A DNA stretch of 64,000 bases, from positions 673,701-737,700 of the forward strand of contig JBFIJM010000001.1 in the NCBI GenBank assembly GCA_041600715.1, read 5' to 3'. The position numbers and the translations under genes were made by a program. Source of the DNA: Candidatus Saccharimonadales bacterium (GTDB lineage: Bacteria > Patescibacteriota > Saccharimonadia > Saccharimonadales > 2-12-FULL-41-12). The notes under the pieces are model-generated. The model worked only from the letters and a program-made list of their open reading frames with translations. It searched no databases and was not told the origin of the DNA. Positions 1 to 64,000 of this stretch are shown piece after piece; the first letter of the stretch is position 1, and every line of letters starts with the position of its first letter.

Positions 1-327
1 AGCGGTCTGACTGAGCGAATAAAAACAGAAGGCAAGAATGAAAGGGATGTTGTACATGAATTAGTCGGGTTTATTAAGGCTCAATTTGGTGATGAACCGG
101 CAGTACTCGCTGGCAACTCAATTCATAATGATAGAGGATTTATTCAGTCGTGGTGGCCTGAGGTAGAAGACTTACTACACTACCGCATGCTTGATGTAAG
201 TAGCTTTAAAATTATTATGCAGACTAAATACGGTATAGATTTTCAGAAAAAAGAAGTTCACAGAGCCTTCGATGATATCCAGGCATCAATAGCCGAGCTA
301 CAACACTATCTTCTAAAACTTAATTAG
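1..327 (+). CDS. orn: oligoribonuclease, C-terminal part (5' end lies outside the window)
   Basis: Frame 1 is open from base 1 to TAG at 325-327. The translation LAGNSIHNDRGFIQSWWPEVEDLLHYRMLDVSSFK...HRAFDDIQASIAELQHY matches the Orn/DEDDh C-terminus, including the H-x4-D ExoIII motif. Confidence 0.75.
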   Translation, partial: SGLTERIKTEGKNERDVVHELVGFIKAQFGDEPAVLAGNSIHNDRGFIQSWWPEVEDLLHYRMLDVSSFKIIMQTKYGIDFQKKEVHRAFDDIQASIAELQHYLLKLN

Positions 328-617
328 TTTACTCGGGTATGAACATTAATATGTTCTGTTTGACCTTGATCTTCAATTGGGATATCGACAACTGGGTGCT
401 CGCCAGTAATTTGGTTTACTGACTCGGTATTAGAAATGCCACGAACTATATTACTTTGGAGCTTATGAGCGTCCTTGCTCCGGAGTGAGGTGACTCCTGC
501 TTCACTAAGTGCTTGCAGGCCTGCAAGTCGTGCAGATCTGATTTGCTGATGAGTTAACTGTTCTCCAGCATGTGCTGAAGGGAAATTACCATTTGTATGT
601 ACTTCTGGTGAATTCAT
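324..617 (-). CDS. hypothetical protein (97 aa)
   Basis: ORF with an AAGGA Shine-Dalgarno-like element about 8 nt upstream on the minus strand. No family recognised. Confidence 0.45.
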   Translation of the reverse strand: MNSPEVHTNGNFPSAHAGEQLTHQQIRSARLAGLQALSEAGVTSLRSKDAHKLQSNIVRGISNTESVNQITGEHPVVDIPIEDQGQTEHINVHTRVN

Positions 618-734
618 TTTATTTTTCCTTGTTTTTGATATTGATTAACATGATTGTATACTACTACAAAATACCGCTTATGTCAATAGTAATGCAACAT
701 AGCATCTAGAGCGTCAACTGTTATAATAGGAGTA

Positions 735-1058
735 ATGATGGATCATAAAACCGTAGAAGATTATGTACTGAGCATGCCCAATGCGGTGCTTGATTACCCA
801 TTTGGCGAGAGCGTTGCCGTTTATAAAGTAGGCGAAAAAATGTTTGCACTAATAAGGGAGGGGAAAGACCCAGTTCATCTCAGCTTAAAGTGCGACCCTC
901 AACTCGCAGTAGTGCTGAGGGATAAATACGAGACAGTTATGCCCGGCTATCACCTAAACAAGCGACATTGGAACACCGTACTTTTATCTGGTCAGTTACC
1001 TTGGGAAGAAGTGCAAGGCTTAATACGACATAGTTATAACTTGGTTACCGAGAACTAG
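735..1058 (+). CDS. MmcQ/YjbR family DNA-binding protein
   Basis: The 107-aa size, the motif HLNKRHWNTV and the pattern KMFALI...HLSLKCDP resemble E. coli YjbR. TGTTATAAT (719-727) and AGGAG lie directly upstream. Confidence 0.7.
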   Translation: MMDHKTVEDYVLSMPNAVLDYPFGESVAVYKVGEKMFALIREGKDPVHLSLKCDPQLAVVLRDKYETVMPGYHLNKRHWNTVLLSGQLPWEEVQGLIRHSYNLVTEN

Positions 1059-1063
1059 GGCAA

Positions 1064-1771
1064 TTACTCTATATCAGGGCTGTCGGGTTGCTCAGTAATC
1101 GATGTTTCCTTATCTAGTAGCTCCTCACCTTCTGTAAGTGAGCGTGAGGCTTTCTCTGGGCTTGCGGTAAGTAGGCTAGCACCTCTAAAGGCAGATTCAA
1201 GAATTGGTTTTTCGGATGCTGTAGCACCTTCGGCGGAAGCATTTAGAAGTTTTTGGTAATTAGTCAGTTCGGTTTCTAGAACTTTGCGGAGTGTTTCGTC
1301 GTACCGGTTGCGTTTCTCGGCTTCATCAAGTGTCGTATCAGTTTTGGTATTTTGACCAAGGCCTAGAAGTTTTGACTGTGCCTTAGGGTTGATGCCTCTC
1401 TTTGCTAAAATGTCTGTCATTTCTCTTTGGTCTGATGTTACTGCGAGTTGTGTGGTAACAGCAAAAGATCGGGCGCTTAATGATTTTGCTTTACTCTCTG
1501 CCAATGTAGATATTCTGATTATCTCTGTTTGTTTCTGGGCGATCTCAATGTAGCGTTGTTGTTGAGCTTTTCCAGCCGAGCCAAGTAAACTGGCCATCAC
1601 TGCGACCAATATAATTAGAAGTATAAGACCGCTAACAACAATTATGATACGAGTCTTCATGCTGGTAGGTGTAAAAGATGTACCAGTTTTTTGTGGAGCC
1701 TGAAAGATGAACCCGTAAGGATCTTGAGGTTGTGGAGCTGAGGGTTGTTGATTGTTAGGTTGCATAAGCAT
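1064..1771 (-). CDS. hypothetical single-pass membrane protein with a Pro/Gln-rich N-terminus
   Basis: The ORF track starts at a TTG (1792). The first ATG gives MLMQPNNQQPSAPQPQDPYGF, followed by one TM helix (IIIVVSGLILLIILVAVMASLL) and a helical C-terminal domain. Confidence 0.6.
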   Translation of the reverse strand: MLMQPNNQQPSAPQPQDPYGFIFQAPQKTGTSFTPTSMKTRIIIVVSGLILLIILVAVMASLLGSAGKAQQQRYIEIAQKQTEIIRISTLAESKAKSLSARSFAVTTQLAVTSDQREMTDILAKRGINPKAQSKLLGLGQNTKTDTTLDEAEKRNRYDETLRKVLETELTNYQKLLNASAEGATASEKPILESAFRGASLLTASPEKASRSLTEGEELLDKETSITEQPDSPDIE

Positions 1772-1861
1772 TATTCTAACAGGAATTTGCAATTAGGAAT
1801 TAGTAATTTGCAAAGTGTAACTATTTCGTTTGTTATTTATTATTTCCTAGTTACTAACTGC

Positions 1862-1881
1862 TTACCAGTGTAAACTGGTAA
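1862..1881 (+). promoter_or_regulatory. 8-bp stem-loop with GTAA loop, ending 2 nt before the dnaG ATG
   Basis: TTACCAGT-GTAA-ACTGGTAA is a perfect hairpin. No Shine-Dalgarno element is visible between it and the ATG at 1884. Confidence 0.4.
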
Positions 1882-1883
1882 TT

Positions 1884-3632
1884 ATGGATGCGGTGCAAGA
1901 AGTAAAGGCCAGGCTAAATATAGAAGATGTGGTGGGTGAATATGTGCGTCTCAAGAGAACTGGCAAAAACTATAAAGGGTTGAGTCCTTTTACTAGCGAA
2001 AAAACACCAAGCTTTGTAGTCAGTCCAGAAAAACAGATCTGGCATGATTTTAGCTCGGGACGTGGCGGGGATATGTTTAGTTTTGTGCAAGAAGTTGAAG
2101 GTCTGGACTTTAAGGGTAGCTTAGAGCTACTTGCACGTAAAGCCGGGGTTGACTTAGAGCAGTATCAGACAAAGGGAGGTAAGTCGGGGCCTAATAAAGA
2201 GAGATTACATGAAGCGCTCGCTTCTGCCGTTAAGTTCTACCAGGTTCAGCTAGGAGCAAATAAAACAGCCCTAGATTACGTTGCAAAAAAACGGGCATTT
2301 ACTAGGCAGACTATTTTAGATTTTGGACTGGGTTATAGTCCTGATACTGGTGATGCTCTACTACAGTACTTGCGTAAAAAAGGCTTCGAAGAAAGCGAGC
2401 TAACTGCTTCTGGGCTAACAACTAAGCGTAATGGGCGAATAAGTGATATGTTTCGTGGAAGAATCATGGTGCCATTATGTGATCAGTTCGGGAATCCTAT
2501 TGGTTTTACAGCAAGGCTACTTCATGACGTACCGGGAGCGCCAAAATATATTAATACACCCTCAACTGTTCTTTACGATAAATCCAGACACGTTTATGGG
2601 CTCCATCTAGCAAAAAAATCTATCCAACAAGAGAAATTTAGCGTACTTGCAGAGGGTAATTTAGACGTAATAGCATCTCACCAAGCTGGTGTAAAAAACG
2701 TAGTTGCAACTGCCGGAACTGCTCTTACAGAGATGCAATTGAAAGTTCTTGGTCGTTTCTCGCCAGATGTTAGGTTGGCATTCGATGAGGATAGGGCTGG
2801 CCTAGAGGCCACTGAGCGCGCCATTCCTATTGCTACAAAAACTGGGGTTGAATTAAGTATTATTACAATCGAAGGTGGTAAAGATCCTGACGAGCTGATA
2901 CGACAGAGCCCAGATGCGTGGAAAAAGACTATTACTCAGCACGTTTATGCTGTGGATTGGCTAATCAAGACATATGAAAACTCGCTTGATCTGACCAGTG
3001 CAAAGGGGAAGCGTTTGTTCACAGACAAGGTTCTGGGAGTAGTTCGTGGGCTTCAGGATGACGTCGAAAAAGACCATTATGTCCAGGTGGTCGCCGGGCG
3101 GGCACAAATTGACCAAGGAGCAGTAAGAGCTAAACTAGATCGTGTAAAACAAGATAATCAACCTCGCTTGCGTCAAAGCAAAACGACTACTCTTGTTACA
3201 CACGATTATTCTGAGTCAATAAAAATAGGTGATAGGTTATTAGCTATTACTTTGATGATGCCAAGTATCAGGGGCTACTTGCAGGATATAAAAGAAGAAG
3301 CGTTTGTTCAGCCTGATGCACGGACGTTATTTTTGTTTCTTAGAGCCAATCCTGACTTCGAGGGGGCAATAGGTGAGCACCCAGACTTGATCGAGATTAA
3401 AGATTATGTCAAAATAGTATCATTACAGTTCGAAGAACTATATGCGAACGTCGAAGGGCTAGAACTTCAATACGAAGCTGCCAGACTCCGCACACGACTT
3501 ATAGAAGTTTTTGTAAAAGATCAAAAAAAACAAATTACTAAAGATTTAGAGAGCGCAGACGAAGCCCTAAGCGATAAACTTTTGGCTCAAGCTCGTGATC
3601 TTGATCAACTATTAAAGCGAACAAAAGAGTAG
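1884..3632 (+). CDS. dnaG: DNA primase
   Basis: N-terminal primase region ([36 protein letters not shown]), a TOPRIM region ([15 protein letters not shown]...AFDEDRAG) and the conserved position upstream of rpoD. Confidence 0.95.
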
Positions 3633-3663
3633 TTCGCCTAGTCCTTTAGGAGGAATACATACC

Positions 3664-4773
3664 ATGGCAGAAGACCAAAAAGATCTATTACAAGCTAAAG
3701 ACGCACTTGTTGCTAAAGCAAAAAAAGATAAGAAGATTGATCAAGAGTTGATCTTCGCATCAATCCCTGAGAAGCCAGAAAACACAGAGATCCTAGACGC
3801 GCTATACTCGGAGCTAGCAGAGGCAAAGATTGTGGTGTCCACACCAGGTGTTGCAAAACCAGGGGTAGATTTTAGCGATGAATGGGCCGAAGAAGAAGAG
3901 GATGAAGAAGTTATTCTTGACGATAAAGCCTACATGGACGATATCGCTGACGATTCGGTCAGACTGTACTTGCGCGAAATTGGTAAGATCCCACTACTAA
4001 AAGCTGACGAAGAGTTGGCATTGGCTCACCGAGTAGTAGCAGGTGAGAAAGAAGCTAAGGATCAAATGGCAGAAGCCAACATGCGTCTAGTCGTGTCGAT
4101 TGCAAAACGTTATGTTGGTCGAGGCCTAGACTTACTAGATCTTATCCAAGAAGGAAACACTGGCTTGCTACGAGCGGTAGAGAAATTTGATCCTGATAAG
4201 GGATTTAAGTTCTCGACATATGCCACTTGGTGGATTCGTCAGGCGATCACTCGAGCGATCGCTGATCAAGCTCGTGTCATTAGAATTCCTGTCCATATGT
4301 TCGAGACCATCAACAAATTATTACGTACACAACGACGCCTAACTCAGGAGCTTAATAGGGAGCCGACAAACGAAGAGATTGCCAAAGCAATGGAAATGGA
4401 AGTCGAGAAAGTCGAGCATATAATGAAGATTAAGCAGGATATACATTCGCTTGATGCTAGTGTGCGCGACGATGAAGAAGATTCTGTGCTGGGTGATTTT
4501 ATCGAAGATGAAGATACGGTAAGTCCAGAAGAATCTGCTACCACGCAACTGCTAAAAGAGCATGTAAAAGATATGCTGGCTGGTCTTACAGAACGCGAGC
4601 AGAAAATACTTAAACTGCGCTTTGGCCTAGAAGACGGTAAAAGCCATACCCTAGAAGAGGTGGGGCAAGAGTTTAGCGTTACCCGAGAACGTATTAGGCA
4701 GATAGAAGCTAAAGCGCTTGCTAAACTTCGCAAGCACAAAGACGCTCGTAAACTCCACGACTATCTTAAGTAA
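3664..4773 (+). CDS. rpoD: RNA polymerase sigma-70 factor
   Basis: Region 2 ([36 protein letters not shown]) and region 4 ([24 protein letters not shown]) are present. A GGAGG RBS lies upstream. Confidence 0.95.
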
Positions 4774-5338
4774 TCTGATCTATAATCTTATCTAGCTTTG
4801 CAATCAGATCAGTTTGTTCACCGTCATTTACGATAGTGTAATCTGCGTATGCGATTGGTCCGCCCTTTTCTATATTCTCAATCTCTGCAACTTCTCTAGT
4901 AATAAGTTCTTGTAGGGTGTATTTACGGTGACTGTCCTTACGATCTAAAACTCGTTTTCGTCGGATGGCTTTAGGCGCGCAGGTTGCAATCACAACTAAC
5001 TTTGCTCCAAATAGCTTTTCTAGGTATTTATACTCGCTCCAGCTATAAAGGCCGTCTAGCACCACAACGTTGTGTCCTTTATCGAAGTACCCTTGTGTCT
5101 TTCTGCCAACATGTTTAGCTAATACAGCTTTACCTTCCTGTTTGCGCATATCTTCTCTGACGAAGACTTCATCTTTTACATTGTCTAGCCCACGACGTTG
5201 AACTTCTTCGTATACCATATTGCCAAAATGAATTACTGACCAATTATACTTTTTCTGAAGATAGTCAGTGCACGTACCTTTACCACTACCTGGCATGCCC
5301 ACAAATGCAATAACAGTATTTTTACTCATAAAGATCAT
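4766..5338 (-). CDS. P-loop nucleotide kinase-like protein (UPF0200 / dNMP-kinase-like)
   Basis: Walker A motif GMPGSGKGT near the N-terminus and a size of about 190 aa. The layout resembles small archaeal-type UPF0200 kinases. The substrate is unknown. Confidence 0.55.
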
Positions 5339-5371
5339 TGTATCAGACTACGCTATACTAAGACGTTAGTT

Positions 5372-6412
5372 ATGAGTGAGCAATTTATTGAGCGATTACA
5401 CTCGAGTAGAGATTCTATTGATTTAGCAATTAGTAGCTATGAATTTTCTGATGAGCTAACAGCAGATGTATACCGGCAGCTTCTTGAGCGGGGAGGTAAG
5501 CGAATCCGTGGGGCGCTGACTATAAACGGTTATGAGATGGCTGGAGGTAATGATCGCGAGTTAGCATTGCAAGCTTCTGTTGCTGTCGAGATGATGCACG
5601 CATACATTCTTATTATTGATGATATTCAGGACCGATCCGCCATAAGACGTGGTGGTCCTACTGCTCACAAAATGTTCGAGTATCAAAGTCGCACTCAAGG
5701 ATGGGAAGGTGATCATGCTCATACTGGCATTTCTTTGGCTCTTAACTCTGCGTTGTACGGAGCTCACCGCGCCCAAAATATATTCGCCAGTCTAGATGTT
5801 GCCTCAGAGACGGCCTCTGTAGCGCAACAATTAATGAATGAAACTATGGTGGTAACAGCGTTCGGGCAGTCTGGCGACATAATAAACGAAGTAAGTGGCG
5901 AGGTGACAATAGAAGATGTAGATAAGGTTTTATTACAAAAAACGGCTCACTACACTATCCTTAATCCTTTGCAAATCGGTATGTGCTTGTCTGGATCACC
6001 GCCAGAAGACTTAGAAAAAATACGTAGCTATTCGATGGAAGTAGGGCGTGCATTTCAGATTATTGATGATTTATTGTTATTCTCGAGTGATCAAGATAAA
6101 CAACCAGAGCAAGATATAAAAGAAGGAAAGATGACACTTTTGAGTTGCTATGCCCTAAAGCACGCTGATGATCCTGATAAAATATTCCTGCAAGAACAAT
6201 TAGGTAATCAACAACTTACTCTTAATGCATTCGAGCGCTGTAAATCGATCATGATTAATAGTGGAGCGAGGGACTATGCTTTAGCTGAAGCAAAAAGAGC
6301 CTTAAGTACTGCTGAAGGAGCGCTAGATAAATTTCCTGGGCATTGGAATAAACCTAATGTGTTGTTCCTGAAAGGCCTAATTGATTACTTACTAGCCAAG
6401 GCAGAAAAGTGA
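5372..6412 (+). CDS. polyprenyl diphosphate synthase (trans-IPPS family)
   Basis: The first Asp-rich motif is IIDDIQDRSAIRRG. The second motif region is FQIIDDLLLF, with the third Asp replaced by Leu. KEGKMTLL lies downstream. Confidence 0.85.
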   Translation: MSEQFIERLHSSRDSIDLAISSYEFSDELTADVYRQLLERGGKRIRGALTINGYEMAGGNDRELALQASVAVEMMHAYILIIDDIQDRSAIRRGGPTAHKMFEYQSRTQGWEGDHAHTGISLALNSALYGAHRAQNIFASLDVASETASVAQQLMNETMVVTAFGQSGDIINEVSGEVTIEDVDKVLLQKTAHYTILNPLQIGMCLSGSPPEDLEKIRSYSMEVGRAFQIIDDLLLFSSDQDKQPEQDIKEGKMTLLSCYALKHADDPDKIFLQEQLGNQQLTLNAFERCKSIMINSGARDYALAEAKRALSTAEGALDKFPGHWNKPNVLFLKGLIDYLLAKAEK

Positions 6413-7248
6413 TAGAAGAACAAATATTTCGTAAGGGGAGCACAACTTATTACTGGAGCTCAAAGTTCTTCCCTAAAAATGTAAGACAAGATGTGTTTGA
6501 TCTATATAGTTTTGTCCGTGTGGCTGATGACTACGTTGACCAGAATCCGTCAGATAAAGAAGGCTTTTATCGACTACGTCGTAAGTTTATAGAAGCAAAA
6601 GAAAGCTCTTTGTTTGAAACATCAAAGCAACCGAGTGAATCTGTCGACGATCGAGTGGTTAAAAATATTATACGGCTTCAACAAAAATATAACTTAGACT
6701 GGACATGGGTTGATGCATTTTTAGATGCTATGCAGTCAGACTTAATACAGAAGCGTTATCTTACGCTTGATGATTCATTAGAATATGTTTTTGGATCTGC
6801 GGAAGTCATAGGGCTTATGATGTCACGAATTATGGGGCTCTCCGAGATTGCAGATGAGCAAACACGAATGCAGGGCAGGGCAATGCAGTGGATTAATTTT
6901 ATTCGTGATATTTCAGAAGATAACGAGCTTGGAAGGAGTTATTTCCCTGACAATGATCTGCGAAAATTCGGGTTAATTGACTTAAGTGAACAGACCGCTA
7001 GATCTCATCATGAGCCGTTTCGGGAGTTTATAAACTTCCAGCTCGAGCGTTATTATGAGTGGCAAGAAATTGCAGAAAATGGATATAGGTACATACCTAA
7101 GCGTCAAAGAATCGCTCTAAAAACGGCCAGCGATATGTATGGCTGGACGGGAGAATGCATATCTAAGGATCCGCTAGTAGTTTATAAAAAAAAGATAAAA
7201 CCAAGTAAATCTAGAATAATTAGCAAGATACTAACAAATGTGATATAA
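6409..7248 (+). CDS. phytoene/squalene synthase family protein
   Basis: YYWSSKFFP...VRVADDYVD and INFIRDISEDNELGRSYFP are the two SQS_PSY Asp-rich signatures. There is a 4-nt ATGA-type overlap with the upstream prenyl synthase. Confidence 0.85.
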   Translation: MIEEQIFRKGSTTYYWSSKFFPKNVRQDVFDLYSFVRVADDYVDQNPSDKEGFYRLRRKFIEAKESSLFETSKQPSESVDDRVVKNIIRLQQKYNLDWTWVDAFLDAMQSDLIQKRYLTLDDSLEYVFGSAEVIGLMMSRIMGLSEIADEQTRMQGRAMQWINFIRDISEDNELGRSYFPDNDLRKFGLIDLSEQTARSHHEPFREFINFQLERYYEWQEIAENGYRYIPKRQRIALKTASDMYGWTGECISKDPLVVYKKKIKPSKSRIISKILTNVI

Positions 7249-7259
7249 TAAGTATTGTT

Positions 7260-7886
7260 ATGATCTCTCCTGAAGTAGTACACAATATAGTAAATCTTGA
7301 ACCTTCTCTTGAGACGGTTGATGAACTTGTTGAGGAACTCTATGGGGTTCATGTTGACGAAACAGGTAGCACCCCATGGCTTTATAGTTGCCCACAAAGC
7401 TCTAGCTCACCACACCCAGATTACTACGCTCACACAAGATTAAGGGTATGTAGGAATGGATGGGTTGTTAGTTCATTTATGCGTGATGTTGGTGATCAAG
7501 GTTATCATTACGGTACTAAACTCACGCAGTATTACCGATATACCGAACCACCAAAAGCTGAAAGATACTCAGTGAATATGGCTCAAGAACTCGAACAAGA
7601 TTGTGAAAAATTATTTAAAAGAAAAGTCCACATTGGGCGATTCGGATATAGGCCTGTAGTACACGAAAAACAAAGTGATATTGAAACTGACCCAAGCGAG
7701 TTATTTATGTATATGGTTAAGAACTGGCCAGTAAAGAGAGATAAGGCAATGGAGAGGTACGACGAATACGAAACAGCACGATCATATCCTTCTCCTCAAG
7801 AACATAGAGCTTTAATGGTTGGATCATTTTTGATGCGCCGAAAAGAACGGAAAGTATTAGGAGAGGCCCCGAAACTTGGTTACTAG
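7260..7886 (+). CDS. hypothetical protein (208 aa)
   Basis: Uninterrupted ORF that follows the isoprenoid pair after an 11-nt gap. No family recognised. Confidence 0.55.
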   Translation: MISPEVVHNIVNLEPSLETVDELVEELYGVHVDETGSTPWLYSCPQSSSSPHPDYYAHTRLRVCRNGWVVSSFMRDVGDQGYHYGTKLTQYYRYTEPPKAERYSVNMAQELEQDCEKLFKRKVHIGRFGYRPVVHEKQSDIETDPSELFMYMVKNWPVKRDKAMERYDEYETARSYPSPQEHRALMVGSFLMRRKERKVLGEAPKLGY

Positions 7887-7904
7887 CGTATACTGTTAGC
7901 TAGG

Positions 7905-10547
7905 ATGGCAGAGCAAAGAAAGAAGCTAGCGATTATAGATGGTAATTCTGTATTTTATCGGGGTTACTACGCTATGCCTTATCTCAGTACAAAAGAGGGC
8001 AAGCCTACAGGCGGAGTGTATGGCTTCGCAGTTATGGGATTAGAACTTGTTAAGCGACACAGACCTGATTATGTTTGTGTCGCATGGGACAAGAAGGGAA
8101 CTAGCACTCGCAAACGTAAAAATATTTATCCTGAGTACAAAGCTGGACGTAAAACACCTCCACCTGATTTCTTTGAACAAATTCCTGTACTCCATGACCT
8201 ACTTAAGGCATTTAATTGGCCTCTATACGAGATAGATGACTATGAGGCAGACGACATTATGGGGACATTATCTCATCAGGCTAACGATCAAGGTTTAGAT
8301 GTAATGCTGATCAGCAGTGACCTTGACATGCTACAGCTAGTAGGGCCAATGACTCATATGTATGCTCTTAAAAAAGGTTTTTCTAATATAGATTTATTCA
8401 ACCCTGAAAGCTTTGAACAAAAATATGGAATTAAGGTTGATCAGTTTGTAGACCTAAAAGCTTTAAAAGGTGATGCTAGCGACAACTTACCTGGTGTACC
8501 AGGTATTGGAGAAAAAGGAGCAGTTAAACTACTGCAGATCTATCAAACATTAGACGGTATCTACGAGAATATAGAGTTGATAAGCGGGTCAACCCATAAG
8601 AAGTTAGTAGATGGTAAAGAGCTGGCATACATGACACGTGATCTTGGTAAAATTTGGTGTGATGTACCTATAAAGCTTGATTTAGATGCTATGGATGCCA
8701 AACATATTGATGCACAAGGCTTGCTGAACATGCTCACCAAACTAGAATTTAGAAGTTTAGTCCGTCAGTTGCCAGATGTTATGCAAGTGTCGAATGAAAG
8801 TCAGCAAGCTAGTGGTGAAATTATGGATAAAGCTAAGATCGTGATTATAGATAAAAGAGATCAGCTTGACCGTTTATTGGTGCCGAAATCCGGCGAGGTT
8901 GTCGTCCATTCATACTGCAAAGGAAAACATGGTCGTGATCCTAAGTACTTGGTTATTTCATTCAAGCCACACACGGTGTATATTCTGGACTGCGAGAAGC
9001 TGAGTTCTGCGTCTATAGCCAATTTTCTAAAAAACATGAAGCACCTTTCTCTCGTCGGCTACGACCTAAAGTCCTCACTACAATTAGTTATTGAATGTGG
9101 CGGGCAACTTGGAGCTGTGGCTCATGATGTGCTGATAGGAAGTTTTTTGGTTAATAGCCTTAGACGTGAGCAAACACTAACTGAGCTAGCAAGAGCTGAT
9201 CTGGGGTACGAAGGCGTGGAGCTTGAGCATATATCCCCAGAAGAATTTATGGCACGTGCCACAATTATCGTAGCTGTTATTAGGTCGTTACATTCTCAGC
9301 AACTAGAACAGTTTAGTGAAATGCCGAAGCTAACCAGTCTTGCAAAAGAGATCGAGTGGCCTGTTATATCGGTCCTTGCATCAATGGAACACAGAGGTAT
9401 TCATCTAGATAGTGATTATTTAAACAACTTTGCGGGGGAGCTGAAAGGTACTATTAGCGATCTAGAGCAAGAGATTTATGGTCATGCAGATCAAGAATTT
9501 AATATATCTAGTCCAGCTCAACTTTCTGAGATCTTATTTACTAAACTTGCTCTGCCAACTGCCGGTGTAAAAAAGGGCAAGACCAGTTTTAGTACCGCGG
9601 CAAATGAGCTGGATAAATTACGGCCACTTCACCCAATTGTTGATCTTATAACACAGTATCGTGAAGTAACTAAGCTTATGAGCACCTATGTGGAGACACT
9701 CCCAAAACAAGTTGATGAAGATGGCCGTTTACACACCACATTCAGTCTTACAGTAGCGCAGACAGGTAGGTTGAGTTCTAATGATCCAAATCTTCAGAAC
9801 ATACCAGTCCGCACAGAGCTAGGCAACCGCATAAGGACTGCGTTTACAACGCGGGAAGGGTATAGCTTGATCAGCGCAGATTATAGCCAGTTCGAGCTTA
9901 GATTAGCGTCTGTACTGGCCAAAGATCAAGAACTCATAGATATGTTTAATAAAGACATGGATATACATACAGCTACTGCATCGCAGGTATACGGTCGTAA
10001 TCCGGAGGATGTAACTAAGCAGATGCGACGCGATGCTAAGGTTATTAACTTTGGCATACTTTACGGCATGAGCCCGCATGGGCTGAGCTCTGCTACAGGT
10101 ATGACGTTTGTCGCAGCTAAGCAGTTCATTGATAAATATTTTGAACTCCGTAAACCACTTCTAGATTACATGAATAATCTTAAAGAAGTAGCCAAGAAAC
10201 AAGGCTATGTAGAGACCTTATTTGGCCGACGACGCCCTATGCCAGATATCCACTCTCCTAACTTTATTGTTAGACAAGGCGCAGAAAGAGCAGCGATCAA
10301 CATGCCTATTCAAGGTACGGAAGCAGACCTCATGAAACTAGCCATGATCCATGTCCAAAAATATTTGGATGAGATACCAGAAGCACACATGCTACTACAG
10401 ATTCATGATTCAATATTAGTTGAAGCTCCAGATGATCAGGCAGAAGAGATTGCGGACAAGCTCAAAGATATTATGGAACAGGTACATAAACTACCAGTAA
10501 AGCTTACAGTCGACACGCACATTGGCAAGAATTGGGGCGAGCTTTAA
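7905..10547 (+). CDS. polA: DNA polymerase I
   Basis: 5' nuclease domain (DNLPGVPGIGEKGA), polymerase motif A (ISADYSQFELR), motif B (RRDAKVINFGILYGMS) and motif C (LQIHDSILVE). Confidence 0.95.
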   Translation: MAEQRKKLAIIDGNSVFYRGYYAMPYLSTKEGKPTGGVYGFAVMGLELVKRHRPDYVCVAWDKKGTSTRKRKNIYPEYKAGRKTPPPDFFEQIPVLHDLLKAFNWPLYEIDDYEADDIMGTLSHQANDQGLDVMLISSDLDMLQLVGPMTHMYALKKGFSNIDLFNPESFEQKYGIKVDQFVDLKALKGDASDNLPGVPGIGEKGAVKLLQIYQTLDGIYENIELISGSTHKKLVDGKELAYMTRDLGKIWCDVPIKLDLDAMDAKHIDAQGLLNMLTKLEFRSLVRQLPDVMQVSNESQQASGEIMDKAKIVIIDKRDQLDRLLVPKSGEVVVHSYCKGKHGRDPKYLVISFKPHTVYILDCEKLSSASIANFLKNMKHLSLVGYDLKSSLQLVIECGGQLGAVAHDVLIGSFLVNSLRREQTLTELARADLGYEGVELEHISPEEFMARATIIVAVIRSLHSQQLEQFSEMPKLTSLAKEIEWPVISVLASMEHRGIHLDSDYLNNFAGELKGTISDLEQEIYGHADQEFNISSPAQLSEILFTKLALPTAGVKKGKTSFSTAANELDKLRPLHPIVDLITQYREVTKLMSTYVETLPKQVDEDGRLHTTFSLTVAQTGRLSSNDPNLQNIPVRTELGNRIRTAFTTREGYSLISADYSQFELRLASVLAKDQELIDMFNKDMDIHTATASQVYGRNPEDVTKQMRRDAKVINFGILYGMSPHGLSSATGMTFVAAKQFIDKYFELRKPLLDYMNNLKEVAKKQGYVETLFGRRRPMPDIHSPNFIVRQGAERAAINMPIQGTEADLMKLAMIHVQKYLDEIPEAHMLLQIHDSILVEAPDDQAEEIADKLKDIMEQVHKLPVKLTVDTHIGKNWGEL

Positions 10548-10789
10548 TCTACAGCAATTTTCAATATGATTTTGCGAGAGTGGCCGAGCTCACGCTGTAA
10601 CTGAAAAAGCTTGAACCTTATTGTCCCCACTGCCGAAGCAGAAGGTAAGGAAACAAAAAAAGCGTCATTATTCATGGAAACCTTAGGGGTGATACCTATC
10701 TCGGCGAGTACGAATTCCTTAATGCGAGCAACTTCAGGCGGTTCGTCGTAGCCACGCTTTTTCATAATGTCGGAGAGTGAATCGCTCAT
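10544..10789 (-). CDS. hypothetical small protein, possibly DUF721/DciA-like
   Basis: An 81-aa ORF. The C-terminal half (FVSLPSASAVGTIRFKLFQLQRELG) resembles the DUF721 pattern. The call is weak. Confidence 0.4.
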   Translation of the reverse strand: MSDSLSDIMKKRGYDEPPEVARIKEFVLAEIGITPKVSMNNDAFFVSLPSASAVGTIRFKLFQLQRELGHSRKIILKIAVD

Positions 10790-10916
10790 AGAGGATAGTA
10801 TAGGGTTTTTTATTTAATTAGTCTTTAACTTCTTGCAACCAAGAAGCAAGTTCTATACTTTTTGTATCAGCAAAAAGTATAGGCAAAAACTGACAGGCAG
10901 TTACTAAAAACACTAT

Positions 10917-11017
10917 TGAAATGTGTTTATACACTCCATCAGTTCTTGCGGAACTCCTTATCAGTCGGCCCTAAAGGGCTGTCCTCAGAACATTAGGGAG
11001 TGTATAAACACATTTCA
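10917..11017. repeat. 101-bp element with perfect 21-bp terminal inverted repeats
   Basis: TGAAATGTGTTTATACACTCC (10917-10937) is the exact reverse complement of 10997-11017. The 59-nt interior can form two small hairpins (AGTTC-TTGCG-GAACT and CGGCCC-TAAA-GGGCTG). Confidence 0.8.
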
Positions 11018-11219
11018 TCGGTTTTAGTAAAGCCTGGGAATAAGCGGATTTCATCGTTAGTAGTCTAAAAATCTTAGATTTTCAGAATTAAAAGATCACA
11101 GCAAGCGAATGATCCTTTATGGACCACTAAGACGACTAAAACATGAGCGACTGATTAATCCGAGGACTAGCCTGAAAGGCCGACCGAAGCTAAATGCTTC
11201 TATCAAAACAATCCTAACC

Positions 11220-11249
11220 TTGACGCATAAGTAATATTTGTGCTATAAT
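11220..11249 (+). promoter_or_regulatory. sigma-70-type promoter (TTGACG-N18-TGCTATAAT)
   Basis: The -35 element TTGACG is at 11220-11225 and the extended -10 TGCTATAAT is at 11241-11249, 9 nt before the ATG at 11259. Confidence 0.65.
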
Positions 11250-11258
11250 ATAAGTATT

Positions 11259-11849
11259 ATGTTGCCGAGGAATTATCTAATTGCATTAGTAGTGACTGCT
11301 GTCGTTATATTCAGTTCAGTATTTTTCTTGATCCGTAGTTTTACTGGAGATAGCAACGAGTCTCAGCAAACCGCAGAGAAGCAAAATAAAGATACGCCTA
11401 AACCAAAGAAAATTTCTGATGATGCAAAAAGTGTTACTTTGATAGTACAAGGTGAACTTGTTGGAGAGGAAGAAAGACGATCTATTCGGACTACCATTTC
11501 ATCGTCTGAACGCCGAGCAGAGATCTTGCAGGGATATGAAGACTCGGTGATTAAAACGCAGAGTACCCCAAACAAACAGCCGGCTTACGATGCGTTCCTT
11601 CTAGCTATTGAGCAGGCTGGGTTTACTGCTAAGGACACAAAGAATACTCAGGACGTAAGGTCGGCATGCCCTAATGGTAAAAAATTTGTATACAGAGTTA
11701 CCTACAAGGATAATACTAGCGAGGAACTATGGTCATCTACATGCTCAAAACAAGGTAATTTCTTAGGCGATAGTGACTTGATACACTCACTATTTGAAGC
11801 ACAAATTCCTGAGTATAGGAAGTTTGTCGTAGACGTGCGTTTAGGCTAG
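11259..11849 (+). CDS. hypothetical N-terminally anchored protein
   Basis: I chose the ATG at 11259 (MLPRNYLIALVVTAVVIFSSVFFLI), which lies just downstream of the promoter. The ORF-track start at 11238 is a TTG that overlaps the extended -10 element (11241-11249). Confidence 0.6.
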   Translation: MLPRNYLIALVVTAVVIFSSVFFLIRSFTGDSNESQQTAEKQNKDTPKPKKISDDAKSVTLIVQGELVGEEERRSIRTTISSSERRAEILQGYEDSVIKTQSTPNKQPAYDAFLLAIEQAGFTAKDTKNTQDVRSACPNGKKFVYRVTYKDNTSEELWSSTCSKQGNFLGDSDLIHSLFEAQIPEYRKFVVDVRLG

Positions 11850-11889
11850 TCTTTATATACTCACCCTATTAACTAAAGGAGCGCATTAT

Positions 11890-12762
11890 ATGCCGGAATT
11901 GCCTGAAGTAGAAACAGTACGTACAGGACTTGAAAAACTGCTAAAAGACAGTAGGGTGCTGGGTGTTAGAAACGATTGGCCTAAGTCATTTCCTAATACC
12001 GGTAGTGACGCAGAGGCTTTTTTAATTGGTGCAAAAATAACTACCATTAGACGCAGGGCTAAGATATTACTAATAGATCTTGATACAGGTTATTCACTGG
12101 CTATTCATCTTAAAATGACAGGACAGCTCGTTTACCGTAGTAAGCGTAACAACAACAATTTTGGCGCTGGACACCCGAGCAGTAGTCTAATAGGCGAGCT
12201 CCCAGACCGTTCAACGCGTGTAATTCTAGAGCTAGAAGATGCATACTTATACTTTAACGATCAAAGAAAATTTGGCTGGATGAGACTACTTCCAACGAAG
12301 GAAATAGAGCATATGGATTTTATAAAAAAACTTGGTCCAGAACCATTTGCTCCAGACCTTGATGAAGCTACATTTTTTGAGCGACTACAACGACGCAAGA
12401 ATAGTTCAGTAAAAGCTGTACTCCTTGATCAAACTGTAATAGCTGGAGTTGGCAATATTTACGCTGACGAAAGTTTGTGGAGAGCCCGTATACATCCGAG
12501 CACATTAGTAAAGAACCTCAAAAGAAATAGACTCAATAATTTGTTCAAAGAGCTAAATATCGTACTTAGATTGGCCATAGAAAAAGGCGGATCTACTGAC
12601 AAGAACTACGTCAATGCAGAGGGCAAGGCAGGTAGCTATTTGTCTTATGCGAATGTCTTCAGACGCGAGAACCTACCTTGCAATAGATGCGGAACAATAA
12701 TCCAGAAATCCAAGATTGCAGGACGAGGTACTCATATATGCCCGGAGTGTCAGACGCCATGA
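11890..12762 (+). CDS. mutM: formamidopyrimidine-DNA glycosylase
   Basis: N-terminal MPELPEVETVR catalytic signature, an H2TH region and a C-terminal zinc finger (CNRCGTIIQKSKIAGRGTHICPECQ). An AGGAG RBS lies upstream. Confidence 0.9.
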   Translation: MPELPEVETVRTGLEKLLKDSRVLGVRNDWPKSFPNTGSDAEAFLIGAKITTIRRRAKILLIDLDTGYSLAIHLKMTGQLVYRSKRNNNNFGAGHPSSSLIGELPDRSTRVILELEDAYLYFNDQRKFGWMRLLPTKEIEHMDFIKKLGPEPFAPDLDEATFFERLQRRKNSSVKAVLLDQTVIAGVGNIYADESLWRARIHPSTLVKNLKRNRLNNLFKELNIVLRLAIEKGGSTDKNYVNAEGKAGSYLSYANVFRRENLPCNRCGTIIQKSKIAGRGTHICPECQTP

Positions 12763-13349
12763 GAGAACTCGACAGCTACTATTATGATCGCCCACTTCGT
12801 CTAGAAGATGCTGTGGTGGAGGCCTATCGTGAAGTGGTTACATGTAACAATGATCCTTACTATGCAATTGATAATCTTAGCAGTGTTATCACAGAATCGA
12901 ACATTGTATTTGCAGAAGTTGGGTTGTCAGTTGAGTTTGAACATGGAGATGGTGATTATAACTTTAGGACAGAAGTGTCTAATCTGCAGAACTACATAGA
13001 GTTTATCCAAAACACTGGTACTCACGGGGTTGCAGGAAATCCGTATTTGTTTGATCTCACGAACTCTGTTTTTGATGCTTACTCCAACTCAATCATTCAA
13101 AGCCATGAGCTCGGTAAATATTACCGAACAGTTGCAGGACGAGAAGGCATAGGATGGGTAGGCTTCCAGTATTTTGCAGACGAGTGTGAGAACATGGTTG
13201 AAAGTTACAGATGTGATGCCGACTTACTCCTTTATACTTTTAAATCATTAGGTATACCTATGACAGGGCAGGCAGAAAAACTTGAAGGGCTATCACTTAT
13301 GCAAAAGAACAATATTTTGGATGTTTATTTAGAAGAAACAGGTAAGTAA
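12759..13349 (+). CDS. hypothetical acidic cytoplasmic protein (196 aa)
   Basis: The ATG at 12759 overlaps the mutM TGA as ATGA. The ORF-track start at 12687 would lie inside mutM. No family recognised. Confidence 0.55.
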   Translation: MRELDSYYYDRPLRLEDAVVEAYREVVTCNNDPYYAIDNLSSVITESNIVFAEVGLSVEFEHGDGDYNFRTEVSNLQNYIEFIQNTGTHGVAGNPYLFDLTNSVFDAYSNSIIQSHELGKYYRTVAGREGIGWVGFQYFADECENMVESYRCDADLLLYTFKSLGIPMTGQAEKLEGLSLMQKNNILDVYLEETGK

Positions 13350-13367
13350 TGGCTATAATGGTTGGTA

Positions 13368-14291
13368 ATGGTTGTTGTTTTAGCTGGTGTTAATTGGTTC
13401 GCTCTTAAGAGTGAACTAGACCGCATTGTTGAGGAGTTTACGTCTGCTCATAGTAAATTAGCTTTAGAAAAAATTGATTGTAGTGAAGTCGAGTACAACC
13501 AAGTAATTGGCGCAATCGAATCCTTGCCTTTCCTAACAAACAGAAAAATGGTTGTACTATATGATCTGTCCAAAAACCCAGATGCTGTAGAAAAGCTCCC
13601 TGAGATAATAGAACGATCCGACGATACAACAGATGTAGTTATCGTAGAGGGCAAACTGGATAAGCGAAGTGTATATTATAAATCGCTCAAGAAACTTAAG
13701 GGGTTCCATGAATTCAATGAGCTTGATGAAGCTAAGGCTGTTCAGTGGCTAGAAGAGCAGGTAAAGAAAGAGAGTGGCACAATCACGCGTAGTGATGCTC
13801 AGTACTTTGTTCAGCGCATCGGGCTTAATCAGGCTATGCTCTCGACAGAACTTACAAAAGTGTTGGACTATAACAGTGTAATAACCAGAGATACTATTAA
13901 CTTACTAACGTCCGAATCTCCGATTAGTACAGTGTTTAATTTAATAGATTCTGCATTTTCTGGTAATTTAGCACAGGCAATGAGGATATATAATGAGCAA
14001 CGTGCTCAGAAAGTAGAGCCACAGGCTATCCACGGGATGTTAGTTTGGCAGATGCATGTGGTTGCTATGTGTGTGGTTGCCGGAAATAAGCCGGCGCGCG
14101 AGCTGGCTAGTGAAGCAAAACTAAACCCCTTTGTCGTAGAAAAAAGTCAGCGGATAGCCCGTAAGATGGGGCGTGTAAAGATAGAGAGCTTCCTTAGTCT
14201 ATTACGAGATATCGATTACAAATCAAAACACCAAACATATGATTATGATGAAGCACTGCGTTACGCGATTAGTACGTTAGCAAGTCAATAA
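13368..14291 (+). CDS. holA: DNA polymerase III subunit delta
   Basis: The length and N-terminal pattern (VVVLAGVNWFALKSELDRIV, KMVVLYD) fit HolA. The ATG at 13368 lies 8 nt after GCTATAAT (13352-13359). An alternative TTG start is at 13362. Confidence 0.75.
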   Translation: MVVVLAGVNWFALKSELDRIVEEFTSAHSKLALEKIDCSEVEYNQVIGAIESLPFLTNRKMVVLYDLSKNPDAVEKLPEIIERSDDTTDVVIVEGKLDKRSVYYKSLKKLKGFHEFNELDEAKAVQWLEEQVKKESGTITRSDAQYFVQRIGLNQAMLSTELTKVLDYNSVITRDTINLLTSESPISTVFNLIDSAFSGNLAQAMRIYNEQRAQKVEPQAIHGMLVWQMHVVAMCVVAGNKPARELASEAKLNPFVVEKSQRIARKMGRVKIESFLSLLRDIDYKSKHQTYDYDEALRYAISTLASQ

Positions 14292-14293
14292 CT

Positions 14294-14323
14294 AAAAATG
14301 CGCCTCGTGTGAAGCGCATTTAA
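14294..14323. terminator. bidirectional hairpin between convergent holA and rpsT
   Basis: AAATGCGC-N10-GCGCATTT is an 8-bp stem flanked by A-runs and T-runs on both strands. Confidence 0.6.
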
Positions 14324-14342
14324 CTAGTGGATAGTTGAAATA

Positions 14343-14801
14343 CTATTTTTTCTTTGGAGCAGGTTTTTTAGCTGTTGGTTTCTTTGTAGCAGACTTCTTG
14401 GTCGGTGAAGCCTTTTTCGCTACTGGCTTCTTTGCTACCGGCTTTTTAGCAACAGGCGCTTTCTTAGTAGCCGGCTTAGCCTTAGGTTCTGACTTAGTTT
14501 TATCTTTAGCAACTTTTGTAGCGCCAGCAACTAGCGTTACACCCGCAGCAATCTTTGCCGCTTTAGCAAGCTGTCTCTTCTTACGTGAGGCTTTGTTCTT
14601 ATGGATGACGTTTTTCTTAACAGCGGTATCAATTGCGCTTTGCGCTTTCTGTAGTTCTTTATCAGTCTTCTTTTTACCAGAGCTGATTGCAGAGTGAAGA
14701 GATTTTACTGCGGTCTTAAGATTTCGCTTTGTTTTTGCATTACGTGTCGCTGCCTTAGTAGCAGTACGAACGCGCTTTTTTGCAGATTTGATGATTGGCA
14801 T
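14343..14801 (-). CDS. rpsT: 30S ribosomal protein S20 with a Lys/Ala/Pro-rich C-terminal extension
   Basis: MPIIKSAKKRVRTATKAATRNAKTKRNLKTAVK is the canonical S20 N-terminus. Residues 87-152 or so form a KKPxAKK repeat tail. Confidence 0.9.
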   Translation of the reverse strand: MPIIKSAKKRVRTATKAATRNAKTKRNLKTAVKSLHSAISSGKKKTDKELQKAQSAIDTAVKKNVIHKNKASRKKRQLAKAAKIAAGVTLVAGATKVAKDKTKSEPKAKPATKKAPVAKKPVAKKPVAKKASPTKKSATKKPTAKKPAPKKK

Positions 14802-14977
14802 AGCTATTCCTATTTAATTGTTGTTTATTCAAAGACAAACTATAGACGGAATAAGCCATTTTGTAAAGTGTTACAGGAATGTGGGAGTAGGGGATAATGA
14901 CTTGTCATTAAAAAGTCTTTGAAACTTTGGGTACTATATGATACGGTTATGGTTAGAAACATCTAAAAATAAACACT

Positions 14978-16570
14978 ATGCCACCAGAAGAAAATCAACA
15001 AAACAGTCCGGATCAGTTTACACAGATAGTCGAACGACTAAAACAAGCAAACAACGTACTTGTGACGGTCCGCAATAATCCTACAGTAGATCAGCTATCT
15101 GCATGTATTGGGCTAGCTGTCGCTCTTAATAAAGCCGGTAAACATGCTACGGCGGTTTTTAGTGGCGATGTACCATCGACCATAGGTTTCTTGGAGCCCG
15201 AAAAAACACTAGAGAAAGACACGAATAGCTTACGCGATTTTATTATTTCACTGGATAAAGCCAAAGCAGACAAGTTGAGATATAAAGTTGAAGATGAAGT
15301 TGTAAAAATATTCATAACTCCGTATAAGACAAGTATTAGTGACGAAGATCTGGATTTTAGCCAGGGCGACTTTAATGTAGATGCAGTTATAGCGATAGGG
15401 GTGCATGATCGAGGAGAACTCGACGCAGCTATTGTTGCACACGGAAGGATTTTGCACGATGCAACGGTGATGTCAGTCAATGTTGAACCTGGTTCTGAGC
15501 TGGGTTCGATTAACTGGCTAGACAGTGGGTCTAGCAGTGTGTCAGAAATGGTGAGTGATATTGTGACGACTTATGATAAAACACTACTCGATGAACAGAT
15601 TGCTACCGCTTTCTTGACGGGGATAGTTGCAGAAACCGACAGGTTCCGCAACGAGAAGTCTAATCCTCACACTATGTCTGTTGCGGGTGAACTAATGTCT
15701 GCTGGCGCAAGCACACAGCTAGTCGCTACAAAACTGGAAGAACCGGTTACTCCTCCAGAGGAAATTCCACAAGTAGTAGAAGGAGAAGCCCAAAACGATG
15801 ATGGAATGATCGAGATTGAGCATGAACCCGAAGATAATATCCATATAGATGAAGCGGGCCGTCTCAAACAGATGGCTGATTTGCTACAACAGCAAGAAGA
15901 ATCATCGACACCGAATACTGAAGATAATGATCTTCAAGAAGAAAAGTTAGAAGACAAAGTAAGCGCACAGGAGCCTGAATCCCAAGACGCACCTTCGTCG
16001 ACTATGTCTCTAGAGCCCCCAGCTTTCGGCGGTCAGTTAACTGCCAACAGTGTTCCAGAACACCAGCAATATACTAATTCAACAGATCCTATGAGTGCGG
16101 ATAGGCTTGGTTCGTCCAATTCTTTTACACCGCCCGTCACTCATAACACGAAAGGGAGGGATTTAACTCCAACAAAGCCCGACCCACAGGAAAATCCAGA
16201 TCAGGAAACAGCAAGTCCAGAGCAAACATTATCAGACATAGAAAAGTCGCTTAATAGTGCACATGTAAATGAAGCGCAACAGGAAGATTCACCCCCAGAA
16301 CCACCTAGCCAACCAGATGTTCAGCAAAAACTTATTAACGAAACAGAAGTACCCCCACCCGTTGAGGCGGATTACGCTCGTGATGCAGTAGAGCGGGCTG
16401 TTAATGCATCCGTAGATTATAGTCCAGAACCAATTGCCAGTCTTGGCGCCCAAGACTTAAGCGACAATCTTAATGGACGAGGGTTAAAGTTCGAAGAAAA
16501 TAATAACTCAGACGATTCATCTGAACAAAATCCTCCACCGCCAGTACCCCCACCGCTTCCGCCTCAGTAA
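14978..16570 (+). CDS. DHH-family (NrnA-like) protein with degenerate catalytic motifs and a long disordered acidic/Pro-rich C-terminal half
   Basis: The protein aligns by eye to NrnA: MSVNVEPGSELGSINWLDSGSSSVSEMV against MKIDHHPNEDPYGDLLWVDTSASSVSEMI. DHH is replaced by NVE, DPD by TVD, and GDTGRF by AETDRF. Confidence 0.7.
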   Translation: MPPEENQQNSPDQFTQIVERLKQANNVLVTVRNNPTVDQLSACIGLAVALNKAGKHATAVFSGDVPSTIGFLEPEKTLEKDTNSLRDFIISLDKAKADKLRYKVEDEVVKIFITPYKTSISDEDLDFSQGDFNVDAVIAIGVHDRGELDAAIVAHGRILHDATVMSVNVEPGSELGSINWLDSGSSSVSEMVSDIVTTYDKTLLDEQIATAFLTGIVAETDRFRNEKSNPHTMSVAGELMSAGASTQLVATKLEEPVTPPEEIPQVVEGEAQNDDGMIEIEHEPEDNIHIDEAGRLKQMADLLQQQEESSTPNTEDNDLQEEKLEDKVSAQEPESQDAPSSTMSLEPPAFGGQLTANSVPEHQQYTNSTDPMSADRLGSSNSFTPPVTHNTKGRDLTPTKPDPQENPDQETASPEQTLSDIEKSLNSAHVNEAQQEDSPPEPPSQPDVQQKLINETEVPPPVEADYARDAVERAVNASVDYSPEPIASLGAQDLSDNLNGRGLKFEENNNSDDSSEQNPPPPVPPPLPPQ

Positions 16571-16590
16571 AGTGTGCTAATCTTGTTCAT

Positions 16591-17325
16591 GTGAATACGC
16601 TTGATGGAATTCTTCTAATCGACAAACCGAAAGGCTGGTCTTCTTTTGATGTTGTTGGCAAGGTCCGCGGGGTACTCCGTACCGAAATTAGGAAACAGAA
16701 ATTAGGAAACAGTGAAGCCCAGTTAATTACTAATTCCAAATTACTAATTCCTAAAGTTAAGGTGGGGCATACCGGAACACTTGATCCACTTGCTACTGGC
16801 CTAATGATTGTTGTTGTTGGGAGCTACTGTAAGCGTGCTAGCGAGTTTTCTAATCTTAGTAAGGTCTACGATGTCACCATGAAACTAGGCGAGACAAGCA
16901 CGACTGGAGACGAAGAAGGCCTAAAGCAAAAGGTAGCAAGCACTAAACCAAGCAAAATAGAGGTTGTTACGGCACTAGATAGTTTTCTTGGCGAGACCAT
17001 GCAGACACCACCAATCTACTCGGCTATTAAAATAGATGGGAAAAGAGCATACAAATTAGCTCGTGAGGGCAAGGAAGTTGTCATCAAACCCCGTAAAGTC
17101 TCCATTAAAAGTTTAGAATTAACAGAGTATAAATATCCGTATGTAAGGTTTATGGCAGATGTAGGGAGTGGTACGTATATTCGGAGTCTAGTAGAAGATA
17201 TAGGGAAGTATCTAGAAACCGGTGCTTACATGAGCGATCTAAGACGTATGTCAGTAGGTGCTTATGAAGTTGGCGACGCTCGTTCCCCAGAGTCCGTAAC
17301 TGCGAGCGACATAGTGTTACTATAG
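16591..17325 (+). CDS. truB: tRNA pseudouridine(55) synthase
   Basis: GILLIDKPKGWSSFDVV and the catalytic GHTGTLDPLATGLMIV are present. The start codon is GTG. An insertion of about 25 aa lies between the two motifs. Confidence 0.9.
   Translation: MNTLDGILLIDKPKGWSSFDVVGKVRGVLRTEIRKQKLGNSEAQLITNSKLLIPKVKVGHTGTLDPLATGLMIVVVGSYCKRASEFSNLSKVYDVTMKLGETSTTGDEEGLKQKVASTKPSKIEVVTALDSFLGETMQTPPIYSAIKIDGKRAYKLAREGKEVVIKPRKVSIKSLELTEYKYPYVRFMADVGSGTYIRSLVEDIGKYLETGAYMSDLRRMSVGAYEVGDARSPESVTASDIVLL
16684..16751. repeat. two tandem duplications in inverted arrangement inside truB
   Basis: GAAATTAGGAAACA occurs twice in tandem (16684-16711). (A)AATTACTAATTCC occurs twice in tandem (16725-16751). The two repeat units are imperfect reverse complements of each other. 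Confidence 0.8.
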
Positions 17326-17331
17326 TTCCTT

Positions 17332-18984
17332 ATGATTGTTAACATTGATATTCACGAGAAGTCTTTTGGCTCAAAGATCTTATACCAAGATTTAAGTCTA
17401 CAGCTACAACCGAAAGAAAAGGTCGGGATTATTGGTCGTAATGGTACTGGTAAGAGTACTTTATTCCACATGCTGGCGGGCAACGACAAAGATTATGCCG
17501 GTTCGATTCAGTTCCGAAAAAATTTGATTGTTGTTTCATCACGTCAAGAACACCAAGCGTTTGAAGACACGCCAGTTCTTGAGTATATTCTGCAGGATTT
17601 ACCTCAGTACGCTGTGCTTAAACATATTATAGATACTTATCCTGATACAATGGGCGAAAATGTGCGTAAAATGAACGAGTTTAGTGAAGCCTTAGAGCAA
17701 TTTACATCGCTAGGCTACTATCAGGTAGAAAGCGAGATTACTCAAAGCTTAGAAGCGTATCAACTAGACGAGAATCAAATTAATGGCACAATTGGTCAGT
17801 TATCTGGCGGTCAAAAACGCTTTGTAGAGTTAGTAAAAGTTCAGCACGCCAATGCTGAGCTGGTGCTTATCGACGAGCCGACCAACCATATGGACTATGT
17901 AGCTAAGGCAATGTTTATTGATTGGTTTAAGGCGGAGCAGGGAGCTGTGTTAGTGATTACTCACGACCGTGATGTTCTAAGAAATGTCGATAGAATTATC
18001 GAAATTCGTGACGGACGAGCACTCAGCTTTGATGGCAACTATGATGCATATCTTAGGACTAACACCTCTAAAATAGTTTCTGAGGTTAACGAGTATGAGG
18101 TAACGCAGAGTCGTATAGCTAATCTAAAAAACGATGTAGTGAGGTTCCAAAGGCTTAAAGAACGCGCTCGAGACCCAGACACAATTAAACGCTTTAAAGG
18201 TCAGGAACAGCGTGCTCGTGCAGAACTCGCTCAGCTTCAAAAGCTCCAAAAACCAAGTTTCTGGATTGATCAAGAATCGCTTCAGGGATTAAACGATAAG
18301 CTGACTAGTTCTTATGACCAACACAAAGCTCGCAACATCCGTGTCAAAATGAAAACCAAGGAATCCGAGTCTAGGAGATTGTTAATTGAAGCCCACAAGC
18401 TTAGTCTAGGCTATGAACAACCACTCTTTAGCGACATATCCTTCCAGCTCCGTGAAAGCGAGAGGATACGTTTGCATGGTCGCAATGGAGCAGGCAAGAC
18501 AACCCTTATTCAGGCGATTTTAGCTCAGGTAACAGCTAGTAAAACGATAGCCAAAAAGTTTGAGGGTCATGTCGCTGTCGAGAAAGAAATAAAAATTGGT
18601 GTATACGAGCAAGAGATTGATAAGAGTATTTTTGATCTGACTTTGTTTGAAGCGCTCGAAAAAGTTCTTCTTGAAAAAAAGGTTAATGCTAGTGACCAGC
18701 GTATCAGGCAACTGATGAGCGATTATTTATTTCATCCCCAGGGCGATGCTGGACTTAAGATAGAACGACTGAGCGGGGGTCAAAAAGCACGGTTCCAATT
18801 AATCAGTATGTTGGCTAACGATCCTCAGGTACTTATCTTGGATGAACCCACTAACCACTTAGATCTGCCTAGTATAGAAGAGCTAGAAACTGCCCTAGCA
18901 GGCTATGGCGGGGCAATTATATATGTTTCGCACGATAGCTATTTTGCTGACAAGCTCAAATCAACAGAGGTAAAAATAGGTTAG
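17332..18984 (+). CDS. ABC-F family ATPase (two ABC domains, no permease)
   Basis: Two Walker A motifs (GRNGTGKST, GRNGAGKTT), two LSGGQK signatures and a charged inter-domain linker. Confidence 0.85.
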   Translation: MIVNIDIHEKSFGSKILYQDLSLQLQPKEKVGIIGRNGTGKSTLFHMLAGNDKDYAGSIQFRKNLIVVSSRQEHQAFEDTPVLEYILQDLPQYAVLKHIIDTYPDTMGENVRKMNEFSEALEQFTSLGYYQVESEITQSLEAYQLDENQINGTIGQLSGGQKRFVELVKVQHANAELVLIDEPTNHMDYVAKAMFIDWFKAEQGAVLVITHDRDVLRNVDRIIEIRDGRALSFDGNYDAYLRTNTSKIVSEVNEYEVTQSRIANLKNDVVRFQRLKERARDPDTIKRFKGQEQRARAELAQLQKLQKPSFWIDQESLQGLNDKLTSSYDQHKARNIRVKMKTKESESRRLLIEAHKLSLGYEQPLFSDISFQLRESERIRLHGRNGAGKTTLIQAILAQVTASKTIAKKFEGHVAVEKEIKIGVYEQEIDKSIFDLTLFEALEKVLLEKKVNASDQRIRQLMSDYLFHPQGDAGLKIERLSGGQKARFQLISMLANDPQVLILDEPTNHLDLPSIEELETALAGYGGAIIYVSHDSYFADKLKSTEVKIG

Positions 18985-18987
18985 CTA

Positions 18988-19016
18988 TTGACAAAATTGT
19001 ATAAATTTGCTATAAT
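18988..19016 (+). promoter_or_regulatory. sigma-70-type promoter (TTGACA-N17-TGCTATAAT) for rpsO
   Basis: Consensus -35 at 18988-18993 and -10 at 19011-19016. This leaves a 5' UTR of about 100 nt before rpsO. Confidence 0.7.
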
Positions 19017-19125
19017 TAAATATAACTTTGAGAAATTTAAAACTTTGATCAACTTACAATGCGTACCTTCCGGCCTGACGCCAGGTATTGCAACTGTTTA
19101 ACAGATGTGCTAAAGTATACGGAGC

Positions 19126-19392
19126 ATGATTACAGCAGACAAGAAAGCAGAGATTGTCAAAGATCTCGGCAAAGACAAGAAAAACAGTGGTGACCCAGCA
19201 GCACAAGTTGGAATTTTAAGCGCTCGTATCTCTGAGCTTACCGAGCACCTAAAGCGCAACAAGAAAGATTTTGCAGCCCGACGCGGGTTATTGCAGATGG
19301 TAGGTAAGCGAAAGCGACTACTTCGTTATATTGCAGATAAGGATAGCAAAAAATATCTTGAGCTAATCAAGAAACTTGGCATTCGTCGCTAA
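19126..19392 (+). CDS. rpsO: 30S ribosomal protein S15
   Basis: An 88-aa protein. GILSARISELTEHLKRNKKDFAARRGLLQMVGKRKRLLRYI is typical of S15. The conserved rpsO-pnp order is present. Confidence 0.95.
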   Translation: MITADKKAEIVKDLGKDKKNSGDPAAQVGILSARISELTEHLKRNKKDFAARRGLLQMVGKRKRLLRYIADKDSKKYLELIKKLGIRR

Positions 19393-19574
19393 TTTGTACT
19401 TTCCTTTTGTTTAGTCATAATCGACTGAACAAAAATGAGAGCGCAAGTATCCGCGCTTTGCACTATAATAAAGGTACAACTAACTAAGTTCGTCGTATCG
19501 ACAACAGATATATTCATTACAATGAATGCGTATACCTGCATCGAGCCGACGAATAGAAGGAAATAAATTAAAAT

Positions 19575-21704
19575 ATGAACACGATTAACCCTTACGGAAA
19601 AGATCTAATAACCGTTTCTACTGAATTTTGTGGGAAGACCCTAACACTAGAAGTTAACCGAGTAGGTTTCCGCTCAAGCGCAAGTGTTATTGCTCGCTAT
19701 GGAGACACAGTAGTTCTCGGTACTGCTATGGTAGGGACCAAAGCACTTGAAGGATTCGATTATTTTCCGCTGTCTATCGACTATGAGGAAAAAATGTATG
19801 CAGCAGGCAAAATTAGTGGTTCGCGCTTTATCAAAAGAGAAGGTCGACCTAGCGATGACGCCATACTTATCGGTAGGCTAATCGATCGTCCGATTCGCCC
19901 ATTATGGCCAAAAGGCTATCGCCATGAAGCTCAAGGGGTAGCAACCGTCCTTAGCATGGACCCGAGCTTTAGGCCTGACGCAATAGCCATGATCGCACTA
20001 AGCGCTGCGTTTTGCTTAACAGGTGCTCCGTTCGAGGGTCCTGTAGCAGGGTTGCGTATTGGTATTGCCGACGACGGAACATACCAGGCTTTCTTGCCTG
20101 CAGAGAAGCTTAACCACGGCAAGCTTGATCTTGTTGTTGCGGGCACAGCTAAAGGTGTCATGATGGTTGAAGCTGGAGCCAACGAAGTAACAGAGGATCA
20201 AGTTGTCGATGCTATTGCCTATGCATATGAAGCTATGCAACCGGCGATCGCTCTTCAGGAAGAACTTATACAAAAAGTGGGTGTAACCAAGCGAGAATAC
20301 AAACTCAGTTTACCGGACGAAAAAATTCAAAATGACGTTAACGAATGGGTTCACGGCAAATTAGGTGAAGCATTACGCACTGCTTACCCGGAGCGTAACG
20401 AGATGATTCGTGAGATGCGTGATGAGATGGAGCAATATTTTGCAGACAAAGTGGGCGCAGATGAGTTCGTGGCTCTTAGGCGCGAGTATGACGACGCTTT
20501 TACCAACGCGCTACATAAAGACGTACGTAAAGGGATTGTAGAAGACGGCGTAAGACCTGATGGCCGTAAAATGGATGAGATTCGTCAGCTATCAAGTGAA
20601 ACAGGCTTTTTACCCCGCGTACATGGCTCTAGTATCTTCACAAGAGGTGTAACACAGGCCATGAACATCGTAACGCTTGCACCACTTAGTTACTCTCAAA
20701 TTGTTGATACTATGGAAAAAGATGAAGAACGACGTTATCTTCATCATTACAATGCACCAGGCTGGACAGTAGGCGAAGTAAAGCGCTTAATGGGGCCAGG
20801 TCGTAGAGAGATCGGGCATGGTTATTTGGCAGAACGTGCGCTGAGCGCAGTACTCCCAGATGAGGCAGATTTCCCATATGCTATCCGCTCTGTAACTGAA
20901 ATAATGAGTCAGAACGGTAGTACATCTATGGCTGCCACTTGTTCTTCGACACTTGCATTAATGGACGCTGGGGTGCCATTAAAACGACCTGTTAGCGGTA
21001 TCGCTATGGGCTTAATGCTCGACGGCGAACGGCCAATTATTATGAGTGATATTGCTGACGCAGAGGATTTTGCTGGTGATATGGACTTTAAGGTGACAGG
21101 CACCACAGAGGGTATCACCGCACTGCAGATGGATATGAAAGTTCATGGTTTGCCAGTGGAAATTCTCAAGAGTGCTCTTGAGCAAGCCAAGGCAGGTCGT
21201 GCACATATCCTTGACCATATGTTAAGCGTACTGCCAGAGCCAAGAAATGAATTAAGTCCATTTGCGCCTCGCGTAGAATCTATGAAGATTAATCCTGATA
21301 AGATTCGCGAAGTGATAGGTAAGGGCGGAGAAATGATCAATAAGATTATTGCTGAAACCGGTGCAGAAATTGATATCAAAGACGATGGAACAGTCATGAT
21401 TGCTAGCCCAGATAAGGCAAGTATCGACGCTGCGATGAAGTGGGTGAGTGATATTACCGCTGAGCCAGAAGTCGGTACGGTATATCGGCAAGTGCCAGTA
21501 ATGAGTGTTATGGACTTTGGGGCCTTTGTTCAGATCTTGCCTGGCAAGGACGGGCTTGTACATATCAGTGCTCTCAGTGAAGACCGAGTGGAGAAAACGA
21601 GCGATGTTGTTAATGAAGGTGATCTAGTAGATGTAAAACTAATAGCTATCGATGATCGTGGCCGTTTACAGCTTAGTATGCGAAAGAGAGACCTTGATGG
21701 TTAA
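19575..21704 (+). CDS. pnp: polynucleotide phosphorylase
   Basis: Two RNase PH domains, a KH domain (IREVIGKGGEMINKI) and an S1 domain (GAFVQILPGKDGLVHIS). Confidence 0.95.
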   Translation: MNTINPYGKDLITVSTEFCGKTLTLEVNRVGFRSSASVIARYGDTVVLGTAMVGTKALEGFDYFPLSIDYEEKMYAAGKISGSRFIKREGRPSDDAILIGRLIDRPIRPLWPKGYRHEAQGVATVLSMDPSFRPDAIAMIALSAAFCLTGAPFEGPVAGLRIGIADDGTYQAFLPAEKLNHGKLDLVVAGTAKGVMMVEAGANEVTEDQVVDAIAYAYEAMQPAIALQEELIQKVGVTKREYKLSLPDEKIQNDVNEWVHGKLGEALRTAYPERNEMIREMRDEMEQYFADKVGADEFVALRREYDDAFTNALHKDVRKGIVEDGVRPDGRKMDEIRQLSSETGFLPRVHGSSIFTRGVTQAMNIVTLAPLSYSQIVDTMEKDEERRYLHHYNAPGWTVGEVKRLMGPGRREIGHGYLAERALSAVLPDEADFPYAIRSVTEIMSQNGSTSMAATCSSTLALMDAGVPLKRPVSGIAMGLMLDGERPIIMSDIADAEDFAGDMDFKVTGTTEGITALQMDMKVHGLPVEILKSALEQAKAGRAHILDHMLSVLPEPRNELSPFAPRVESMKINPDKIREVIGKGGEMINKIIAETGAEIDIKDDGTVMIASPDKASIDAAMKWVSDITAEPEVGTVYRQVPVMSVMDFGAFVQILPGKDGLVHISALSEDRVEKTSDVVNEGDLVDVKLIAIDDRGRLQLSMRKRDLDG

Positions 21705-21933
21705 AAACCTGGTAGCATGGCGCCGAACAAATAAAGGTAGCTTATTCTTTGGAGTTTTAAGTCTTGGGCTGTTTTACGCTTTTGCCTCACTTGCGATAGA
21801 CACGGGATCACTACTCCACTACGCCATAGCGATTGGACTACTTGTTATAGGGTTTCGGGACATCGGAGTATTTGTAAAAACGTCTAGTACATCACATGAC
21901 AAAACAAAGAAACGAAGCCGAAAAAAAGCTTGA
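21697..21933 (+). CDS. hypothetical small membrane protein (78 aa)
   Basis: The ATG at 21697 overlaps the end of pnp. Two hydrophobic segments are predicted. The ORF-track start at 21652 lies inside pnp. Confidence 0.4.
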   Translation: MVKNLVAWRRTNKGSLFFGVLSLGLFYAFASLAIDTGSLLHYAIAIGLLVIGFRDIGVFVKTSSTSHDKTKKRSRKKA

Positions 21934-22663
21934 ACAAATCAAGGCAGATATTCTAAATAAGAATGTCTGTCCAGATTTGGCTCAAGGGGCTAATCAGCTC
22001 GTTATGGGTCATGGTAATCCGTGCGCAGATATTGTTTTTATAGGTGAAGCTCCTGGTAAAAACGAAGATATGCAAGGTATACCATTTGTCGGCTCTGCAG
22101 GTAAGTTGTTGGATGAAATGCTAACAACCATAAATCTGCAACGAAACGACGTGTACATTACCAATATTGTAAAATATAGACCACCAAGTAATCGTGATCC
22201 TTCTACAGATGAAAAGAAAGAATTCTGGCCATACCTAATGAAGGAATTAGATGTGATTCGCCCAAAAGTTATCGCGACACTTGGTAGACACAGCATGGAG
22301 TATTTTTTGCCAGGGCAGAAGATAGGCGCCGTTCATGGTCAGCCAAAGCGCATTAGGATAAACTTTGGTAATACGCAAACAGCAGGTGGTCTCACTGTGG
22401 ATGCGATGCAAGACGCTGATGAGCAACGGACTGAATCGTACCAAAAGTACGATGAAGAAGTAGCGGATTCAGCAACACAGAAGCGCGCCACAAGTGAAGG
22501 CAGTGTTTCGAGCTCTGCTCGAAAGCAGGACTTCACGAGCGTGATCATCCTGCCGTTGTATCATCCAGCGGTGGCATTATATAACAGAGGACTACGCCAA
22601 ACACTATTTGATGATTTTATGGCAGTCCCAGAGATTATTAAAAAATTAAATTTAGAAAATTAA
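21896..22663 (+). CDS. uracil-DNA glycosylase superfamily protein (family 4-like) with an internal insertion
   Basis: [25 protein letters not shown] and [10 protein letters not shown] are family-4 motifs. An acidic/Ser-rich insertion of about 55 aa precedes the HPA motif. Confidence 0.8.
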
Positions 22664-22674
22664 GAGGAATAATA

Positions 22675-24726
22675 ATGAATAACAACGAAAATAAGACGGC
22701 AAAACAGCCGTCAAACAATCAAAAAAAAGGTAGTAACCGTAGACCAATAAGTCGCGGTGAAGCTATCCGTGCTCAAAAGCGCAACATAGAAGATGCCACA
22801 CGTATTGCCAGTCAATATCTTGACGCAGGCGCAACACAGGCAGAAGGAAAGCCTCGCGCTAACTTTATCGACGACAGCCCAAGACTTAAAGTCATTGGTC
22901 TAGGAGGCATGGACGGTGGTGGTTCTAAGAACTGTATCTTGGTCGAATATAAGGATGATGTTATCGTTATGGACTGCGGATCAGATCTTGGTGTTGACTT
23001 GCCGGGTATCAACTACGGCATTGCAGATATGAACTACTTAGAATCAGTTAAACACAAACTAAAAGGGTACGTTATAACCCATGGTCACCTCGATCATATC
23101 GGTGGTTTGCCACATATTGTACCGCTTTATCCGGCGCCAATATACGGAAGTAAGTTCAGTATTGGTCGAGTCGAAGAAATTTTTCAGAACTTCGGCCTTC
23201 CAATGCCCGATGGTTTTGAACTACGAACGGTAGCTATGAATGAAGACACTCATGAGCGTCTTAAAGTAGGGAGCTTCTTTGTAGAGCTAGTACGAGTCAC
23301 GCACTCTATACCTGGTAGTACCTGTATTGTACTGGATACGCCAGTCGGACGACTTATTAACACTGGTGATTTTAGGCTTGATCCTAATCCGCTAGACCAT
23401 GAAAAAACCGACACTGAGCGTTTGATAGAGTTAGGAAAAGAAGGCGTGCTAGCACTCCTCAGCGAGAGCACGACCTGCGAGCGTCCTGGCCGAACACCTA
23501 GTGAATCAACAATTGAACAAAGCTTTATAGATATTATGGAGAATGCTCCAGGCCGATGTTTTATGGCGATGTTTAGTACTAACATTAACCGCATCCAGAT
23601 GATCATCAATGCTGCTTCTCATCATAACCGCAAGATCGCTCTAGACGGACGAAGTCTGGTTAGCACCTTAGAAATGGCAGTTAGGCATGGTTTCGTAAGG
23701 ATACCAAAAGGCACTATTGTGCCGATCGCTAGCGTGCCAAGTATGAAAGACGAGGATGTAGTAGTTGTATGTACAGGTTCCCAAGGAGAGCCTAACTCTG
23801 CATTACAGAGAATGGCGACTGGTGACCACAAGCATATTAAGCTCAAAGAGCAAGATACTGTGGTTCTCAGCTCGACTCCAATTCCTGAATCAGGTAACGA
23901 CGCATTAGTCGGCAACATGGTTGATGACCTGACCCGTAAGCATGTTCATGTGTTCGAACATAGAAATCACAAGATAGACGGCACAGGGCCACTCCATGTA
24001 TCCGGACACGCAAGCCAAGATGAATTCAAAGATATGATTAAAATGACACAGCCAAAATTCCTTGTGCCAATTTACGGCGCTTATCGTGTAAAACAGCGTC
24101 ATATCGAACTCGGTATAGAAGAAGGGATCCCCCGCAAGAATACTGTTAACGCAGAAAACGGCGAAGTGATAGCCTTTACTCCAGAAAAAATGGAAGTAAT
24201 TGGACGTGTTCCAAACGGTACTATATTGGTCGACCAAACCGGCGCCATAGTAAGTAATGTAGTAGTTAAAGATAGGCTTATGCTAGCCAACGAAGGTTTA
24301 GTTGCAGTTGTATTAACTATCGACAAGAAATCAGGTCAGCTGATGACCAGCCCTGATATTATTAGCCGTGGCTTTATTTATATGAAGGGCCAAGAAGAGC
24401 TAATGAACACGTTTAGAACAGAGCTAAAACGCGCCGTTGCACAGCGGTTCAAGCGCATTGAGCTAGACCGATTTAAGGCAGAGCTTCGTGAGCATGTCAC
24501 GCATTTTCTTTATGAACAAACTGGAAGAAGTCCTATTGTTATACCTGTAGTAAATGTAGTGGGTGGCCGAAGTGGTGGCTCTAACTCTGGGGGTAGGCGA
24601 CAAGAAGGCGAAGTTAATGATACGCCACAGCCAGTTAAGAATACCGAGCAAGAAGCAGCGGATCTTCAGGAAAGGTTCGCCGCAATGCGCGCCAAACTCC
24701 TCAACCAAGATGCCCGCGTCGACTAA
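22675..24726 (+). CDS. rnj: ribonuclease J
   Basis: MBL motif ITHGHLDHIGG, a beta-CASP region and the typical RNase J C-terminal domain. The N-terminal and C-terminal extensions are basic. Confidence 0.9.
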   Translation: MNNNENKTAKQPSNNQKKGSNRRPISRGEAIRAQKRNIEDATRIASQYLDAGATQAEGKPRANFIDDSPRLKVIGLGGMDGGGSKNCILVEYKDDVIVMDCGSDLGVDLPGINYGIADMNYLESVKHKLKGYVITHGHLDHIGGLPHIVPLYPAPIYGSKFSIGRVEEIFQNFGLPMPDGFELRTVAMNEDTHERLKVGSFFVELVRVTHSIPGSTCIVLDTPVGRLINTGDFRLDPNPLDHEKTDTERLIELGKEGVLALLSESTTCERPGRTPSESTIEQSFIDIMENAPGRCFMAMFSTNINRIQMIINAASHHNRKIALDGRSLVSTLEMAVRHGFVRIPKGTIVPIASVPSMKDEDVVVVCTGSQGEPNSALQRMATGDHKHIKLKEQDTVVLSSTPIPESGNDALVGNMVDDLTRKHVHVFEHRNHKIDGTGPLHVSGHASQDEFKDMIKMTQPKFLVPIYGAYRVKQRHIELGIEEGIPRKNTVNAENGEVIAFTPEKMEVIGRVPNGTILVDQTGAIVSNVVVKDRLMLANEGLVAVVLTIDKKSGQLMTSPDIISRGFIYMKGQEELMNTFRTELKRAVAQRFKRIELDRFKAELREHVTHFLYEQTGRSPIVIPVVNVVGGRSGGSNSGGRRQEGEVNDTPQPVKNTEQEAADLQERFAAMRAKLLNQDARVD

Positions 24727-24737
24727 GCATTAGTTTA

Positions 24738-24766
24738 TTGACTTTTGTAGTAATTTTTGCTATAAT
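24738..24766 (+). promoter_or_regulatory. sigma-70-type promoter (TTGACT-N17-TGCTATAAT) upstream of ftsK
   Basis: The -35 is at 24738-24743 and the -10 at 24761-24766. ATTAGTTTATTG is repeated at 24730-24741 and 24766-24777. The predicted 5' UTR is about 160 nt. Confidence 0.65.
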
Positions 24767-24932
24767 TAGTTTATTGGACATTTCTTCAGGAATGGCCAGG
24801 CGTAAAGTATACTTTGCACGAGATAGCCACTAGGTTGTCAAAGAAATTTCCAGCTCCTCGGAGCTGATAATAGTAGATGATACTAGCGCTTCTGATAAGA
24901 AGTTAGTAAAATAGACAATAAGAACAAGCTTT

Positions 24933-27149
24933 ATGGCAAAAAGGAAAAAACAGACAAGAAAAAAGAAAGCAGAAACAGCCTCACCGGCTGAGAGGTCTGC
25001 TTTTTGGCCACTAACAGGTGCAATCCTGCTAGTAGTAATGGCTGTCTTTGTATTGCTTGGTGGTTTTGGGACGGGAGGTCCACTACCAATTAATATGTTC
25101 GAGGGCGTATATTGGGCTCTTGGATGGGCGTCTTATCTATCTCCCTTAGCTTTACTGTATTTTGGAATTCATAAGTTTAAGAGTGAAGAACGTAAGGTAC
25201 CTCTAGGAAAGATGTTATCTATGCTAGGATTTGTGACTGCAACATCTGTTTTATTCCATACTGCCGTAATCGACACTAGTACCGCAACTTCTCTTGCAGA
25301 CCAAAATGCCGGTAATGGCGGTGCAGTTGGCGCTGTGATAGGCGGAGCGGTACTGCAAGCGCTAGACAAGCTACCAGCATCACTACTATTTTTTGTAGTA
25401 GCAATGCTTACATTCTTTTTAGCATTTAATATTTCTCCAAAAGTAATCGCAAAAGTGTTTGCACCATTAAAAAGAAAAGAAAAACCGGCAGATACCGATA
25501 TTTCAGAACTGAAGGAACGACACTTTAAGCTCAATGAAGGCGTGCCTACAGAGCATCCTGGCGATGTGCAAATACAAGAGAAGCCTCGGCTTAGTAGTCT
25601 AAAGAATACTGCTCAAAAGTTAAGTAAAGAGGAGGATCACGAAGCATTAACTGTTGCTAACGACTCCGCGTGGGAATTTCCAGCGCTCGGCTTGCTTAAT
25701 CAGAAACAAGACAAGGCCAATGCTGGCGACGTAGAAGGCAATGCTCAGGTTATTAAAGAGACATTTACTAACTTTAATATTAATGTAGAGATGGAAGGGG
25801 CTAACGTTGGCCCACGTGTAACACAGTACACATTAAAACCACCCACAGGTGTAAAGCTCACCAAAATTACTGCACTTGAGAATAACCTAGCATTGGATTT
25901 GGCCGCAACATCTATTCGTATGGAAGCTCCAATTCCGGGCAAGCGTCTGGTTGGTATAGAAGTGCCTAACCTTAAAGCAGCGACCGTACGTATCAGTAGT
26001 CTTATGCAGTCAAATGAATGGCGAAGCCTGAGTGCACATCCACTAGGTTTTGTAATCGGTAAAGACATTGCTGGTCAGCCAGTAGTAGCTGATTTGGCTA
26101 GAATGCCACATCTTTTGGTGGCTGGGCAGACAGGTTCTGGTAAGTCAGTTATGATCAATACCATCTTAACCAGCATGCTGTACCATAACAGCCCATCCGA
26201 CTTAAAGTTAATACTAGTAGACCCTAAGACTGTTGAGTTAACTCCATATAATGATATTCCTCATCTTCTAACTCCAGTTATAACAGAACCAGAAAAGTGT
26301 ATTAGTGCGCTCAAGTGGGCAGTCGCAGAGATGGAACGTCGTTACCGAGCGCTGGCAGAAGTTAAAAAGCGTAATATTATTGAGTATAACAATCTCAAAA
26401 AAGAAGAGGGCATGCCGTACATCGTGATCGTGATCGACGAGCTGGCCGACCTTATGATGATGGCCGCCCGAGACGTTGAAGCTTTGATAGTAAGAATCGC
26501 ACAGAAGGCTCGAGCGGTAGGCATCCACCTAATACTAGCTACTCAACGCCCTAGTGTGGATGTAATCACGGGCCTAATAAAAGCTAATGTTCCTGCTCGT
26601 ATCGCATTTACAACAGCCAGCCAAGTAGATTCACGAACAATCATCGACCAGATGGGCGCCGAGAAACTCCTCGGGCGAGGCGATATGTTGTTCCTTACTA
26701 GTGATATGCCCAAGCCTAAACGTGTTCAGGCCGCTCTTATAGACGATGAAGAAACATTAAAGATTACTGATTTTGTACGTGAACAACGTGCGCCAAATTA
26801 TGATGATGAAGTTGTCAGCCAGCCAGTACAGCTCAATGGTAAGGGTGGGATTGTAGTAGATATGGGCGGTGGGTCTTCTGCAGATGATGATATGTGGCAG
26901 GATGCTGTTCGGGTAGTTATAGAGGGGCGCAAAGCAAGTACAAGTTTACTGCAACGTCGACTCCGTGTAGGATATGCTCGAGCTGCTCGTTTGATTGAGA
27001 CTATGGAAGAGCAGGGGATAGTTGGCCCAGCGGATGGTGCTCGTCCACGTGAAGTACTAGTAAGTAGTATGGATGATGTGTTTGGTGACGGCCCTCCTAG
27101 CGAAGGCGATGTATACGATGATATGCCCGATGAAGGCGAACTAAAGTAG
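24933..27149 (+). CDS. ftsK: DNA translocase FtsK
   Basis: N-terminal TM helices, the motor domain (VAGQTGSGKSV, IVIVIDELADLMM) and a C-terminal gamma winged-helix (LLQRRLRVGYARAARLIETMEEQGIV). Confidence 0.95.
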   Translation: MAKRKKQTRKKKAETASPAERSAFWPLTGAILLVVMAVFVLLGGFGTGGPLPINMFEGVYWALGWASYLSPLALLYFGIHKFKSEERKVPLGKMLSMLGFVTATSVLFHTAVIDTSTATSLADQNAGNGGAVGAVIGGAVLQALDKLPASLLFFVVAMLTFFLAFNISPKVIAKVFAPLKRKEKPADTDISELKERHFKLNEGVPTEHPGDVQIQEKPRLSSLKNTAQKLSKEEDHEALTVANDSAWEFPALGLLNQKQDKANAGDVEGNAQVIKETFTNFNINVEMEGANVGPRVTQYTLKPPTGVKLTKITALENNLALDLAATSIRMEAPIPGKRLVGIEVPNLKAATVRISSLMQSNEWRSLSAHPLGFVIGKDIAGQPVVADLARMPHLLVAGQTGSGKSVMINTILTSMLYHNSPSDLKLILVDPKTVELTPYNDIPHLLTPVITEPEKCISALKWAVAEMERRYRALAEVKKRNIIEYNNLKKEEGMPYIVIVIDELADLMMMAARDVEALIVRIAQKARAVGIHLILATQRPSVDVITGLIKANVPARIAFTTASQVDSRTIIDQMGAEKLLGRGDMLFLTSDMPKPKRVQAALIDDEETLKITDFVREQRAPNYDDEVVSQPVQLNGKGGIVVDMGGGSSADDDMWQDAVRVVIEGRKASTSLLQRRLRVGYARAARLIETMEEQGIVGPADGARPREVLVSSMDDVFGDGPPSEGDVYDDMPDEGELK

Positions 27150-27173
27150 ACACGGTAATGGTACTATAAGAGC

Positions 27174-27887
27174 ATGGAACCACAGGATCCCTACCAGTAT
27201 CGTAAGCCGGATGAATCGTTACCCCCAGTGCAGTCTTCGCCTCAGTCAGATTGGACTCCAGCAGGCCCAAACTCACCGTTTATAACACCATCTGTCGATC
27301 CACGTGTAAAACGCCGGAAGATTTTATTAATTACTGTTGGCATACTAATGAGCTTGCTGGTACTAATAGCGATAGTGGCAACTTATACGGGTAATAGTGG
27401 AAGAAATTCTGTCGAGCAAGAGTACATAGAAGGCCCAACAACCGACGTGGCTTTGAGCGACCAGGATGCACCTTTATTCTCAATAAGGTATTCATCTGAA
27501 TTAGAAGTGCTGATTAATGAAGAACTGACAGATGAAGATGGTTGGTTCCTAGGACTAGCAGAAAGTGAAGAGAACTCTTCATACAATATTAATGTTCGAG
27601 TTTCGACTAACGAACCCGAATTTATTGACGGAGAAGAGGCAGTATTTGAACTGACTCCTACTGAGGGCGATCCGTATAACGTAGATACTTCTGACGTTGT
27701 AACAGCAGGGGTGCGCACCAAAAAAACTACTGGCGAATACACTCAAAACGACGCTAATTATATCGTTGCATACTCTGTAGCAAAGGTAGGTGAGCGTTAT
27801 GTAGAAGTTACTGCTTTGTATCCAAAGGATAATCAGACTATCACAAAAAGCTTTGATGCAATGCTAGGCTCGATTAGACTTAAGTAA
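27174..27887 (+). CDS. hypothetical single-pass membrane protein with a Pro-rich N-terminus
   Basis: MEPQDPYQY..., one TM helix (ILLITVGILMSLLVLIAIVA) and an acidic extracellular domain. Confidence 0.6.
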   Translation: MEPQDPYQYRKPDESLPPVQSSPQSDWTPAGPNSPFITPSVDPRVKRRKILLITVGILMSLLVLIAIVATYTGNSGRNSVEQEYIEGPTTDVALSDQDAPLFSIRYSSELEVLINEELTDEDGWFLGLAESEENSSYNINVRVSTNEPEFIDGEEAVFELTPTEGDPYNVDTSDVVTAGVRTKKTTGEYTQNDANYIVAYSVAKVGERYVEVTALYPKDNQTITKSFDAMLGSIRLK

Positions 27888-27892
27888 GTGAC

Positions 27893-28075
27893 CTATTCTT
27901 GATTGAGAATGCGATGGGCGATTTTGCGGACAGCGTCAATTTCCTCTGTCCATTTGTTTGGATCAAAAGGTTCAGCCTCTTGTCTAACGACAAGTTCCGG
28001 ATAATGTTCGCCATCAAGATTTATGGCGTCTAGTATCTCATCGTTCAGTATGCTACCAGGGTATTTTTCACTCAT
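27893..28075 (-). CDS. hypothetical protein (60 aa)
   Basis: Short acidic ORF. On the minus strand TATAAA lies 8 nt upstream of the ATG, which is a possible leaderless arrangement. No Shine-Dalgarno element is present. Confidence 0.35.
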   Translation of the reverse strand: MSEKYPGSILNDEILDAINLDGEHYPELVVRQEAEPFDPNKWTEEIDAVRKIAHRILNQE

Positions 28076-28118
28076 ATAAAGTATTTATAGATCTTCTCTC
28101 TAGATTTTGCAAGCATTG

Positions 28119-28146
28119 TTGACAAAAACCAGAATGAGAATATAGT
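28119..28146 (+). promoter_or_regulatory. candidate promoter TTGACA-N16-TATAGT
   Basis: The -35 is at 28119-28124 and the -10 at 28141-28146, about 45 nt upstream of the ATG at 28190, which has a GAGGAG RBS. Confidence 0.5.
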
Positions 28147-28189
28147 AAAAAGCATAAACAAAAAGCGCAGGCAAAAGAGGAGACTAGCA

Positions 28190-28900
28190 ATGGTTGATAA
28201 GCTAATTACACCTACATGCGAGGTGAGTGGCTTGCCTCTGCCGGTTCTCCCACTTGAGCCCCGATTATTCGGGGCTCTTTTAAATTTAAACCATACCAAC
28301 TCTCACCATCATTTTCACCCCAAGTCCGATCCTCGCTTACAATCAGTTGCTGGCTTGGCACTGCGCAAGTCGAGAATTCAAACCACCCCTTTAATCAGTC
28401 ATAACGAGTACCATCGTTTATATGAAGGCGCGCCACTACCTGATACTGAGGAACAGATATTTAAGCTAAGTGTACTTTCTGTGGCGGGATTTACTCCGAG
28501 ATCAGCCATAGATCCAAGACAGCCACTTAGAATTGTCGGGCTAACAGATAAAGCTCATAGTAAGATCGCTCGATCAATTCGTGTCGAGAGACCACTTTTA
28601 GTCGCCAGATTCTATGCAGAATACTGTGCATCACAGGAGACTGACTACTCTAAACTTGAGGAGTTACTTCATCAGTCAACGACCGATGTGAAGAAAGTAG
28701 AGATAGCACGAGAAGTGTTGGGGTACAGCATTGAGTCAGCACTTGGAAGAATGTCTCTTTCTGAACCTCAGATTAGAAAGGAAGGATTTATTTCTGGTTC
28801 AAAAGCCAAAACGCTATACTCTGCAACACGTCAGTTGATCAGACGGCATGCTCTTCGTGATTATGTGGATCATTTAAGTCTAAGATACGCAAAAAGTTAA
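28190..28900 (+). CDS. hypothetical protein with an N-terminal His-rich, HNH-like motif
   Basis: Strong RBS (GAGGAG-N7-ATG). NSHHHFHPKSD...PLISHNEYHRLY loosely resembles a His-Me finger. The C-terminal half is helical. No confident family assignment. Confidence 0.5.
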   Translation: MVDKLITPTCEVSGLPLPVLPLEPRLFGALLNLNHTNSHHHFHPKSDPRLQSVAGLALRKSRIQTTPLISHNEYHRLYEGAPLPDTEEQIFKLSVLSVAGFTPRSAIDPRQPLRIVGLTDKAHSKIARSIRVERPLLVARFYAEYCASQETDYSKLEELLHQSTTDVKKVEIAREVLGYSIESALGRMSLSEPQIRKEGFISGSKAKTLYSATRQLIRRHALRDYVDHLSLRYAKS

Positions 28901-28903
28901 CAC

Positions 28904-28932
28904 TTTACAAACAGGGGTGACGCTGGTATAAT
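28904..28932 (+). promoter_or_regulatory. promoter TTTACA-N17-TATAAT for the rpsF-ssb-rpsR operon
   Basis: The -35 is at 28904-28909 and the -10 at 28927-28932. The leader before rpsF is about 60 nt. Confidence 0.6.
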
Positions 28933-28995
28933 GAAGGTATTATTAACTCAGTTCGTGACATCTAGTGTGCACGGGCGTTAACCAAAGGAGTAAGC

Positions 28996-29373
28996 ATGCA
29001 TGAGTATGAAGTTGTAGTACTTTTTGACCCGGGGCTTGAGATTGATCTCACAAAGCCAATGGCTAAAGTAGAAAAGATCATCACAGATAACGGTGGTAAG
29101 ATCTTAAATACAGACAATTGGGGTAAAAAGAAACTTGCATATGTAATCGCAAAGCAAGATCACGCCGTATATGTACTGTATACAGTTGAGCTTCCAGCAG
29201 AGTCTGTGCAAAAGATTGAGTCAACGCTCAATATTACAGACGAAGTTATTAGGTATCTTGTGTCACGAGTTGACCACAAGACGTTGGCAAAAGCTGAGGC
29301 GATCCGTAAGGATAAAGCAGAAAAAGCAGCAAAACGCGGTGATAGCCCAGACGATCAAAAAAGCGAAGATTAA
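28996..29373 (+). CDS. rpsF: 30S ribosomal protein S6
   Basis: MHEYEVVVLFDPGLE...WGKKKLAYVI is typical of S6. The C-terminal tail is acidic. The conserved rpsF-ssb-rpsR order is present. Confidence 0.9.
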   Translation: MHEYEVVVLFDPGLEIDLTKPMAKVEKIITDNGGKILNTDNWGKKKLAYVIAKQDHAVYVLYTVELPAESVQKIESTLNITDEVIRYLVSRVDHKTLAKAEAIRKDKAEKAAKRGDSPDDQKSED

Positions 29374-29449
29374 TTCTTGACGCTGATCAAAAGTCGGCGT
29401 AGGGTAAAGATAATATAAAAAGACATAGTTCTTATAAGGAGATAACAAT

Positions 29450-29920
29450 ATGGCACGAAGTTTTAACCAAGTAACATTAATGGGTAATTTGACCCGAGAC
29501 CCTGATCTCAGGCAGATTCCTAGCGGTCAAAGTGTATGTAGCTTTAGCTTAGCACTGAACCGTAGCTATAAAGGCAGTGATGGTAACTGGCAAGAAGCAA
29601 CCGATTATGTAGACGTTGTTGCATGGGGACCACTCGGAGAGAGAGTTGCTCAGTACGTAACAAAAGGTCGACCAGTACTAGTTAGCGGGCGATTACAAAG
29701 TCGACAGTGGGAACAAGATGGGCAAAAGCGTAACAAACTAGAGGTTGTTGCCGGGGATGTAACATTCTTAGGTGGCAGAGGAGAAGGTGGAGATAGTGGC
29801 AGTAGCCAAGGCTCGCAAGACTCGAGTTCTAATATCAAGCCTACTACAAAAAAAGATAAAGACGTTGTCGTCGAAGATATAGGCGACGAACCAATAAACC
29901 TAGACGACATCCCATTTTAA
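29450..29920 (+). CDS. ssb: single-stranded DNA-binding protein
   Basis: OB-fold N-terminus (FNQVTLMGNLTRDPDLRQIPSGQSVCSFSLA), a Gly/Ser-rich linker and the acidic tip DDIPF. Confidence 0.95.
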   Translation: MARSFNQVTLMGNLTRDPDLRQIPSGQSVCSFSLALNRSYKGSDGNWQEATDYVDVVAWGPLGERVAQYVTKGRPVLVSGRLQSRQWEQDGQKRNKLEVVAGDVTFLGGRGEGGDSGSSQGSQDSSSNIKPTTKKDKDVVVEDIGDEPINLDDIPF

Positions 29921-30016
29921 AACATTTTTCATTTAACAATTTCCATTTTTCATTTAGTTCTCAAATGAGAATTGAATAATGATAAATGATAAATTCTCGA
30001 CTAGAAGGAGAGAGAC

Positions 30017-30220
30017 ATGGCAAAGATATTTAAGCACAGAACAGACGTACCATATTTTGATTACAAAGATTTTAAGACTCTACAGAGGTATGTAAATCAG
30101 TATGGTCAAATTGAGACTAGAAAAAAAACCGGTCTAACCGAAGCACAACAGAAAAGACTAGCAAAAGCGATAAAGCGTGCACGACACCTAGCGCTAATGC
30201 CTTTTGTAGCGAGTAACTAG
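30017..30220 (+). CDS. rpsR: 30S ribosomal protein S18
   Basis: FDYKDFKTLQRYVNQYGQIETRKKTGLTEAQQKRLAKAIKRARHLALMP is typical of S18. Confidence 0.9.
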   Translation: MAKIFKHRTDVPYFDYKDFKTLQRYVNQYGQIETRKKTGLTEAQQKRLAKAIKRARHLALMPFVASN

Positions 30221-30227
30221 AAACTTT

Positions 30228-30533
30228 ATGAGCGAAAACCATAGCAAGGTTGCTCAGATATATCGCATAGTTTACGATGCCACAACTACGTCCATGCCAA
30301 ATTTAGGCGGACATCATGGTATTTATGGAAACCAAAAACACATTGGTCTGGAGCTTCTGCGTTTTGTTGGCGAGTTAGATCAAAAGATGAGAAACGGACC
30401 ACTTATTAAGAGCGATCTTGATCAGCTACGTGGACATTGTCGGGTAGCTCAAGCGTCAGGAGCAATCGCAGAGAATGATCTAGAAAAGATTGATAAGGTT
30501 ATTGATACACTTTATATAGAGGAGATGCGATGA
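30228..30533 (+). CDS. hypothetical helical protein (101 aa)
   Basis: Starts 7 nt after rpsR. ATGA overlap with the next ORF. No family recognised. Confidence 0.5.
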   Translation: MSENHSKVAQIYRIVYDATTTSMPNLGGHHGIYGNQKHIGLELLRFVGELDQKMRNGPLIKSDLDQLRGHCRVAQASGAIAENDLEKIDKVIDTLYIEEMR

Positions 30534-30838
30534 ATAAAGATCAGTACGATAGAGCATACAAGGAAGCCGAGAGTTTATACAACAAAGCTAAAGATCTAAT
30601 TGATGACTCAAATCATCCGCTTGGCAGAGAAGTCTTGCAGTCGGGACACCAACTTTTTCAAGATATTAAAGCACAAAAAAACCCTCGGACACTTGAGGAT
30701 AATGTAAAGAGACTAATAAAGAAGTATGAAGCCATTCATGATCATGGCGATCAAATCATGGACTTTCAGCATAGCAGGTTGTTAATCGATAGTTACCAAG
30801 ATATGGTGATGGGTTTTCGTAAGTTTGATAACTACTAG
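30530..30838 (+). CDS. hypothetical helical protein (102 aa)
   Basis: Translationally coupled to the previous ORF. There is weak by-eye similarity between the two (xGxExL...L.Q...P...L). Confidence 0.5.
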   Translation: MNKDQYDRAYKEAESLYNKAKDLIDDSNHPLGREVLQSGHQLFQDIKAQKNPRTLEDNVKRLIKKYEAIHDHGDQIMDFQHSRLLIDSYQDMVMGFRKFDNY

Positions 30839-30945
30839 ATTAGGAATAAAGAAGCGGAAATTAGTAATTTGTTTGCCAGTAGTAAAAGCAAAGATGTTGG
30901 GATTTTCTTTTTCAATCACGAGCCACTAAACAGAGAGGATTATAA

Positions 30946-31512
30946 ATGGCATTTGGAGTAACAGATTTAAAAAAAGGTACAGTGTTCCAGCTAGACGGAA
31001 CGCCATATAAGGTCGTGGAGTACAGCCAGAAAGTGGTTGGTCGTGGTGGCTCAATTGTTAACGTAAAAATTAAAAGCCTTCTTGATGGTAAAGTTTTAGA
31101 AAAAACTTTTAAGGGCAATGACTCGATTCAGCCAGCAGATGTCAGTGTAAGTAACGCGCAGTATCTATATAATGACGGCGCAACCTTTTATTTCATGGAT
31201 GAAGAAAGTTTCGAACAACATGAAGTATCGGCAGAAGTAGTTGGAGATTATTCTAGGTTTATGAAAGAGGGTGATAGAGTCCAGGCTCAAAGCTTTAATG
31301 GCCAGATCATTACTGTAGAATTACCAAAAAATGTATACCTTGAGGTTACCTATACTGAGGATGCAGTAAAAGGAGACACTAGCTCATCAATAACTAAGGA
31401 AGCGAAGTTAGAAACAGGCGCAACCGTCAGAGTGCCGGCATTTATAAAAACTGGTGACATAATCTCGGTAGACACCACATCTGGCGCTTATCGAGAACGA
31501 AAAAAGGACTAA
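30946..31512 (+). CDS. efp: elongation factor P
   Basis: LKKGTVFQLDGTPYKVVEYSQKVVGRGGSIVNVKIKSL and three OB/KOW-like domains. The length is 188 aa. Confidence 0.95.
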   Translation: MAFGVTDLKKGTVFQLDGTPYKVVEYSQKVVGRGGSIVNVKIKSLLDGKVLEKTFKGNDSIQPADVSVSNAQYLYNDGATFYFMDEESFEQHEVSAEVVGDYSRFMKEGDRVQAQSFNGQIITVELPKNVYLEVTYTEDAVKGDTSSSITKEAKLETGATVRVPAFIKTGDIISVDTTSGAYRERKKD

Positions 31513-32228
31513 TGAAAAAGCGTCTTGACCAGACACTTGTCACACTAGGCTTGGTATCAACACGAAGCCAGGCCGAGAGCTATATTCGTCTCGGCAAGGT
31601 AATGGTGAATGGTCGTGGAGTAACAAAAACTGGTTATATGGTTAATGATCATGACGATGTTAAGCTTAATGTCGAAAATCAGTATGTAAGTAGAGCAGGT
31701 CTAAAATTAGAATCAGTGGCCTCGCAACTAAAGCTTTCGTTCATAGATAAAACAGTACTCGATGTTGGAAGTAGCACTGGGGGTTTCACAGACTTTGCTA
31801 TCCAGAACGGAGCTAAAAAAGTGATTGCAGTAGATGTAGGTAGCAACCAGTTGCATCCGTCGCTTCGCGCACATCCTAAAATAGAATTACACGAACAGAC
31901 AGACATTAGGAGTATTAAAAAACTCGATATCAAGCCTAATATAGTGGTGATCGATGTAAGCTTTATAAGCCTTAGAGAGATTCTGCCTCATGTATTAAAA
32001 CTGGGCACTAAACAAACCCAAATTGTAGCTATGCTTAAGCCTCAGTTCGAAGCAGGAGAAGACTTTCGGCATAAAGGCGTTATCAAGAACGAGTCAATGA
32101 GACGTGAGATACTGAAAGACTTTGAACATTGGGCAAAGAGTTACTTTGTGATTAAAAATAAGTCAGATAGCCAGATAAGTGGAGAAAAAGGCAATAGGGA
32201 ACGATTCTATTTGCTACAGGGCATGTAA
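31512..32228 (+). CDS. tlyA: TlyA-family rRNA 2'-O-methyltransferase
   Basis: N-terminal S4 domain (KRLDQTLVTLGLVSTRSQAESYIRLGKVMVNG) and an FtsJ-type SAM motif (VLDVGSSTGGFTD). TAATG overlap with efp. Confidence 0.85.
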   Translation: MKKRLDQTLVTLGLVSTRSQAESYIRLGKVMVNGRGVTKTGYMVNDHDDVKLNVENQYVSRAGLKLESVASQLKLSFIDKTVLDVGSSTGGFTDFAIQNGAKKVIAVDVGSNQLHPSLRAHPKIELHEQTDIRSIKKLDIKPNIVVIDVSFISLREILPHVLKLGTKQTQIVAMLKPQFEAGEDFRHKGVIKNESMRREILKDFEHWAKSYFVIKNKSDSQISGEKGNRERFYLLQGM

Positions 32229-32249
32229 GCATTTACACTGGTACACAAC

Positions 32250-32903
32250 ATGCAATACTTCACTGACCGCAGTCAAGCTGGCAAGATGCTGGCAGAAAAA
32301 ATGGATAACTACAAAACCGAAAACTGTGTTGTGTTAGCTATAAGCGAGGGAGGAGTCTTGGTAGGAGCAGAGATTGCAAAACGCCTTCACTGCGCTCTTT
32401 ACATGCTAGCCACAGAAGATATTACACTACCCCGTGAATCAGCGCCCATTGCTACTATGAGTTCAGCGGGTACATTTAGCTATAATTCTTCGTTCTCGCC
32501 AGGCCAATTAGAAGAGATTGTAATTGACTACCGTAACCTAATAGAGCAAGAAAAATATGAAGCGTTTCAGCATCTTAACCGCATAGTAGGTAAGGATGGT
32601 GTTATACCCAAGGTATTATTAAAGAGACACACAGTAATTATTGTGTCAGACGGTTTTAATAACGCTTTATCTCTCAATATCGCCAATGACTTTCTAAAGC
32701 CAATTGACGTAGCACGGACGGTAGTTGCTACGCCAATCGCTAGCATACCGGCAGTGGATATGATGCATCTTGTGGCTGACGAAATTTTTTGTCTGGGTAT
32801 CATTGAGAACTACATGACTACCGATCATTACTATGATGACAATAAGATTCCTGACCACGAAACAGTGGTAGAAATCATGAAAAATATTGTACTCAACTGG
32901 TAG
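32250..32903 (+). CDS. phosphoribosyltransferase-family protein
   Basis: FTDRSQAGKMLAEKM...VVLAISEGGVLVGAEIA and VIIVSDGFNNALSL form a PRPP-loop-like pattern. Confidence 0.65.
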   Translation: MQYFTDRSQAGKMLAEKMDNYKTENCVVLAISEGGVLVGAEIAKRLHCALYMLATEDITLPRESAPIATMSSAGTFSYNSSFSPGQLEEIVIDYRNLIEQEKYEAFQHLNRIVGKDGVIPKVLLKRHTVIIVSDGFNNALSLNIANDFLKPIDVARTVVATPIASIPAVDMMHLVADEIFCLGIIENYMTTDHYYDDNKIPDHETVVEIMKNIVLNW

Positions 32904-33047
32904 AATACTGACCCAATAACAGCTGCGAATAAGTAATGTAAGTTTAATTTGATCTGTACAAAATAAGTATGCTATTTTGAATGTAGATTGGAACAAATAA
33001 AAACCAAACCGTTCCAAAACAAAGACAAATTCAAAAAGAGATAAAAA

Positions 33048-33995
33048 GTGAAAAAGAACTCAAGCAGTGTCCGCGGACCAAAAGTACGTTATTTTAACCA
33101 TCGTGTAGGCACGGTGACTGTACGCAAGCCGATTATGCGTTCATTTGTTCTTCCTGTTTTTATGACAGTAGGGATGATGGGCGGGATGTTCTATGGTTTT
33201 GGGCAGTACCAGGACGCGAGAACCGCAGTTGTTCGAGCTAATGAGACCAAGCCACAAGTTATCGAAACAGTAGATAAGAAAGAGTCTTTGAATGACCAGA
33301 AGCCTCGTCAGGCAAAAGAAGATAAAAAACTTGCAAACGCTATTGAAAAGAAACTAGACTCTATGCCTAAAAATACAAAGTGGGCCGTGTCTGTACGCGA
33401 TCTAAAGTCAGACCGTATGGCAAACATTCGAGCAGATCAGATGGTTGATTCGGGAAGCCTATACACTATGTTTCTACTGTCTGCTCTAGAAAAAAAACAA
33501 CCAGCAGACAAGTGGAAATATAAAATGAATGTTCAAACAGTTCAGGACTGTGTCATGAAAATGATTAATGTCTCGGATGCCGAGTGTAGTGAAGCAATTG
33601 GAAGAAACGCCGGATGGCAGAATATAAATCCTCAAAACAGAGGTCTAGGATTTAATAACACAAGTATTTCTTCTGCTACAGAGCAAAAAACCACAGCGCG
33701 TGATGTGAGTGAACTTATGTATAGATTACAGAACAGCCAAATGCTAAGCGATAAAGCACGTCGTATCGTGTTTGACGCTTTGTATTCTCAGCAGAGCAGA
33801 GAAGGTGTGCCGAAGGGCTGTGGTATTAGCTGTCTGGTCGCCAATAAAACCAGTGAGTTTAATGACGTAAAGCACGATTCAGCAATTGTAACTCATGGTT
33901 CATCGCAGTACGTAGTTGTGATAATGAGCTCTGGAACGACTTGGGCCCAGGTAGCGGACGTAGCTAAGTCGATACACGAAGAGATGCGACCTTAA
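33048..33995 (+). CDS. class-A beta-lactamase-like (serine hydrolase fold) protein, N-terminally anchored, with a variant active site
   Basis: GTG start. SLYT replaces the SxxK motif. VSDAEC aligns with SDN and NKTSEF with KTG. The protein is paralogous to the C-terminal domain of 35606-37303. Confidence 0.6.
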   Translation: MKKNSSSVRGPKVRYFNHRVGTVTVRKPIMRSFVLPVFMTVGMMGGMFYGFGQYQDARTAVVRANETKPQVIETVDKKESLNDQKPRQAKEDKKLANAIEKKLDSMPKNTKWAVSVRDLKSDRMANIRADQMVDSGSLYTMFLLSALEKKQPADKWKYKMNVQTVQDCVMKMINVSDAECSEAIGRNAGWQNINPQNRGLGFNNTSISSATEQKTTARDVSELMYRLQNSQMLSDKARRIVFDALYSQQSREGVPKGCGISCLVANKTSEFNDVKHDSAIVTHGSSQYVVVIMSSGTTWAQVADVAKSIHEEMRP

Positions 33996-34001
33996 TCCTT
34001 T

Positions 34002-34781
34002 TTAGGAACGAAGCTTGTAGCCACTATTAAACAGTCGATAGTTTAGTATAAATAGCCCTATAGAGAAGCCGGCAATGATGCTTAATGATATCGCAGGGTT
34101 AACATCTGCCGTGCCTAGCATTGAGTATCTGACAGTGTTGATCATGTAATAGATCGGATTAAACTGGGTAAGTGTCGCGAATACTGGTGGCAAAAGTGAA
34201 ACAGAATAGAATACACCACCTAAGAAGATGAGGGGTTGTAGTATAAATGTCTGGTACAGACTCAGGTCATCAAACTTTTCTGAACGTAGACCAACTAAGA
34301 CTCCAAGCATTGCGAAGAACGCACCAATAAGCAAGAAACTGAGTAAAAACATTAAAGGGTGAGCCATGGGCAAATCGCGTACAAGCAATAATGCTGTTAC
34401 ATAAGCTATTGATGTGATGATGCTTGCTCTGATGAAACCGCCTAGACCAAAAGCCACTAGTAATTGCACGTTAGAAACAGGGGAAGATAGTTGGTCGTCT
34501 ATCGAGCGTTGCAGTTTTTGTTGCATTAGTGATGAGGCATTGTTAGAAAAAATATTCATAGCAAAACTCATCATCAGTAATCCGGGAATTATAAATACAA
34601 TATATCTAACACCGTCTAGCTCGCTGATACGACTACCTAGTGCAGCGCCAAAGATACTGATGTATAAGTATGTTTCTAGGAGTGGCCCAAGAATAGTTTG
34701 TCGTTTTATCCCCCAAAAACGGGTAAGTTCACGGCGTAAAACGCTCCAGAACCCTAGCCATGATGTGCGTCGGTCAATCAT
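34002..34781 (-). CDS. ABC-2 type transporter permease
   Basis: Six hydrophobic segments and 259 aa. A 4-nt overlap couples it translationally to the upstream ATPase. Confidence 0.8.
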   Translation of the reverse strand: MIDRRTSWLGFWSVLRRELTRFWGIKRQTILGPLLETYLYISIFGAALGSRISELDGVRYIVFIIPGLLMMSFAMNIFSNNASSLMQQKLQRSIDDQLSSPVSNVQLLVAFGLGGFIRASIITSIAYVTALLLVRDLPMAHPLMFLLSFLLIGAFFAMLGVLVGLRSEKFDDLSLYQTFILQPLIFLGGVFYSVSLLPPVFATLTQFNPIYYMINTVRYSMLGTADVNPAISLSIIAGFSIGLFILNYRLFNSGYKLRS

Positions 34782-35530
34782 AATATGCTCCTCGTAAGCT
34801 CTTCACGACCTATTAATTGCAGATATACATCCTCAAGAGATTTCTTTTTATAGTGTTTTTTAAGATCTGCAGTCGTACCGGTTTTAATGATTTTGCCCTG
34901 ATTAATTAATGCTATTTGATCGCATAATTCTTCAGCTTCCTCTATATAATGTGTGGTCAAAAGAATCGTAGTGCCTTCTTTGTTTATCTTTTTCATATAT
35001 TTCCAGAGTTCTAGGCGGAGCTCTACGTCAACTCCGGCGGTTGGTTCATCCAGGATAACCATTTTTGGTCGATGCATTAATGCACGAGCCAATACAACGC
35101 GTCTTTTCATACCCCCAGAAAGCATCATAGATTTTGCGTTTCGTTTATCTTTTAGTGAAAATGCCTCTAGCAGTTCTTCTATTCTTTCTTGTCGATCTTT
35201 CTTTGGCATCCCAAAGTATCCACCATGAAAATCCAGAGTTTGTTCTACAGTCAAAAACCAATCGAGGTTAATGTCTTGCGGGGCTAACCCCACCTTTGCG
35301 CGCACCTCTCTGTAATTAGTGACAATATTATCCCCAAAAACTGTACCCTCGCCACCTGTAGGTACTGCTAGCCCAGTGATGCAGTGGATTAAAGTCGATT
35401 TACCAGCACCGTTTGGCCCAAGAAGACCAAAAAATGAACCAGCGGGTATTTGAAAGTCTATCCCTTGCAGTGCCTTTGTGCCAGAAGGGTAAGTTTTTTT
35501 AAGTTTCTTTACGTTTAATGCATTATTCAT
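34778..35530 (-). CDS. ABC transporter ATP-binding protein
   Basis: Walker A (GPNGAGKST), signature (LSGGMKRR) and Walker B (MVILDEPTAGVD). Confidence 0.9.
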   Translation of the reverse strand: MNNALNVKKLKKTYPSGTKALQGIDFQIPAGSFFGLLGPNGAGKSTLIHCITGLAVPTGGEGTVFGDNIVTNYREVRAKVGLAPQDINLDWFLTVEQTLDFHGGYFGMPKKDRQERIEELLEAFSLKDKRNAKSMMLSGGMKRRVVLARALMHRPKMVILDEPTAGVDVELRLELWKYMKKINKEGTTILLTTHYIEEAEELCDQIALINQGKIIKTGTTADLKKHYKKKSLEDVYLQLIGREELTRSIL

Positions 35531-35605
35531 AAGTAACAGGGTAGCTGAGAATACTTGATGATGTCAAGTATTTTATGAGCCAGGATACACGCTATAATAG
35601 ACCCA

Positions 35606-37303
35606 ATGAGATTTTTTAGGATGCCAGCAAGGGGGAAGGAGTGGATGAACTCTGTTTTTGCTTGGGTGCGAAAACACAAAAAGGCAATCATTGCTGGGCT
35701 CTTTGCTATCGTCATTATTCAACTGCTCTATCCTAGCGGTTATACTCGTCCGTTAGTATTCTCTGAGGGTAAGTATCTGGGACTTAGAAGTATGCAGACA
35801 ATGAACGGACACTATAAATACGCTCTGAGTAGAGACGTATCTGTTGTGCTTGGAGATGAAAGAAAGAGCCAAAAAATAACAGATTATGGCCTGGGCCTTG
35901 ATGAAAGTAAGCTTAAATCCTCAGTCCAATCACCATTATGGCAACGAGTTATACCCCTGTCGCTTTTTGTACCGATAAACATTGATACAGATGATTGGCA
36001 ATCGATAGATCATGGGAGGCAAGACGAGATGATAAAAACTCTTGCGGAGTCATATCATCAAACTGCTCAGAGTGCAGGAGTCGCAAAGAATGAAGAAGGT
36101 GTATTTGTATTGAACGAGTCAAAATCTGGGCGAGAAATCATTAATAACGAGTTCAAAAAACAGTTATCTGAGTTCTCAGTTGAAAATGATGAAACCATAC
36201 GAGTACCAACACGCACTATAGATCCAGTTATTACCAATGAGATGGTACAGCAAGTGATCGATAAAACTAAGCCAGAAAACTTGCAGAAAATTACATTTGC
36301 TGTAGAGAAAAAGAACTATGTGATTGATGAGGAAACAATTTCTGAATGGTTGACTATCGTTATTAATGAAGAAGAAAAACGTGTTAGCTTAGAATTTGAC
36401 CAGCAGTCTGCTAGTGATTGGTTTGATAAAACAATTGGATCCGTCAACACTGGTATTCCTAGCGTTGTGACAATTCGTGACGGTGCTGAAGAGTCGAGGA
36501 CACCAGGTACACCAGGACGAGGCGTAGATAAAACTCGAGCCCTTAATGATATTAAGCAGGCCGTGATTGATAAACAATCTCAAGTCAAGGGCGAGGTAGT
36601 GCAACTTCCTGTAGCTATTCAGACAAACCGTTCATACTCGGCAACACAATCAGGTTTTAGAATCATGTTTGATGAATGGGCAAAAGAATATCCTGGGATG
36701 GAGAGCTCGGTTTATATAAAAGAGCTTTCAGGACGAGGATTGTCTGCTGAGCGTGGCAGTGGGTCGGCAAAATATGTGGCGTCCGTGGCAAAGTTATTCA
36801 TCGCACATTATTTACTTGCAAATATTAATGATCTGAACCAACAAGCCTATGAAGGTCGCTCATACTCTGACTGCATAGAAGCGATGATCCGTGTTTCGGA
36901 TAATACTTGTGCCGAGCAAATTCGATCATCTCTAGGCGTTAACACAATTAATGGTTATGTCAGGAATCAAGGGTTTGGATCAGTGAATGTGGGCGAATAC
37001 GTAGCATCAGCAAGCGACATAGGATCGTTTCTAGAACGATTAAATAATGGCTCGCTACTAGATCCAGCAAAGTCCGCCAGAATTATGAACCCAATGAGTA
37101 ATCAGATCTATCGGTCTGGAATACCGGCTGGTTCTTTTGGTTCCCCGGTTGCAGACAAACCTGGATTTTATGGGGATGTCTGGACAGATGCCGGAATTGT
37201 GCAATCTCCATCCTCGACGTATGTGCTAGTAATTCTCACAAAAGGTGGGGGTTCTGGTGCTGTAAAAACGTTAGCTCAACGAGTACATCAAACACTTAAT
37301 TAA
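35606..37303 (+). CDS. membrane-anchored protein with a C-terminal class-A beta-lactamase-like serine hydrolase domain
   Basis: One TM helix, a middle region resembling YoaR/VanW-type peptidoglycan-binding repeats (weak), and a C-terminal domain with SVAK (SxxK), SDN and KPG motifs. The ATG at 35606 lies 7 nt after TATAAT (35593-35598). An alternative ATG at 35644 has a GGAAGGAG RBS. Confidence 0.65.
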   Translation: MRFFRMPARGKEWMNSVFAWVRKHKKAIIAGLFAIVIIQLLYPSGYTRPLVFSEGKYLGLRSMQTMNGHYKYALSRDVSVVLGDERKSQKITDYGLGLDESKLKSSVQSPLWQRVIPLSLFVPINIDTDDWQSIDHGRQDEMIKTLAESYHQTAQSAGVAKNEEGVFVLNESKSGREIINNEFKKQLSEFSVENDETIRVPTRTIDPVITNEMVQQVIDKTKPENLQKITFAVEKKNYVIDEETISEWLTIVINEEEKRVSLEFDQQSASDWFDKTIGSVNTGIPSVVTIRDGAEESRTPGTPGRGVDKTRALNDIKQAVIDKQSQVKGEVVQLPVAIQTNRSYSATQSGFRIMFDEWAKEYPGMESSVYIKELSGRGLSAERGSGSAKYVASVAKLFIAHYLLANINDLNQQAYEGRSYSDCIEAMIRVSDNTCAEQIRSSLGVNTINGYVRNQGFGSVNVGEYVASASDIGSFLERLNNGSLLDPAKSARIMNPMSNQIYRSGIPAGSFGSPVADKPGFYGDVWTDAGIVQSPSSTYVLVILTKGGGSGAVKTLAQRVHQTLN

Positions 37304-38383
37304 CTACACGTTAAAACGGAATTCAACTACATCATTAGGTCCCATGATGTAGTCTTTGCCCTCGGTTCGCATCTTGCCGGCTCCTTTGGCGGATGATTCT
37401 GAACCGGCTTCTATGAGGTCGTAGTAGTCAACCACTTGCGCCGCGATAAATCCACGTTCAAAATCTCCGTGTATTACTCCCGCCGCCTGAGGAGCTGTGG
37501 AACCTTTTTTGATTGTCCAGGCCCGTACTTCTTTTGGCCCGGCAGTTAAGTAGCTTTGTAGTCCCAACGTGTCATAGGAGGCGTGTATTAATTGCAGTAA
37601 TCCTGACTCTTTAACCCCGTAACTCTCTAGTAATTCAGAAGCGTCAGACTCGTCTAGGCCCTGTAGTTCGCTTTCTAGCTTGGCGCAAACAAATAGCGTT
37701 TGAGCATTACCAACAAGAGCACTTAGCTCGTTCTTTCGTGCTTCGTTTGACAGAGTTTCCTCGTCTACATTAAACAAATAAATCATCGGCTTTGCTGTGA
37801 TAAGTTGCAAGTTAGCTATGAGTTCTAGATCAATATCGGCAGAGGCATGAGCAATAGGTGTACCCTCATCTAATATCGCTTTAACTTTGTGCAGTGTATC
37901 AACAATAGGCTTCAGTTTAGGGTTAGCACGAGCCTCTTTTTCGACTCTTGGCAATCGCTTATCTACAGTTTGGATGTCTGCCAGAACCAGCTCGGTATTG
38001 ATAACACCCATATCCTTCGCAGGGTCTACCTCATTGTCGACATGTACCACGTTGTCATCAGAGAAGGACCTTACGACCTGGCAGATGGCATTACAGGTGC
38101 GAATATGGCTCAAGAACTGATTACCCAGTCCTTCGCCCTTGCTTGCTCCAGCAACAAGACCTGCAACGTCTACAAAGGTTACACTAGCCGGGATGATCTT
38201 TTGGCTACCATATAGGTCAGCCAGTTTACTAAGTCGTGGGTCTGGGACAGGCACGATTCCAGTGTTAGGTTCGATAGTCGCAAAAGGGTAGTTCGCAGCC
38301 AGGATATTATTGTTAGTGAGTGCGTTAAATAAGGTAGACTTACCGACATTCGGAAGTCCAACAATAGCGATTGATAATGACAT
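37304..38383 (-). CDS. ychF: redox-regulated ATPase YchF
   Basis: IVGLPNVGKSTLFNALT, the OLA1/YchF G-domain and the C-terminal TGS-like end VVEFRFNV. Confidence 0.95.
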   Translation of the reverse strand: MSLSIAIVGLPNVGKSTLFNALTNNNILAANYPFATIEPNTGIVPVPDPRLSKLADLYGSQKIIPASVTFVDVAGLVAGASKGEGLGNQFLSHIRTCNAICQVVRSFSDDNVVHVDNEVDPAKDMGVINTELVLADIQTVDKRLPRVEKEARANPKLKPIVDTLHKVKAILDEGTPIAHASADIDLELIANLQLITAKPMIYLFNVDEETLSNEARKNELSALVGNAQTLFVCAKLESELQGLDESDASELLESYGVKESGLLQLIHASYDTLGLQSYLTAGPKEVRAWTIKKGSTAPQAAGVIHGDFERGFIAAQVVDYYDLIEAGSESSAKGAGKMRTEGKDYIMGPNDVVEFRFNV

Positions 38384-38407
38384 GATCAGTAGTATAACAG
38401 AGGTAGC

Positions 38408-39376
38408 CTACAATTTATAGGTGATTAGTTGGTTTAGTGCTTGTTCTATACGAGGGAAGTCTAGTAGATTACCTGACCAGGCGAAATAAACAGGTTTCCA
38501 CTCAGGGTCAAACTTATTTTTAAACTGTTCTAACCCGGCATAATCAAACCACGGCGCATGAAGAGCATGAAGAATCTTTACTGCATGTTCTGGGATATTA
38601 TTTGGGTGATCGATATGAGAGAAAGGGGCGAGACCTAAATCAAAATGCTTTTGCCCGATACTTGCCAGATATTCGATCAGTTCCAAGAATAAATAATCCA
38701 TAACTTGATGAGACGCATTAGTTTTATGACGCATCAGATCGATCGTAACGTCTAGATCTGGCCGATACACAGGAACAATATTAACGAATGCTTCTATATG
38801 TCCGGACTGATTCTTTACTGCAAAAATTCGACAATCTTGAAGATAGCTATCGTCAAAATAACCTAGCAAAAAAGTCCGCTCTTCACGTCCAGGGAGACTT
38901 AGCCAAGAGTCCGAAACTGCCCGAAGCTCGTTTAATAATTCTGGGCTGTGGGGTGGCTCAAAAAACTCACTAGAATAGCTGTTTTTATTGAATCTATTAC
39001 GCACGTTTCTAAAGTTTTTGCTATGCAGGGTAGACTGTACACATTTTTGTACATCAATTATAGCAGTGGCACCAATTTGCATAACCTCTAAGGAGTTAGA
39101 GGTATATATTCCAGTGCTTGATTCTGGGATATCACAGGCTACAACTAGCTTTTTATCTAAATGAGATTGACTCATAAATGTGTTCAACAAGTTTATGCGG
39201 GAGGGCATATCGTTGCAAATAGGGTCGGCCACAATGACTCGAACATCATGCGCTTCGCCATAAGCAATTATGCCTGACTCATCGTCGAAGTATTGTTTAG
39301 CAGGCCAAGACTTAAAGTAGTCTTCGCTATTGTTACTAAATTTACTAAGATATGTTTTTATTTGAGATTCTGCCAC
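38408..39376 (-). CDS. stand-alone DUF2156 / aminoacyl-phosphatidylglycerol synthase (MprF C-terminal)-like protein
   Basis: VSDSWLSLPGREERTFLLGYFDDSYLQDCRIFAVKNQSGHIEAFVNIVP matches the MprF synthase-domain pattern (SDxWL...E+xFSLGxF...YL). No TM or flippase domain is present. Confidence 0.7.
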   Translation of the reverse strand: MAESQIKTYLSKFSNNSEDYFKSWPAKQYFDDESGIIAYGEAHDVRVIVADPICNDMPSRINLLNTFMSQSHLDKKLVVACDIPESSTGIYTSNSLEVMQIGATAIIDVQKCVQSTLHSKNFRNVRNRFNKNSYSSEFFEPPHSPELLNELRAVSDSWLSLPGREERTFLLGYFDDSYLQDCRIFAVKNQSGHIEAFVNIVPVYRPDLDVTIDLMRHKTNASHQVMDYLFLELIEYLASIGQKHFDLGLAPFSHIDHPNNIPEHAVKILHALHAPWFDYAGLEQFKNKFDPEWKPVYFAWSGNLLDFPRIEQALNQLITYKL

Positions 39377-39398
39377 GTCTCAAGTATAGCAAGTGTGT

Positions 39399-41366
39399 TT
39401 AAAAACCAGTTTTGTAACTGATGGTCTTGCCGGCTCTCGCTTTGGTAGAAATAGTTGTGCTAGCAAGACGATGTGTATAAGCCGAGCTATAGGTTCGATT
39501 ATCTTTAGAGATCCGTACGGGGTTATTTAGGCTGTATCGCTGTACTGTGCCATCAGGTTCTGTGATGCGGACAGTCCGACCTTTCTGAAGTATCTTTGAG
39601 CCTTTTTCGTACCAGAGTTGAAATCGATATGTTGTGGTTTTTGGAGCTCTAAATCGCATCTCTATCTGCTTATCTCCTTTTTGTTGAAACGTCCACTTGG
39701 TCTTAGTGCCTTTTATCGCTGACTTGTTAGGTGTTGATGTCCAGCCTCCATTAACGCTAACTTTGCCTTTACCGTCGGCTTTTATGTCTCCTGCGGTAGG
39801 GACAAGTTTTCGCCCACCCTGGATCATCGAAAGAGAGCCATTTAAACGTGTTTTTGTAAGAGGACGTTCAGGTAGTACTGACTTCCATTGACCGCCCTTT
39901 AGACGCTTTTGTACTGCTACTAAACCAAAGTCGTAACGGAGATCTGTGTGTGTTCTGCCAGCATGGACAGCCCACCATAAGTTGCCACGCTTTGTGCTTG
40001 CAAATTGGGTATGAGTTGGGTCTACGAAAGAGCCGTTTGTATCAGGTCCGATGTTTTTTAAGGGGGTAGGAGGTATAGAACTAAGGGTTTTTGCTGTATG
40101 ACGCAGGGCCTCCAAGGCCAATCCGTTATATGAGGTTGTACTAGCGTAACTGTCTATGCCCTTAGTACTGTTTTGATTACCAGTAAGATGCTTTGGAACC
40201 ACAGGCATGCCCCATGTTCCAGGCGTATGTTTGGTCTGGATTCTCTGGATAGAAAGAGCAACTCCTTTTAGATAGCGTCCTCGCCATTCCTTATTTGTTG
40301 TGTGCTTAGCAGCTATAGCAAGTGCATTTGCAGTCGCAGCGGGCACCCAAACTTGGCCTTGGCCTCGTCCAATGTAGGATGTATCTCCGTCTGGAGCAAT
40401 TAGCCCTGTTAGTGCACGGGCGTTTTTTTGTAGAGTTTGTGTGACTGCTTGTGGCGTTTTATTAGGCCCCAGATCTTCTGCTACACGTCCAAGAAGCATT
40501 GCCGATAAGGCATGGTAGGCTAACGGATTTCTACTCGGGTCGCTTAAGATGCCCGCGCCACTGAAAGATAAGTTGCCACCTGTGCGTTTGGCATTGGCAC
40601 TGCTATTTTGTTTTGCCTGAACAAGCAAGCTTCGAGACTCAGAACTAAGTTGTGTAGCAGGGACTTTAGAGGCTGTAGCATCTTGTCTGACTCCACTTTG
40701 AGCTAACGATATATTCGCAAATGCTTTGACTAATTTTAAGTTTGACCAGCAACCACTATTGGTAAAACATTTTTCGACACTATTGCCTTTGGACTTGCCA
40801 ACCTTTAAATCAGACCGTGCATTTAGAAACTTAGCAATCCTTGGTTGTGCAGACTGCCAATTAGGATAATCTGCTAAGTTTTCTTCATTCCATTTGTAGG
40901 CATGTGACATCCCGAACACCTCAAATCCTATATTGAACCCATTACTGTCTGGATGTTTGGTCTGAGCTACCTGAGATAAAATACCTGAGTTTAATAATCC
41001 AGCGTCTCCAGTTCGAACGCCTGTTTCGATCATAGCTTGACCGATCATTGGAGCCCCGTATGCGACAACAGTCCCTTGTGCAGGATCAACAAAGCGCCCA
41101 TCTGGTAGTTGATGTGAGCGCCAAGATGATGCAGTGGTAGATACTATTTGATCAATGTCGTTTACCAATGTGGCAGGCGTAGTATCGGGGCTGATTGAGG
41201 TTTGGGCATTAGCCTTTTCGGTATTAATATTTGCCCCAAACGCAATAGCGCCTACTGCGAGCAGACTACCAAGGTTACGAAGACTTCTATTATTGAATGT
41301 TTGGGCATCATGAGCAGGGGAATGTTCTGGCGTGTGGTTTGACTGTGGAGTATGTATGTGGCTCAT
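39399..41366 (-). CDS. secreted hypothetical protein (655 aa)
   Basis: His/Pro-rich leader followed by a signal-peptide-like segment (LGSLLAVGAIAFGANINTEKANA). The N-terminal half is large and helix-rich, and the C-terminal third is beta-rich. No family could be assigned by eye. Confidence 0.6.
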   Translation of the reverse strand: MSHIHTPQSNHTPEHSPAHDAQTFNNRSLRNLGSLLAVGAIAFGANINTEKANAQTSISPDTTPATLVNDIDQIVSTTASSWRSHQLPDGRFVDPAQGTVVAYGAPMIGQAMIETGVRTGDAGLLNSGILSQVAQTKHPDSNGFNIGFEVFGMSHAYKWNEENLADYPNWQSAQPRIAKFLNARSDLKVGKSKGNSVEKCFTNSGCWSNLKLVKAFANISLAQSGVRQDATASKVPATQLSSESRSLLVQAKQNSSANAKRTGGNLSFSGAGILSDPSRNPLAYHALSAMLLGRVAEDLGPNKTPQAVTQTLQKNARALTGLIAPDGDTSYIGRGQGQVWVPAATANALAIAAKHTTNKEWRGRYLKGVALSIQRIQTKHTPGTWGMPVVPKHLTGNQNSTKGIDSYASTTSYNGLALEALRHTAKTLSSIPPTPLKNIGPDTNGSFVDPTHTQFASTKRGNLWWAVHAGRTHTDLRYDFGLVAVQKRLKGGQWKSVLPERPLTKTRLNGSLSMIQGGRKLVPTAGDIKADGKGKVSVNGGWTSTPNKSAIKGTKTKWTFQQKGDKQIEMRFRAPKTTTYRFQLWYEKGSKILQKGRTVRITEPDGTVQRYSLNNPVRISKDNRTYSSAYTHRLASTTISTKARAGKTISYKTGF

Positions 41367-41518
41367 GATTATGCCAACTTATGTGGGGCATTATTGAACT
41401 GTTTTATAATACCACAAGAACTATGAAAAGGCAAGTGATTTTGCTCACTCACTTCACCTTGCAATAAGATAACCACTAGCTATATACTTATATACATTAA
41501 TTCGAGCAAACTAATCAT

Positions 41519-42031
41519 ATGAAATTGCCAAAGCTTAAAGTACAAAAACCAAATCTAGGTATCAATAAAAAAATCTTGTTAATTTTAGGAGCATCCGTCT
41601 TATTAGTTGCTATTGTCACGTTTATTTATTTTAAAAACGACTCCAACAATAATAAGAAGTTGATTGATGGTTGCGCGGATAGACTCAATAACTCAAAGCA
41701 ATTGTTTGAAGAGAAAAAATACAAAGAGTCGTATGATAGTCTAAGGAAACAGGAATCTTGCAAGGATCTACAACAAAAAAATATTAGCGCAGAACTAAGC
41801 TCGAGCGCTTTAAAAACGAGCATAGATTATAGTGCGCATCTCGCAAAAAGTGCCGCCCTCAGTGATAACAAGGAAGAAGCTGAAAATTCGGCCCGCGAAA
41901 CTCTCGATAAAGTGAGAGAATCTTCGAAGAATGGTTACGAATTCGATCAAAGTGAACTCAGTATCGTAATCCAAATGTCAGACATAGAGAGTGGATATTA
42001 TAAGAGAGATTCAGAAAGAAAAAGCCAATGA
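41519..42031 (+). CDS. hypothetical N-terminally anchored helical protein (170 aa)
   Basis: TM helix ILLILGASVLLVAIVTFIYF. ATGA overlap couples it translationally to the 1110-aa ORF. Confidence 0.55.
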   Translation: MKLPKLKVQKPNLGINKKILLILGASVLLVAIVTFIYFKNDSNNNKKLIDGCADRLNNSKQLFEEKKYKESYDSLRKQESCKDLQQKNISAELSSSALKTSIDYSAHLAKSAALSDNKEEAENSARETLDKVRESSKNGYEFDQSELSIVIQMSDIESGYYKRDSERKSQ

Positions 42032-45000
42032 GGTGGCTCACTTTAGTAGTTATAATGGCATCAAGTATTGTAGTTTTTCATCCTTCAGAGGTGAATGCTG
42101 CAGTTGATTACGGCATTAGTCCGACTGAACTACCTGCAAGAACAAACGTACCCAATAACGGTTCTATAGTTGACCCACACCAATATATCAATCTTACAGA
42201 TAGTGAAAATTTTGATGACGAACGCGGTGCTTATCTGCCTGTAACTCAGCTAAAAATTTACGACACATCTTCAAGATCTCAAAAATTTTATATGCAGATA
42301 ATAGATCGACGTGCTTCACCTAAGATTTCATGTCAAGGTTATAAAATTAATGTTAGAGTCCTAGAGTTGAACGGGGTAGAGGGGCCGACTGGAAGATCTA
42401 CGCAAAAAGAGTTCAGAGTCCGTAGTTGTGCTAATTTATCGCCTGAAGCAAGGGCTCAACTACAGAATAACGGTAACGAAGCGCCGAGTGAATTCAATAA
42501 TTATCAAACATATGCAAACGGCAACTACTATTTCAGTTTTGATTCGGGGTGGCTTAATCGTTCAAGCGTGCAAGGCCATGAGAATTTATACACAGGACTT
42601 TTATTAGTTAGAATTGTTCCAGATAATTTTGCAGCAAATAACACCACAACCTTCCATATAAACACTAGTACGGGCAGACTTGGTTTCAGTGGGTATCCCG
42701 GTAATGGAGCGTCCTCAAATGAAGCTCAAAATGGGCCTGTAACCATATACCCTTCTTTGTCTGGTTCGTCATCTGGCGGGGGTAGTCCACCCCCACATGT
42801 AATTAGTCAAATGTTTGGAGTGCCATGTGGGGCTAATGGGGGTAGTGATATAAATAATATGGAAGTTTATTGGGTTGACGACGACACAGTAAATGGCAGA
42901 GCTGCGAGTGTGCCACCACAAGATAGGTATAATATGAGTATTAGGGTATATGAGTTCGGAAAGAATGGATTCTTTCTTAGGGATTTTGCGCCTAACATAG
43001 TAAGGTGGAGCGGTTCAAATAGTTGGGGCTCTACATCTAAAGGTCTTTTGAGGTTTAACGCAAAACCAGGATATAAGTATCGTGTAGATTTCCAGAATGT
43101 GCAGGGAGGAAATGGAATTGGGTTGTATTACCCATTCGATTCCTCGGATTTTAACTTAAAATGCCCATCCACAACTCCTGTATCAACACCGGGGTGTGAT
43201 GCCTTTAGGCATACTATGAAAGTCAGTACTCGTTATAAGTTCACTTTCTTTTATAATAATGGGGTTGCTAGTACTGGGGGCCCGCCAGATGGTAGAAATG
43301 TTGCATCTGGAAACAATTGGACATGGAAGACTTTTAACCAACCAGTTGCACATACAGAACAGAGAGACGGCAATGGTACCAATGTATATGAGTTTAATTA
43401 CCCTATTCCAGCAAGAGACTATGTCATATATATAGAAAGATGGGTGAAGCAAGCGAATAACTCATGGACTTACTACGGAGGTACTGACTCGTCACCAGTA
43501 GGGGATTCTGGGAGGTTCGTAGAAGGAAATTGTTATAACGCTACCTGCGAAATATTTGTTCCGGGTAATGTCCCGTTAGGTGGGGCGAATGAAGTTAAGG
43601 CAGGAGAGGAGTTTGACGTAGTTGCGAGGATACGTAACAATGGTCGCGCACCACTGAACGCGGAATTTAAGGATACTGGGTACGAGTTGTCGGCTACGCT
43701 TGCGCTTGATGGCAAATGGAATGCACCTAATGGTGATTCGTCTGGTAATCTTGCGCCTACAAGAATAGGCGAGGACATACCTTCTGGGCAGTTTAGAGAG
43801 GCTTACTTTACATTAAATGCTCCTAACGATAGAGATAGCCATATAATAACCATGTACCCTGATTATTGGGGACTGCAAGGTCTAGGGCCTGCCTGTCCTG
43901 CCACTGTTAGCACATTCCAACCATACAAATTTGACGCATCAGTCGATACATCATATGACGATCCTGAGAATCCCGTGGATGTAACTTTGCGTAGCACAAT
44001 TACCAAGGCTGGGGTAGTAGATGTTGATAGTGAAGTAACAAGAAATTTCTACCGTAAGCGTGCTGGTAGCTTTGGTAGTATACCTGGCTATAATGGGTCA
44101 GTCTTACCAAATCCACAAACACGAGCATTCATGAACTTTACCTTTGATGATGTATATACAGTAGTGGGACCGAATGTACGTGATGACTCGTATTGTGTAT
44201 ATATAAAACTAGAACGTGGAGAGGGATGGAGGGGTCCCGGAGATTTGTATAGAAATGCACGAGCAACCGAAAAGCATAATTGTGCTCCTGATCTACCGTG
44301 TCCTCCTGGAGATACAACCTGCACCACTCCACCAGTAGTTGAAGATCGTCCATATCTTAGAAACTATGGCGCTGATGTGGCTGTGGGAGGCGGTTTTGAG
44401 GGCGTAAATTGCAGTAGGAATAATGCTGGCATTAAGACATTTACGAATCCGATAGCCCGGCAGATACCGGCTACTGCACCGGTTTCTGATGAACGTAAGA
44501 ATAAAAGTGGCTCAGGTGCTCAACTGGCTACATTGGCACTTGGCGATATAACTGGATTTACATCGGCCTCGATACGGGAAGAGTCGCCTTTCTTACCAAA
44601 TGGGCTCACTTTTGCCAACAACCCTCCCGGTTCTGTAGACGCAAATAATAGTCGAGCGTTTATGGGAGGCAGGATGTCTGGTGACGGCTGGTGTGCGCCT
44701 AACTATTTTGACAGCACACAGTTCCTTGACGGTGATCCGTCCAAGTCTACGAGTACAAGCAATAGTATTAATATTGCTAGTGGATCTGTAGGCACCAATA
44801 AACAAACCGTGATCACTCCACCGAGTAGGGTTACTCTTACTAATACGGGCGCCCAGTACAATAAGCGTCATACCGTATACGTCGATGGTGATGTGTACAT
44901 CGAAAACGACATAAAGTACACAACTTCATGGGCAAGCGTGAGTGAGATTCCTAACTTCACATTGGTTGTTCGGGGCAATATCTATATTAGTCATAATGTC

Positions 45001-45360
45001 AGCCAGCTAGATGGTTTATATATAGCACAGCCAAAGAATGGAGCTGGCGGTAATATTTATACTTGTTCGATTGGAGGTACTGCTCCAGTATCCTCAGTAA
45101 TGTTCGCTAACTGTGGCGCATCAGAAGAGGGCAGGCAATTGACTGTAAATGGGTCATTTATTGCGCAACGGATAGTCCTTAACCGTACCGGCTTTTCTTT
45201 GAGGCACTCAACCTATAAAGAAAAATTTGATACTAGTCGTGCCTCCGAGATATTTAACTTTAGCCCAGAACTTTATTTGTCACCGCCAGTATTTAAATCT
45301 AAAAGTAGCCCAACAAGTGGTACTTACCAGTCGATTACGACGCTTGCACCAATTTTGTAA
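42028..45360 (+). CDS. large secreted protein (1110 aa) with a CARDB-like segment
   Basis: Signal peptide (MRWLTLVVIMASSIVVFHPSEVNA-AV), many Cys pairs and a CARDB-like stretch (GANEVKAGEEFDVVARIRNNGRAPLNAEF). No sortase or TM anchor is present. Confidence 0.75.
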   Translation: MRWLTLVVIMASSIVVFHPSEVNAAVDYGISPTELPARTNVPNNGSIVDPHQYINLTDSENFDDERGAYLPVTQLKIYDTSSRSQKFYMQIIDRRASPKISCQGYKINVRVLELNGVEGPTGRSTQKEFRVRSCANLSPEARAQLQNNGNEAPSEFNNYQTYANGNYYFSFDSGWLNRSSVQGHENLYTGLLLVRIVPDNFAANNTTTFHINTSTGRLGFSGYPGNGASSNEAQNGPVTIYPSLSGSSSGGGSPPPHVISQMFGVPCGANGGSDINNMEVYWVDDDTVNGRAASVPPQDRYNMSIRVYEFGKNGFFLRDFAPNIVRWSGSNSWGSTSKGLLRFNAKPGYKYRVDFQNVQGGNGIGLYYPFDSSDFNLKCPSTTPVSTPGCDAFRHTMKVSTRYKFTFFYNNGVASTGGPPDGRNVASGNNWTWKTFNQPVAHTEQRDGNGTNVYEFNYPIPARDYVIYIERWVKQANNSWTYYGGTDSSPVGDSGRFVEGNCYNATCEIFVPGNVPLGGANEVKAGEEFDVVARIRNNGRAPLNAEFKDTGYELSATLALDGKWNAPNGDSSGNLAPTRIGEDIPSGQFREAYFTLNAPNDRDSHIITMYPDYWGLQGLGPACPATVSTFQPYKFDASVDTSYDDPENPVDVTLRSTITKAGVVDVDSEVTRNFYRKRAGSFGSIPGYNGSVLPNPQTRAFMNFTFDDVYTVVGPNVRDDSYCVYIKLERGEGWRGPGDLYRNARATEKHNCAPDLPCPPGDTTCTTPPVVEDRPYLRNYGADVAVGGGFEGVNCSRNNAGIKTFTNPIARQIPATAPVSDERKNKSGSGAQLATLALGDITGFTSASIREESPFLPNGLTFANNPPGSVDANNSRAFMGGRMSGDGWCAPNYFDSTQFLDGDPSKSTSTSNSINIASGSVGTNKQTVITPPSRVTLTNTGAQYNKRHTVYVDGDVYIENDIKYTTSWASVSEIPNFTLVVRGNIYISHNVSQLDGLYIAQPKNGAGGNIYTCSIGGTAPVSSVMFANCGASEEGRQLTVNGSFIAQRIVLNRTGFSLRHSTYKEKFDTSRASEIFNFSPELYLSPPVFKSKSSPTSGTYQSITTLAPIL

Positions 45361-45386
45361 AATAGCTTTTCATCATAAATGCTTAT

Positions 45387-45394
45387 GCTATACT
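45387..45394 (+). promoter_or_regulatory. extended -10 element TGCTATACT upstream of pilM
   Basis: The 13-mer CTTATGCTATACT (45382-45394) recurs exactly at 53783-53795, upstream of the minor-pilin genes. Confidence 0.45.
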
Positions 45395-45482
45395 AATCTT
45401 AAGACGCTTTACTCTAGTAATAGCGGTGGGCACTAGAATATGACTAACAGCAAACAAGATTTATCAAAGGAACAACACTAGC

Positions 45483-46526
45483 ATGGGTTTGCTGAGTGGT
45501 GTAAATGAGTTTTTTGGTCTCGATATCGGCACGTCGTCTATTCGGGTTGTTCAGCTTACTAATAATCCAACAGGGCCCAGACAGTTACTCCGATATGCCA
45601 TGGCCCCAATTGACGGTAAACTGACCCAATCAGACGCAAAAGCCGACCAACTAAAAGTTGCAGAAAAACTAAAAGAAATTTTATCTCAGGCGCAGATTTC
45701 CACAAAAAACGTAGCTGTTGGGATTCCGTCATCTAGAGTATTCACTACTGTAGTTGATATCGAGAGACTTGGTCATGATGAGCTTGCAAAGACGATTAAG
45801 TTCCAGGCAGATTCATTAATACCAACCCCAGTAGCAGAATCCAAAATCGACTGGGCACAGATAGGTGACTCTCCAAAAGACCCTAATAAAGTAGAGGTTT
45901 TATTGTCTAGCGTGCCAAATGGCTTTGCAGAATCTCGTCTTGACCTATTGGAATCTATCGGTCTCAATGTTATTGCTTTTGAGCCTGACAACTTGGCAAT
46001 GACACGTTCAATCCTGGCTCCAGAAAGTACTGAAGCTCAAATGGTTCTCGATATCGGCAGTAAAAGCACAGATATAGTTATAACGATGGGTGGCTTGCCA
46101 AGACTTACTCGTGCTGTTCCTACTGGGTCCGAGGCAATTGTTAAGTCGGCAATCCAAAACCTTAATGTTGACGAGAAACAGGCTCAAGAGTTTGTCTTTA
46201 AGTTTGGTTTGAGCCAGCAAAAGCTAGAGGGTCAGGTACATAACGCTATTATTGGTACGGTTGATCTATTGTTAACAGATATAGAAAAATCCATTAAGTT
46301 CTTCTTGGCCAGATATAATAATACTAAGATAGAACGGATTGTAATGACTGGTGGGGCGTCTGCCTTACCGGAGTTTCCTCTGTATATCGCTAATAAGTTT
46401 GGCATTAATGTAGAGATAGGTAACGCCTGGCGAAATGTAACATTTAGCGCAGAGCGACAAAATGAGTTAATGGCTGTGTCTAACCACTTTGGTGTAGCAG
46501 TTGGTCTTGCGGAGCGTAGAGAATGA
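45483..46526 (+). CDS. pilM: type IV pilus assembly protein PilM
   Basis: Actin-like ATPase fold. FGLDIGTSSIRVVQL is at the N-terminus and TGGASALPEF near the C-terminus. Confidence 0.9.
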   Translation: MGLLSGVNEFFGLDIGTSSIRVVQLTNNPTGPRQLLRYAMAPIDGKLTQSDAKADQLKVAEKLKEILSQAQISTKNVAVGIPSSRVFTTVVDIERLGHDELAKTIKFQADSLIPTPVAESKIDWAQIGDSPKDPNKVEVLLSSVPNGFAESRLDLLESIGLNVIAFEPDNLAMTRSILAPESTEAQMVLDIGSKSTDIVITMGGLPRLTRAVPTGSEAIVKSAIQNLNVDEKQAQEFVFKFGLSQQKLEGQVHNAIIGTVDLLLTDIEKSIKFFLARYNNTKIERIVMTGGASALPEFPLYIANKFGINVEIGNAWRNVTFSAERQNELMAVSNHFGVAVGLAERRE

Positions 46527-47257
46527 TTCAGTTCAACCTACTACCAGATGTAAAAATACAATATTTGCGAGCAACGTACCGTAAAAGGGTGATTGTCTTT
46601 ATATCAGTTGTGGCATCGATAGCATTTTTGCTAATTTTTGTATTGCTGTTTTTATTTGTGAGGGTCAATCAGCCCGGACACATAAAGAATCTTGATAAAG
46701 ATATTAACTCGGAAGTCTCGACTTTGCAGGCAGTTCCAGATTTAGATCGAATATTAACAATACAGAATCAGCTTAATACCTTACCGGGTCTACATGAAAA
46801 CAAGGTGTTTAGCTCACGGCTATTTGAATATCTCGCTCAGTTAACTCCGCAATCGGCTAGTATTACCAACGCAGATGTGGATTTAGAAGCGTTTACAATT
46901 AGTCTCAAGGGTGAGGCAGATACTTTAGCTACTGTTAATAAGTACGTAGACACTATAAAGTTTACTGAATTTACTGTTGAGGGCGAGGAATCACAGCCGG
47001 CTAAGGCATTTAGTGCAGTCGTGCTTCAGAGTTTTAGCGTAGCAGCGGAAGGCTCATCTGGTGTTACATACCAAATAGACTTTACGTACGAGCCAAAGAT
47101 ATTCGCAAACTCCGCTAAAAAAGGTGAACCAACAGCAAATGCTGTGAAACTTAATGTTCCTAAGATTGTTACCACAAGATCAGAGACTCAGAAACCAGAA
47201 GGTTTATTTAGAGAAAGCACCACTCCAGCACCCGTAACACCAGGAGGGAACCAATAG
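46523..47257 (+). CDS. pilN: PilN-like pilus assembly protein
   Basis: MIQFNLLPD start, a single TM helix and coupling to pilM by a 4-nt overlap. Confidence 0.75.
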   Translation: MIQFNLLPDVKIQYLRATYRKRVIVFISVVASIAFLLIFVLLFLFVRVNQPGHIKNLDKDINSEVSTLQAVPDLDRILTIQNQLNTLPGLHENKVFSSRLFEYLAQLTPQSASITNADVDLEAFTISLKGEADTLATVNKYVDTIKFTEFTVEGEESQPAKAFSAVVLQSFSVAAEGSSGVTYQIDFTYEPKIFANSAKKGEPTANAVKLNVPKIVTTRSETQKPEGLFRESTTPAPVTPGGNQ

Positions 47258-47259
47258 CC

Positions 47260-47940
47260 ATGGCCAGAGCTCAGCTACACATCTCTGCTAAGAAAATTGC
47301 AATAGACAAAGCCAATACAACAGTAGTAGTCGCGGTTGGGATTGCTGTTTTTGTAGTAGTCTTCAGCCTTGTCGCTTCGCGGGCGCTATTAAACCAGAGG
47401 TCCTATCAATCAAGAGTTATAACAGCTAAGCAAGAAACCCTTAATCAACTAAAGAAAAACGTCCAGGAAGTAGAGGGTCTTACGGCATCGTATAAAGAGT
47501 TCGAAGACTCTAGCCAAAATGTCCTCGGCGGATCAGCTAAGGGCACAGCAGACCTTGATGGCCCTAACTCTAGGATTGTGCTTGATGCACTACCAAGTAA
47601 ATATGACTTCCCGGCACTTACAACTAGTATTGATAAGTTGGTATCCGGTAATGGATTTCAGCTTTCTAGTATTTCTGGTACCGATGATGAAATAAACCAG
47701 ACACAAAACGGCACTTCTGCAACGCCTGCATCTGTAGATATGCCTTTTAATCTAGAAGCAACTGTCAGCTCGACAGAAGCAAAAAGGTTTATGGAGCTGT
47801 TTGAGCGGTCTATTCGTCCTGTCCAGATCCAAAAGCTCTCAATTGCCGGACAAGACTCTCAGTTAAAGGTGAGTATTACAGCCAAGACCTACTTCCAGCC
47901 AGGCAAAAACCTAAACCTAAGGGATGAGGTAGTGAAATGA
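47260..47940 (+). CDS. PilO-like pilus assembly protein
   Basis: TM helix, then a coiled coil (KQETLNQLKKNVQEVEGL), then an alpha/beta domain. The gene is in the PilO position. Confidence 0.6.
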   Translation: MARAQLHISAKKIAIDKANTTVVVAVGIAVFVVVFSLVASRALLNQRSYQSRVITAKQETLNQLKKNVQEVEGLTASYKEFEDSSQNVLGGSAKGTADLDGPNSRIVLDALPSKYDFPALTTSIDKLVSGNGFQLSSISGTDDEINQTQNGTSATPASVDMPFNLEATVSSTEAKRFMELFERSIRPVQIQKLSIAGQDSQLKVSITAKTYFQPGKNLNLRDEVVK

Positions 47941-48173
47941 AACAAAGTGATGTTTTGATGATTGCAGTAATAGGCATTTTTGCAGGTGTATTCTCGTTAG
48001 TGCTTAGTAGTGTCATGTTTAGTTCTGATGGTAAAAAAGAGTTAACTGCACAAAAAGTCGACGCGATTAATGCTAACTTCCAGACTCCAGATGAGCGTTA
48101 TTTTAATCCGAAGAGTATTAATCCGACACAGCTTATCCAAATTGGCGACAATAATAACGCACAGCCGTTTTGA
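47937..48173 (+). CDS. hypothetical small membrane protein (78 aa) within the pilus operon
   Basis: A 4-nt overlap with the pilO-like gene. One TM helix (VLMIAVIGIFAGVFSLVLSSVMF). Confidence 0.5.
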   Translation: MKQSDVLMIAVIGIFAGVFSLVLSSVMFSSDGKKELTAQKVDAINANFQTPDERYFNPKSINPTQLIQIGDNNNAQPF

Positions 48174-48199
48174 GCTGGGGACCAAGGGTAAGGTCCTAA

Positions 48200-49999
48200 A
48201 TGAGTGTATTATCAGCATCTAACCAGAAACAGGTAGAAGATACTCTAGTTGCTGAAAAACAGATTACTCGTGCTGAGTTAGAACGATTAAAACAAGAAGC
48301 AGAAAAGACTACTAAGCCTTTCTTTGAGTTACTTGTCATGGAAGGCCATGTTTCTAACGAAGTCCTGACTAAGACAATAGCTCAGATAAACCGCGTTCCA
48401 TACGTTAATTTATTAGATGCACGTATTGAGCGTGATGTCCTGAGACTACTTTCTAAGGAAGTAGCAGAGCGTTACATGGCCGTACCATTAGGGCAGATCC
48501 AGAATAAACTAGTCGTAGCCATGCTAGACGCTGATAATGTTCAGGCGGTGGACTTCTTATCAAATAGGATTGGTCGACCATTAAAGGTTTATACGGCCAG
48601 CGAAGAGGGTATACGACGTATACTTAAGCAATACGACGAAGATGTAGAAGCCGATGTTCAGAAGGCCATTGGTGTTAAAGTTCAGACCGGAGCCGAGCAA
48701 GCAGTTATCGTGCAAGAGCCGATAATCGATGCGAATTCTAACATTAAGACAATTGTTCAGGACTCGCCCATAAGCAAGGCATTGTCGACTATTTTGGAGT
48801 ATGCAGCGAAGAACAAAGCTAGTGATATTCATATAGAACCACTAGAAAAAGAGCTAAAAATTCGTTGTCGTGTCGATGGTGTACTGAGAGAAATTATGAA
48901 GTTGCCAAAGTCTACAGAACCACCGCTAATTTCGCGTATTAAGATTTTGAGTAATCTAAAAATAGACGAACACCGCATCCCTCAAGACGGTCAGTTTACT
49001 GTATTAGTCGATAAAAAAGCGATCGACCTTCGTATTGCAATCAGCCCGGTAGTTTGGGGCGAGCAAGTAGTTATTCGTCTGCTAGATAAAAGCGGTACAG
49101 CCCTAAAACTAGAAGACATGGGTTATCATGGGCGCGCTCTCAGAACAATCAGAAAAGGCCTAGAAAGTAGCAACGGAATGATCCTGACCTCTGGTCCGAC
49201 TGGCTCAGGTAAATCAACGTCGTTATATGCGCTACTCCAAGAGATCAAGAGCGATACTATTAACATCGTAACCCTAGAAGACCCGGTAGAGTACAAAATG
49301 GATGGCATAAACCAAATTCAGGTTAATGCAGAGGTTGGCTTAACTTTTGCATCAGGTCTTCGGTCTATCTTGCGTCAAGATCCTGACGTCGTGATGGTGG
49401 GGGAGATCCGTGATAAAGAGACTGCTCAATTGGCTGTGCAGGCTGCGCTAACCGGGCACTTAGTCTTTAGCACACTGCATACCAACTCCGCTTCTGGTAT
49501 TCTTCCTCGTCTGCTCGATATGGGGATAGAGCCTTTTCTTATTGCTTCTACGGTAAGGACAGTTATTGGCCAGAGGTTGGTAAGGCGAATATCCGATAAC
49601 AAAGAATCATACACTGCTGACGCTAGTGAAAAGCAGGCAATTGTCCAGAATATTGGTCATCTTTTGCCAACCGCAGAGGATCAGAGAGCATCGTTTGCGG
49701 AGGATCTAGGGTACGAAAGCTTGCCACTTGCCAATGAAAACGCTTATACTTTATACAAAGGTAAAGATAGTCATGAAACACCAGGTGGGTATAAAGGTAG
49801 AATGGGGCTCTATGAGACGTTTGAGGTTGATGAAATGATACAGCAACTAATCTTAAAACGGGCGACAAGTAGCGAGATCCAGAGAGCTGCTCAAGAGAGA
49901 GGCATGATAAATATGCGTCAGGATGGCTATCTTAAAGCACTGGCAGGCTATACAACGATCGATGAAATTAACCGTGTTGCAGCAACGGACAACGCATAA
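48200..49999 (+). CDS. pilB: type IV pilus extension ATPase PilB (GspE family)
   Basis: T2SE N-terminal domain, Walker A (GPTGSGKST), Asp box, Walker B (VMVGEIRD) and His box (GHLVFSTLHTN). Confidence 0.95.
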   Translation: MSVLSASNQKQVEDTLVAEKQITRAELERLKQEAEKTTKPFFELLVMEGHVSNEVLTKTIAQINRVPYVNLLDARIERDVLRLLSKEVAERYMAVPLGQIQNKLVVAMLDADNVQAVDFLSNRIGRPLKVYTASEEGIRRILKQYDEDVEADVQKAIGVKVQTGAEQAVIVQEPIIDANSNIKTIVQDSPISKALSTILEYAAKNKASDIHIEPLEKELKIRCRVDGVLREIMKLPKSTEPPLISRIKILSNLKIDEHRIPQDGQFTVLVDKKAIDLRIAISPVVWGEQVVIRLLDKSGTALKLEDMGYHGRALRTIRKGLESSNGMILTSGPTGSGKSTSLYALLQEIKSDTINIVTLEDPVEYKMDGINQIQVNAEVGLTFASGLRSILRQDPDVVMVGEIRDKETAQLAVQAALTGHLVFSTLHTNSASGILPRLLDMGIEPFLIASTVRTVIGQRLVRRISDNKESYTADASEKQAIVQNIGHLLPTAEDQRASFAEDLGYESLPLANENAYTLYKGKDSHETPGGYKGRMGLYETFEVDEMIQQLILKRATSSEIQRAAQERGMINMRQDGYLKALAGYTTIDEINRVAATDNA

Positions 50000-50014
50000 G
50001 TGAGGGGGTGAGAC

Positions 50015-51082
50015 ATGTCAGCTAATATACGGATAGAACTTTTACTAGAAGAAGTCATAAAGAAGAAGGCTTCTGACCTTCATTTGCAGGTTGGGCTTGC
50101 CCCGATCTTGCGTGTAGACGGAGCCTTGGCCCCAATCCAGAACTCGACTGTCTTGACAGAAGAGATGGTAGAATCGCTTATATTCTCTATTCTTGATGAT
50201 GAGCAAAAGCAGATACTACTAAAAGATAAAGAGTTTGACTTTAGCTTTGCCTTTGGCGACCTTGGCCGTTTCCGTGTTAATGCGTTCCATGAGCGTGGCA
50301 ACCTCGCTGCGGCGCTTCGACTGATCCCTAACGAACTACTTAGCACCGAGCAACTTGGTCTGCCAAAAGTGGTCGAGTCATTTGCTAACTACCCCCGAGG
50401 GCTAGTACTAGTAACGGGACCGACAGGTTCTGGAAAGTCCACAACCCTAGCTGCGCTAGTGGACAAGATCAACACCGAAAAAGCCACACATATTGTAACC
50501 ATAGAAGATCCAATTGAGTTTACTCATAAGAGTAAAAAGTCTGTAATCGTTCAGCGTGAAGTTCACTATGATACATATTCATTCTCCGCAGCGCTTCGTA
50601 GTAGCTTAAGACAAGATCCAGACGTTGTTTTACTGGGAGAGATGCGCGACCTTGAGACGATCGCAGCTGCTATTACCATCGCAGAAACAGGGCACTTAGT
50701 CTTTGCGACTCTTCACACAAACTCCGCTGCTCAGAGTATCGACCGTATGATTGATGTTTTCCCACCACATCAACAGCCACAGATACGTGCACAACTTAGC
50801 AATATATTGATGGGTATTTGCGCCCAACGACTTATCCCCACTATTGGTGGTGGGCGAGTAGCAGCCGCTGAGGTTTTGGTGGCCACTCCAGCTGTCCGCA
50901 ATATTATTAGAGAAGGCAAAAGTCACCAACTAGATGCTGTAATTCAAACTGGTGCTGAATTTGGAATGCAATCTATGGACAAGACGCTTGCTTCACTTAT
51001 CCATGCCGGATCTATTACTTATGATGAAGCCCGCAACTTTGCTGTTGATCCAGACGAACTAGATAGATTGATGAGGAGCTAA
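50015..51082 (+). CDS. pilT: twitching-motility retraction ATPase PilT
   Basis: A 355-aa protein with GPTGSGKST, GHLVFATLHTNSA and the PilT signature AVRNIIREGK. Confidence 0.95.
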   Translation: MSANIRIELLLEEVIKKKASDLHLQVGLAPILRVDGALAPIQNSTVLTEEMVESLIFSILDDEQKQILLKDKEFDFSFAFGDLGRFRVNAFHERGNLAAALRLIPNELLSTEQLGLPKVVESFANYPRGLVLVTGPTGSGKSTTLAALVDKINTEKATHIVTIEDPIEFTHKSKKSVIVQREVHYDTYSFSAALRSSLRQDPDVVLLGEMRDLETIAAAITIAETGHLVFATLHTNSAAQSIDRMIDVFPPHQQPQIRAQLSNILMGICAQRLIPTIGGGRVAAAEVLVATPAVRNIIREGKSHQLDAVIQTGAEFGMQSMDKTLASLIHAGSITYDEARNFAVDPDELDRLMRS

Positions 51083-51091
51083 TACTAAGCC

Positions 51092-52315
51092 ATGCTGACT
51101 TTTAGTTACGAAGCAAGAGACCCTGCAACCGGCCAGAAGGTTAAGGCCGAAGTCCAGGCAGATAGCGAGTCCGCGGCAGCGCGCCTAATTCAGGAGCAAG
51201 GACTAGCTCCGCTAGAGATTAAGCCTGTAGGGGTCAGTAACTCAGGAGCATTTCTAAGTAGGATAAAAAACCGGATCAAAACCAAGGAAAAGATTGTTTT
51301 TTCTCGGCAACTTTCTACGCTAATTAATGCTGGCTTACCTCTTGTTCAGAGCTTGCGCAGTGTCAACGACCAGACAGAGAACAAGGCTTTCCGAGTGGTG
51401 ATCAACAAAATTATCTCTGATGTTGAAGGGGGGAGTGCCCTTAGTGTTGCGCTCGCTAAGCATCCCAGGGTCTTTAATAATATTTACGTAAACTTAGTCG
51501 CAGCGGGCGAAGTTTCCGGGAACTTAGACAAAGCTCTAGAGCGTATAGCCTTTCAACAAGAAAAAGACGCCGAAATTACCGCAAAAATTCGTGGCGCGAT
51601 GGCTTACCCTGCGATTGTGATTTTTGTTATGTTGGGTGTTGTTGGGTTTATGATAGTTAAGGTATTGCCTCAGGTAGAGACAATATACAAGGATATGCCG
51701 GGAGCACAGCTACCTCTTATAACCAGGATACTGCTGGCCATATCTAACTTTACTATTCAGTATTGGTGGGTGGTACTTGGCGCTTTGGTCATACTAGGCT
51801 TTGCCACTTCTCGTTATGCTAGAACTGGCCCAGGTAAAGAAGTTATAGATAAAATCAAGATGAGTGCTTGGCCGTTTGGTCCGTTATTTATGAAGGTTTA
51901 CATGGCACGGTTTGCTCGTACGGCTACCACCTTGGTATCTAGCGGTGTGCCACTCATCCAAATGCTAGAAGTAGTAGCTCAGTCTATAAATAATGTCCAC
52001 GTGGAACGTTCTCTTAATAACGCCATCGAAAAGGTAAAAGGTGGAAAGTCACTAGCTGACTCTGTGCAAGGCGACCCTAACTTCTTGGTACTTGTACCTA
52101 ATATGCTAAGGATTGGTGAAGAGTCTGGATCGTTAGAGGACATGCTAGCAAAAACAGCCGATTACTATGAAAAAGAAGTGGATAACCAGATAAAAACCAT
52201 CAGTACTATCATTGAGCCACTGCTTATGGTGATTCTTGGAGTGGTTGCCTTTACGGTGGTCGCAGCGGTGCTTCTGCCTATATATGGTCTTGCTGGCCAA
52301 GACGTAATTCGGTAG
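51092..52315 (+). CDS. pilC: type IV pilus platform protein PilC (T2SS-F family)
   Basis: Two T2SSF repeats (FSRQLSTLINAGLPLVQSL and FARTATTLVSSGVPLIQML) and three TM segments. Confidence 0.9.
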   Translation: MLTFSYEARDPATGQKVKAEVQADSESAAARLIQEQGLAPLEIKPVGVSNSGAFLSRIKNRIKTKEKIVFSRQLSTLINAGLPLVQSLRSVNDQTENKAFRVVINKIISDVEGGSALSVALAKHPRVFNNIYVNLVAAGEVSGNLDKALERIAFQQEKDAEITAKIRGAMAYPAIVIFVMLGVVGFMIVKVLPQVETIYKDMPGAQLPLITRILLAISNFTIQYWWVVLGALVILGFATSRYARTGPGKEVIDKIKMSAWPFGPLFMKVYMARFARTATTLVSSGVPLIQMLEVVAQSINNVHVERSLNNAIEKVKGGKSLADSVQGDPNFLVLVPNMLRIGEESGSLEDMLAKTADYYEKEVDNQIKTISTIIEPLLMVILGVVAFTVVAAVLLPIYGLAGQDVIR

Positions 52316-52329
52316 TAGCAATAAATCTA

Positions 52330-52358
52330 TTGCAAGCATGAGCATTATGGATTATATT
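52330..52358 (+). promoter_or_regulatory. promoter TTGCAA-N17-TATATT for the major pilin gene
   Basis: The -35 is at 52330-52335 and the -10 at 52353-52358. A GCAATA-N4-TATTGC palindrome overlaps the -35. Confidence 0.55.
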
Positions 52359-52410
52359 CATGGTAGGGGTAAATCAATTAACACCGCTCTAGGGGGCAAT
52401 ATAACAAGTT

Positions 52411-52869
52411 ATGAAAAATCTATCACAAAAGAAAAAAGAAGAGGGCTTCACTATAATCGAAGTCTTGATCGTACTAGCTATAGCTGGTCTAATTATGCTA
52501 ATAGTATTCTTAGCAGTACCTGCATTACAGCGTAATAGCCGAAATACTCAATACAAGAATCAAGTAGCAGGTTATTCTGCAGCAGTTAATGAATGGAGAA
52601 ATAATAACAGTGGTCGTGCGCCCGCAACAGCTGACCTTGCTACAATCAACGCTCTCGCTGCCGACGGTCCATTAACTGAGCCAACTGCCTTGACTACAGG
52701 CGCGCAGACTGGAAATCCAGCTATCGGCACAATGCAAATACAAGTAGGTCTTACATGTTCCACTACTACTGTCGGAGACACTGTTGCAGGCCCTGCTCGT
52801 TCTGTTGCCATACGCTACTCTGTAGAAAACTCTGCAGGACAACCTGTTAAACAGTGTGTTGGTGCGTAA
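52411..52869 (+). CDS. pilA: type IV major pilin (prepilin)
   Basis: The class III signal peptide is cleaved as MKNLSQKKKEEG / FTIIEVLIVLAIAGLIMLIV, with Phe+1 and Glu+5. A C-terminal Cys pair is present. The gene has its own promoter and terminator. Confidence 0.85.
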   Translation: MKNLSQKKKEEGFTIIEVLIVLAIAGLIMLIVFLAVPALQRNSRNTQYKNQVAGYSAAVNEWRNNNSGRAPATADLATINALAADGPLTEPTALTTGAQTGNPAIGTMQIQVGLTCSTTTVGDTVAGPARSVAIRYSVENSAGQPVKQCVGA

Positions 52870-52886
52870 ATAGTATCAAAACCTTC

Positions 52887-52917
52887 AAAAACGGGGCGTT
52901 AAGCCCCGTTTTTGTTT
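52887..52917 (+). terminator. rho-independent terminator after pilA
   Basis: AAAAACGGGGC-GTTAA-GCCCCGTTTTTGTTT is a GC-rich stem followed by a T-run. Confidence 0.85.
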
Positions 52918-52927
52918 GTGTTAATAT

Positions 52928-53776
52928 ATGCTAATGATTATTGGCTCGCTTATACTAGTTGGACTATGTTTTGGAAGCTTTGTTAATGCCCTGGTTTGGC
53001 GAGTGCACAAACAGAGCAGAAGTAATGGATCCAAGTCCAAAACCAGGGATAAAAAATATTCTATAGTCTTTGGTCGCTCCATGTGTACGCATTGTAGCCA
53101 TGAGCTGGGCGTAAAAGATCTATTGCCAGTCATTAGTTGGCTAGCTCTTGGCGGAAAGTGCCGTTACTGCAAAAAGCAGATTCACTGGCAATATCCTGTA
53201 GTTGAGGCACTAACAGCGGTCTTGTTTGTCATTTCATATGTATTCTGGCCCCGAGAATTAACTGGTTACGAGATAGGATTATTTGGGCTGTGGCTAGTGG
53301 CTATAGTGGGGTTCATGGCCTTGATTGTTTACGACCTAAGGTGGATGCTACTGCCTAATAGAATTGTCTTTCCTCTCTACGGTGTAGGGCTTATTACGGT
53401 TATTTTAAGGGTTCTAAAAGATAATTCCTTTGAGCCACTTGCTATGTCTTTGGCCGGTGTCCTGGTGGGCGGAGGGATATTCTATATACTGTTTGAGATA
53501 TCTAAGGGCAGGTGGATAGGTGGTGGCGACGTAAAACTAGGATTCTTGCTGGGAGCACTCGTTGGTACTCCTGTTCTGGCGATGTTTATGCTGTTTTTGG
53601 CGTCAAGTCTTGGCACTTTATTAGCTCTGCCTCTTTTGGCTACAAAGAAGGTCGGCAGAGGAGCACGGATACCGTTTGGACCATTTTTAATTATTGCTAC
53701 ATTGATTACCGTACTCTTTGGTCAAAATATTGTTGATTGGTACCTAGAAATATCGTTGATTACATCTGACGTTTAG
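52928..53776 (+). CDS. pilD: prepilin peptidase / N-methyltransferase (A24 family)
   Basis: N-terminal Cys motifs (CTHCSHEL...CRYCKKQI). The catalytic Asp motifs are VYDLRWMLLPN and GGGDVKLGFLLG. Confidence 0.9.
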   Translation: MLMIIGSLILVGLCFGSFVNALVWRVHKQSRSNGSKSKTRDKKYSIVFGRSMCTHCSHELGVKDLLPVISWLALGGKCRYCKKQIHWQYPVVEALTAVLFVISYVFWPRELTGYEIGLFGLWLVAIVGFMALIVYDLRWMLLPNRIVFPLYGVGLITVILRVLKDNSFEPLAMSLAGVLVGGGIFYILFEISKGRWIGGGDVKLGFLLGALVGTPVLAMFMLFLASSLGTLLALPLLATKKVGRGARIPFGPFLIIATLITVLFGQNIVDWYLEISLITSDV

Positions 53777-53805
53777 ATAACCCTTATGCTATACTGAAAG
53801 CTAAG

Positions 53806-54603
53806 ATGAGACGTACAGGCACACGTTTGCAATGGTCAAACTCAAGAGGGTACACAATCGTAGAAGTGATGATATTTTTAGTTGTGTCCGGTGCGCTAAT
53901 GGGGTCGGCAATGACAATGATTAGTGGACAAGAAGAAAAAACTCGTTTTTCGCAGTCCGTACGGACTTTTGAGCAAGACATTCAGGATATATTTAATGAT
54001 GTCTCGACTGGATATTATTCTGCTTCAAGCCCAGAGAACGTTAACTTTAAATGCACGCCAGGCGCGTCGGGTAGCGTGTCTGTAACAGCTGGCTCATCAG
54101 AGCAGGGCAGTAACCAAGGCTGTGTATTTTTGGGTAAAATTGTTCAGTTAACTAATGGTAGTGACCAATACTCTGTTTATACGCTCATAAATTCTCGTAC
54201 AGCAGAGACTATAGGGGACATTAAGGGACGTTTGTTAGGTACTGACGCAACAGGTGGGCGCGGGATTGTAGATTCTAGAGAGAACCAAGCAGATCTTGTC
54301 GTAGCAAAGATTATAAGTAAAGCTGACATAACTCGTACCGTCACTGGCTTAGCTCTGATTTCTGACTTTAATGTAACAACTCCAAATGACGGCGTTACAG
54401 GCAATGCATCAAGAGTTACTCTCTACGAGTACACTGGAGGATATTTAAATGATGAGATCACATCTGCTAGCCTGCCATCATCGGCTGGAGTTATCGTATG
54501 CCTAGAGCAGGTTGGTGGCCCCAGGGCATCTGTAGTATTAGACTCTAGAGGTATCCGTTCGGGTGAGACGTCGGTTAATCCGTGGAGCGGGGATTGTAAC
54601 TAA
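53806..54603 (+). CDS. prepilin-type minor pilin
   Basis: The processing site reads ...SNSRG / YTIVEVMIFLVVSGALMG, with Glu+5. Confidence 0.75.
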   Translation: MRRTGTRLQWSNSRGYTIVEVMIFLVVSGALMGSAMTMISGQEEKTRFSQSVRTFEQDIQDIFNDVSTGYYSASSPENVNFKCTPGASGSVSVTAGSSEQGSNQGCVFLGKIVQLTNGSDQYSVYTLINSRTAETIGDIKGRLLGTDATGGRGIVDSRENQADLVVAKIISKADITRTVTGLALISDFNVTTPNDGVTGNASRVTLYEYTGGYLNDEITSASLPSSAGVIVCLEQVGGPRASVVLDSRGIRSGETSVNPWSGDCN

Positions 54604-56108
54604 TGAAGATTTTTAAGAATCAGCGTGGTGACACCATTATGGAAGTTATGATATCTGTTGCCATCCTTAGCCTCATACTCGGCGCGTCGTTTGCGCTAGC
54701 TAATCGTAACTCGCAGGCCAACAGGCAGGCCGAGGAAAGAAGCGAGGCCTATAAGGGGACTGAATCTCAGATGGAATTACTTAAGTCTTTCTTGGGTGCT
54801 AGCTCTACAGCATCATTGCCAGCAGAGGGCTCAAAATTTTGTATGAAAGACGATGGAAGCGGAACTGTTTCGGTGACAGGACTAACTGAGCCCGTTGACC
54901 CTGAGCAGTTTCAAACAAAGATAGAATCTGCCCCCGAGTTATCGGCCTGTAAAAAGGGTGAGTTTTATTATAGCTATATACAGCGTGGAGATACTGCTGG
55001 CACCGACGGGCTAAGTAAAGATACTTTTAGAGTACATACCCGCTGGTACAATGCCTCAGGTACGGGTATAGATGAATCGACAATGGTTCATAGGATTTAT
55101 CCCAACCTAGGCTCCCTAGACGGAGGGTTACTTAATCTGCCAACATGTAGTCCGCATCAATTCATTAATGCTCTAGGCCAATGCGAAAATTGTCCAGCTG
55201 GGGAAGCAAATCCCAGCGGTAATGGAACTGGGTGTACGGAAGTCCCTCCGGAGGTCGAGATTGTTGTCCAAAGACTTAATGACGGGCCAGGCAGGACAAC
55301 AGCCTCTTGTAGTAGTAATGATGTAACTAATGTCCAAAATATACCAGTTAATCTAAGTAGAGCAAGCTACTCCAAAACCATAAACACTAACACGTTATCT
55401 ACTGCATTTTTCTCTAGTGCAGAAAATTTACAGAAAAACACAACCTACTCAATAAGCCCCACATTGCCATTAAGGCACAGCCTGTGCCCAAATCCAGCTA
55501 GTTCTATTACGACAGGAGGCAAAGGTACCGAAATCGCCAAAGGATCTAAGGTGACGATCACACTTAAATATAAGCGTGATTACCCGGCTGTTACACCACT
55601 ACATCGTTGCTATCAGTTCAATACTTTTACAGGAGATAATCGTAGATTTACTAACCATATTTATGTAATTGGCTCTGATAGTAGTATATGTATATCTGGC
55701 ACCAACGGAGGACAGTACGAAGGCGTTATTGGTTATGTGCCGACAGATTGGGTAACAAATAGCACTCCTGTATACGGAGGATTTAACGACAATGATTTTG
55801 ATACTTTTATTACCACTAGCTATTACGAGTATGCACAGGCTTACGTATACGGATGGAACACTGTTGGAAGCCAACCATACAATAGAAATGGTTACTTGGG
55901 ATTCCATTTCTTTGTTAGCGGAGGAGGAAGAAACAATGCAACCTGTAGCGAACCAGATACTATTCCGTTATATCGATGGTGGAGCCCTGGTGTTGGTAAC
56001 CATGTGTATACAACTAGTTTAGGCGAGAATCCCAATTATTATGGAGTAGCAGATGGTGGTGGGAATTTTTATGAAGAAGGAGTGGCTGGGTGCATCTTCC
56101 CAAGCTAA
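54603..56108 (+). CDS. large prepilin-type protein (501 aa) with a Cys-rich module and a triple C-terminal repeat
   Basis: The processing site reads MKIFKNQRG / DTIMEVMISVAILSLILG, with Glu+5. The C-terminal part holds three repeats of a (T/I)P(L/V)(H/Y)-type unit; two contain H(I/V)Y and end in EGV (DUF5648-like), and the middle copy is degenerate. Confidence 0.7.
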   Translation: MKIFKNQRGDTIMEVMISVAILSLILGASFALANRNSQANRQAEERSEAYKGTESQMELLKSFLGASSTASLPAEGSKFCMKDDGSGTVSVTGLTEPVDPEQFQTKIESAPELSACKKGEFYYSYIQRGDTAGTDGLSKDTFRVHTRWYNASGTGIDESTMVHRIYPNLGSLDGGLLNLPTCSPHQFINALGQCENCPAGEANPSGNGTGCTEVPPEVEIVVQRLNDGPGRTTASCSSNDVTNVQNIPVNLSRASYSKTINTNTLSTAFFSSAENLQKNTTYSISPTLPLRHSLCPNPASSITTGGKGTEIAKGSKVTITLKYKRDYPAVTPLHRCYQFNTFTGDNRRFTNHIYVIGSDSSICISGTNGGQYEGVIGYVPTDWVTNSTPVYGGFNDNDFDTFITTSYYEYAQAYVYGWNTVGSQPYNRNGYLGFHFFVSGGGRNNATCSEPDTIPLYRWWSPGVGNHVYTTSLGENPNYYGVADGGGNFYEEGVAGCIFPS

Positions 56109-56116
56109 AATTAATT

Positions 56117-56782
56117 ATGACAAGTAAAAAACGTTTAACAATAATCATTTCAGTCACAATACTTACTGTTGTCAGTGCCGTTGCTTACCTTTTATCCAGT
56201 AGAGAAAACGGCAATAATGTATCAGACTCGTCTCGGAGTGCTGATAAGGACGTGCCTTCACTATGTGAAACTACTAGCGCAGAGAATATTAGTAAGGCTA
56301 TGGGGCGTACATATAAACTTTACGAATCACCAGAAGATAAGCCTGCTCCAGAGTATGAAGCCACGGAGGCAACAGGTCCAGCGCCCGAATTAACTCCACC
56401 AGAGGGTTACGATAGAGGTACAACTCCGAAGCAGGAAAGTAAGTTTGAATCAGATAATTATAAAAACTCTAAAAATCCTAACGTTTCGGAAAACTCTACA
56501 GGTCTATGCGTATATCGGTCTGAGAAGGGCAATGCTGAAGTTTTTGTCTCTAGACTGAACTTTGACAGTGCTGAGCTAGCGAAGAAAAAATTAGATGAAG
56601 ATCAGGGTGTAAAGCGTGAGAGCCTGGATATTAAGGATGGCGGTAAAGCTAGAGTAGTAAAAGATTTTTCTGGTGTAGAGAGGTATGAATTAAGCGTTCT
56701 GGTTGGTAGGGATATATTCACCGTAAGCTTGCCTAAAGAGGATAAAGACAAAGCGGAGAAGTTGATTAATGAAATTATTTAG
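56117..56782 (+). CDS. hypothetical N-terminally anchored protein (non-pilin) within the minor-pilin operon
   Basis: The ATG at 56117 gives MTSKKRLTIIISVTILTVVSAVAYLL. There is no G/FxxxE prepilin motif. The ORF-track start at 56090 overlaps the preceding gene. Confidence 0.5.
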   Translation: MTSKKRLTIIISVTILTVVSAVAYLLSSRENGNNVSDSSRSADKDVPSLCETTSAENISKAMGRTYKLYESPEDKPAPEYEATEATGPAPELTPPEGYDRGTTPKQESKFESDNYKNSKNPNVSENSTGLCVYRSEKGNAEVFVSRLNFDSAELAKKKLDEDQGVKRESLDIKDGGKARVVKDFSGVERYELSVLVGRDIFTVSLPKEDKDKAEKLINEII

Positions 56783-57422
56783 ACGACAGAACTCTGCGGT
56801 TAGCTCGGATCAACAAGGCTTTACGATACTTGAACTACTGATTGCTACCACTGTCTTTAGTGTGATCCTACTAATTGCAACAACCGGAATTATTGCTATT
56901 GGCAAGCTTTACTACAAGGGCATTACAGAGGCACGTACGTCTGATGCAACGAGAGTTGTAATGGAGGAAGTTTCGAGAACGATTCAGTTTAGTAAAGGAA
57001 CAAGGGTGAGTGGTCATAGCTTTGCGCCAGATACTAACATTACACAGTTCTGTGTTGGCGATAGACGCTATACGTTCATGATTAACCAACAAGTTACAGA
57101 TGATAATGCCATAGGTTTGCGCTCACAGACAAAAGCCCCAAGTGATGCCTGCGCGTTAGATGATCCGTTGGTGGGCGATCAGGTGTTGGCCAGCAATATG
57201 AGGCTTTTAGATTTTAGAGTTGAATCTAACCCAACAACTAATAATTTCACTGTAAATATTAAGATTGCATATGGAGATGATGATTTACTTAATCTTTACG
57301 ACGATGATGGTAATAGAAGCTCAATACCGCTTAGCGACGGTCAATGTAAGTCGGGTATTGCGGGTAGTAGCTTCTGCGCCGTAGCACAGCTAGACACGAC
57401 AGTTAAACAACGCTTACAATAG
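56769..57422 (+). CDS. prepilin-type minor pilin (PilW-like)
   Basis: The processing site reads ...SSDQQG / FTILELLIATTVFSVILLIA, with Glu+5. Confidence 0.7.
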   Translation: MKLFRRQNSAVSSDQQGFTILELLIATTVFSVILLIATTGIIAIGKLYYKGITEARTSDATRVVMEEVSRTIQFSKGTRVSGHSFAPDTNITQFCVGDRRYTFMINQQVTDDNAIGLRSQTKAPSDACALDDPLVGDQVLASNMRLLDFRVESNPTTNNFTVNIKIAYGDDDLLNLYDDDGNRSSIPLSDGQCKSGIAGSSFCAVAQLDTTVKQRLQ

Positions 57423-57435
57423 GGGGCATAAGTAT

Positions 57436-58455
57436 ATGAATTATCCAATACAGTACAAAAAAAGTCAGTCAGACCAACAAGGTTTTGTGGCGATCATAGT
57501 AACGGTGACTCTGATGCTGGTTATGACACTAATAGTCTTGGCAATGTCACAAAATTCTAACAGAGAACAACGACAATCGCTGGATCGCCAGCTAAGCGAT
57601 CAAGCATTCTACAATGCTGAGTCGGGTATTAATGATATTTCTAGTTATTTGTATGCTAATCCAGGATCAGATATAGATAACGAAGGCGATTGTACTGTAG
57701 CAGGATTAGACCCTAATATAGATGGCCCAGATGGTGTTAATAAATACTCTTGCATTACCTATAATAAGGCTCCTAAGACATTGGTGTATGACGAGCTGTC
57801 TGTGTCAGCTCCAAAGGTATTCCCGGTTAGAGGCGCAGATTCCGCGGGTAATCCTGTAGCTATAGGGTCACTTACGATAAGTTGGGACGATTCTACTGAC
57901 CGAGATGTCATAATAAATGATGCCCAATGTAATGCCTCTACTCTCTCGACTACCTGTAGTTACGGTGGCGTTAGATTACAACTTATTCGTTCTTTAACTA
58001 GTAGAGATCTAATTAGAAACTCGGCATTCATTGCATATTTACTGCCTAGTACGTCCGGAGATACAGAAATTATTGCAGGACCAAAGCAGGGTGAACTAAA
58101 GGCAGTTAACTGTAGTTCAGCAATTAATAACCGGAGATGCTCTATAACAGTAAGAGGGCTTAACGAGAATAATCTGTATGCAACTATTCAGTCGCTTTAT
58201 AGACCAACCAACGTTACGATATCTGCTACAGACTCTGCAGGGACTAAACTTCGATTAAAAGATGCACAGATAATGATAGACTCAACCGGAAAGGCAAACG
58301 ACATACTTCGACGCATTAGAGTGACTGTACCGGCCTCGGCCCAGTATGATCATCCAGGATTTGGATTGCAGTCCAAAGAGTCTTTGTGTAAGCTCCTAGT
58401 TGTTAAAGAGGGGCAAGTTAGAAACGAAGACCCTGCTGAATGCCCAATTGATTAG
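57436..58455 (+). CDS. PilX-like pilus protein (pilin-like N-terminus lacking Glu+5)
   Basis: The processing site reads ...SQSDQQG / FVAIIVTVTLMLVMTLIVLAMS. This shares the SDQQGF leader with the preceding gene, but position +5 is Ile. Confidence 0.55.
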   Translation: MNYPIQYKKSQSDQQGFVAIIVTVTLMLVMTLIVLAMSQNSNREQRQSLDRQLSDQAFYNAESGINDISSYLYANPGSDIDNEGDCTVAGLDPNIDGPDGVNKYSCITYNKAPKTLVYDELSVSAPKVFPVRGADSAGNPVAIGSLTISWDDSTDRDVIINDAQCNASTLSTTCSYGGVRLQLIRSLTSRDLIRNSAFIAYLLPSTSGDTEIIAGPKQGELKAVNCSSAINNRRCSITVRGLNENNLYATIQSLYRPTNVTISATDSAGTKLRLKDAQIMIDSTGKANDILRRIRVTVPASAQYDHPGFGLQSKESLCKLLVVKEGQVRNEDPAECPID

Positions 58456-59393
58456 TCTGTTTTTCTGTGGAACTTTTCGTGAATTTTCTTTAGGTGTGGA
58501 TCTGTAACGTGGGTATATATTTGGGTTGTAGCAATATTGCTATGACCAAGCATTGCCTGAACAGAGCGAAGGTCTGCTCCGTTCATTAGCAGATCTGTCG
58601 CAAAGCTATGCCGTAGTGTATGAGGGCTTACATGTTTTGTTATGCCAGCAAGTAGTGCATATTTAGCGACCATTCGCTGAACACTACGTGGTGTAAGACG
58701 TAGATAGTTGCCAGAGAAGTCTGGTTTCTTGTGTCCACCAATCCTCACAAAAAGAGCAGGGGATGCGTCTTTCCTCTGTTGGATATACTGCTCGATCCAG
58801 TCGGCAGATTGATCGCTAATAAAGACCGGACGATCTTTTTGTCCTTTACCTCGTACCATAAATTCTTTGCGCTTTAGGTTGATATGATCTTTGTTGAGAC
58901 CACACAATTCTGATACACGCAGACCACTAGAATATAGTAATTCTAAAATTGCGCGATCACGTAGTCCGGCAATGGTCGAAGTATCCGGCTCGTCAAATAA
59001 GCGATGTAATTCTTCTGGACTCAAGAATGTCACTTGGATACGCTTGGTACGCGCCAGTTCGACTTTCTCTGGGCTCATAGCAGTTATGTCGCGTTTTGCG
59101 CAGTATTTAAGGAAACTGCGGAGAGCGATTAAGTGATAATTTTGTGTGCTTTTTTGGAGTTCGTCACTAGTGTTAGTGCCGAGACGATTTAACCATAGTC
59201 TCCATTTGCGGATAAGCTCTGGTGTGATGTCGGTTACTTTAATATCGCCAGCATAGTCTACTAACCTAGTAAGGTAGTGGTGGTAGTTTGCAATGGTTTT
59301 TTGTGATCTGTTTTGCTCGATTTCTAGATACTCCAGAAAATCGACAATCAAGCCTTGTAAGTGCATACGTTTATTGTAGCCCACCCGTTCCAT
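58452..59393 (-). CDS. tyrosine site-specific recombinase (XerC/XerD family)
   Basis: SAM-like N-terminal domain. Catalytic residues lie in ARDRAILELLYSSGLRVSEL, HTLRHSFATDLL and LGHSNIATTQIYTHV. The 3' end overlaps the last pilus gene by 4 nt. Confidence 0.85.
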   Translation of the reverse strand: MERVGYNKRMHLQGLIVDFLEYLEIEQNRSQKTIANYHHYLTRLVDYAGDIKVTDITPELIRKWRLWLNRLGTNTSDELQKSTQNYHLIALRSFLKYCAKRDITAMSPEKVELARTKRIQVTFLSPEELHRLFDEPDTSTIAGLRDRAILELLYSSGLRVSELCGLNKDHINLKRKEFMVRGKGQKDRPVFISDQSADWIEQYIQQRKDASPALFVRIGGHKKPDFSGNYLRLTPRSVQRMVAKYALLAGITKHVSPHTLRHSFATDLLMNGADLRSVQAMLGHSNIATTQIYTHVTDPHLKKIHEKFHRKTD

Positions 59394-59404
59394 TTATACA
59401 CCAC

Positions 59405-59430
59405 CTATCACAAAACTCTCACGATCGTAA
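59405..59430. repeat. left copy of a perfect 26-bp inverted repeat
   Basis: CTATCACAAAACTCTCACGATCGTAA lies in the 48-bp gap between the 157-aa gene and the recombinase start codon. Confidence 0.9.
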
Positions 59431-59441
59431 CAAATGTGTGA

Positions 59442-59915
59442 CTATATTCTTCGACACTCAAAGAGTTGAACATATGATTCAAGACAGTATTGCTCTATCT
59501 CCGCTTTCAGTAATTTCTTATGATCATAATCTGTTGCCCAGACGCTCTTTTGGATCTGTCTAAATGACAACTCTTGCAAGAGTGAGCGCAAGTGATCTCG
59601 TTTTTTTCGTTCAGACTCTGGAATATCAAAGACAACCATCAGGCTGGCTCCTGGTAGTTTTTTAGCAGAGAAGGGTGCAACTTTTCGCATGCCTTTAGAG
59701 GTAAGACGCGCATTACCAAAATCATCATATTCTATGAGCCCAGCTTTTACTGATCTATAGAAAGCGTTTCTCGCTGTATTTTGTTTTATATTGTCGATAC
59801 GATCAAGGTCTGCGAAAAACCGAGAGGGTAAAAATACAAGCTTCAAATTCTGCTCGGTGTATGGGATAAGCGATAGTAATACGTAGTGCGTAGCAGACAT
59901 CGATTTTTTACTCAT
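59442..59915 (-). CDS. putative regulator (N-terminal wHTH-like region plus PaaX/Cas2-like ferredoxin-fold C-terminal region)
   Basis: The C-terminal pattern ASLMVVFDIPESERKKRDHLRSLLQELSFRQIQKSVWA resembles the PaaX C-terminal / Cas2-like motif (vvyDIpe..rk.R..lr..L...Gf..lq.SVw). The assignment is tentative. Confidence 0.45.
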   Translation of the reverse strand: MSKKSMSATHYVLLSLIPYTEQNLKLVFLPSRFFADLDRIDNIKQNTARNAFYRSVKAGLIEYDDFGNARLTSKGMRKVAPFSAKKLPGASLMVVFDIPESERKKRDHLRSLLQELSFRQIQKSVWATDYDHKKLLKAEIEQYCLESYVQLFECRRI

Positions 59916-59938
59916 ACTTTCAATCTATCACAAATGAC

Positions 59939-59964
59939 TTACGATCGTGAGAGTTTTGTGATAG
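59939..59964. repeat. right copy of a perfect 26-bp inverted repeat
   Basis: TTACGATCGTGAGAGTTTTGTGATAG is the exact reverse complement of 59405-59430. It is embedded in the palindrome ATCTATCACAAA-N20-TTTGTGATAGAT (59923-59966). Confidence 0.9.
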
Positions 59965-60031
59965 ATTATGCGAGTGTAATCGGTGTCTGTATCTGTTATA
60001 ATTATTGTATTCAGATAAGCAAGGAACCAAA

Positions 60032-60496
60032 ATGGAACGAACATTAATTATCCTCAAACCCGATGCTGTGCAACGTGGACTTGTTGGCGAGATATCCTCA
60101 AGATTGGAAAATAAAGGCTTGAAGTTAATTGGAGCTAAGATGATGAGATTAGACAGTGCATTGTTAAGGGCTCATTACGCACACATCGTCGACAAGCCAT
60201 TTTATAAAGGTATAGAAGATTTTATGCAGAGCTCGCCGGTAGTTGTCATGGCTTGGCAAGGGTATGAGTGTGTTGATTCTGTACGAAAGCTTGTTGGGGC
60301 TACCAATCCTCGCTTAGCTGATGCTGGTACAATTCGTGGCGACTTGGCTATCGGTCAGGGCAGGAACCTTATACACGCATCTGATAGTAAAGAGAACGGC
60401 GAAGAAGAAATCGCCCGGTTCTTTGATGATGGCGAGGTCTTTGATTACGATAAATCAGAGTACGAACAGGTTTACGAACCCTACGAACGGTCATAG
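60032..60496 (+). CDS. ndk: nucleoside diphosphate kinase
   Basis: MERTLIILKPDAVQRGLVGEI and NLIHASDS (active-site His). I chose the ATG at 60032, which has an AAGGAA RBS. TGTTATAAT is at 59994-60002. The ORF-track start at 60005 is a TTG. Confidence 0.95.
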   Translation: MERTLIILKPDAVQRGLVGEISSRLENKGLKLIGAKMMRLDSALLRAHYAHIVDKPFYKGIEDFMQSSPVVVMAWQGYECVDSVRKLVGATNPRLADAGTIRGDLAIGQGRNLIHASDSKENGEEEIARFFDDGEVFDYDKSEYEQVYEPYERS

Positions 60497-60579
60497 AAAC
60501 TGCTCTTTTACCATATAACTAAACGATTATAGCGCGATCTCCCTCCTGATGGAGAGGAGTCGTGTAAACTAATATGTAT

Positions 60580-60655
60580 GGCCCGGTAGTTCAATGGATA
60601 GAACACCACCGTCCTAAGGTGGGTGTTGGGGGTTCGACTCCCTCCCGGGTCACCA
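60580..60655 (+). tRNA. tRNA-Arg (anticodon CCU), CCA encoded
   Basis: Manual cloverleaf: acceptor GGCCCGG/CCGGGTC, D stem GTTC/GAAC, anticodon stem CCACC/GGTGG with loop GTCCTAA, T arm GGGGG-TTCGACT-CCCTC, discriminator A, then CCA. Confidence 0.9.
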
Positions 60656-60663
60656 GAATAGAG

Positions 60664-60684
60664 CCCCAGTTTATCTGGGGTTTT
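60664..60684 (+). terminator. rho-independent terminator after the tRNA
   Basis: CCCCAG-TTTAT-CTGGGG followed by TTTT. Confidence 0.7.
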
Positions 60685-60742
60685 ACTCTGGTTAGACCCA
60701 TCGCACTACCTCAGTTTGGGCATTAGCGGTATAATATGTCTA

Positions 60743-61279
60743 ATGGCTAAAAATAATAAAAAGTATTTTGAAGACCAGCTGGATGACGAAGAATTGCTAT
60801 ACGTATTTCGTAAGCATCCTGTAGTTATGCGAAGAGGTTTGATTTATTCAATGCTGGCTATTTTGCTCGGTGTAATACCCTCGCTTATTAAGCCAGAATA
60901 TAGCTATTTGTTTGGCGGGCTGGCTATAGGCTTCTTATTATCCGCAATTGTATTTATGCCTTCATGGATTAGTTGGCACTACAGTGTATATATTGTCACT
61001 GACCAGAGGCTAATTCAGATTACGCAAAAGGGTTTATGGAGACGTAGTGTAGTGGATATTGGCTTGCAACAGATACAGATGGTTAATTATGAAGTATCAG
61101 GGCTTGAAGAGACTTTGCTCGGATTTGGTACAATAACCATGCAGACATTTGTAGGTGACTTGGTGATTCATGATGTTCATCACCCAGCTAAGACACAAAA
61201 AAAGCTACTTACAATATTAAGAGAGAAGGGCATTATTAGCTCTGTTCCTCAGTCAAAACAGGAAGATCAAACTGCATGA
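60743..61279 (+). CDS. membrane protein with a bacterial PH (YdbS/YdbT-like) domain
   Basis: The ATG at 60743 lies 7 nt after TATAAT (60730-60735). The pattern LLYVFRKHPVV, two TM helices, then HYSVYIVTDQRLIQI fits the bPH_2 architecture. Confidence 0.6.
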   Translation: MAKNNKKYFEDQLDDEELLYVFRKHPVVMRRGLIYSMLAILLGVIPSLIKPEYSYLFGGLAIGFLLSAIVFMPSWISWHYSVYIVTDQRLIQITQKGLWRRSVVDIGLQQIQMVNYEVSGLEETLLGFGTITMQTFVGDLVIHDVHHPAKTQKKLLTILREKGIISSVPQSKQEDQTA

Positions 61280-62316
61280 AGGATAAACTACATAAACTTA
61301 AGCCAAAACGCTTAAAAAACGACTCAGACCTAAGAAGACAACGAGTAACAAATGATAATATAGGCCAGCATCGTGAGGAGTTACTTAAAGGTGCCCGAAA
61401 GTATATTTATCCTCTTCAGCACACCAAACACCGCTTGGTGACGATTTCTATAGCTTTGTTCGTGGTATCACTAGTTAGCTTTTTTGCATTCTGTGCTTTT
61501 AGTCTTTATAAAACCAAGTCTACGTCTGATTTTTTGTATAAAGTCACAAAAGTAGTATCGTTCCCGATTGCTCGTATAGGTTCTGACTTCGTGGCTTATG
61601 AGAATTACCTTTTCGAAGTGAAGCACTACACCCATTATTATGAGACCCAGCAAGAGCTAGATTTCAACACCGAAGCAGGCCAGGCTCAATTAGAAGAGTT
61701 TCGTAAGCGCGCCCTGGACAAGGTTATAAATGACGCATACATAAAAGAAATTGCTAAAAAGCGTAATATTAGCGTCTCAAACCAAGAGGTCGAGGATGCG
61801 ATCACTGTTGTTCGTAATCAAAATAGACTAGGAAGTAGCGATCAAGAGTTTGAAGCTGTACTCAAAGATTTTTGGAACTGGTCCGTCAGTGACTTTAAGC
61901 GTAGCTTGCGTCTACAATTACTTACTCAGAAAGTTGTTTCTTCACTAGATACAGAGACACATGACCGAGCAAACTCGGCGTTAGCACAGCTAAAGAATGG
62001 TAAAGATTTTGGGCAGTTAGCCAAGGAAGTATCTGAGGACACCGCGACTAAAGACAATAATGGTGAGTACTTGCGGTTGATTGATCGCTCTAACCGAGAT
62101 ATTGCCCCAAAAACTATCGAGGCGCTCTTTAAATTAAAGCCAGGGGAATACTCGGATGTGGTAGATATGGGTTACGGCCTTGAGATAGTAAAAAATCTTG
62201 AAACAAAGGACAACCAAATAAGAGCGTCGCATATACTGTTTAATTTTAAAGATATAAACGAATACTTGAACGAGATAAAAGATCAAAAGAAGCCCCGTGC
62301 TTATGTTAACTTTTAA
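61276..62316 (+). CDS. membrane-anchored parvulin-type peptidyl-prolyl isomerase (PrsA/SurA-like)
   Basis: TM anchor, a SurA-N-like helical region and a parvulin-like C-terminal region (KDFGQLAKEVSEDTATKDNNGEY...GYGLEIVK...RASHILF). Confidence 0.7.
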   Translation: MKDKLHKLKPKRLKNDSDLRRQRVTNDNIGQHREELLKGARKYIYPLQHTKHRLVTISIALFVVSLVSFFAFCAFSLYKTKSTSDFLYKVTKVVSFPIARIGSDFVAYENYLFEVKHYTHYYETQQELDFNTEAGQAQLEEFRKRALDKVINDAYIKEIAKKRNISVSNQEVEDAITVVRNQNRLGSSDQEFEAVLKDFWNWSVSDFKRSLRLQLLTQKVVSSLDTETHDRANSALAQLKNGKDFGQLAKEVSEDTATKDNNGEYLRLIDRSNRDIAPKTIEALFKLKPGEYSDVVDMGYGLEIVKNLETKDNQIRASHILFNFKDINEYLNEIKDQKKPRAYVNF

Positions 62317-62328
62317 ACACCTTCTTTT

Positions 62329-62357
62329 TTGACAAACACCTCTGGTAGGCGTATAAA
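62329..62357 (+). promoter_or_regulatory. promoter TTGACA-N17-TATAAA
   Basis: The -35 is at 62329-62334 and the -10 at 62352-62357, about 33 nt upstream of the ATG at 62390. Confidence 0.6.
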
Positions 62358-62389
62358 TAAGGGTACATACAACCAAAAACAAAAACAGT

Positions 62390-64000
62390 ATGCCCAAAAT
62401 AAAAAAACAACCACCCAGAGCAAAGGCTTTGACCTCTGTTCAGAAACGATATTTATGCAATATCTTAACGTTTTTATTCCTTCATTCAGAACCATTTCGC
62501 CTAGACTTAGAGCAAAAATTTAATCCTCCCCGTCGACATAACCGTGTCTTAAAGAGAATTAGCAGAGCAGTTCATGATAGTTGGTCGGACTTAGCCTACG
62601 GTATAGATCGATTTGAGGAGTCTGTACTATTTCATAGGAGTTTAGCAGTTTTCGGTGTGGTTAGTTTGGTGGTATTAGCTCAAGTAATGTACCCGAGCGA
62701 CAGGGCACTACCGCTGAGCCGATTAAACGCTCACGGATATGTAGGATTTTCTAGCCAGAACGATATTCTGAAGAAATTCGAGGACTTTGATAGTCGGACT
62801 GTAACTGTGCATACCCACACAAAGAGCTTTACAACCTCTTATCGTGATCTCGGAGTAACCTTAAAACCTAGCGAAACTATCGATTCTGTAACCAGCTATT
62901 CTTTACGCCAAAAACTTATACCATTCTCGATATTCTTTGTAGGTAATCGCTCACATCAGGCAGTTAGAGAACTTAACGATGCACAGCTGAGTTTATTCGT
63001 ACAAGATGTTATTGCCCAAAGAGACAAATTGCCTGTGGACGCAATCGTAACACGTGAAGGTACAAAACTTTCAGTTAAGCCATCCGAGGACGGGTATGCC
63101 TATCAGTTTTCTGAACTTCGCTCTCAGATGATGCGCTCGGATTTACGGAACAAAGCACAGATTGTATTTGCGCCAACTATCTTGCCCCCTAGTTTGAATA
63201 CCACCGTAGCAACCATGGCTGTAGATCGTATGCAGGCCCGTATTAATAATCCGATAATGGTGAGTGGTGATGGAAAGATCATGAAGATCGAACCAGAAGT
63301 TATTGCCGAATGGGTAGATATAGTCTTGAAACCCGAGCAAAAAACAGTAGAACTAACCCTGAATAAAAAAAGGGTTGCAGATACTCTCAGGCCATTCGCT
63401 GTTTTAGTAGATAGCGCGCCTATACCAACGGTCTCCACACTGTTAAATGGTCTTCCGGCGGGCATGAAAGAAGGTGTGGTTGGAAAATCTCTGCAGTTTG
63501 ATGATCTAGTAGACAGAGTTGCGACTGCACCTCCTGCAACTTCCTCGATCGAGGCAAATGTTCTCATCATCCCCCCCAGCGAAGTAAAAGATCGCCGTTA
63601 CTCTAAGGACAATATGGGTCTCCAGACTCTACTGACCTACTACACTCAGACAAATCGGGGCGATTACAGTATCGACATCAGGTCACTTAACGGCCTAAAC
63701 GCGACATTTAATCCTCATAGGATCTATCCAAGTGTCGGTATATTTCGTGCATATTTAGCTCATACAGTTTATGGAGCTATATCAGCAGGGGCCCTAACAG
63801 AAGGCTCTGCTACTAGCACTGGCTTAAATGTACGACAATGCTTGGACAACATGATTCGTGATCTTGATGAGTCATGCACAAATGCTCTTGGCACCATCGT
63901 TGGATGGGGGGTTAATGACAGCTTACTGCGAGCGCAAGGATTCGAGAGTACTACTCTTACTCAGGGAGCTGGGCTCACCTCTGCAAACGATACTTCTGAT
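62390..64000 (+). CDS. membrane-anchored paralog of 35606-37303 (3' end lies outside the window)
   Basis: This ORF is not in the ORF track because it has no stop codon in the window. Manual translation from the ATG at 62390 is open to base 64000 (537 codons). It shows the same layout as 35606-37303: TM helix, MYPSD.. segment, then a beta-lactamase-like C-terminal domain (PSVGIFRAYLAH) in which the SxxK Lys is Ile. Confidence 0.65.
   Translation, partial: MPKIKKQPPRAKALTSVQKRYLCNILTFLFLHSEPFRLDLEQKFNPPRRHNRVLKRISRAVHDSWSDLAYGIDRFEESVLFHRSLAVFGVVSLVVLAQVMYPSDRALPLSRLNAHGYVGFSSQNDILKKFEDFDSRTVTVHTHTKSFTTSYRDLGVTLKPSETIDSVTSYSLRQKLIPFSIFFVGNRSHQAVRELNDAQLSLFVQDVIAQRDKLPVDAIVTREGTKLSVKPSEDGYAYQFSELRSQMMRSDLRNKAQIVFAPTILPPSLNTTVATMAVDRMQARINNPIMVSGDGKIMKIEPEVIAEWVDIVLKPEQKTVELTLNKKRVADTLRPFAVLVDSAPIPTVSTLLNGLPAGMKEGVVGKSLQFDDLVDRVATAPPATSSIEANVLIIPPSEVKDRRYSKDNMGLQTLLTYYTQTNRGDYSIDIRSLNGLNATFNPHRIYPSVGIFRAYLAHTVYGAISAGALTEGSATSTGLNVRQCLDNMIRDLDESCTNALGTIVGWGVNDSLLRAQGFESTTLTQGAGLTSANDTSD

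Follow-up and report, generated by a model that had tools for sequence, protein, structure and literature searches.

Introduction

Pilins with grafted lectin or other adhesion modules have been described and are widespread (PMC8179133, PMC9934059). In S. sanguinis, PilC bears a lectin module and belongs to a minor-pilin complex at the pilus tip, which promotes adhesion (Shahin 2023, PMC9934059). In Saccharibacteria, the same strategy has been proposed and partly tested (PMC11623550). Efficient host binding by Nanosynbacter lyticus TM7x requires the minor pilin PilX2, and the binding is inhibited by rhamnose (PMC11623550). For host recognition by the ultrasmall epibiotic bacteria of the CPR, the prime candidates are type IV pili and lectin-like minor pilins (PMC11623550).

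The domain family DUF5648 (PF18885) has been described in other settings. In BSAP-2 and BSAP-3, whose target is O-antigen, it makes up the C-terminal, receptor-binding domain (10.1101/2025.01.06.631476), it is present on GH70 enzymes as an auxiliary domain (PMC11299179), and in the literature it also forms the C-terminal domain of a GH25 endolysin. AlphaFold models give it a three-bladed (β3-α)3 fold (PMC11299179; 10.1101/2025.01.06.631476).

Here we describe the domain architecture, family relations, operon context and cassette exchange of a 501-aa modular minor pilin that bears a DUF5648 domain. It is encoded in a 64,000-nucleotide stretch of DNA (the window) from a Saccharibacteria (CPR) bacterium. 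Since modular lectin pilins have already been described (S. sanguinis PilC; TM7x PilX1 and PilX2), the DUF5648 pilin follows a known design principle, and the novelty that the initial annotation had attached to such a fusion was overstated. The combination of DUF5648 with a pilin was itself not found in the searchable literature, and the terms DUF5648 and PF18885 do not occur in a 32-kb portion of the supplement text of PMC8179133. The locus adds a concrete candidate for host recognition in the CPR, namely a PilV-like pilin with a DUF5648 module.

The pilus locus and its minor-pilin operon

The window contains a complete pilMNO-pilB-pilT-pilC-pilA-pilD locus, with the target gene in second position of its minor-pilin operon (Table 1). 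In addition to PilM, PilN, PilO, PilB, PilT, PilC and PilD, the locus encodes five pilin-type N-termini, and its composition is that of TM7x T4P locus one (PMC11623550). A strong terminator-like hairpin is located at 52886-52914, after the putative major pilin gene. The pilin is thus encoded together with the assembly machinery and a prepilin peptidase, PilD, the gene of which lies two genes upstream and the product of which is the presumed processing enzyme. Furthermore, the ATG of the target gene overlaps the stop codon of the upstream pilin gene in an ATGA sequence, which suggests that the two genes are translationally coupled.

The four minor pilins are arranged in an H-I-J-K-like order, with the GspH-like protein first, the target second, and a PilX_N-type pilin last, whose position and absent Glu+5 resemble those of GspK and PilX. 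This order is conserved in related loci, and the synteny is kept in distant Saccharibacteria (loci L080, L082 and L050), with orthologues of only 30-34% identity. The target resembles PilV and GspI of the FimU-PilVWX and GspHIJK tip complexes in its small module and its second place in a four-pilin operon. Unlike those operons, that of the window encodes an extra non-pilin membrane protein, and in related loci the same slot holds a gene for a protein of 200-243 aa.

Table 1. Coordinates of the pilus genes and of the parts of the 501-aa pilin (positions in the window; vertical bars in motifs separate residues -1 and +1)
Feature	Position	Strand	Remarks
PilM	45483-46526	+	
PilN	46523-47257	+	
PilO	47260-47940	+	
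PilB	48200-49999	+	
PilT	50015-51082	+	
PilC	51092-52315	+	
Assembly machinery, PilM to PilC as a block	45483..52315	+	
Putative major pilin, 152 aa, G|FTIIE	52411..52869	+	
Prepilin peptidase PilD	52928..53776	+	A24_N_bact 102 bits, Peptidase_A24 54 bits
Minor pilin 1, 265 aa, G|YTIVE	53806..54603	+	Weak GspH-like match
Gene for the 501-aa modular minor pilin	54603..56108	+	ORF including stop codon, ATG start
Leader peptide, aa 1-9 (MKIFKNQRG), last residue Gly-1	54603..54629	+	Direct sequence reading
PilV/GspI-like pilin module, aa 10-170	54630..55112	+	AF2 secondary structure; ~150-aa orthologues stop here
Four-cysteine mini-module, aa 182-211 (C182, C194, C197, C211)	55146..55235	+	
β-sandwich spacer domain, aa 215-325 (C236, C295)	55245..55577	+	AF2
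DUF5648 blade 1, aa 329-385 (TPLHRCYQF...NHIYV...YEGVIGYV; C336, C363)	55587..55757	+	
DUF5648 blade 2, aa 386-451 (TPVYGGFN...DTFITTSYYEY...GYLGFHFF; C448)	55758..55955	+	
DUF5648 blade 3, aa 452-501 (IPLYRWWSPGVGNHVYTTS...YEEGVAGCIF; C497)	55956..56105	+	
Single-pass membrane protein, 221-230 aa, family-less	56090..56782	+	
Minor pilin 3, 217 aa, G|FTILE	56769..57422	+	
PilX_N-type minor pilin, 339 aa, G|FVAII, without Glu+5	57436..58455	+	

The prepilin N-terminus and the pilin module

The 501-aa protein consists of four parts, a prepilin N-terminus, a four-cysteine segment, a β-sandwich and a single C-terminal DUF5648 domain, and the peptides quoted in the initial annotation were all found at their positions. 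The N-terminus reads MKIFKNQRG|DTIMEVMISVAILSLILGASFALA, with Gly at -1 (G9), Asp at +1 (D10) and Glu at +5 (E14), as had been noted at the outset. Class III signal peptides have a short hydrophilic leader up to Gly/Ala and then about 21 hydrophobic residues, with Glu at +5, and the sequence conforms to this pattern. The motifs G|FTIIE, G|YTIVE and G|FTILE of the neighbouring pilins line up with it. The Asp at +1 is unusual and stands in place of the Phe or Met of PilV and GspI. G9, D10, T11 and E14 do not vary among 17 homologues or among 54 short orthologues. With Asp at +1, cleavage and N-methylation by PilD are putative.

The pilin-motif models scored below their cut-offs, with 19.6 bits for Pfam N_methyl (PF07963; cut-off 21.2) and 13.3 bits for TIGR02532 (cut-off 16.3), and every scanned orthologue likewise stayed under the cut-off. 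We attribute these scores of the G|D pilin family to its conserved Asp+1. Because the family falls below the curated N_methyl threshold, architecture surveys keyed to the pilin motif, such as the InterPro-based one in PMC8179133, would probably miss it.

The AF2 model of the pilin module shows the lollipop fold of a type IV pilin, with an α1 helix (residues 10-66) and a β-sheet (strands 123-128, 141-149 and 156-164), at moderate confidence (block pLDDT 63-84). The module carries the conserved cysteines C80 and C116. It belongs to a Saccharibacteria-wide family, G|DTIxEV, most members of which are only about 150 aa long. At the reporting threshold of E ≤ 0.01, not the curated cut-offs, 47 of the 54 short orthologues matched the NCBIfam model PilV, the commonest match (best E 4.6e-10), while 29 matched GspI and 23 matched ComGE. 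The 501-aa pilin itself gave 14.6-16.6 bits with PilV (TIGR02523; cut-off 52.2) and 12.8 bits with GspI (TIGR01707; cut-off 44.35). From these sub-threshold matches and the gene order, we classify the module as PilV/GspI-like, a core minor-pilin type, which differs from PilV and GspI in its sub-cut-off scores and its C-terminal extension of about 330 aa as well as in Asp+1. In a PDB profile search with the pilin module, matches to geopilin covered only the N-terminal helix and were not meaningful.

The ComGE matches (E 0.0022 for the 501-aa pilin) raise the alternative of a competence-pilus subunit, with a role like that of ComGE, ComZ or ComP, in which the extension would aid DNA capture. Saccharibacteria are naturally competent, and a part of the T4P in DNA uptake has been suggested (PMC11623550). 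However, the matches span the N-terminal helix only, at 18-20 bits where the cut-off is 49, no connection of DUF5648 with nucleic acids is known, and the alternative cassettes of this pilin are carbohydrate-type, so that we consider such a role very improbable.

The Cys module and the β-sandwich

The Cys-rich module recognised in the initial annotation was borne out as a segment with four cysteines, CSPHQFINALGQCENCPAGEANPSGNGTGC, at residues 182-211. Among 17 homologues, C182 is invariant and C194 is conserved in at least 90%, and the AF2 model forms short β-hairpins here. The following β-sandwich is confidently predicted (block pLDDT mostly 87-96) and conserved in the homologues P0003-P0013. 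A Pfam scan assigned no family to the Cys module, the β-sandwich or the 221-aa neighbour protein, and an impression of similarity of the Cys module to Ephrin_rec_like or GCC2-like modules was dropped for want of Pfam support.

The DUF5648 domain and its three blades

The Pfam scan detected DUF5648 at E=4e-12 and 47 bits in the whole protein and at 51.2 bits in the C-terminal domain (329-501) alone, against a gathering threshold of 25. The family is large, with 5659 representative clusters at E ≤ 1e-3 in a profile search. The initial annotation had described a triple DUF5648-like repeat; the DUF5648 signal and the three repeated units were confirmed, but they make up one DUF5648 domain of three homologous blades, not three DUF5648 domains. 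The canonical domain has three blades in tandem, each with the motif P-x-Y-R...D/N-H-x-Y-T...E...G-[YW]-x-x-E-G, and the three units in aa 329-501 align with it blade for blade.

Pairwise Smith-Waterman comparison of units 329-385, 386-451 and 452-501 within the single protein revealed no significant similarity; the score of units 1 and 3 was reached by 91 of 2000 shuffles, and the other two pairs were not significant either. The repeat claim thus rests on profile and structure evidence. In HHalign comparisons of separate blade profiles, based on 15 C-terminal domains of the pilin type, blades 1 and 3 matched with a probability of 93.6% (E 3e-8), blades 2 and 3 with 88.5% (E 3e-7), and blades 1 and 2 with 28.6% (E 1e-4). 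The AF2 model of the C-terminal domain (pLDDT 88, pTM 0.85) indeed shows three similar modules, as had been anticipated, each a β-β-α-β unit; the DUF5648 domains of BSAPs, GH70 enzymes and the endolysin are predicted as (β3-α)3, both being models. Blade 3 is the nearest to the canonical motif. The canonical His is kept in blades 1 and 3, whereas blade 2 is degenerate and has lost the canonical Arg and His, so that any threefold binding site would be degenerate.

A Foldseek search of the PDB with the C-terminal-domain model returned no match (best E 0.63, TM at most 0.24), and PDB sequence searches with the 501-aa protein and with the C-terminal-domain profile yielded nothing meaningful, a match to ribosomal uS5m at E 0.006 being judged spurious. 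With the full-length model, Foldseek returned low-TM Ig-like chains (Gram-positive sortase pilins and a TIE protein), which were rejected as generic β-sandwich similarity. A BFVD search gave two viral matches without names, which were uninformative.

The domain shares its Pfam family and its C-terminal position on a secreted protein with those of BSAP-2/BSAP-3, the GH70 α-glucanotransferases and the GH25 endolysin, although the carrier is there a toxin or an enzyme and here a pilin. From these contexts, DUF5648 is predicted to bind glycans, and the pilus context is another pointer to cell-surface glycan recognition for the family. The pilin-borne domains differ from those of the toxins and enzymes in four conserved cysteines, an 'RCYQ' blade 1 and the degenerate blade 2. 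They form a distinct subclade, with scores of at least 108 bits on a subtype profile that other DUF5648 domains matched with 75 bits at the most.

This divergence, with two extra disulfides, would fit a tip-exposed modular pilin whose DUF5648 domain binds a non-glycan ligand, such as a host surface protein, the cell's own envelope, or other cells in aggregation, and S. sanguinis PilB is a modular pilin that binds proteins via its vWA module (PMC8179133). Since all documented contexts of DUF5648 are glycan-related, and the alternative cassettes of the same pilin are carbohydrate-type modules, we regard a non-glycan ligand as unlikely.

Proposed role of the DUF5648 pilin

We consider it fairly probable that the 501-aa protein is a modular minor pilin that displays a module for glycan binding within the complex at the pilus tip and so serves attachment to the host cell. 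The label of candidate pilus-tip adhesin given in the initial annotation is reasonable, because of the PilV/GspI-like module, the second slot in the four-pilin operon, and the literature links of DUF5648 to glycans. In the course of events that we infer, the hydrophobic α1 segment would hold the prepilin in the membrane, the adjacent prepilin peptidase would cut after Gly9, and the PilV/GspI-like module would join the three other minor pilins of the operon in a priming complex that ends at the pilus tip. The disulfide-stabilised linker and the β-sandwich spacer would keep the three-bladed DUF5648 domain off the fibre, where it could bind a surface glycan of the host bacterium, and PilT-driven retraction would then draw the epibiont onto its host. 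The pilus would be a retractile type IV pilus of a Saccharibacteria bacterium.

This design is close to that of S. sanguinis PilC and PilB, in which a small pilin module with a class III signal peptide likewise carries a grafted C-terminal effector module (Raynaud 2021, PMC8179133; PMC9934059), and both organisms have a monoderm-type envelope. The modules are ConA-like or vWA in S. sanguinis and a three-bladed β-α DUF5648 domain here, and the 501-aa pilin has two extra spacers, the Cys module and the β-sandwich, in addition to Asp at +1. TM7x PilX1 and PilX2, from the same phylum, also bear a lectin-like C-terminal domain on a minor pilin, in their case for glycan-dependent host binding (PMC11623550). 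Their modules are a β-jelly-roll (PilX1) and a seven-bladed RCC1-type propeller (PilX2), in contrast to DUF5648, and their carriers are PilX-type pilins without a predicted PilD signal, in contrast to a PilV/GspI-like pilin with G|D...E. Evidence against a host-binding role of the present pilus also comes from TM7x, where T4P-1, the locus corresponding to that of the window, has been linked to twitching motility and essentiality, and the host-binding phenotype was mapped to the other pilus, T4P-2 (PMC11623550).

Cassette exchange and distribution of the fusion

A minority of the G|DTIxEV pilins bear C-terminal cassettes, which differ between relatives and comprise DUF5648, polysaccharide-lyase-like, bulb-lectin-like and CBM60-like modules as well as an unknown W/Y-rich module. 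Pfam detected Polysacc_lyase (PF14099) with 81 bits in one orthologue, while the matches to CBM60 and B_lectin were weak. The breaks between shared and unshared sequence are sharp. Homologues P0002 and P0011 share 62% identity in residues 1-232 and have unrelated C-terminal domains beyond, and the 501-aa pilin is 43% identical to P0007 over residues 1-322 and unrelated thereafter. The C-terminal domain is an exchangeable cassette, and the protein combines a pilin module (1-170) with a domain also known from outside T4P biology (DUF5648, 329-501), as in the modular pilins of Raynaud et al. (2021). The other carbohydrate-related modules on the same pilin probably tune target specificity.

With the C-terminal domain as sole query, a word-index search returned no homologue. 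An exhaustive profile search with the same domain was used instead and retrieved 13 representatives with a G|DT..E N-terminus, which together with P0015 place the pilin-DUF5648 fusion in at least 14 sequence clusters. The fusion was found in none of 79 species-representative loci; it is therefore recurrent but rare, and its rarity counts against the proposed role.

That most orthologues are extension-free at about 150 aa places the conserved function in the pilin module, and in the homologous TM7x locus the pilins resisted deletion (PMC11623550), as would be expected if the protein were mainly a core priming or structural minor pilin, with the extension as an accessory, such as a bulky stop to retraction through the cell wall, or a spacer or shield without a specific ligand. 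Against this, the cassette persists in at least 14 clusters as a subclade of its own with disulfides, and elsewhere modules of lectin, lyase or CBM type take its place at sharp junctions. Both observations favour a specific function, and we judge the mainly structural role improbable.

The Polysacc_lyase domain on one orthologue, together with the existence of modular pilins with predicted enzymatic modules (PMC8179133), could be taken to mean that the C-terminal module is an enzyme which, beyond binding, alters or breaks down polysaccharide of the host envelope at the pilus tip. However, neither a catalytic activity nor an active-site motif has been described for DUF5648, which in the GH70 enzymes, BSAPs and the endolysin serves for targeting or as an auxiliary, catalysis or pore formation being the task of a separate domain, and an enzymatic module is hardly to be expected here.

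The more useful lesson of the locus is that one conserved minor pilin bears different carbohydrate-type cassettes in different lineages. We tentatively raise the possibility, doubtful as it is at present, that the G|DTIxEV PilV-like pilin is a general carrier of exchangeable receptor-binding cassettes, and that the cassette sets which host bacteria can be attached, much as in the swapping of phage tail-fibre tips. If so, the host range of uncultured CPR bacteria would be partly readable from one gene, and DUF5648 would for the first time be assigned a ligand class, in the context of a pilus. As for the spacer, the place of the β-sandwich is taken in other fusions by PKD, InlB-B-repeat or SdrD_B-like spacers.

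Domain organization of the prepilin-like protein

We analyzed the 501-aa ORF that the initial annotation described as a prepilin-like protein, and found it as described, with all of the quoted peptides at the expected residues. The start codon (ATG) shares bases with the stop codon of the preceding pilin gene, and the N-terminus (MKIFKNQRG↓DTIMEVMISVAILSLILGASFALA; the arrow marks the predicted cleavage site) is in a register identical to that of three neighbouring pilins (G↓F/Y-T-I-x-E). In the Pfam scan, N_methyl fell slightly short (19.6 bits vs the 21.2 cut-off) and DUF5648 (PF18885) was detected with E=4e-12 (47 bits vs a gathering score of 25); TIGR02532 was also sub-threshold. The domain map, derived from the full-length AF2 model (mean pLDDT 74.7) and the family alignment, is given in the table. 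Within the four-Cys segment, C182 is invariant and C194 nearly so in the homologue alignment.

Features of the pilus locus and domain map of the 501-aa protein (nucleotide positions in the window; aa, residues of the protein)
Feature	Position	Strand	Remarks
170-aa membrane protein	41519-42031	+	upstream of pilM; no Pfam match
1110-aa protein	42028-45360	+	directly upstream of pilM; Sec-type signal peptide (...SEVNA↓A); no Pfam match
Hairpin	52886-52914	+	directly 3' of major pilin gene; GC-rich, 12-bp stem, then T-run; strong, terminator-like
Prepilin-like ORF	54603-56108	+	501 aa
Codon of Asp10 (Asp+1)	54630-54632	+
Single-pass membrane protein	56090-56782	+	221-230 aa; no family; between minor pilin genes, overlapping both neighbours
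XerC/D-type tyrosine recombinase	58452-59393	-	convergent with minor-pilin operon; 4-nt overlap with its last gene
Leader peptide	aa 1-9		ends in Gly9
Pilin module	aa 10-170		helix 10-66 and beta-sheet; C80, C116
Four-Cys mini-module	aa 182-211		no Pfam family
Beta-sandwich	aa 215-325		block pLDDT mostly 87-96; C236, C295; no Pfam family
DUF5648	aa 329-501		C336, C363, C448, C497 invariant within pilin-borne subtype
Blades 1, 2 and 3	aa 329-385, 386-451, 452-501

We then investigated the triple DUF5648-like repeat proposed for the C-terminus. Within the single protein, local alignments between pairs of units did not rise above shuffles, with units 1 and 3 as the only marginal pair (score reached by 91 of 2000 shuffles), but the repeat proved real by alignment, blade profiles and AF2. 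Indeed, each blade in the C-terminal 177 aa can be aligned with its counterpart in canonical DUF5648 domains, H352 (blade 1) and H467 (blade 3) being invariant in 26 aligned sequences, and HHalign with blade profiles built from pilin-borne domains only (n=15) matched blades 1 and 3 at 93.6% (E 3e-8), 2 and 3 at 88.5% (E 3e-7), and 1 and 2 at 28.6% (E 1e-4). The AF2 model of the C-terminal domain (26-sequence alignment; pLDDT 88, pTM 0.85) contains three successive beta-beta-alpha-beta units, a pattern also present in the full-length model. The predicted fold appears compatible with the published description of DUF5648, from AlphaFold models, as a '(beta3-alpha)3' or 'three-bladed beta-alpha propeller' (PMC11299179; 10.1101/2025.01.06.631476). 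Strictly, the protein carries one DUF5648 domain built of three blades; the second blade is degenerate and no longer has the canonical Arg and His. A Foldseek search of the PDB with the domain model found no resembling structure (best E 0.63, TM at most 0.24), a PDB profile search returned only matches that we judged spurious, and the BFVD search had two hits, both to unnamed proteins of viruses (E 4e-6 and 1e-3).

A pilin family with Asp at +1

Retrieval by the motif [RK]GDTI[MVL]EV yielded 161 relatives, of which 79 loci from species-representative genomes (L001-L079) were examined; all are from Saccharibacteria MAGs, Patescibacteria MAGs, or MAGs labelled merely as uncultured bacteria. In about 60 of these 79 loci the encoded protein has 125-190 aa and ends where the pilin module of our protein ends (...YRxY); about 17 loci encode long forms of 256-549 aa. 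Among 54 short orthologues, NCBIfam models matched PilV in 47 (best E 4.6e-10), GspI in 29 and ComGE in 23. These matches, together with the gene order, support a putative PilV/GspI-like core minor pilin; we do not claim formal membership, since the scores of the 501-aa protein itself are far under the curated cut-offs.

The Asp at +1, previously noted as unusual, is a fixed trait of this Saccharibacteria PilV-like family (G↓DTIxEV; orthologues in L001-L079). G-D-T also occupies the cleavage site in 13/13 fusions retrieved by the C-terminal domain alone, which supports the trait because this retrieval is independent of the N-terminus. In P. aeruginosa PilA, mutagenesis by Strom and Lory in 1991 reportedly found the +1 residue tolerant for cleavage, so Asp+1 is no argument against processing. 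Furthermore, N_methyl was under its cut-off in each member scanned (15.9-19.6 bits vs 21.2), and the family would therefore probably escape architecture surveys keyed on that motif.

Frequency of the fusion and exchange of C-terminal cassettes

An exhaustive search of 1.84 billion representatives, with a profile from five pilin-type C-terminal domains, returned 5659 proteins at E<=1e-3, and the best 150 of these include 13 with a G↓DT..E pilin N-terminus, the homologue P0015 being a 14th. As a result of scoring with the subtype profile, pilin-borne domains (at least 108 bits) were separated from other DUF5648 domains (at most 75 bits) as a distinct subclade. The cassette was found in 0/79 species-representative loci, indicating that the fusion is a rare variant. 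In the representative library, P0101 (599 aa) bears a pilin-subtype DUF5648 behind a PilX-like N-terminus (RRG↓NAILFSLLI, lacking Glu+5) and an SdrD_B-like spacer, which suggests that the cassette moved between different pilin carriers.

Pilins that are otherwise homologous differ in their C-terminal modules. P0002, which carries DUF5648, and P0011, which has a bulb-lectin-like end, share 62% identity over residues 1-232, with similarity ending at the junction, and the 501-aa protein is 43% identical to P0007 over residues 1-322 and unrelated beyond. The cassette is a weak B_lectin in P0017 and a glycine-rich ALK_LTK_GRD-type domain in L034. The orthologue L006:7983-9347 carries a Polysacc_lyase cassette (PF14099, 81 bits), which could be either enzymatic or ConA-like. 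A recurrent cassette in L005, L008, L013 and L017 ends in ...W(L/V/Q)ND.W.PGVYDAN... (W-x-N-D...Y-D-A-N common to them) and is present in two copies in L017, with a weak CBM60 match (24.3 bits vs 28.2). The commonest long-form cassette, the C-terminal ~110-130 aa of P0003-P0010, P0012, P0013, L001-L004, L007, L014 and L015, is Trp/Tyr/His-rich, usually has Cys-Pro-x at its end and lacks a Pfam family; this undescribed module takes the position of DUF5648. Spacers vary too (PKD, InlB B-repeat, SdrD_B-like and Asp-rich repeats). In many long forms (P0015, P0017, P0031, P0035, L007, L014, L017, L029), 'CxDGxDNDGDGxxDxxDPxC' repeats, which look like calcium-binding motifs, link the pilin module to the C-terminal domain; the 501-aa protein has its CxxC-type Cys module there.

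The pilus locus

The gene sits in a complete type IV pilus locus with PilM, PilN, PilO, PilB, PilT, PilC and PilD, and with a 152-aa major-pilin candidate upstream of PilD. The minor-pilin operon opens with a 265-aa GspH-like pilin and the 501-aa protein, continues with a 230-aa membrane protein and a 217-aa pilin, and closes with a 339-aa PilX_N pilin without Glu+5; no second DUF5648 ORF was found in the window. This gene order is kept around orthologues merely 30-34% identical (L080, L082) and in one complete Saccharibacteria genome (L050), and the composition is like that of TM7x 'T4P locus one' (PMC11623550). The hairpin probably sets high pilA expression apart from the pilD and minor-pilin operon. 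A 200-243 aa gene occupies the slot of the membrane protein in L080 and L082. The convergent XerC/D arrangement recurs in these two loci and probably in L050, and the recombinase therefore belongs to the conserved neighbourhood and does not mark a mobile element. The 1110-aa protein may be a surface or adhesion protein tied to the locus.

Proposed function

DUF5648 is the C-terminal domain of the O-antigen-targeting proteins BSAP-2 and BSAP-3 (10.1101/2025.01.06.631476), occurs on GH70 glucanotransferases (PMC11299179), and in a GH25 endolysin is regarded as a putative domain for cell-wall binding; in all documented contexts it serves, as a targeting or auxiliary domain, secreted proteins acting on cell-surface glycans. 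Among pilins, S. sanguinis PilC is an experimentally characterised lectin pilin in a tip complex (PMC9934059), and TM7x PilX1/PilX2 are lectin-like: deletion of PilX2 impairs host binding, and binding is inhibited by rhamnose (PMC11623550). A putative glycan-binding role is supported by these precedents and by the carbohydrate-type alternatives on the same pilin. In the best-supported reading, the protein would be a minor pilin of the tip complex and would present a putative glycan-binding module for attachment to a host bacterium. We infer that PilD would cleave the prepilin before Asp+1, that the protein would join the pilus tip complex and bind host glycans in recognition, and that PilT-driven retraction would then draw the epibiont and host cells together. 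The pilus-tip adhesin of the initial annotation is supported as a candidate.

A lectin-type module on a pilin was proposed earlier for Saccharibacteria (PMC11623550). None of the papers found to mention DUF5648 places it on a pilin, and this specific module is new, as is the evidence for interchangeable cassettes on one conserved pilin. The carrier is new as well, being a G↓D pilin of PilV-like type and not PilX as in TM7x.

Follow-up and report, generated by a model that had tools for sequence, protein, structure and literature searches.

Within the 64-kb window, by which we mean the whole stretch of DNA that was analysed, a small gene on the minus strand lies between a gene for a tyrosine recombinase and the divergent ndk gene, and it is bracketed by two copies of a palindromic site. 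We call its product mini-PaaX, and the gene together with its two sites the cassette. The features of the locus are:

57436-58455: pilus gene with a PilX_N domain (Pfam)
58452-59393, minus strand: Xer-type tyrosine recombinase, ORF of 313 aa (NCBIfam; Pfam Phage_integrase)
59373-59378, minus strand: TACAAT, predicted -10 of the recombinase gene, 6 nt before an internal ATG (M10) and outside site D
59403-59446, no strand: downstream site D, on the recombinase side; second copy, core CGATCG at 59422-59427
59442-59915, minus strand: mini-PaaX gene, 157 aa (Pfam, NCBIfam, AF2, Foldseek, covariation)
59922-59930, minus strand: putative extended -10 of the mini-PaaX gene, TG-a-TAGATT, inside the gene-proximal arm of site U
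59923-59966, no strand: upstream site U, on the ndk side; 44-bp near-palindrome, core CGATCG at 59942-59947
59967-60031, plus strand: C-poor flank outside U, read away from the cassette; an instance of the strand-skewed flanks found across the family
59994-60002, plus strand: putative extended -10 of ndk (TGTTATAAT), read from the sequence
60032-60496, plus strand: ndk, the divergent gene (NDK match in Pfam)

The segment 59405-59430 (CTATCACAAAACTCTCACGATCGTAA), as read from the sequence, is the exact reverse complement of 59939-59964 over 26 bp, and a repeat search extends the pair to 37 nt with 89% complementarity (59405-59441 / 59928-59964); among the strong inverted pairs of the window it is the closest-spaced. 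The first-pass annotation had described this perfect repeat, the 157-aa ORF enclosed by it and a palindrome around the right copy, and all three descriptions hold: the copies enclose the minus-strand ORF at 59442-59915, whose stop codon is overlapped by the left site, and the palindrome CTATCACAAA-N20-TTTGTGATAG was recovered by the repeat search at 59925-59964. The tyrosine recombinase beside the ORF and the PilX_N pilus gene are likewise confirmed (58452-59393 and 57436-58455). Each copy is a near-palindrome of approximately 40-44 bp centred on CGATCG. U is symmetric at 18 of 22 positions and its dyad lies 30 nt before the mini-PaaX ATG; the dyad of D lies 17 nt past the stop codon, which is covered by its gene-proximal arm. 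The distal halves of D and U have the same sequence, and the 26-bp perfect match between the copies follows secondarily from this identity of the two gene-distal half-sites. Inside the 40-bp palindrome, TATCAC-N28-GTGATA overlaps the TGnTAGATT -10. In the 64-kb window ACGATCGT is found only in the two repeat copies, and a palindrome scan of the whole window gave no further site like U or D. A link to avoidance of CGATCG or to a restriction site was rejected, the hexamer occurring 12 times versus 10.6 expected, with no signal.

The 157-aa protein is a truncated PaaX-type regulator, composed of an N-terminal winged helix (approximately residues 8-79) and a Cas2-like beta-alpha-beta-beta-alpha-beta domain (residues 91-154). 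It is matched by Pfam PaaX_M (PF20803) with E = 1.1e-16 (61.1 bits, cut-off 24), a model for which its homologues bear precomputed annotation, and also by the Cas2 models of Pfam (PF09827; 3.8e-6, 27.4 bits, cut-off 23.8) and NCBIfam (TIGR01573; 29.6 bits, cut-off 24.5). The AF2 model has a mean pLDDT of 88.6 and displays winged-helix and Cas2 folds; in its N-terminal part, helices span residues 8-57 and are followed by a beta hairpin (61-71) and one more helix (73-79). The top Foldseek matches are PaaX (8a39) and Rv0674 (3kfw), aligned over the whole chain and covering both domains, and the Cas2-like domain is also matched by Cas2 structures of the PDB. By sequence, the N-terminal PaaX domain gives no Pfam match in mini-PaaX, and PF08223 is carried by distant relatives only (for example P0098). 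The PaaX_C domain, which senses phenylacetyl-CoA, is absent, as mini-PaaX ends at residue 157, directly after the Cas2-like domain. Helix alpha1 of this domain (PESERKKRDHLR) contains the specificity residues R103 and D107. The FDIPE stretch, including D97, is invariant in the family and its Asp aligns with the catalytic Asp of Cas2; the motif FDIPE...R...R...Q.S.W is equally invariant in one full-length PaaX-like protein. In the public annotation the start is placed at M6 (152 aa), and the distance between the -10 and the start codon would then grow.

The neighbours of the cassette, which in the window are ndk, xer, pilus genes and a tRNA-Arg gene, vary across loci. No paa (phenylacetate) genes lie near the cassette, the 64-kb window contains neither cas1 nor a CRISPR repeat array, and no cas genes are among the listed neighbours of the related loci L081-L090 and L171-L173. 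As for a defence or phage affiliation, PHROG gave no matches and the PADLOC matches are confined to the Cas2 part.

Conservation of the repeat in orthologous loci had been proposed as a check, and it gave a positive answer: a palindrome specific to the locus is present once on either side of the mini-PaaX homologue at 69 of 74 genome loci and at 55 of 66 metagenome loci, a layout that is seen in well over a hundred genes of Patescibacteria, which are ultra-small bacteria. The median identity between the two copies in genome loci is 33/44, and none of 191 control genes reaches 24/44 between its flanking sites. Across the family the ATG follows the dyad of U at 28-31 nt, and the dyad of D is most often found 17-25 nt after the stop codon. 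D is present both where the next gene is co-directional (37 loci) and where it is convergent (28 loci), and it contains promoter elements at 6 of 69 loci, versus 26 of 69 for U. The symmetry of the sites is bipartite, with a centre (+/-5) and arms (13-18) separated by an AT-rich spacer that is less symmetric (56-63%). All pairs among the four half-sites are similar to the same degree, and the two copies align best as inverted in 20 loci and as direct in 12, with no distinction in 37; an obligatory inverted relation between the copies is therefore discarded.

The arms are locus-specific and co-cluster with the protein clades. Several paralogous cassettes are present per genome; their proteins are approximately 50% identical and their arms differ. 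For example, in the isolate 0813_bin17 four loci (L004, L008, L015 and L024) differ in the bases flanking the core, following residue 107. Essentially no extra sites were found in 775 kb of DNA flanking related loci, and none in the window. Clustered at 50% identity, the family comprises 83 groups with E <= 1e-30 and 1859 with E <= 1e-10; no member outside Patescibacteria appeared in the searches made, and in the searchable literature we found no description of the family or of its two-site architecture.

The putative extended -10 TG-a-TAGATT ends 6 nt before the mini-PaaX ATG at 59915, which implies a leaderless mRNA. The same arrangement is present in 41 of 49 family loci of standard spacing (25 with TG), compared with 20% of control ORFs (5% with TG), and in the U sites of the family the proximal arm holds TGnTAnnnT ending 5-9 nt before the ATG. 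U is most likely an operator, predicted to overlap the promoter of the mini-PaaX gene, and its position on the extended -10 of a leaderless mRNA points to autorepression. The two -10-like hexamers proposed in the first-pass annotation are both present, but family comparison favours TG-n-TAGATT (59922-59930) for mini-PaaX and TACAAT (59373-59378) for the recombinase. The true start of the latter is probably M10 (ATG at 59366-59364), since its homologues align from residue 11, and TACAAT is predicted to be its own leaderless-type promoter, lying outside D; the order site, G-rich stretch, TACAAT, N6/7, ATG recurs in L001, L002, L007 and L017. D is approximately 59 nt upstream of this likely start and outside the core promoter. 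Moreover ndk, with its extended -10 at 59994-60002, would have its own promoter outside U; the motif TATCTGTTATAAT before ndk is kept in L003.

Both sites are bordered by flanks with a mirror-symmetric strand skew that extends 70-90 nt beyond them, whatever the neighbours. In the window the mirror of the C-poor flank outside U is found on the minus strand at approximately 59366-59402. D is preceded by an A-rich tract and followed by a T/G-rich one, and on its sense strand G.T mismatches exceed A.C mismatches (98 versus 49), with a mirrored A.C excess in U; this asymmetry is accounted for by the strand skew running past the sites. Simple autorepression leaves the skewed flanks unexplained.

The connection between protein and site is closest in the Cas2-like domain. 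Covariation with bases -4 to -7 is strongest for residues 107 and 103 (z of approximately 19), every other residue-base pair reaching at most 11. A simple rule, in which D goes with YA|CG, R or K with NC|CG, and N, G, S, T or H with RA|CG, gives the correct bases in 84 of 93 cases, whereas the nearest phylogenetic neighbour predicts the same bases in 43 of 93; when the nearest relative belongs to another residue class (47 cases), 39 of the sites conform to the residue of their own protein. D107 of the window is paired with TCA|CGATCG|TGA. Because the class of residue 107 predicts the bases beside the core far more often than phylogeny does, we regard these comparisons as strong indirect evidence that the mini-PaaX protein reads its flanking sites. 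Cassettes of one genome have different arms, and these vary in step with the protein that each cassette encodes, which points to this protein, and not Xer, as the binder. The outer arms covary weakly with winged-helix residues (z of approximately 6-11), and this could reflect subfamily structure.

We consider it probable, at roughly three chances in four, that the repeat copies are the two operators of the enclosed truncated PaaX-type repressor. A dimer would most likely lie along each palindrome of approximately 40 bp, with its winged helices contacting the outer arms at a distance of 13-18 bp from the dyad (TATCACAAA / TTTGTGATA), and with the two alpha1 helices of the Cas2-like domain reading the centre; the CG steps would be contacted by the invariant R106 and R110, and bases -4 to -7 would be read by residues 103 and 107. 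U would cover the extended -10 of the gene itself, so that a bound dimer would silence it, in the manner of E. coli PaaX at the Px promoter. D, directly after the stop codon, would belong to the cassette rather than control the next gene, and its role is most likely that of an auxiliary operator looping to U, or of a roadblock or terminator insulating the cassette. The Xer recombinase is a conserved neighbour in one clade and would be neither creator nor user of the repeat. As a general rule, D as promoter or operator of the next gene was rejected: at 28 loci the neighbour is convergent, and its distance from D is variable. Of the earlier proposal that paired operators let the small protein control both itself and the recombinase, the paired operators are retained, given the PaaX-type protein, the sites that track its gene, the residue rule and the position of U on the promoter; control of the recombinase finds no support, as D is independent of next-gene orientation and is approximately 59 nt away from the recombinase start. 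With no ligand domain, and with its own gene as the sole detected target, the purpose of such a repressor is not obvious, which hints that the model misses something.

Other explanations assign the palindromes to recombination. In a phase switch driven by the adjacent recombinase, as offered in the first-pass annotation, the Xer-type enzyme would flip the cassette of approximately 520 bp through the two palindromes and turn it on or off. Inverted copies with a 26-bp perfect match and a palindromic core are in line with this, and inversion has happened in evolution: among the syntenic pilX-xer-cassette-ndk loci, 2 of about 10 genomes (L003 and L017) carry the cassette in the opposite orientation with the flanks kept, including the promoter motifs of xer and ndk, so that the breakpoints coincide with the palindromes, and L017 and L047, which encode sister proteins and share the same arm sequence, are in opposite orientations. 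For another family member (P0073), 24 contigs from one species all have one orientation. The repeat tracks the mini-PaaX gene (69/74 genome loci) and not the recombinase, no Xer homologue being found within 4 kb at 70 of 80 genome loci (10 have one), and the copies are direct in 12 loci as well as inverted in 20. The inner arms beside the core differ among the cassettes of one genome and could not be recognised by a single Xer; the sites measure approximately 40-44 bp and are not of the Xer/dif type, which has approximately 28-31 bp, with arms bound by the recombinase around a centre of 6-8 bp and a constant sequence wherever the one Xer acts. By score the recombinase is of the XerC/D/A type (XerD 256.6, XerC 255.5 and XerA 243.4 bits) and not an invertase (42-45 bits with models of tyrosine-type DNA invertases, cut-offs of approximately 221). 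Both sites being equivalent palindromes, inversion would change little, and read-in to the pilus genes would be unaffected, since xer lies between. In L048 xer adjoins the ndk region with no cassette between them, and the ndk-xer spacer, which contains an unrelated 87-aa ORF and no solo palindrome, is not an empty site. At the present locus the flipped allele would read TTTATACACCAC-CTATCACAAAACTCTCACGATCGTAA-GTCATTTGTGATAGATTGAAAGTATG; the exact 157-aa protein (P0001) had no match in the contig index, and its nearest relative in the metagenome scan is no closer than 55% identity. A programmed switch is thus unsupported and we judge it very unlikely, the repeat being probably not a recombinase-driven switch. 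Equally doubtful is a selfish or mobile cassette with the palindromes as terminal repeats, in which the Cas2-like domain would cut the CGATCG core for excision, inversion or insertion. The cassette is a self-contained unit with sites at its two ends only, is present in several paralogues per genome, has skewed flanks regardless of neighbours, is flipped in L003 and L017 and placed elsewhere relative to xer in L048, and encodes an invariant FDIPE with D97. On the other hand, paralogues of the same genome that are approximately 50% identical and differ in specificity argue against recent transposition, the xer-adjacent cassettes form one protein clade with conserved synteny, which indicates vertical descent, and the invariance of FDIPE in a full-length PaaX-like protein means that catalysis need not be implied; no pair of empty and filled sites was found, and the results with PHROG and PADLOC (Cas2 part only) add no mobile affiliation.

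A further possibility, which we hold to be unlikely, is that the cassettes are not ordinary regulators but autonomous DNA-address modules, in which each paralogue would bind only the two ends of its own gene through a programmable Cas2-fold reader; the skewed flanks and the retained Asp would then go back to something that the protein does to DNA, such as nicks or cuts in the CGATCG/CGGCCG core or a polar block to transcription or replication, and that now and then inverts or moves the cassette, as in L003, L017 and L048. If true, Patescibacteria would possess a novel type of self-contained genetic element. The palindromes might also act at the RNA level, folding into hairpins or pairing with each other over a long range within a single transcript, and serving as 5' structure with a 3' terminator or stabiliser, or as a processing site. 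Each site can be folded into a long hairpin, and D, directly after the stop codon, has the A-rich and T/G-rich borders and the G.T excess described above; this excess, however, is mirrored by A.C in U and explained by the flank skew, a stem would not tolerate a spacer with 56-63% symmetry, the site sequence is predicted by a protein residue, and Rfam gave no match. The long-range duplex proposed in the first-pass annotation is unlikely, as the inferred promoter inside U fires at the ATG, leaving U off the mRNA, and the symmetry is bipartite. We consider an RNA element highly improbable, although D may act as a terminator besides binding protein.

The reading of the copies as paired operators bears on a group of bacteria with tiny genomes and few recognisable regulators, in which transcriptional control is hardly known. 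The locus reveals a large family with multiple paralogues, each with a palindromic site of its own at either end of its gene, and the comparative data offer a simple testable recognition rule, from a residue in a Cas2-fold helix to the bases beside the CG core, together with a predicted set of naturally orthogonal repressor/operator pairs. They also suggest that the Cas2-like domain of PaaX-type proteins may be a sequence-reading module and not serve dimerisation alone. As for a pilus phase switch, the repeat gives no evidence for one, and a false lead is thereby removed.

The closest known system is PaaX itself, whose E. coli operator is TGATTC-N27-GAATCA and which autorepresses Px by excluding RNA polymerase (PMC9493321). 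PaaX of E. coli W and Pseudomonas (PDB 8A39, 3L09) is likewise built from a winged helix and, after it, a Cas2-like dimerisation domain, and the geometry of its operator, with two inverted half-sites approximately 27 bp apart and an overall length of approximately 39-40 bp, matches the palindromes described here. Mini-PaaX differs in being without PaaX_C (157 aa versus approximately 305-316 aa) and without paa genes nearby, in a CG-rich conserved operator centre that is apparently read by the Cas2-like domain, in a gene bracketed by two operators with several orthogonal paralogues per genome, and in its restriction, in the searches made, to Patescibacteria. With Cas2 and VapD it shares the ferredoxin-like fold and a sequence signature in which beta1 closes with hydrophobic-D, alpha1 is basic and Q.SV[FW] is present. 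In Cas1-Cas2 complexes the Cas2 dimer lies on duplex DNA via basic residues near alpha1; stand-alone Cas2 has approximately 90-100 aa and is encoded beside cas1 and an array, whereas the domain of mini-PaaX shares its chain with a winged helix, the window has no cas1 or array, and base sequence, not the backbone only, is apparently read.

In fimS with FimB/FimE and in the promoter invertons of Bacteroides, inverted repeats likewise lie near a tyrosine recombinase and surface-appendage genes, and the segment is found both ways, as both orientations are found here among related genomes. In contrast to the invertons, the 40-bp palindromes belong to the family of the enclosed gene, the segment comprises a complete gene and its promoter, the adjacent enzyme is an Xer-type recombinase and the 24 P0073 contigs are uniform. 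The pdif modules of Acinetobacter are short gene cassettes bounded by two inverted palindromes resembling recombination sites and are Xer-dependent; here the sites are of 40 bp and not 28 bp, and even within one genome their arms change from cassette to cassette, in step with the enclosed protein. LacI with O1/O2, GalR with OE/OI, and DeoR are repressors that use auxiliary operators and DNA looping. In these systems, as proposed for the present locus, a primary operator on the promoter is accompanied by another that repeats its sequence some hundreds of bp further downstream, and what distinguishes the mini-PaaX family is that the putative second operator lies just past the stop codon of the regulator's own gene in nearly every member.

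The 26-bp inverted repeat recorded in the first-pass annotation was recovered by direct reading, 59405-59430 being the exact reverse complement of 59939-59964, and in a repeat search of the window the inverted pair grows to 37 nt at 89%. ACGATCGT occurs only twice in the 64-kb window, at the two repeat positions, and neither a palindrome scan nor the repeat search found a comparable palindrome elsewhere in it. Each copy is better seen as a near-palindrome of about 44 bp with CGATCG at its centre (the core). The copies, site U (upstream) and site D (downstream), bracket a gene that we call mini-PaaX; gene and palindromes form the cassette, and the symmetry centre of each site is its dyad.

Features of the locus in the window
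end at 58455, plus strand: PilX_N pilus gene
58452-59393, minus strand: Xer-type tyrosine recombinase, 313 aa
about 59366-59402, minus strand: skewed flank
59403-59446: site D, recombinase side, overlapping the stop codon of the enclosed gene
59442-59915, minus strand: mini-PaaX ORF, 157 aa
59922-59930, minus strand: extended -10 TG-a-TAGATT, 6 nt from the ATG at 59915
59923-59966: site U, near-palindrome of about 44 bp, ndk side
59967-60031, plus strand: skewed flank
start at 60032, plus strand: ndk
60580, plus strand: tRNA-Arg

Residues 93-155 of the 157-aa protein match PaaX_M, the central Cas2-like domain of PaaX (Pfam, 1.1e-16), and more weakly Cas2. An AlphaFold2 model, computed from an alignment of 40 homologues (mean pLDDT 88.6), predicts a winged helix at the N-terminus and a C-terminal beta-alpha-beta-beta-alpha-beta domain; in the PDB it is closest to E. 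coli PaaX (8a39) and to Rv0674 of M. tuberculosis, each across both domains, and many Cas2 chains follow. The name mini-PaaX was chosen because the protein stops where the ligand-sensing C-terminal domain of PaaX would start. Homologue searches returned proteins nearly all from Saccharibacteria and other Patescibacteria, and a profile search of 1.84 billion representatives gave 83 clusters with a cut-off of E <= 1e-30 and 1859 with E <= 1e-10. P0001, the public entry identical to the product of the window ORF, is annotated as 152 aa from M6 (window 59900-59915); given how operator and -10 are spaced across the family, the upstream ATG at 59915 (157 aa) is the more probable start.

When 80 genome loci with mini-PaaX homologues were each searched for matching sequence just 5' of the start and 3' of the stop, two copies of a 30-45-bp palindrome were found to bracket nearly every homologue gene. 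The centres are CGATCG or CGGCCG, rarely TGATCA or CAATTG, and the outer arms vary between loci, yet agree between both copies of one locus. Site pairs that agree at 24 or more of 44 positions accompany 69 of 74 genes (median 33) and not one of 191 further genes from these loci. Metagenome contigs, examined as an independent set, replicate the bracketing for 55 of 66 complete genes. A Xer homologue is present in only 10 of the 80 genome loci, while at least 13 genomes carry two to four mini-PaaX paralogues, each with a distinct arm sequence; beyond the two bracketing positions, 775 kb of flanking DNA holds nearly no copies. Comparison of related loci, which the first-pass annotation had proposed, thus has the repeat tracking the mini-PaaX gene family and not the recombinase, and indicates that it belongs to the former.

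Among the homologous loci (L001-L173), L068 is the sole one with a clear third palindrome copy (2872-2915, 3642-3679, 4462-4503); the additional interval contains an oppositely oriented 150-aa ORF, possibly a second gene under the same regulator, with an N-terminus that by eye resembles a LexA-type winged helix. L003 has an additional palindrome directly after ndk (5224-5257), with the core and inner arms of its cassette sites (GGA-CGGCCG-TCA) and unrelated outer arms; it may represent part of a site or a coincidental match. Cassette and flanks are identical in L039 and L040, a pair of contigs from a single MAG, either as an assembly duplicate or through recent duplication.

The dyad of U lies 28-31 nt 5' of the ATG in most loci (30 in the window), and in most loci the gene-proximal arm of U contains TGnTAnnnT, whose end is 5-9 nt from the ATG. 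With standard spacing, the -10 is present in 41 of 49 loci and the TG in 25 of 49, against 20% and 5% of control ORFs. From this geometry the mRNA would be leaderless and the operator would cover -51 to -8, so that binding of the protein would keep RNA polymerase out, which is how PaaX acts on its own promoter, Px (PMC9493321). Autorepression of mini-PaaX through U is well supported, though still an inference. On the other side of U, an extended -10 of ndk, TATCTGTTATAAT, lies at 59994-60002 (+) in the window and at 4575-4590 in L003, where it is kept although the cassette is flipped.

In most loci 17-25 nt separate the stop from the dyad of D (17 in the window). D is found both where the next gene is co-directional (37 loci) and where it is convergent (28 loci), its distance to that gene varies widely, and it seldom contains promoter elements; it is therefore part of the cassette and does not, as a rule, serve the neighbour as operator. 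For the recombinase, M10 (ATG 59366-59364) is the most likely start, in place of 59393: alignments with its homologues begin at residue 11, and 6 nt 5' of M10 there is a TACAAT -10, with TACAAT-N6/7-ATG also in L001, L002, L007 and L017, suggesting a leaderless xer mRNA from this element. D is then about 59 nt 5' of the start, beyond the core promoter. The earlier proposal that the copies are paired operators, through which the small protein controls itself and the recombinase, is supported for autocontrol via U and lacks support for control of the recombinase via D, which lies outside that core promoter and occurs independently of the neighbour family-wide. The favoured view of D is that it may be an auxiliary operator that forms a loop with U, or may insulate the cassette as a protein roadblock or a terminator; no other step of the explanation is as weak.

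Recognition was addressed by mutual information between all protein alignment columns and all half-site positions. Residue 107 (D107 in the window) covaries with bases -4 to -7 beside the core at z 17-19, other residue-base pairs reaching at most 11. It lies in helix alpha1 of the Cas2-like domain, in the motif P-E-x-E-R-x-K-R-[107]-x-L-R; residue 103, on the same helix face one turn off, also covaries in the larger data set.

Residue 107 and the bases beside the core
Asp: pyrimidine-A|CG (window TCA|CGATCG|TGA)
Arg or Lys: (G)TC|CG or CC|CG
Asn, Gly, Ser, Thr or His: GA|CG or AA|CG

This rule is correct in 84 of 93 loci, against 43 of 93 when the site class is copied from the nearest phylogenetic neighbour; where that neighbour is of another residue class (47 cases), the site matches its own residue in 39. 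Even within the single xer-adjacent clade residue 107 is D (window), T (L003), G (L001, L002), R (L047) or H (L017), and the site bases change along with it at each switch. Such repeated co-switching is the signature that a direct base contact would leave, and would imply a Cas2-like dimer on the dyad, where on structural grounds the invariant R106 and R110 would be available to the invariant CG steps. Symmetry within sites is bipartite (73-100% at +/-1-5, 56-63% in the AT-rich spacer, 72-85% at 13-18), consistent with one module at the centre and a winged helix on either side, the two winged helices being some three helical turns from each other; it also agrees with the operator reported for E. 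coli PaaX, TGATTC-N27-GAATCA (PMC9493321). Gln at 107 follows no single rule family-wide, with CC|CG, GA|CG, TC|CG and TG|CG sites all found, and rare non-CGRYCG cores (TGATCA, CAATTG, GCCGGC) accompany altered alpha1 motifs, e.g. PQSHD..RR.

The first-pass annotation also considered inversion of the segment by the adjacent recombinase as a phase switch, and a long-range RNA duplex or processing site; the latter is unsupported. Inversion has indeed occurred. The pilX-xer-[cassette]-ndk synteny has the window orientation in the window, L001, L002, L006, L007, L047 and L171, while in L003 and L017 the cassette alone is reversed. The flipped loci keep their flanks: xer retains [site]-G-rich-TACAAT-N6-ATG and ndk its TATCTGTTATAAT promoter, which places the breakpoints at the palindromes. 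The xer-adjacent mini-PaaX proteins form one clade, L006 excepted, and the sister pair L017/L047 has a common arm sequence in opposite orientations; evolutionary inversion between the palindromes has therefore taken place at least once or twice. In L048 no cassette separates ndk and xer (1168-1431); the spacer holds an 87-aa ORF resembling by eye a GIY-YIG nuclease, and the cassette lies 1.5 kb farther, after a 409-aa gene.

Programming of this inversion by the Xer recombinase is unsupported. The enzyme is a conserved Xer (75-85% identity across syntenic loci) without invertase signature, a single Xer could not recognise all the diverse inner arms found within one genome, and the single species sampled deeply shows one orientation only; moreover, inversion alters little because U and D are equivalent palindromes. 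Nor does the repeat itself call for a switch. On average the four half-sites of a locus (distal and proximal halves of U and D) resemble each other to an equal degree (10.2-11.7 of 16 positions pairwise), the promoter-constrained U-proximal half being slightly the most divergent. The inverted alignment of the copies is the better one in 20 loci and the direct one in 12, with no difference in 37. In the window both distal halves simply coincide in sequence, so that the pair reads as a perfect 26-bp inverted repeat, and no recombination process is required to explain it. The original observation is confirmed overall, and its operator reading was largely right.

Outside the sites, the DNA is strongly strand-skewed over 60-90 nt throughout L001-L173: on the coding strand, G is 0.08-0.12 and C 0.25-0.31 upstream of U, and C is 0.07-0.11 and G 0.28-0.30 downstream of D. 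The skew is independent of neighbour gene orientation and absent from control intergenic DNA, and the flanks are mirror images, C-poor and G/T-rich outward, C-rich and G-poor inward. G4-like runs of two tetrads were counted in 33 of 240 flanks, compared with 4 for the opposite strand. As a speculation, an inward transcript would resemble a Rho-loading site, which would suit an insulated cassette. A repressor without ligand domain and with no detectable target beyond its own gene is odd, and together with the skewed flanks this keeps a more exotic reading of the cassette alive, at low probability.

Elsewhere in the window, a long imperfect hairpin at 10917-11017 (36-nt arms 81% complementary, 29-nt loop), without Rfam match, sits in a gene-free stretch of about 450 nt (10790-11238) and may be an unannotated structured RNA. 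The motif TTAGGAATTAGTAATTTG(CAAAG), with inverted and direct copies at 1781-1827, 16706-16754 and 30842-30871, may mark a regulatory site common to these places and used by another factor.

Compared with known systems, this one is neither a CRISPR Cas2 nor a Fim-type inverton nor a Xer/dif site. A literature search linking PaaX to Cas2-like proteins, Saccharibacteria or Patescibacteria found nothing relevant, and both the operator pair that brackets its own regulator gene and the recognition code of the Cas2 fold appear to be new to the literature. Mini-PaaX shares with PaaX two of three domains, the operator geometry and, probably, the mode of autoregulation, but has neither the C-terminal domain nor the paa association, and is therefore a truncated variant rather than a PaaX orthologue.
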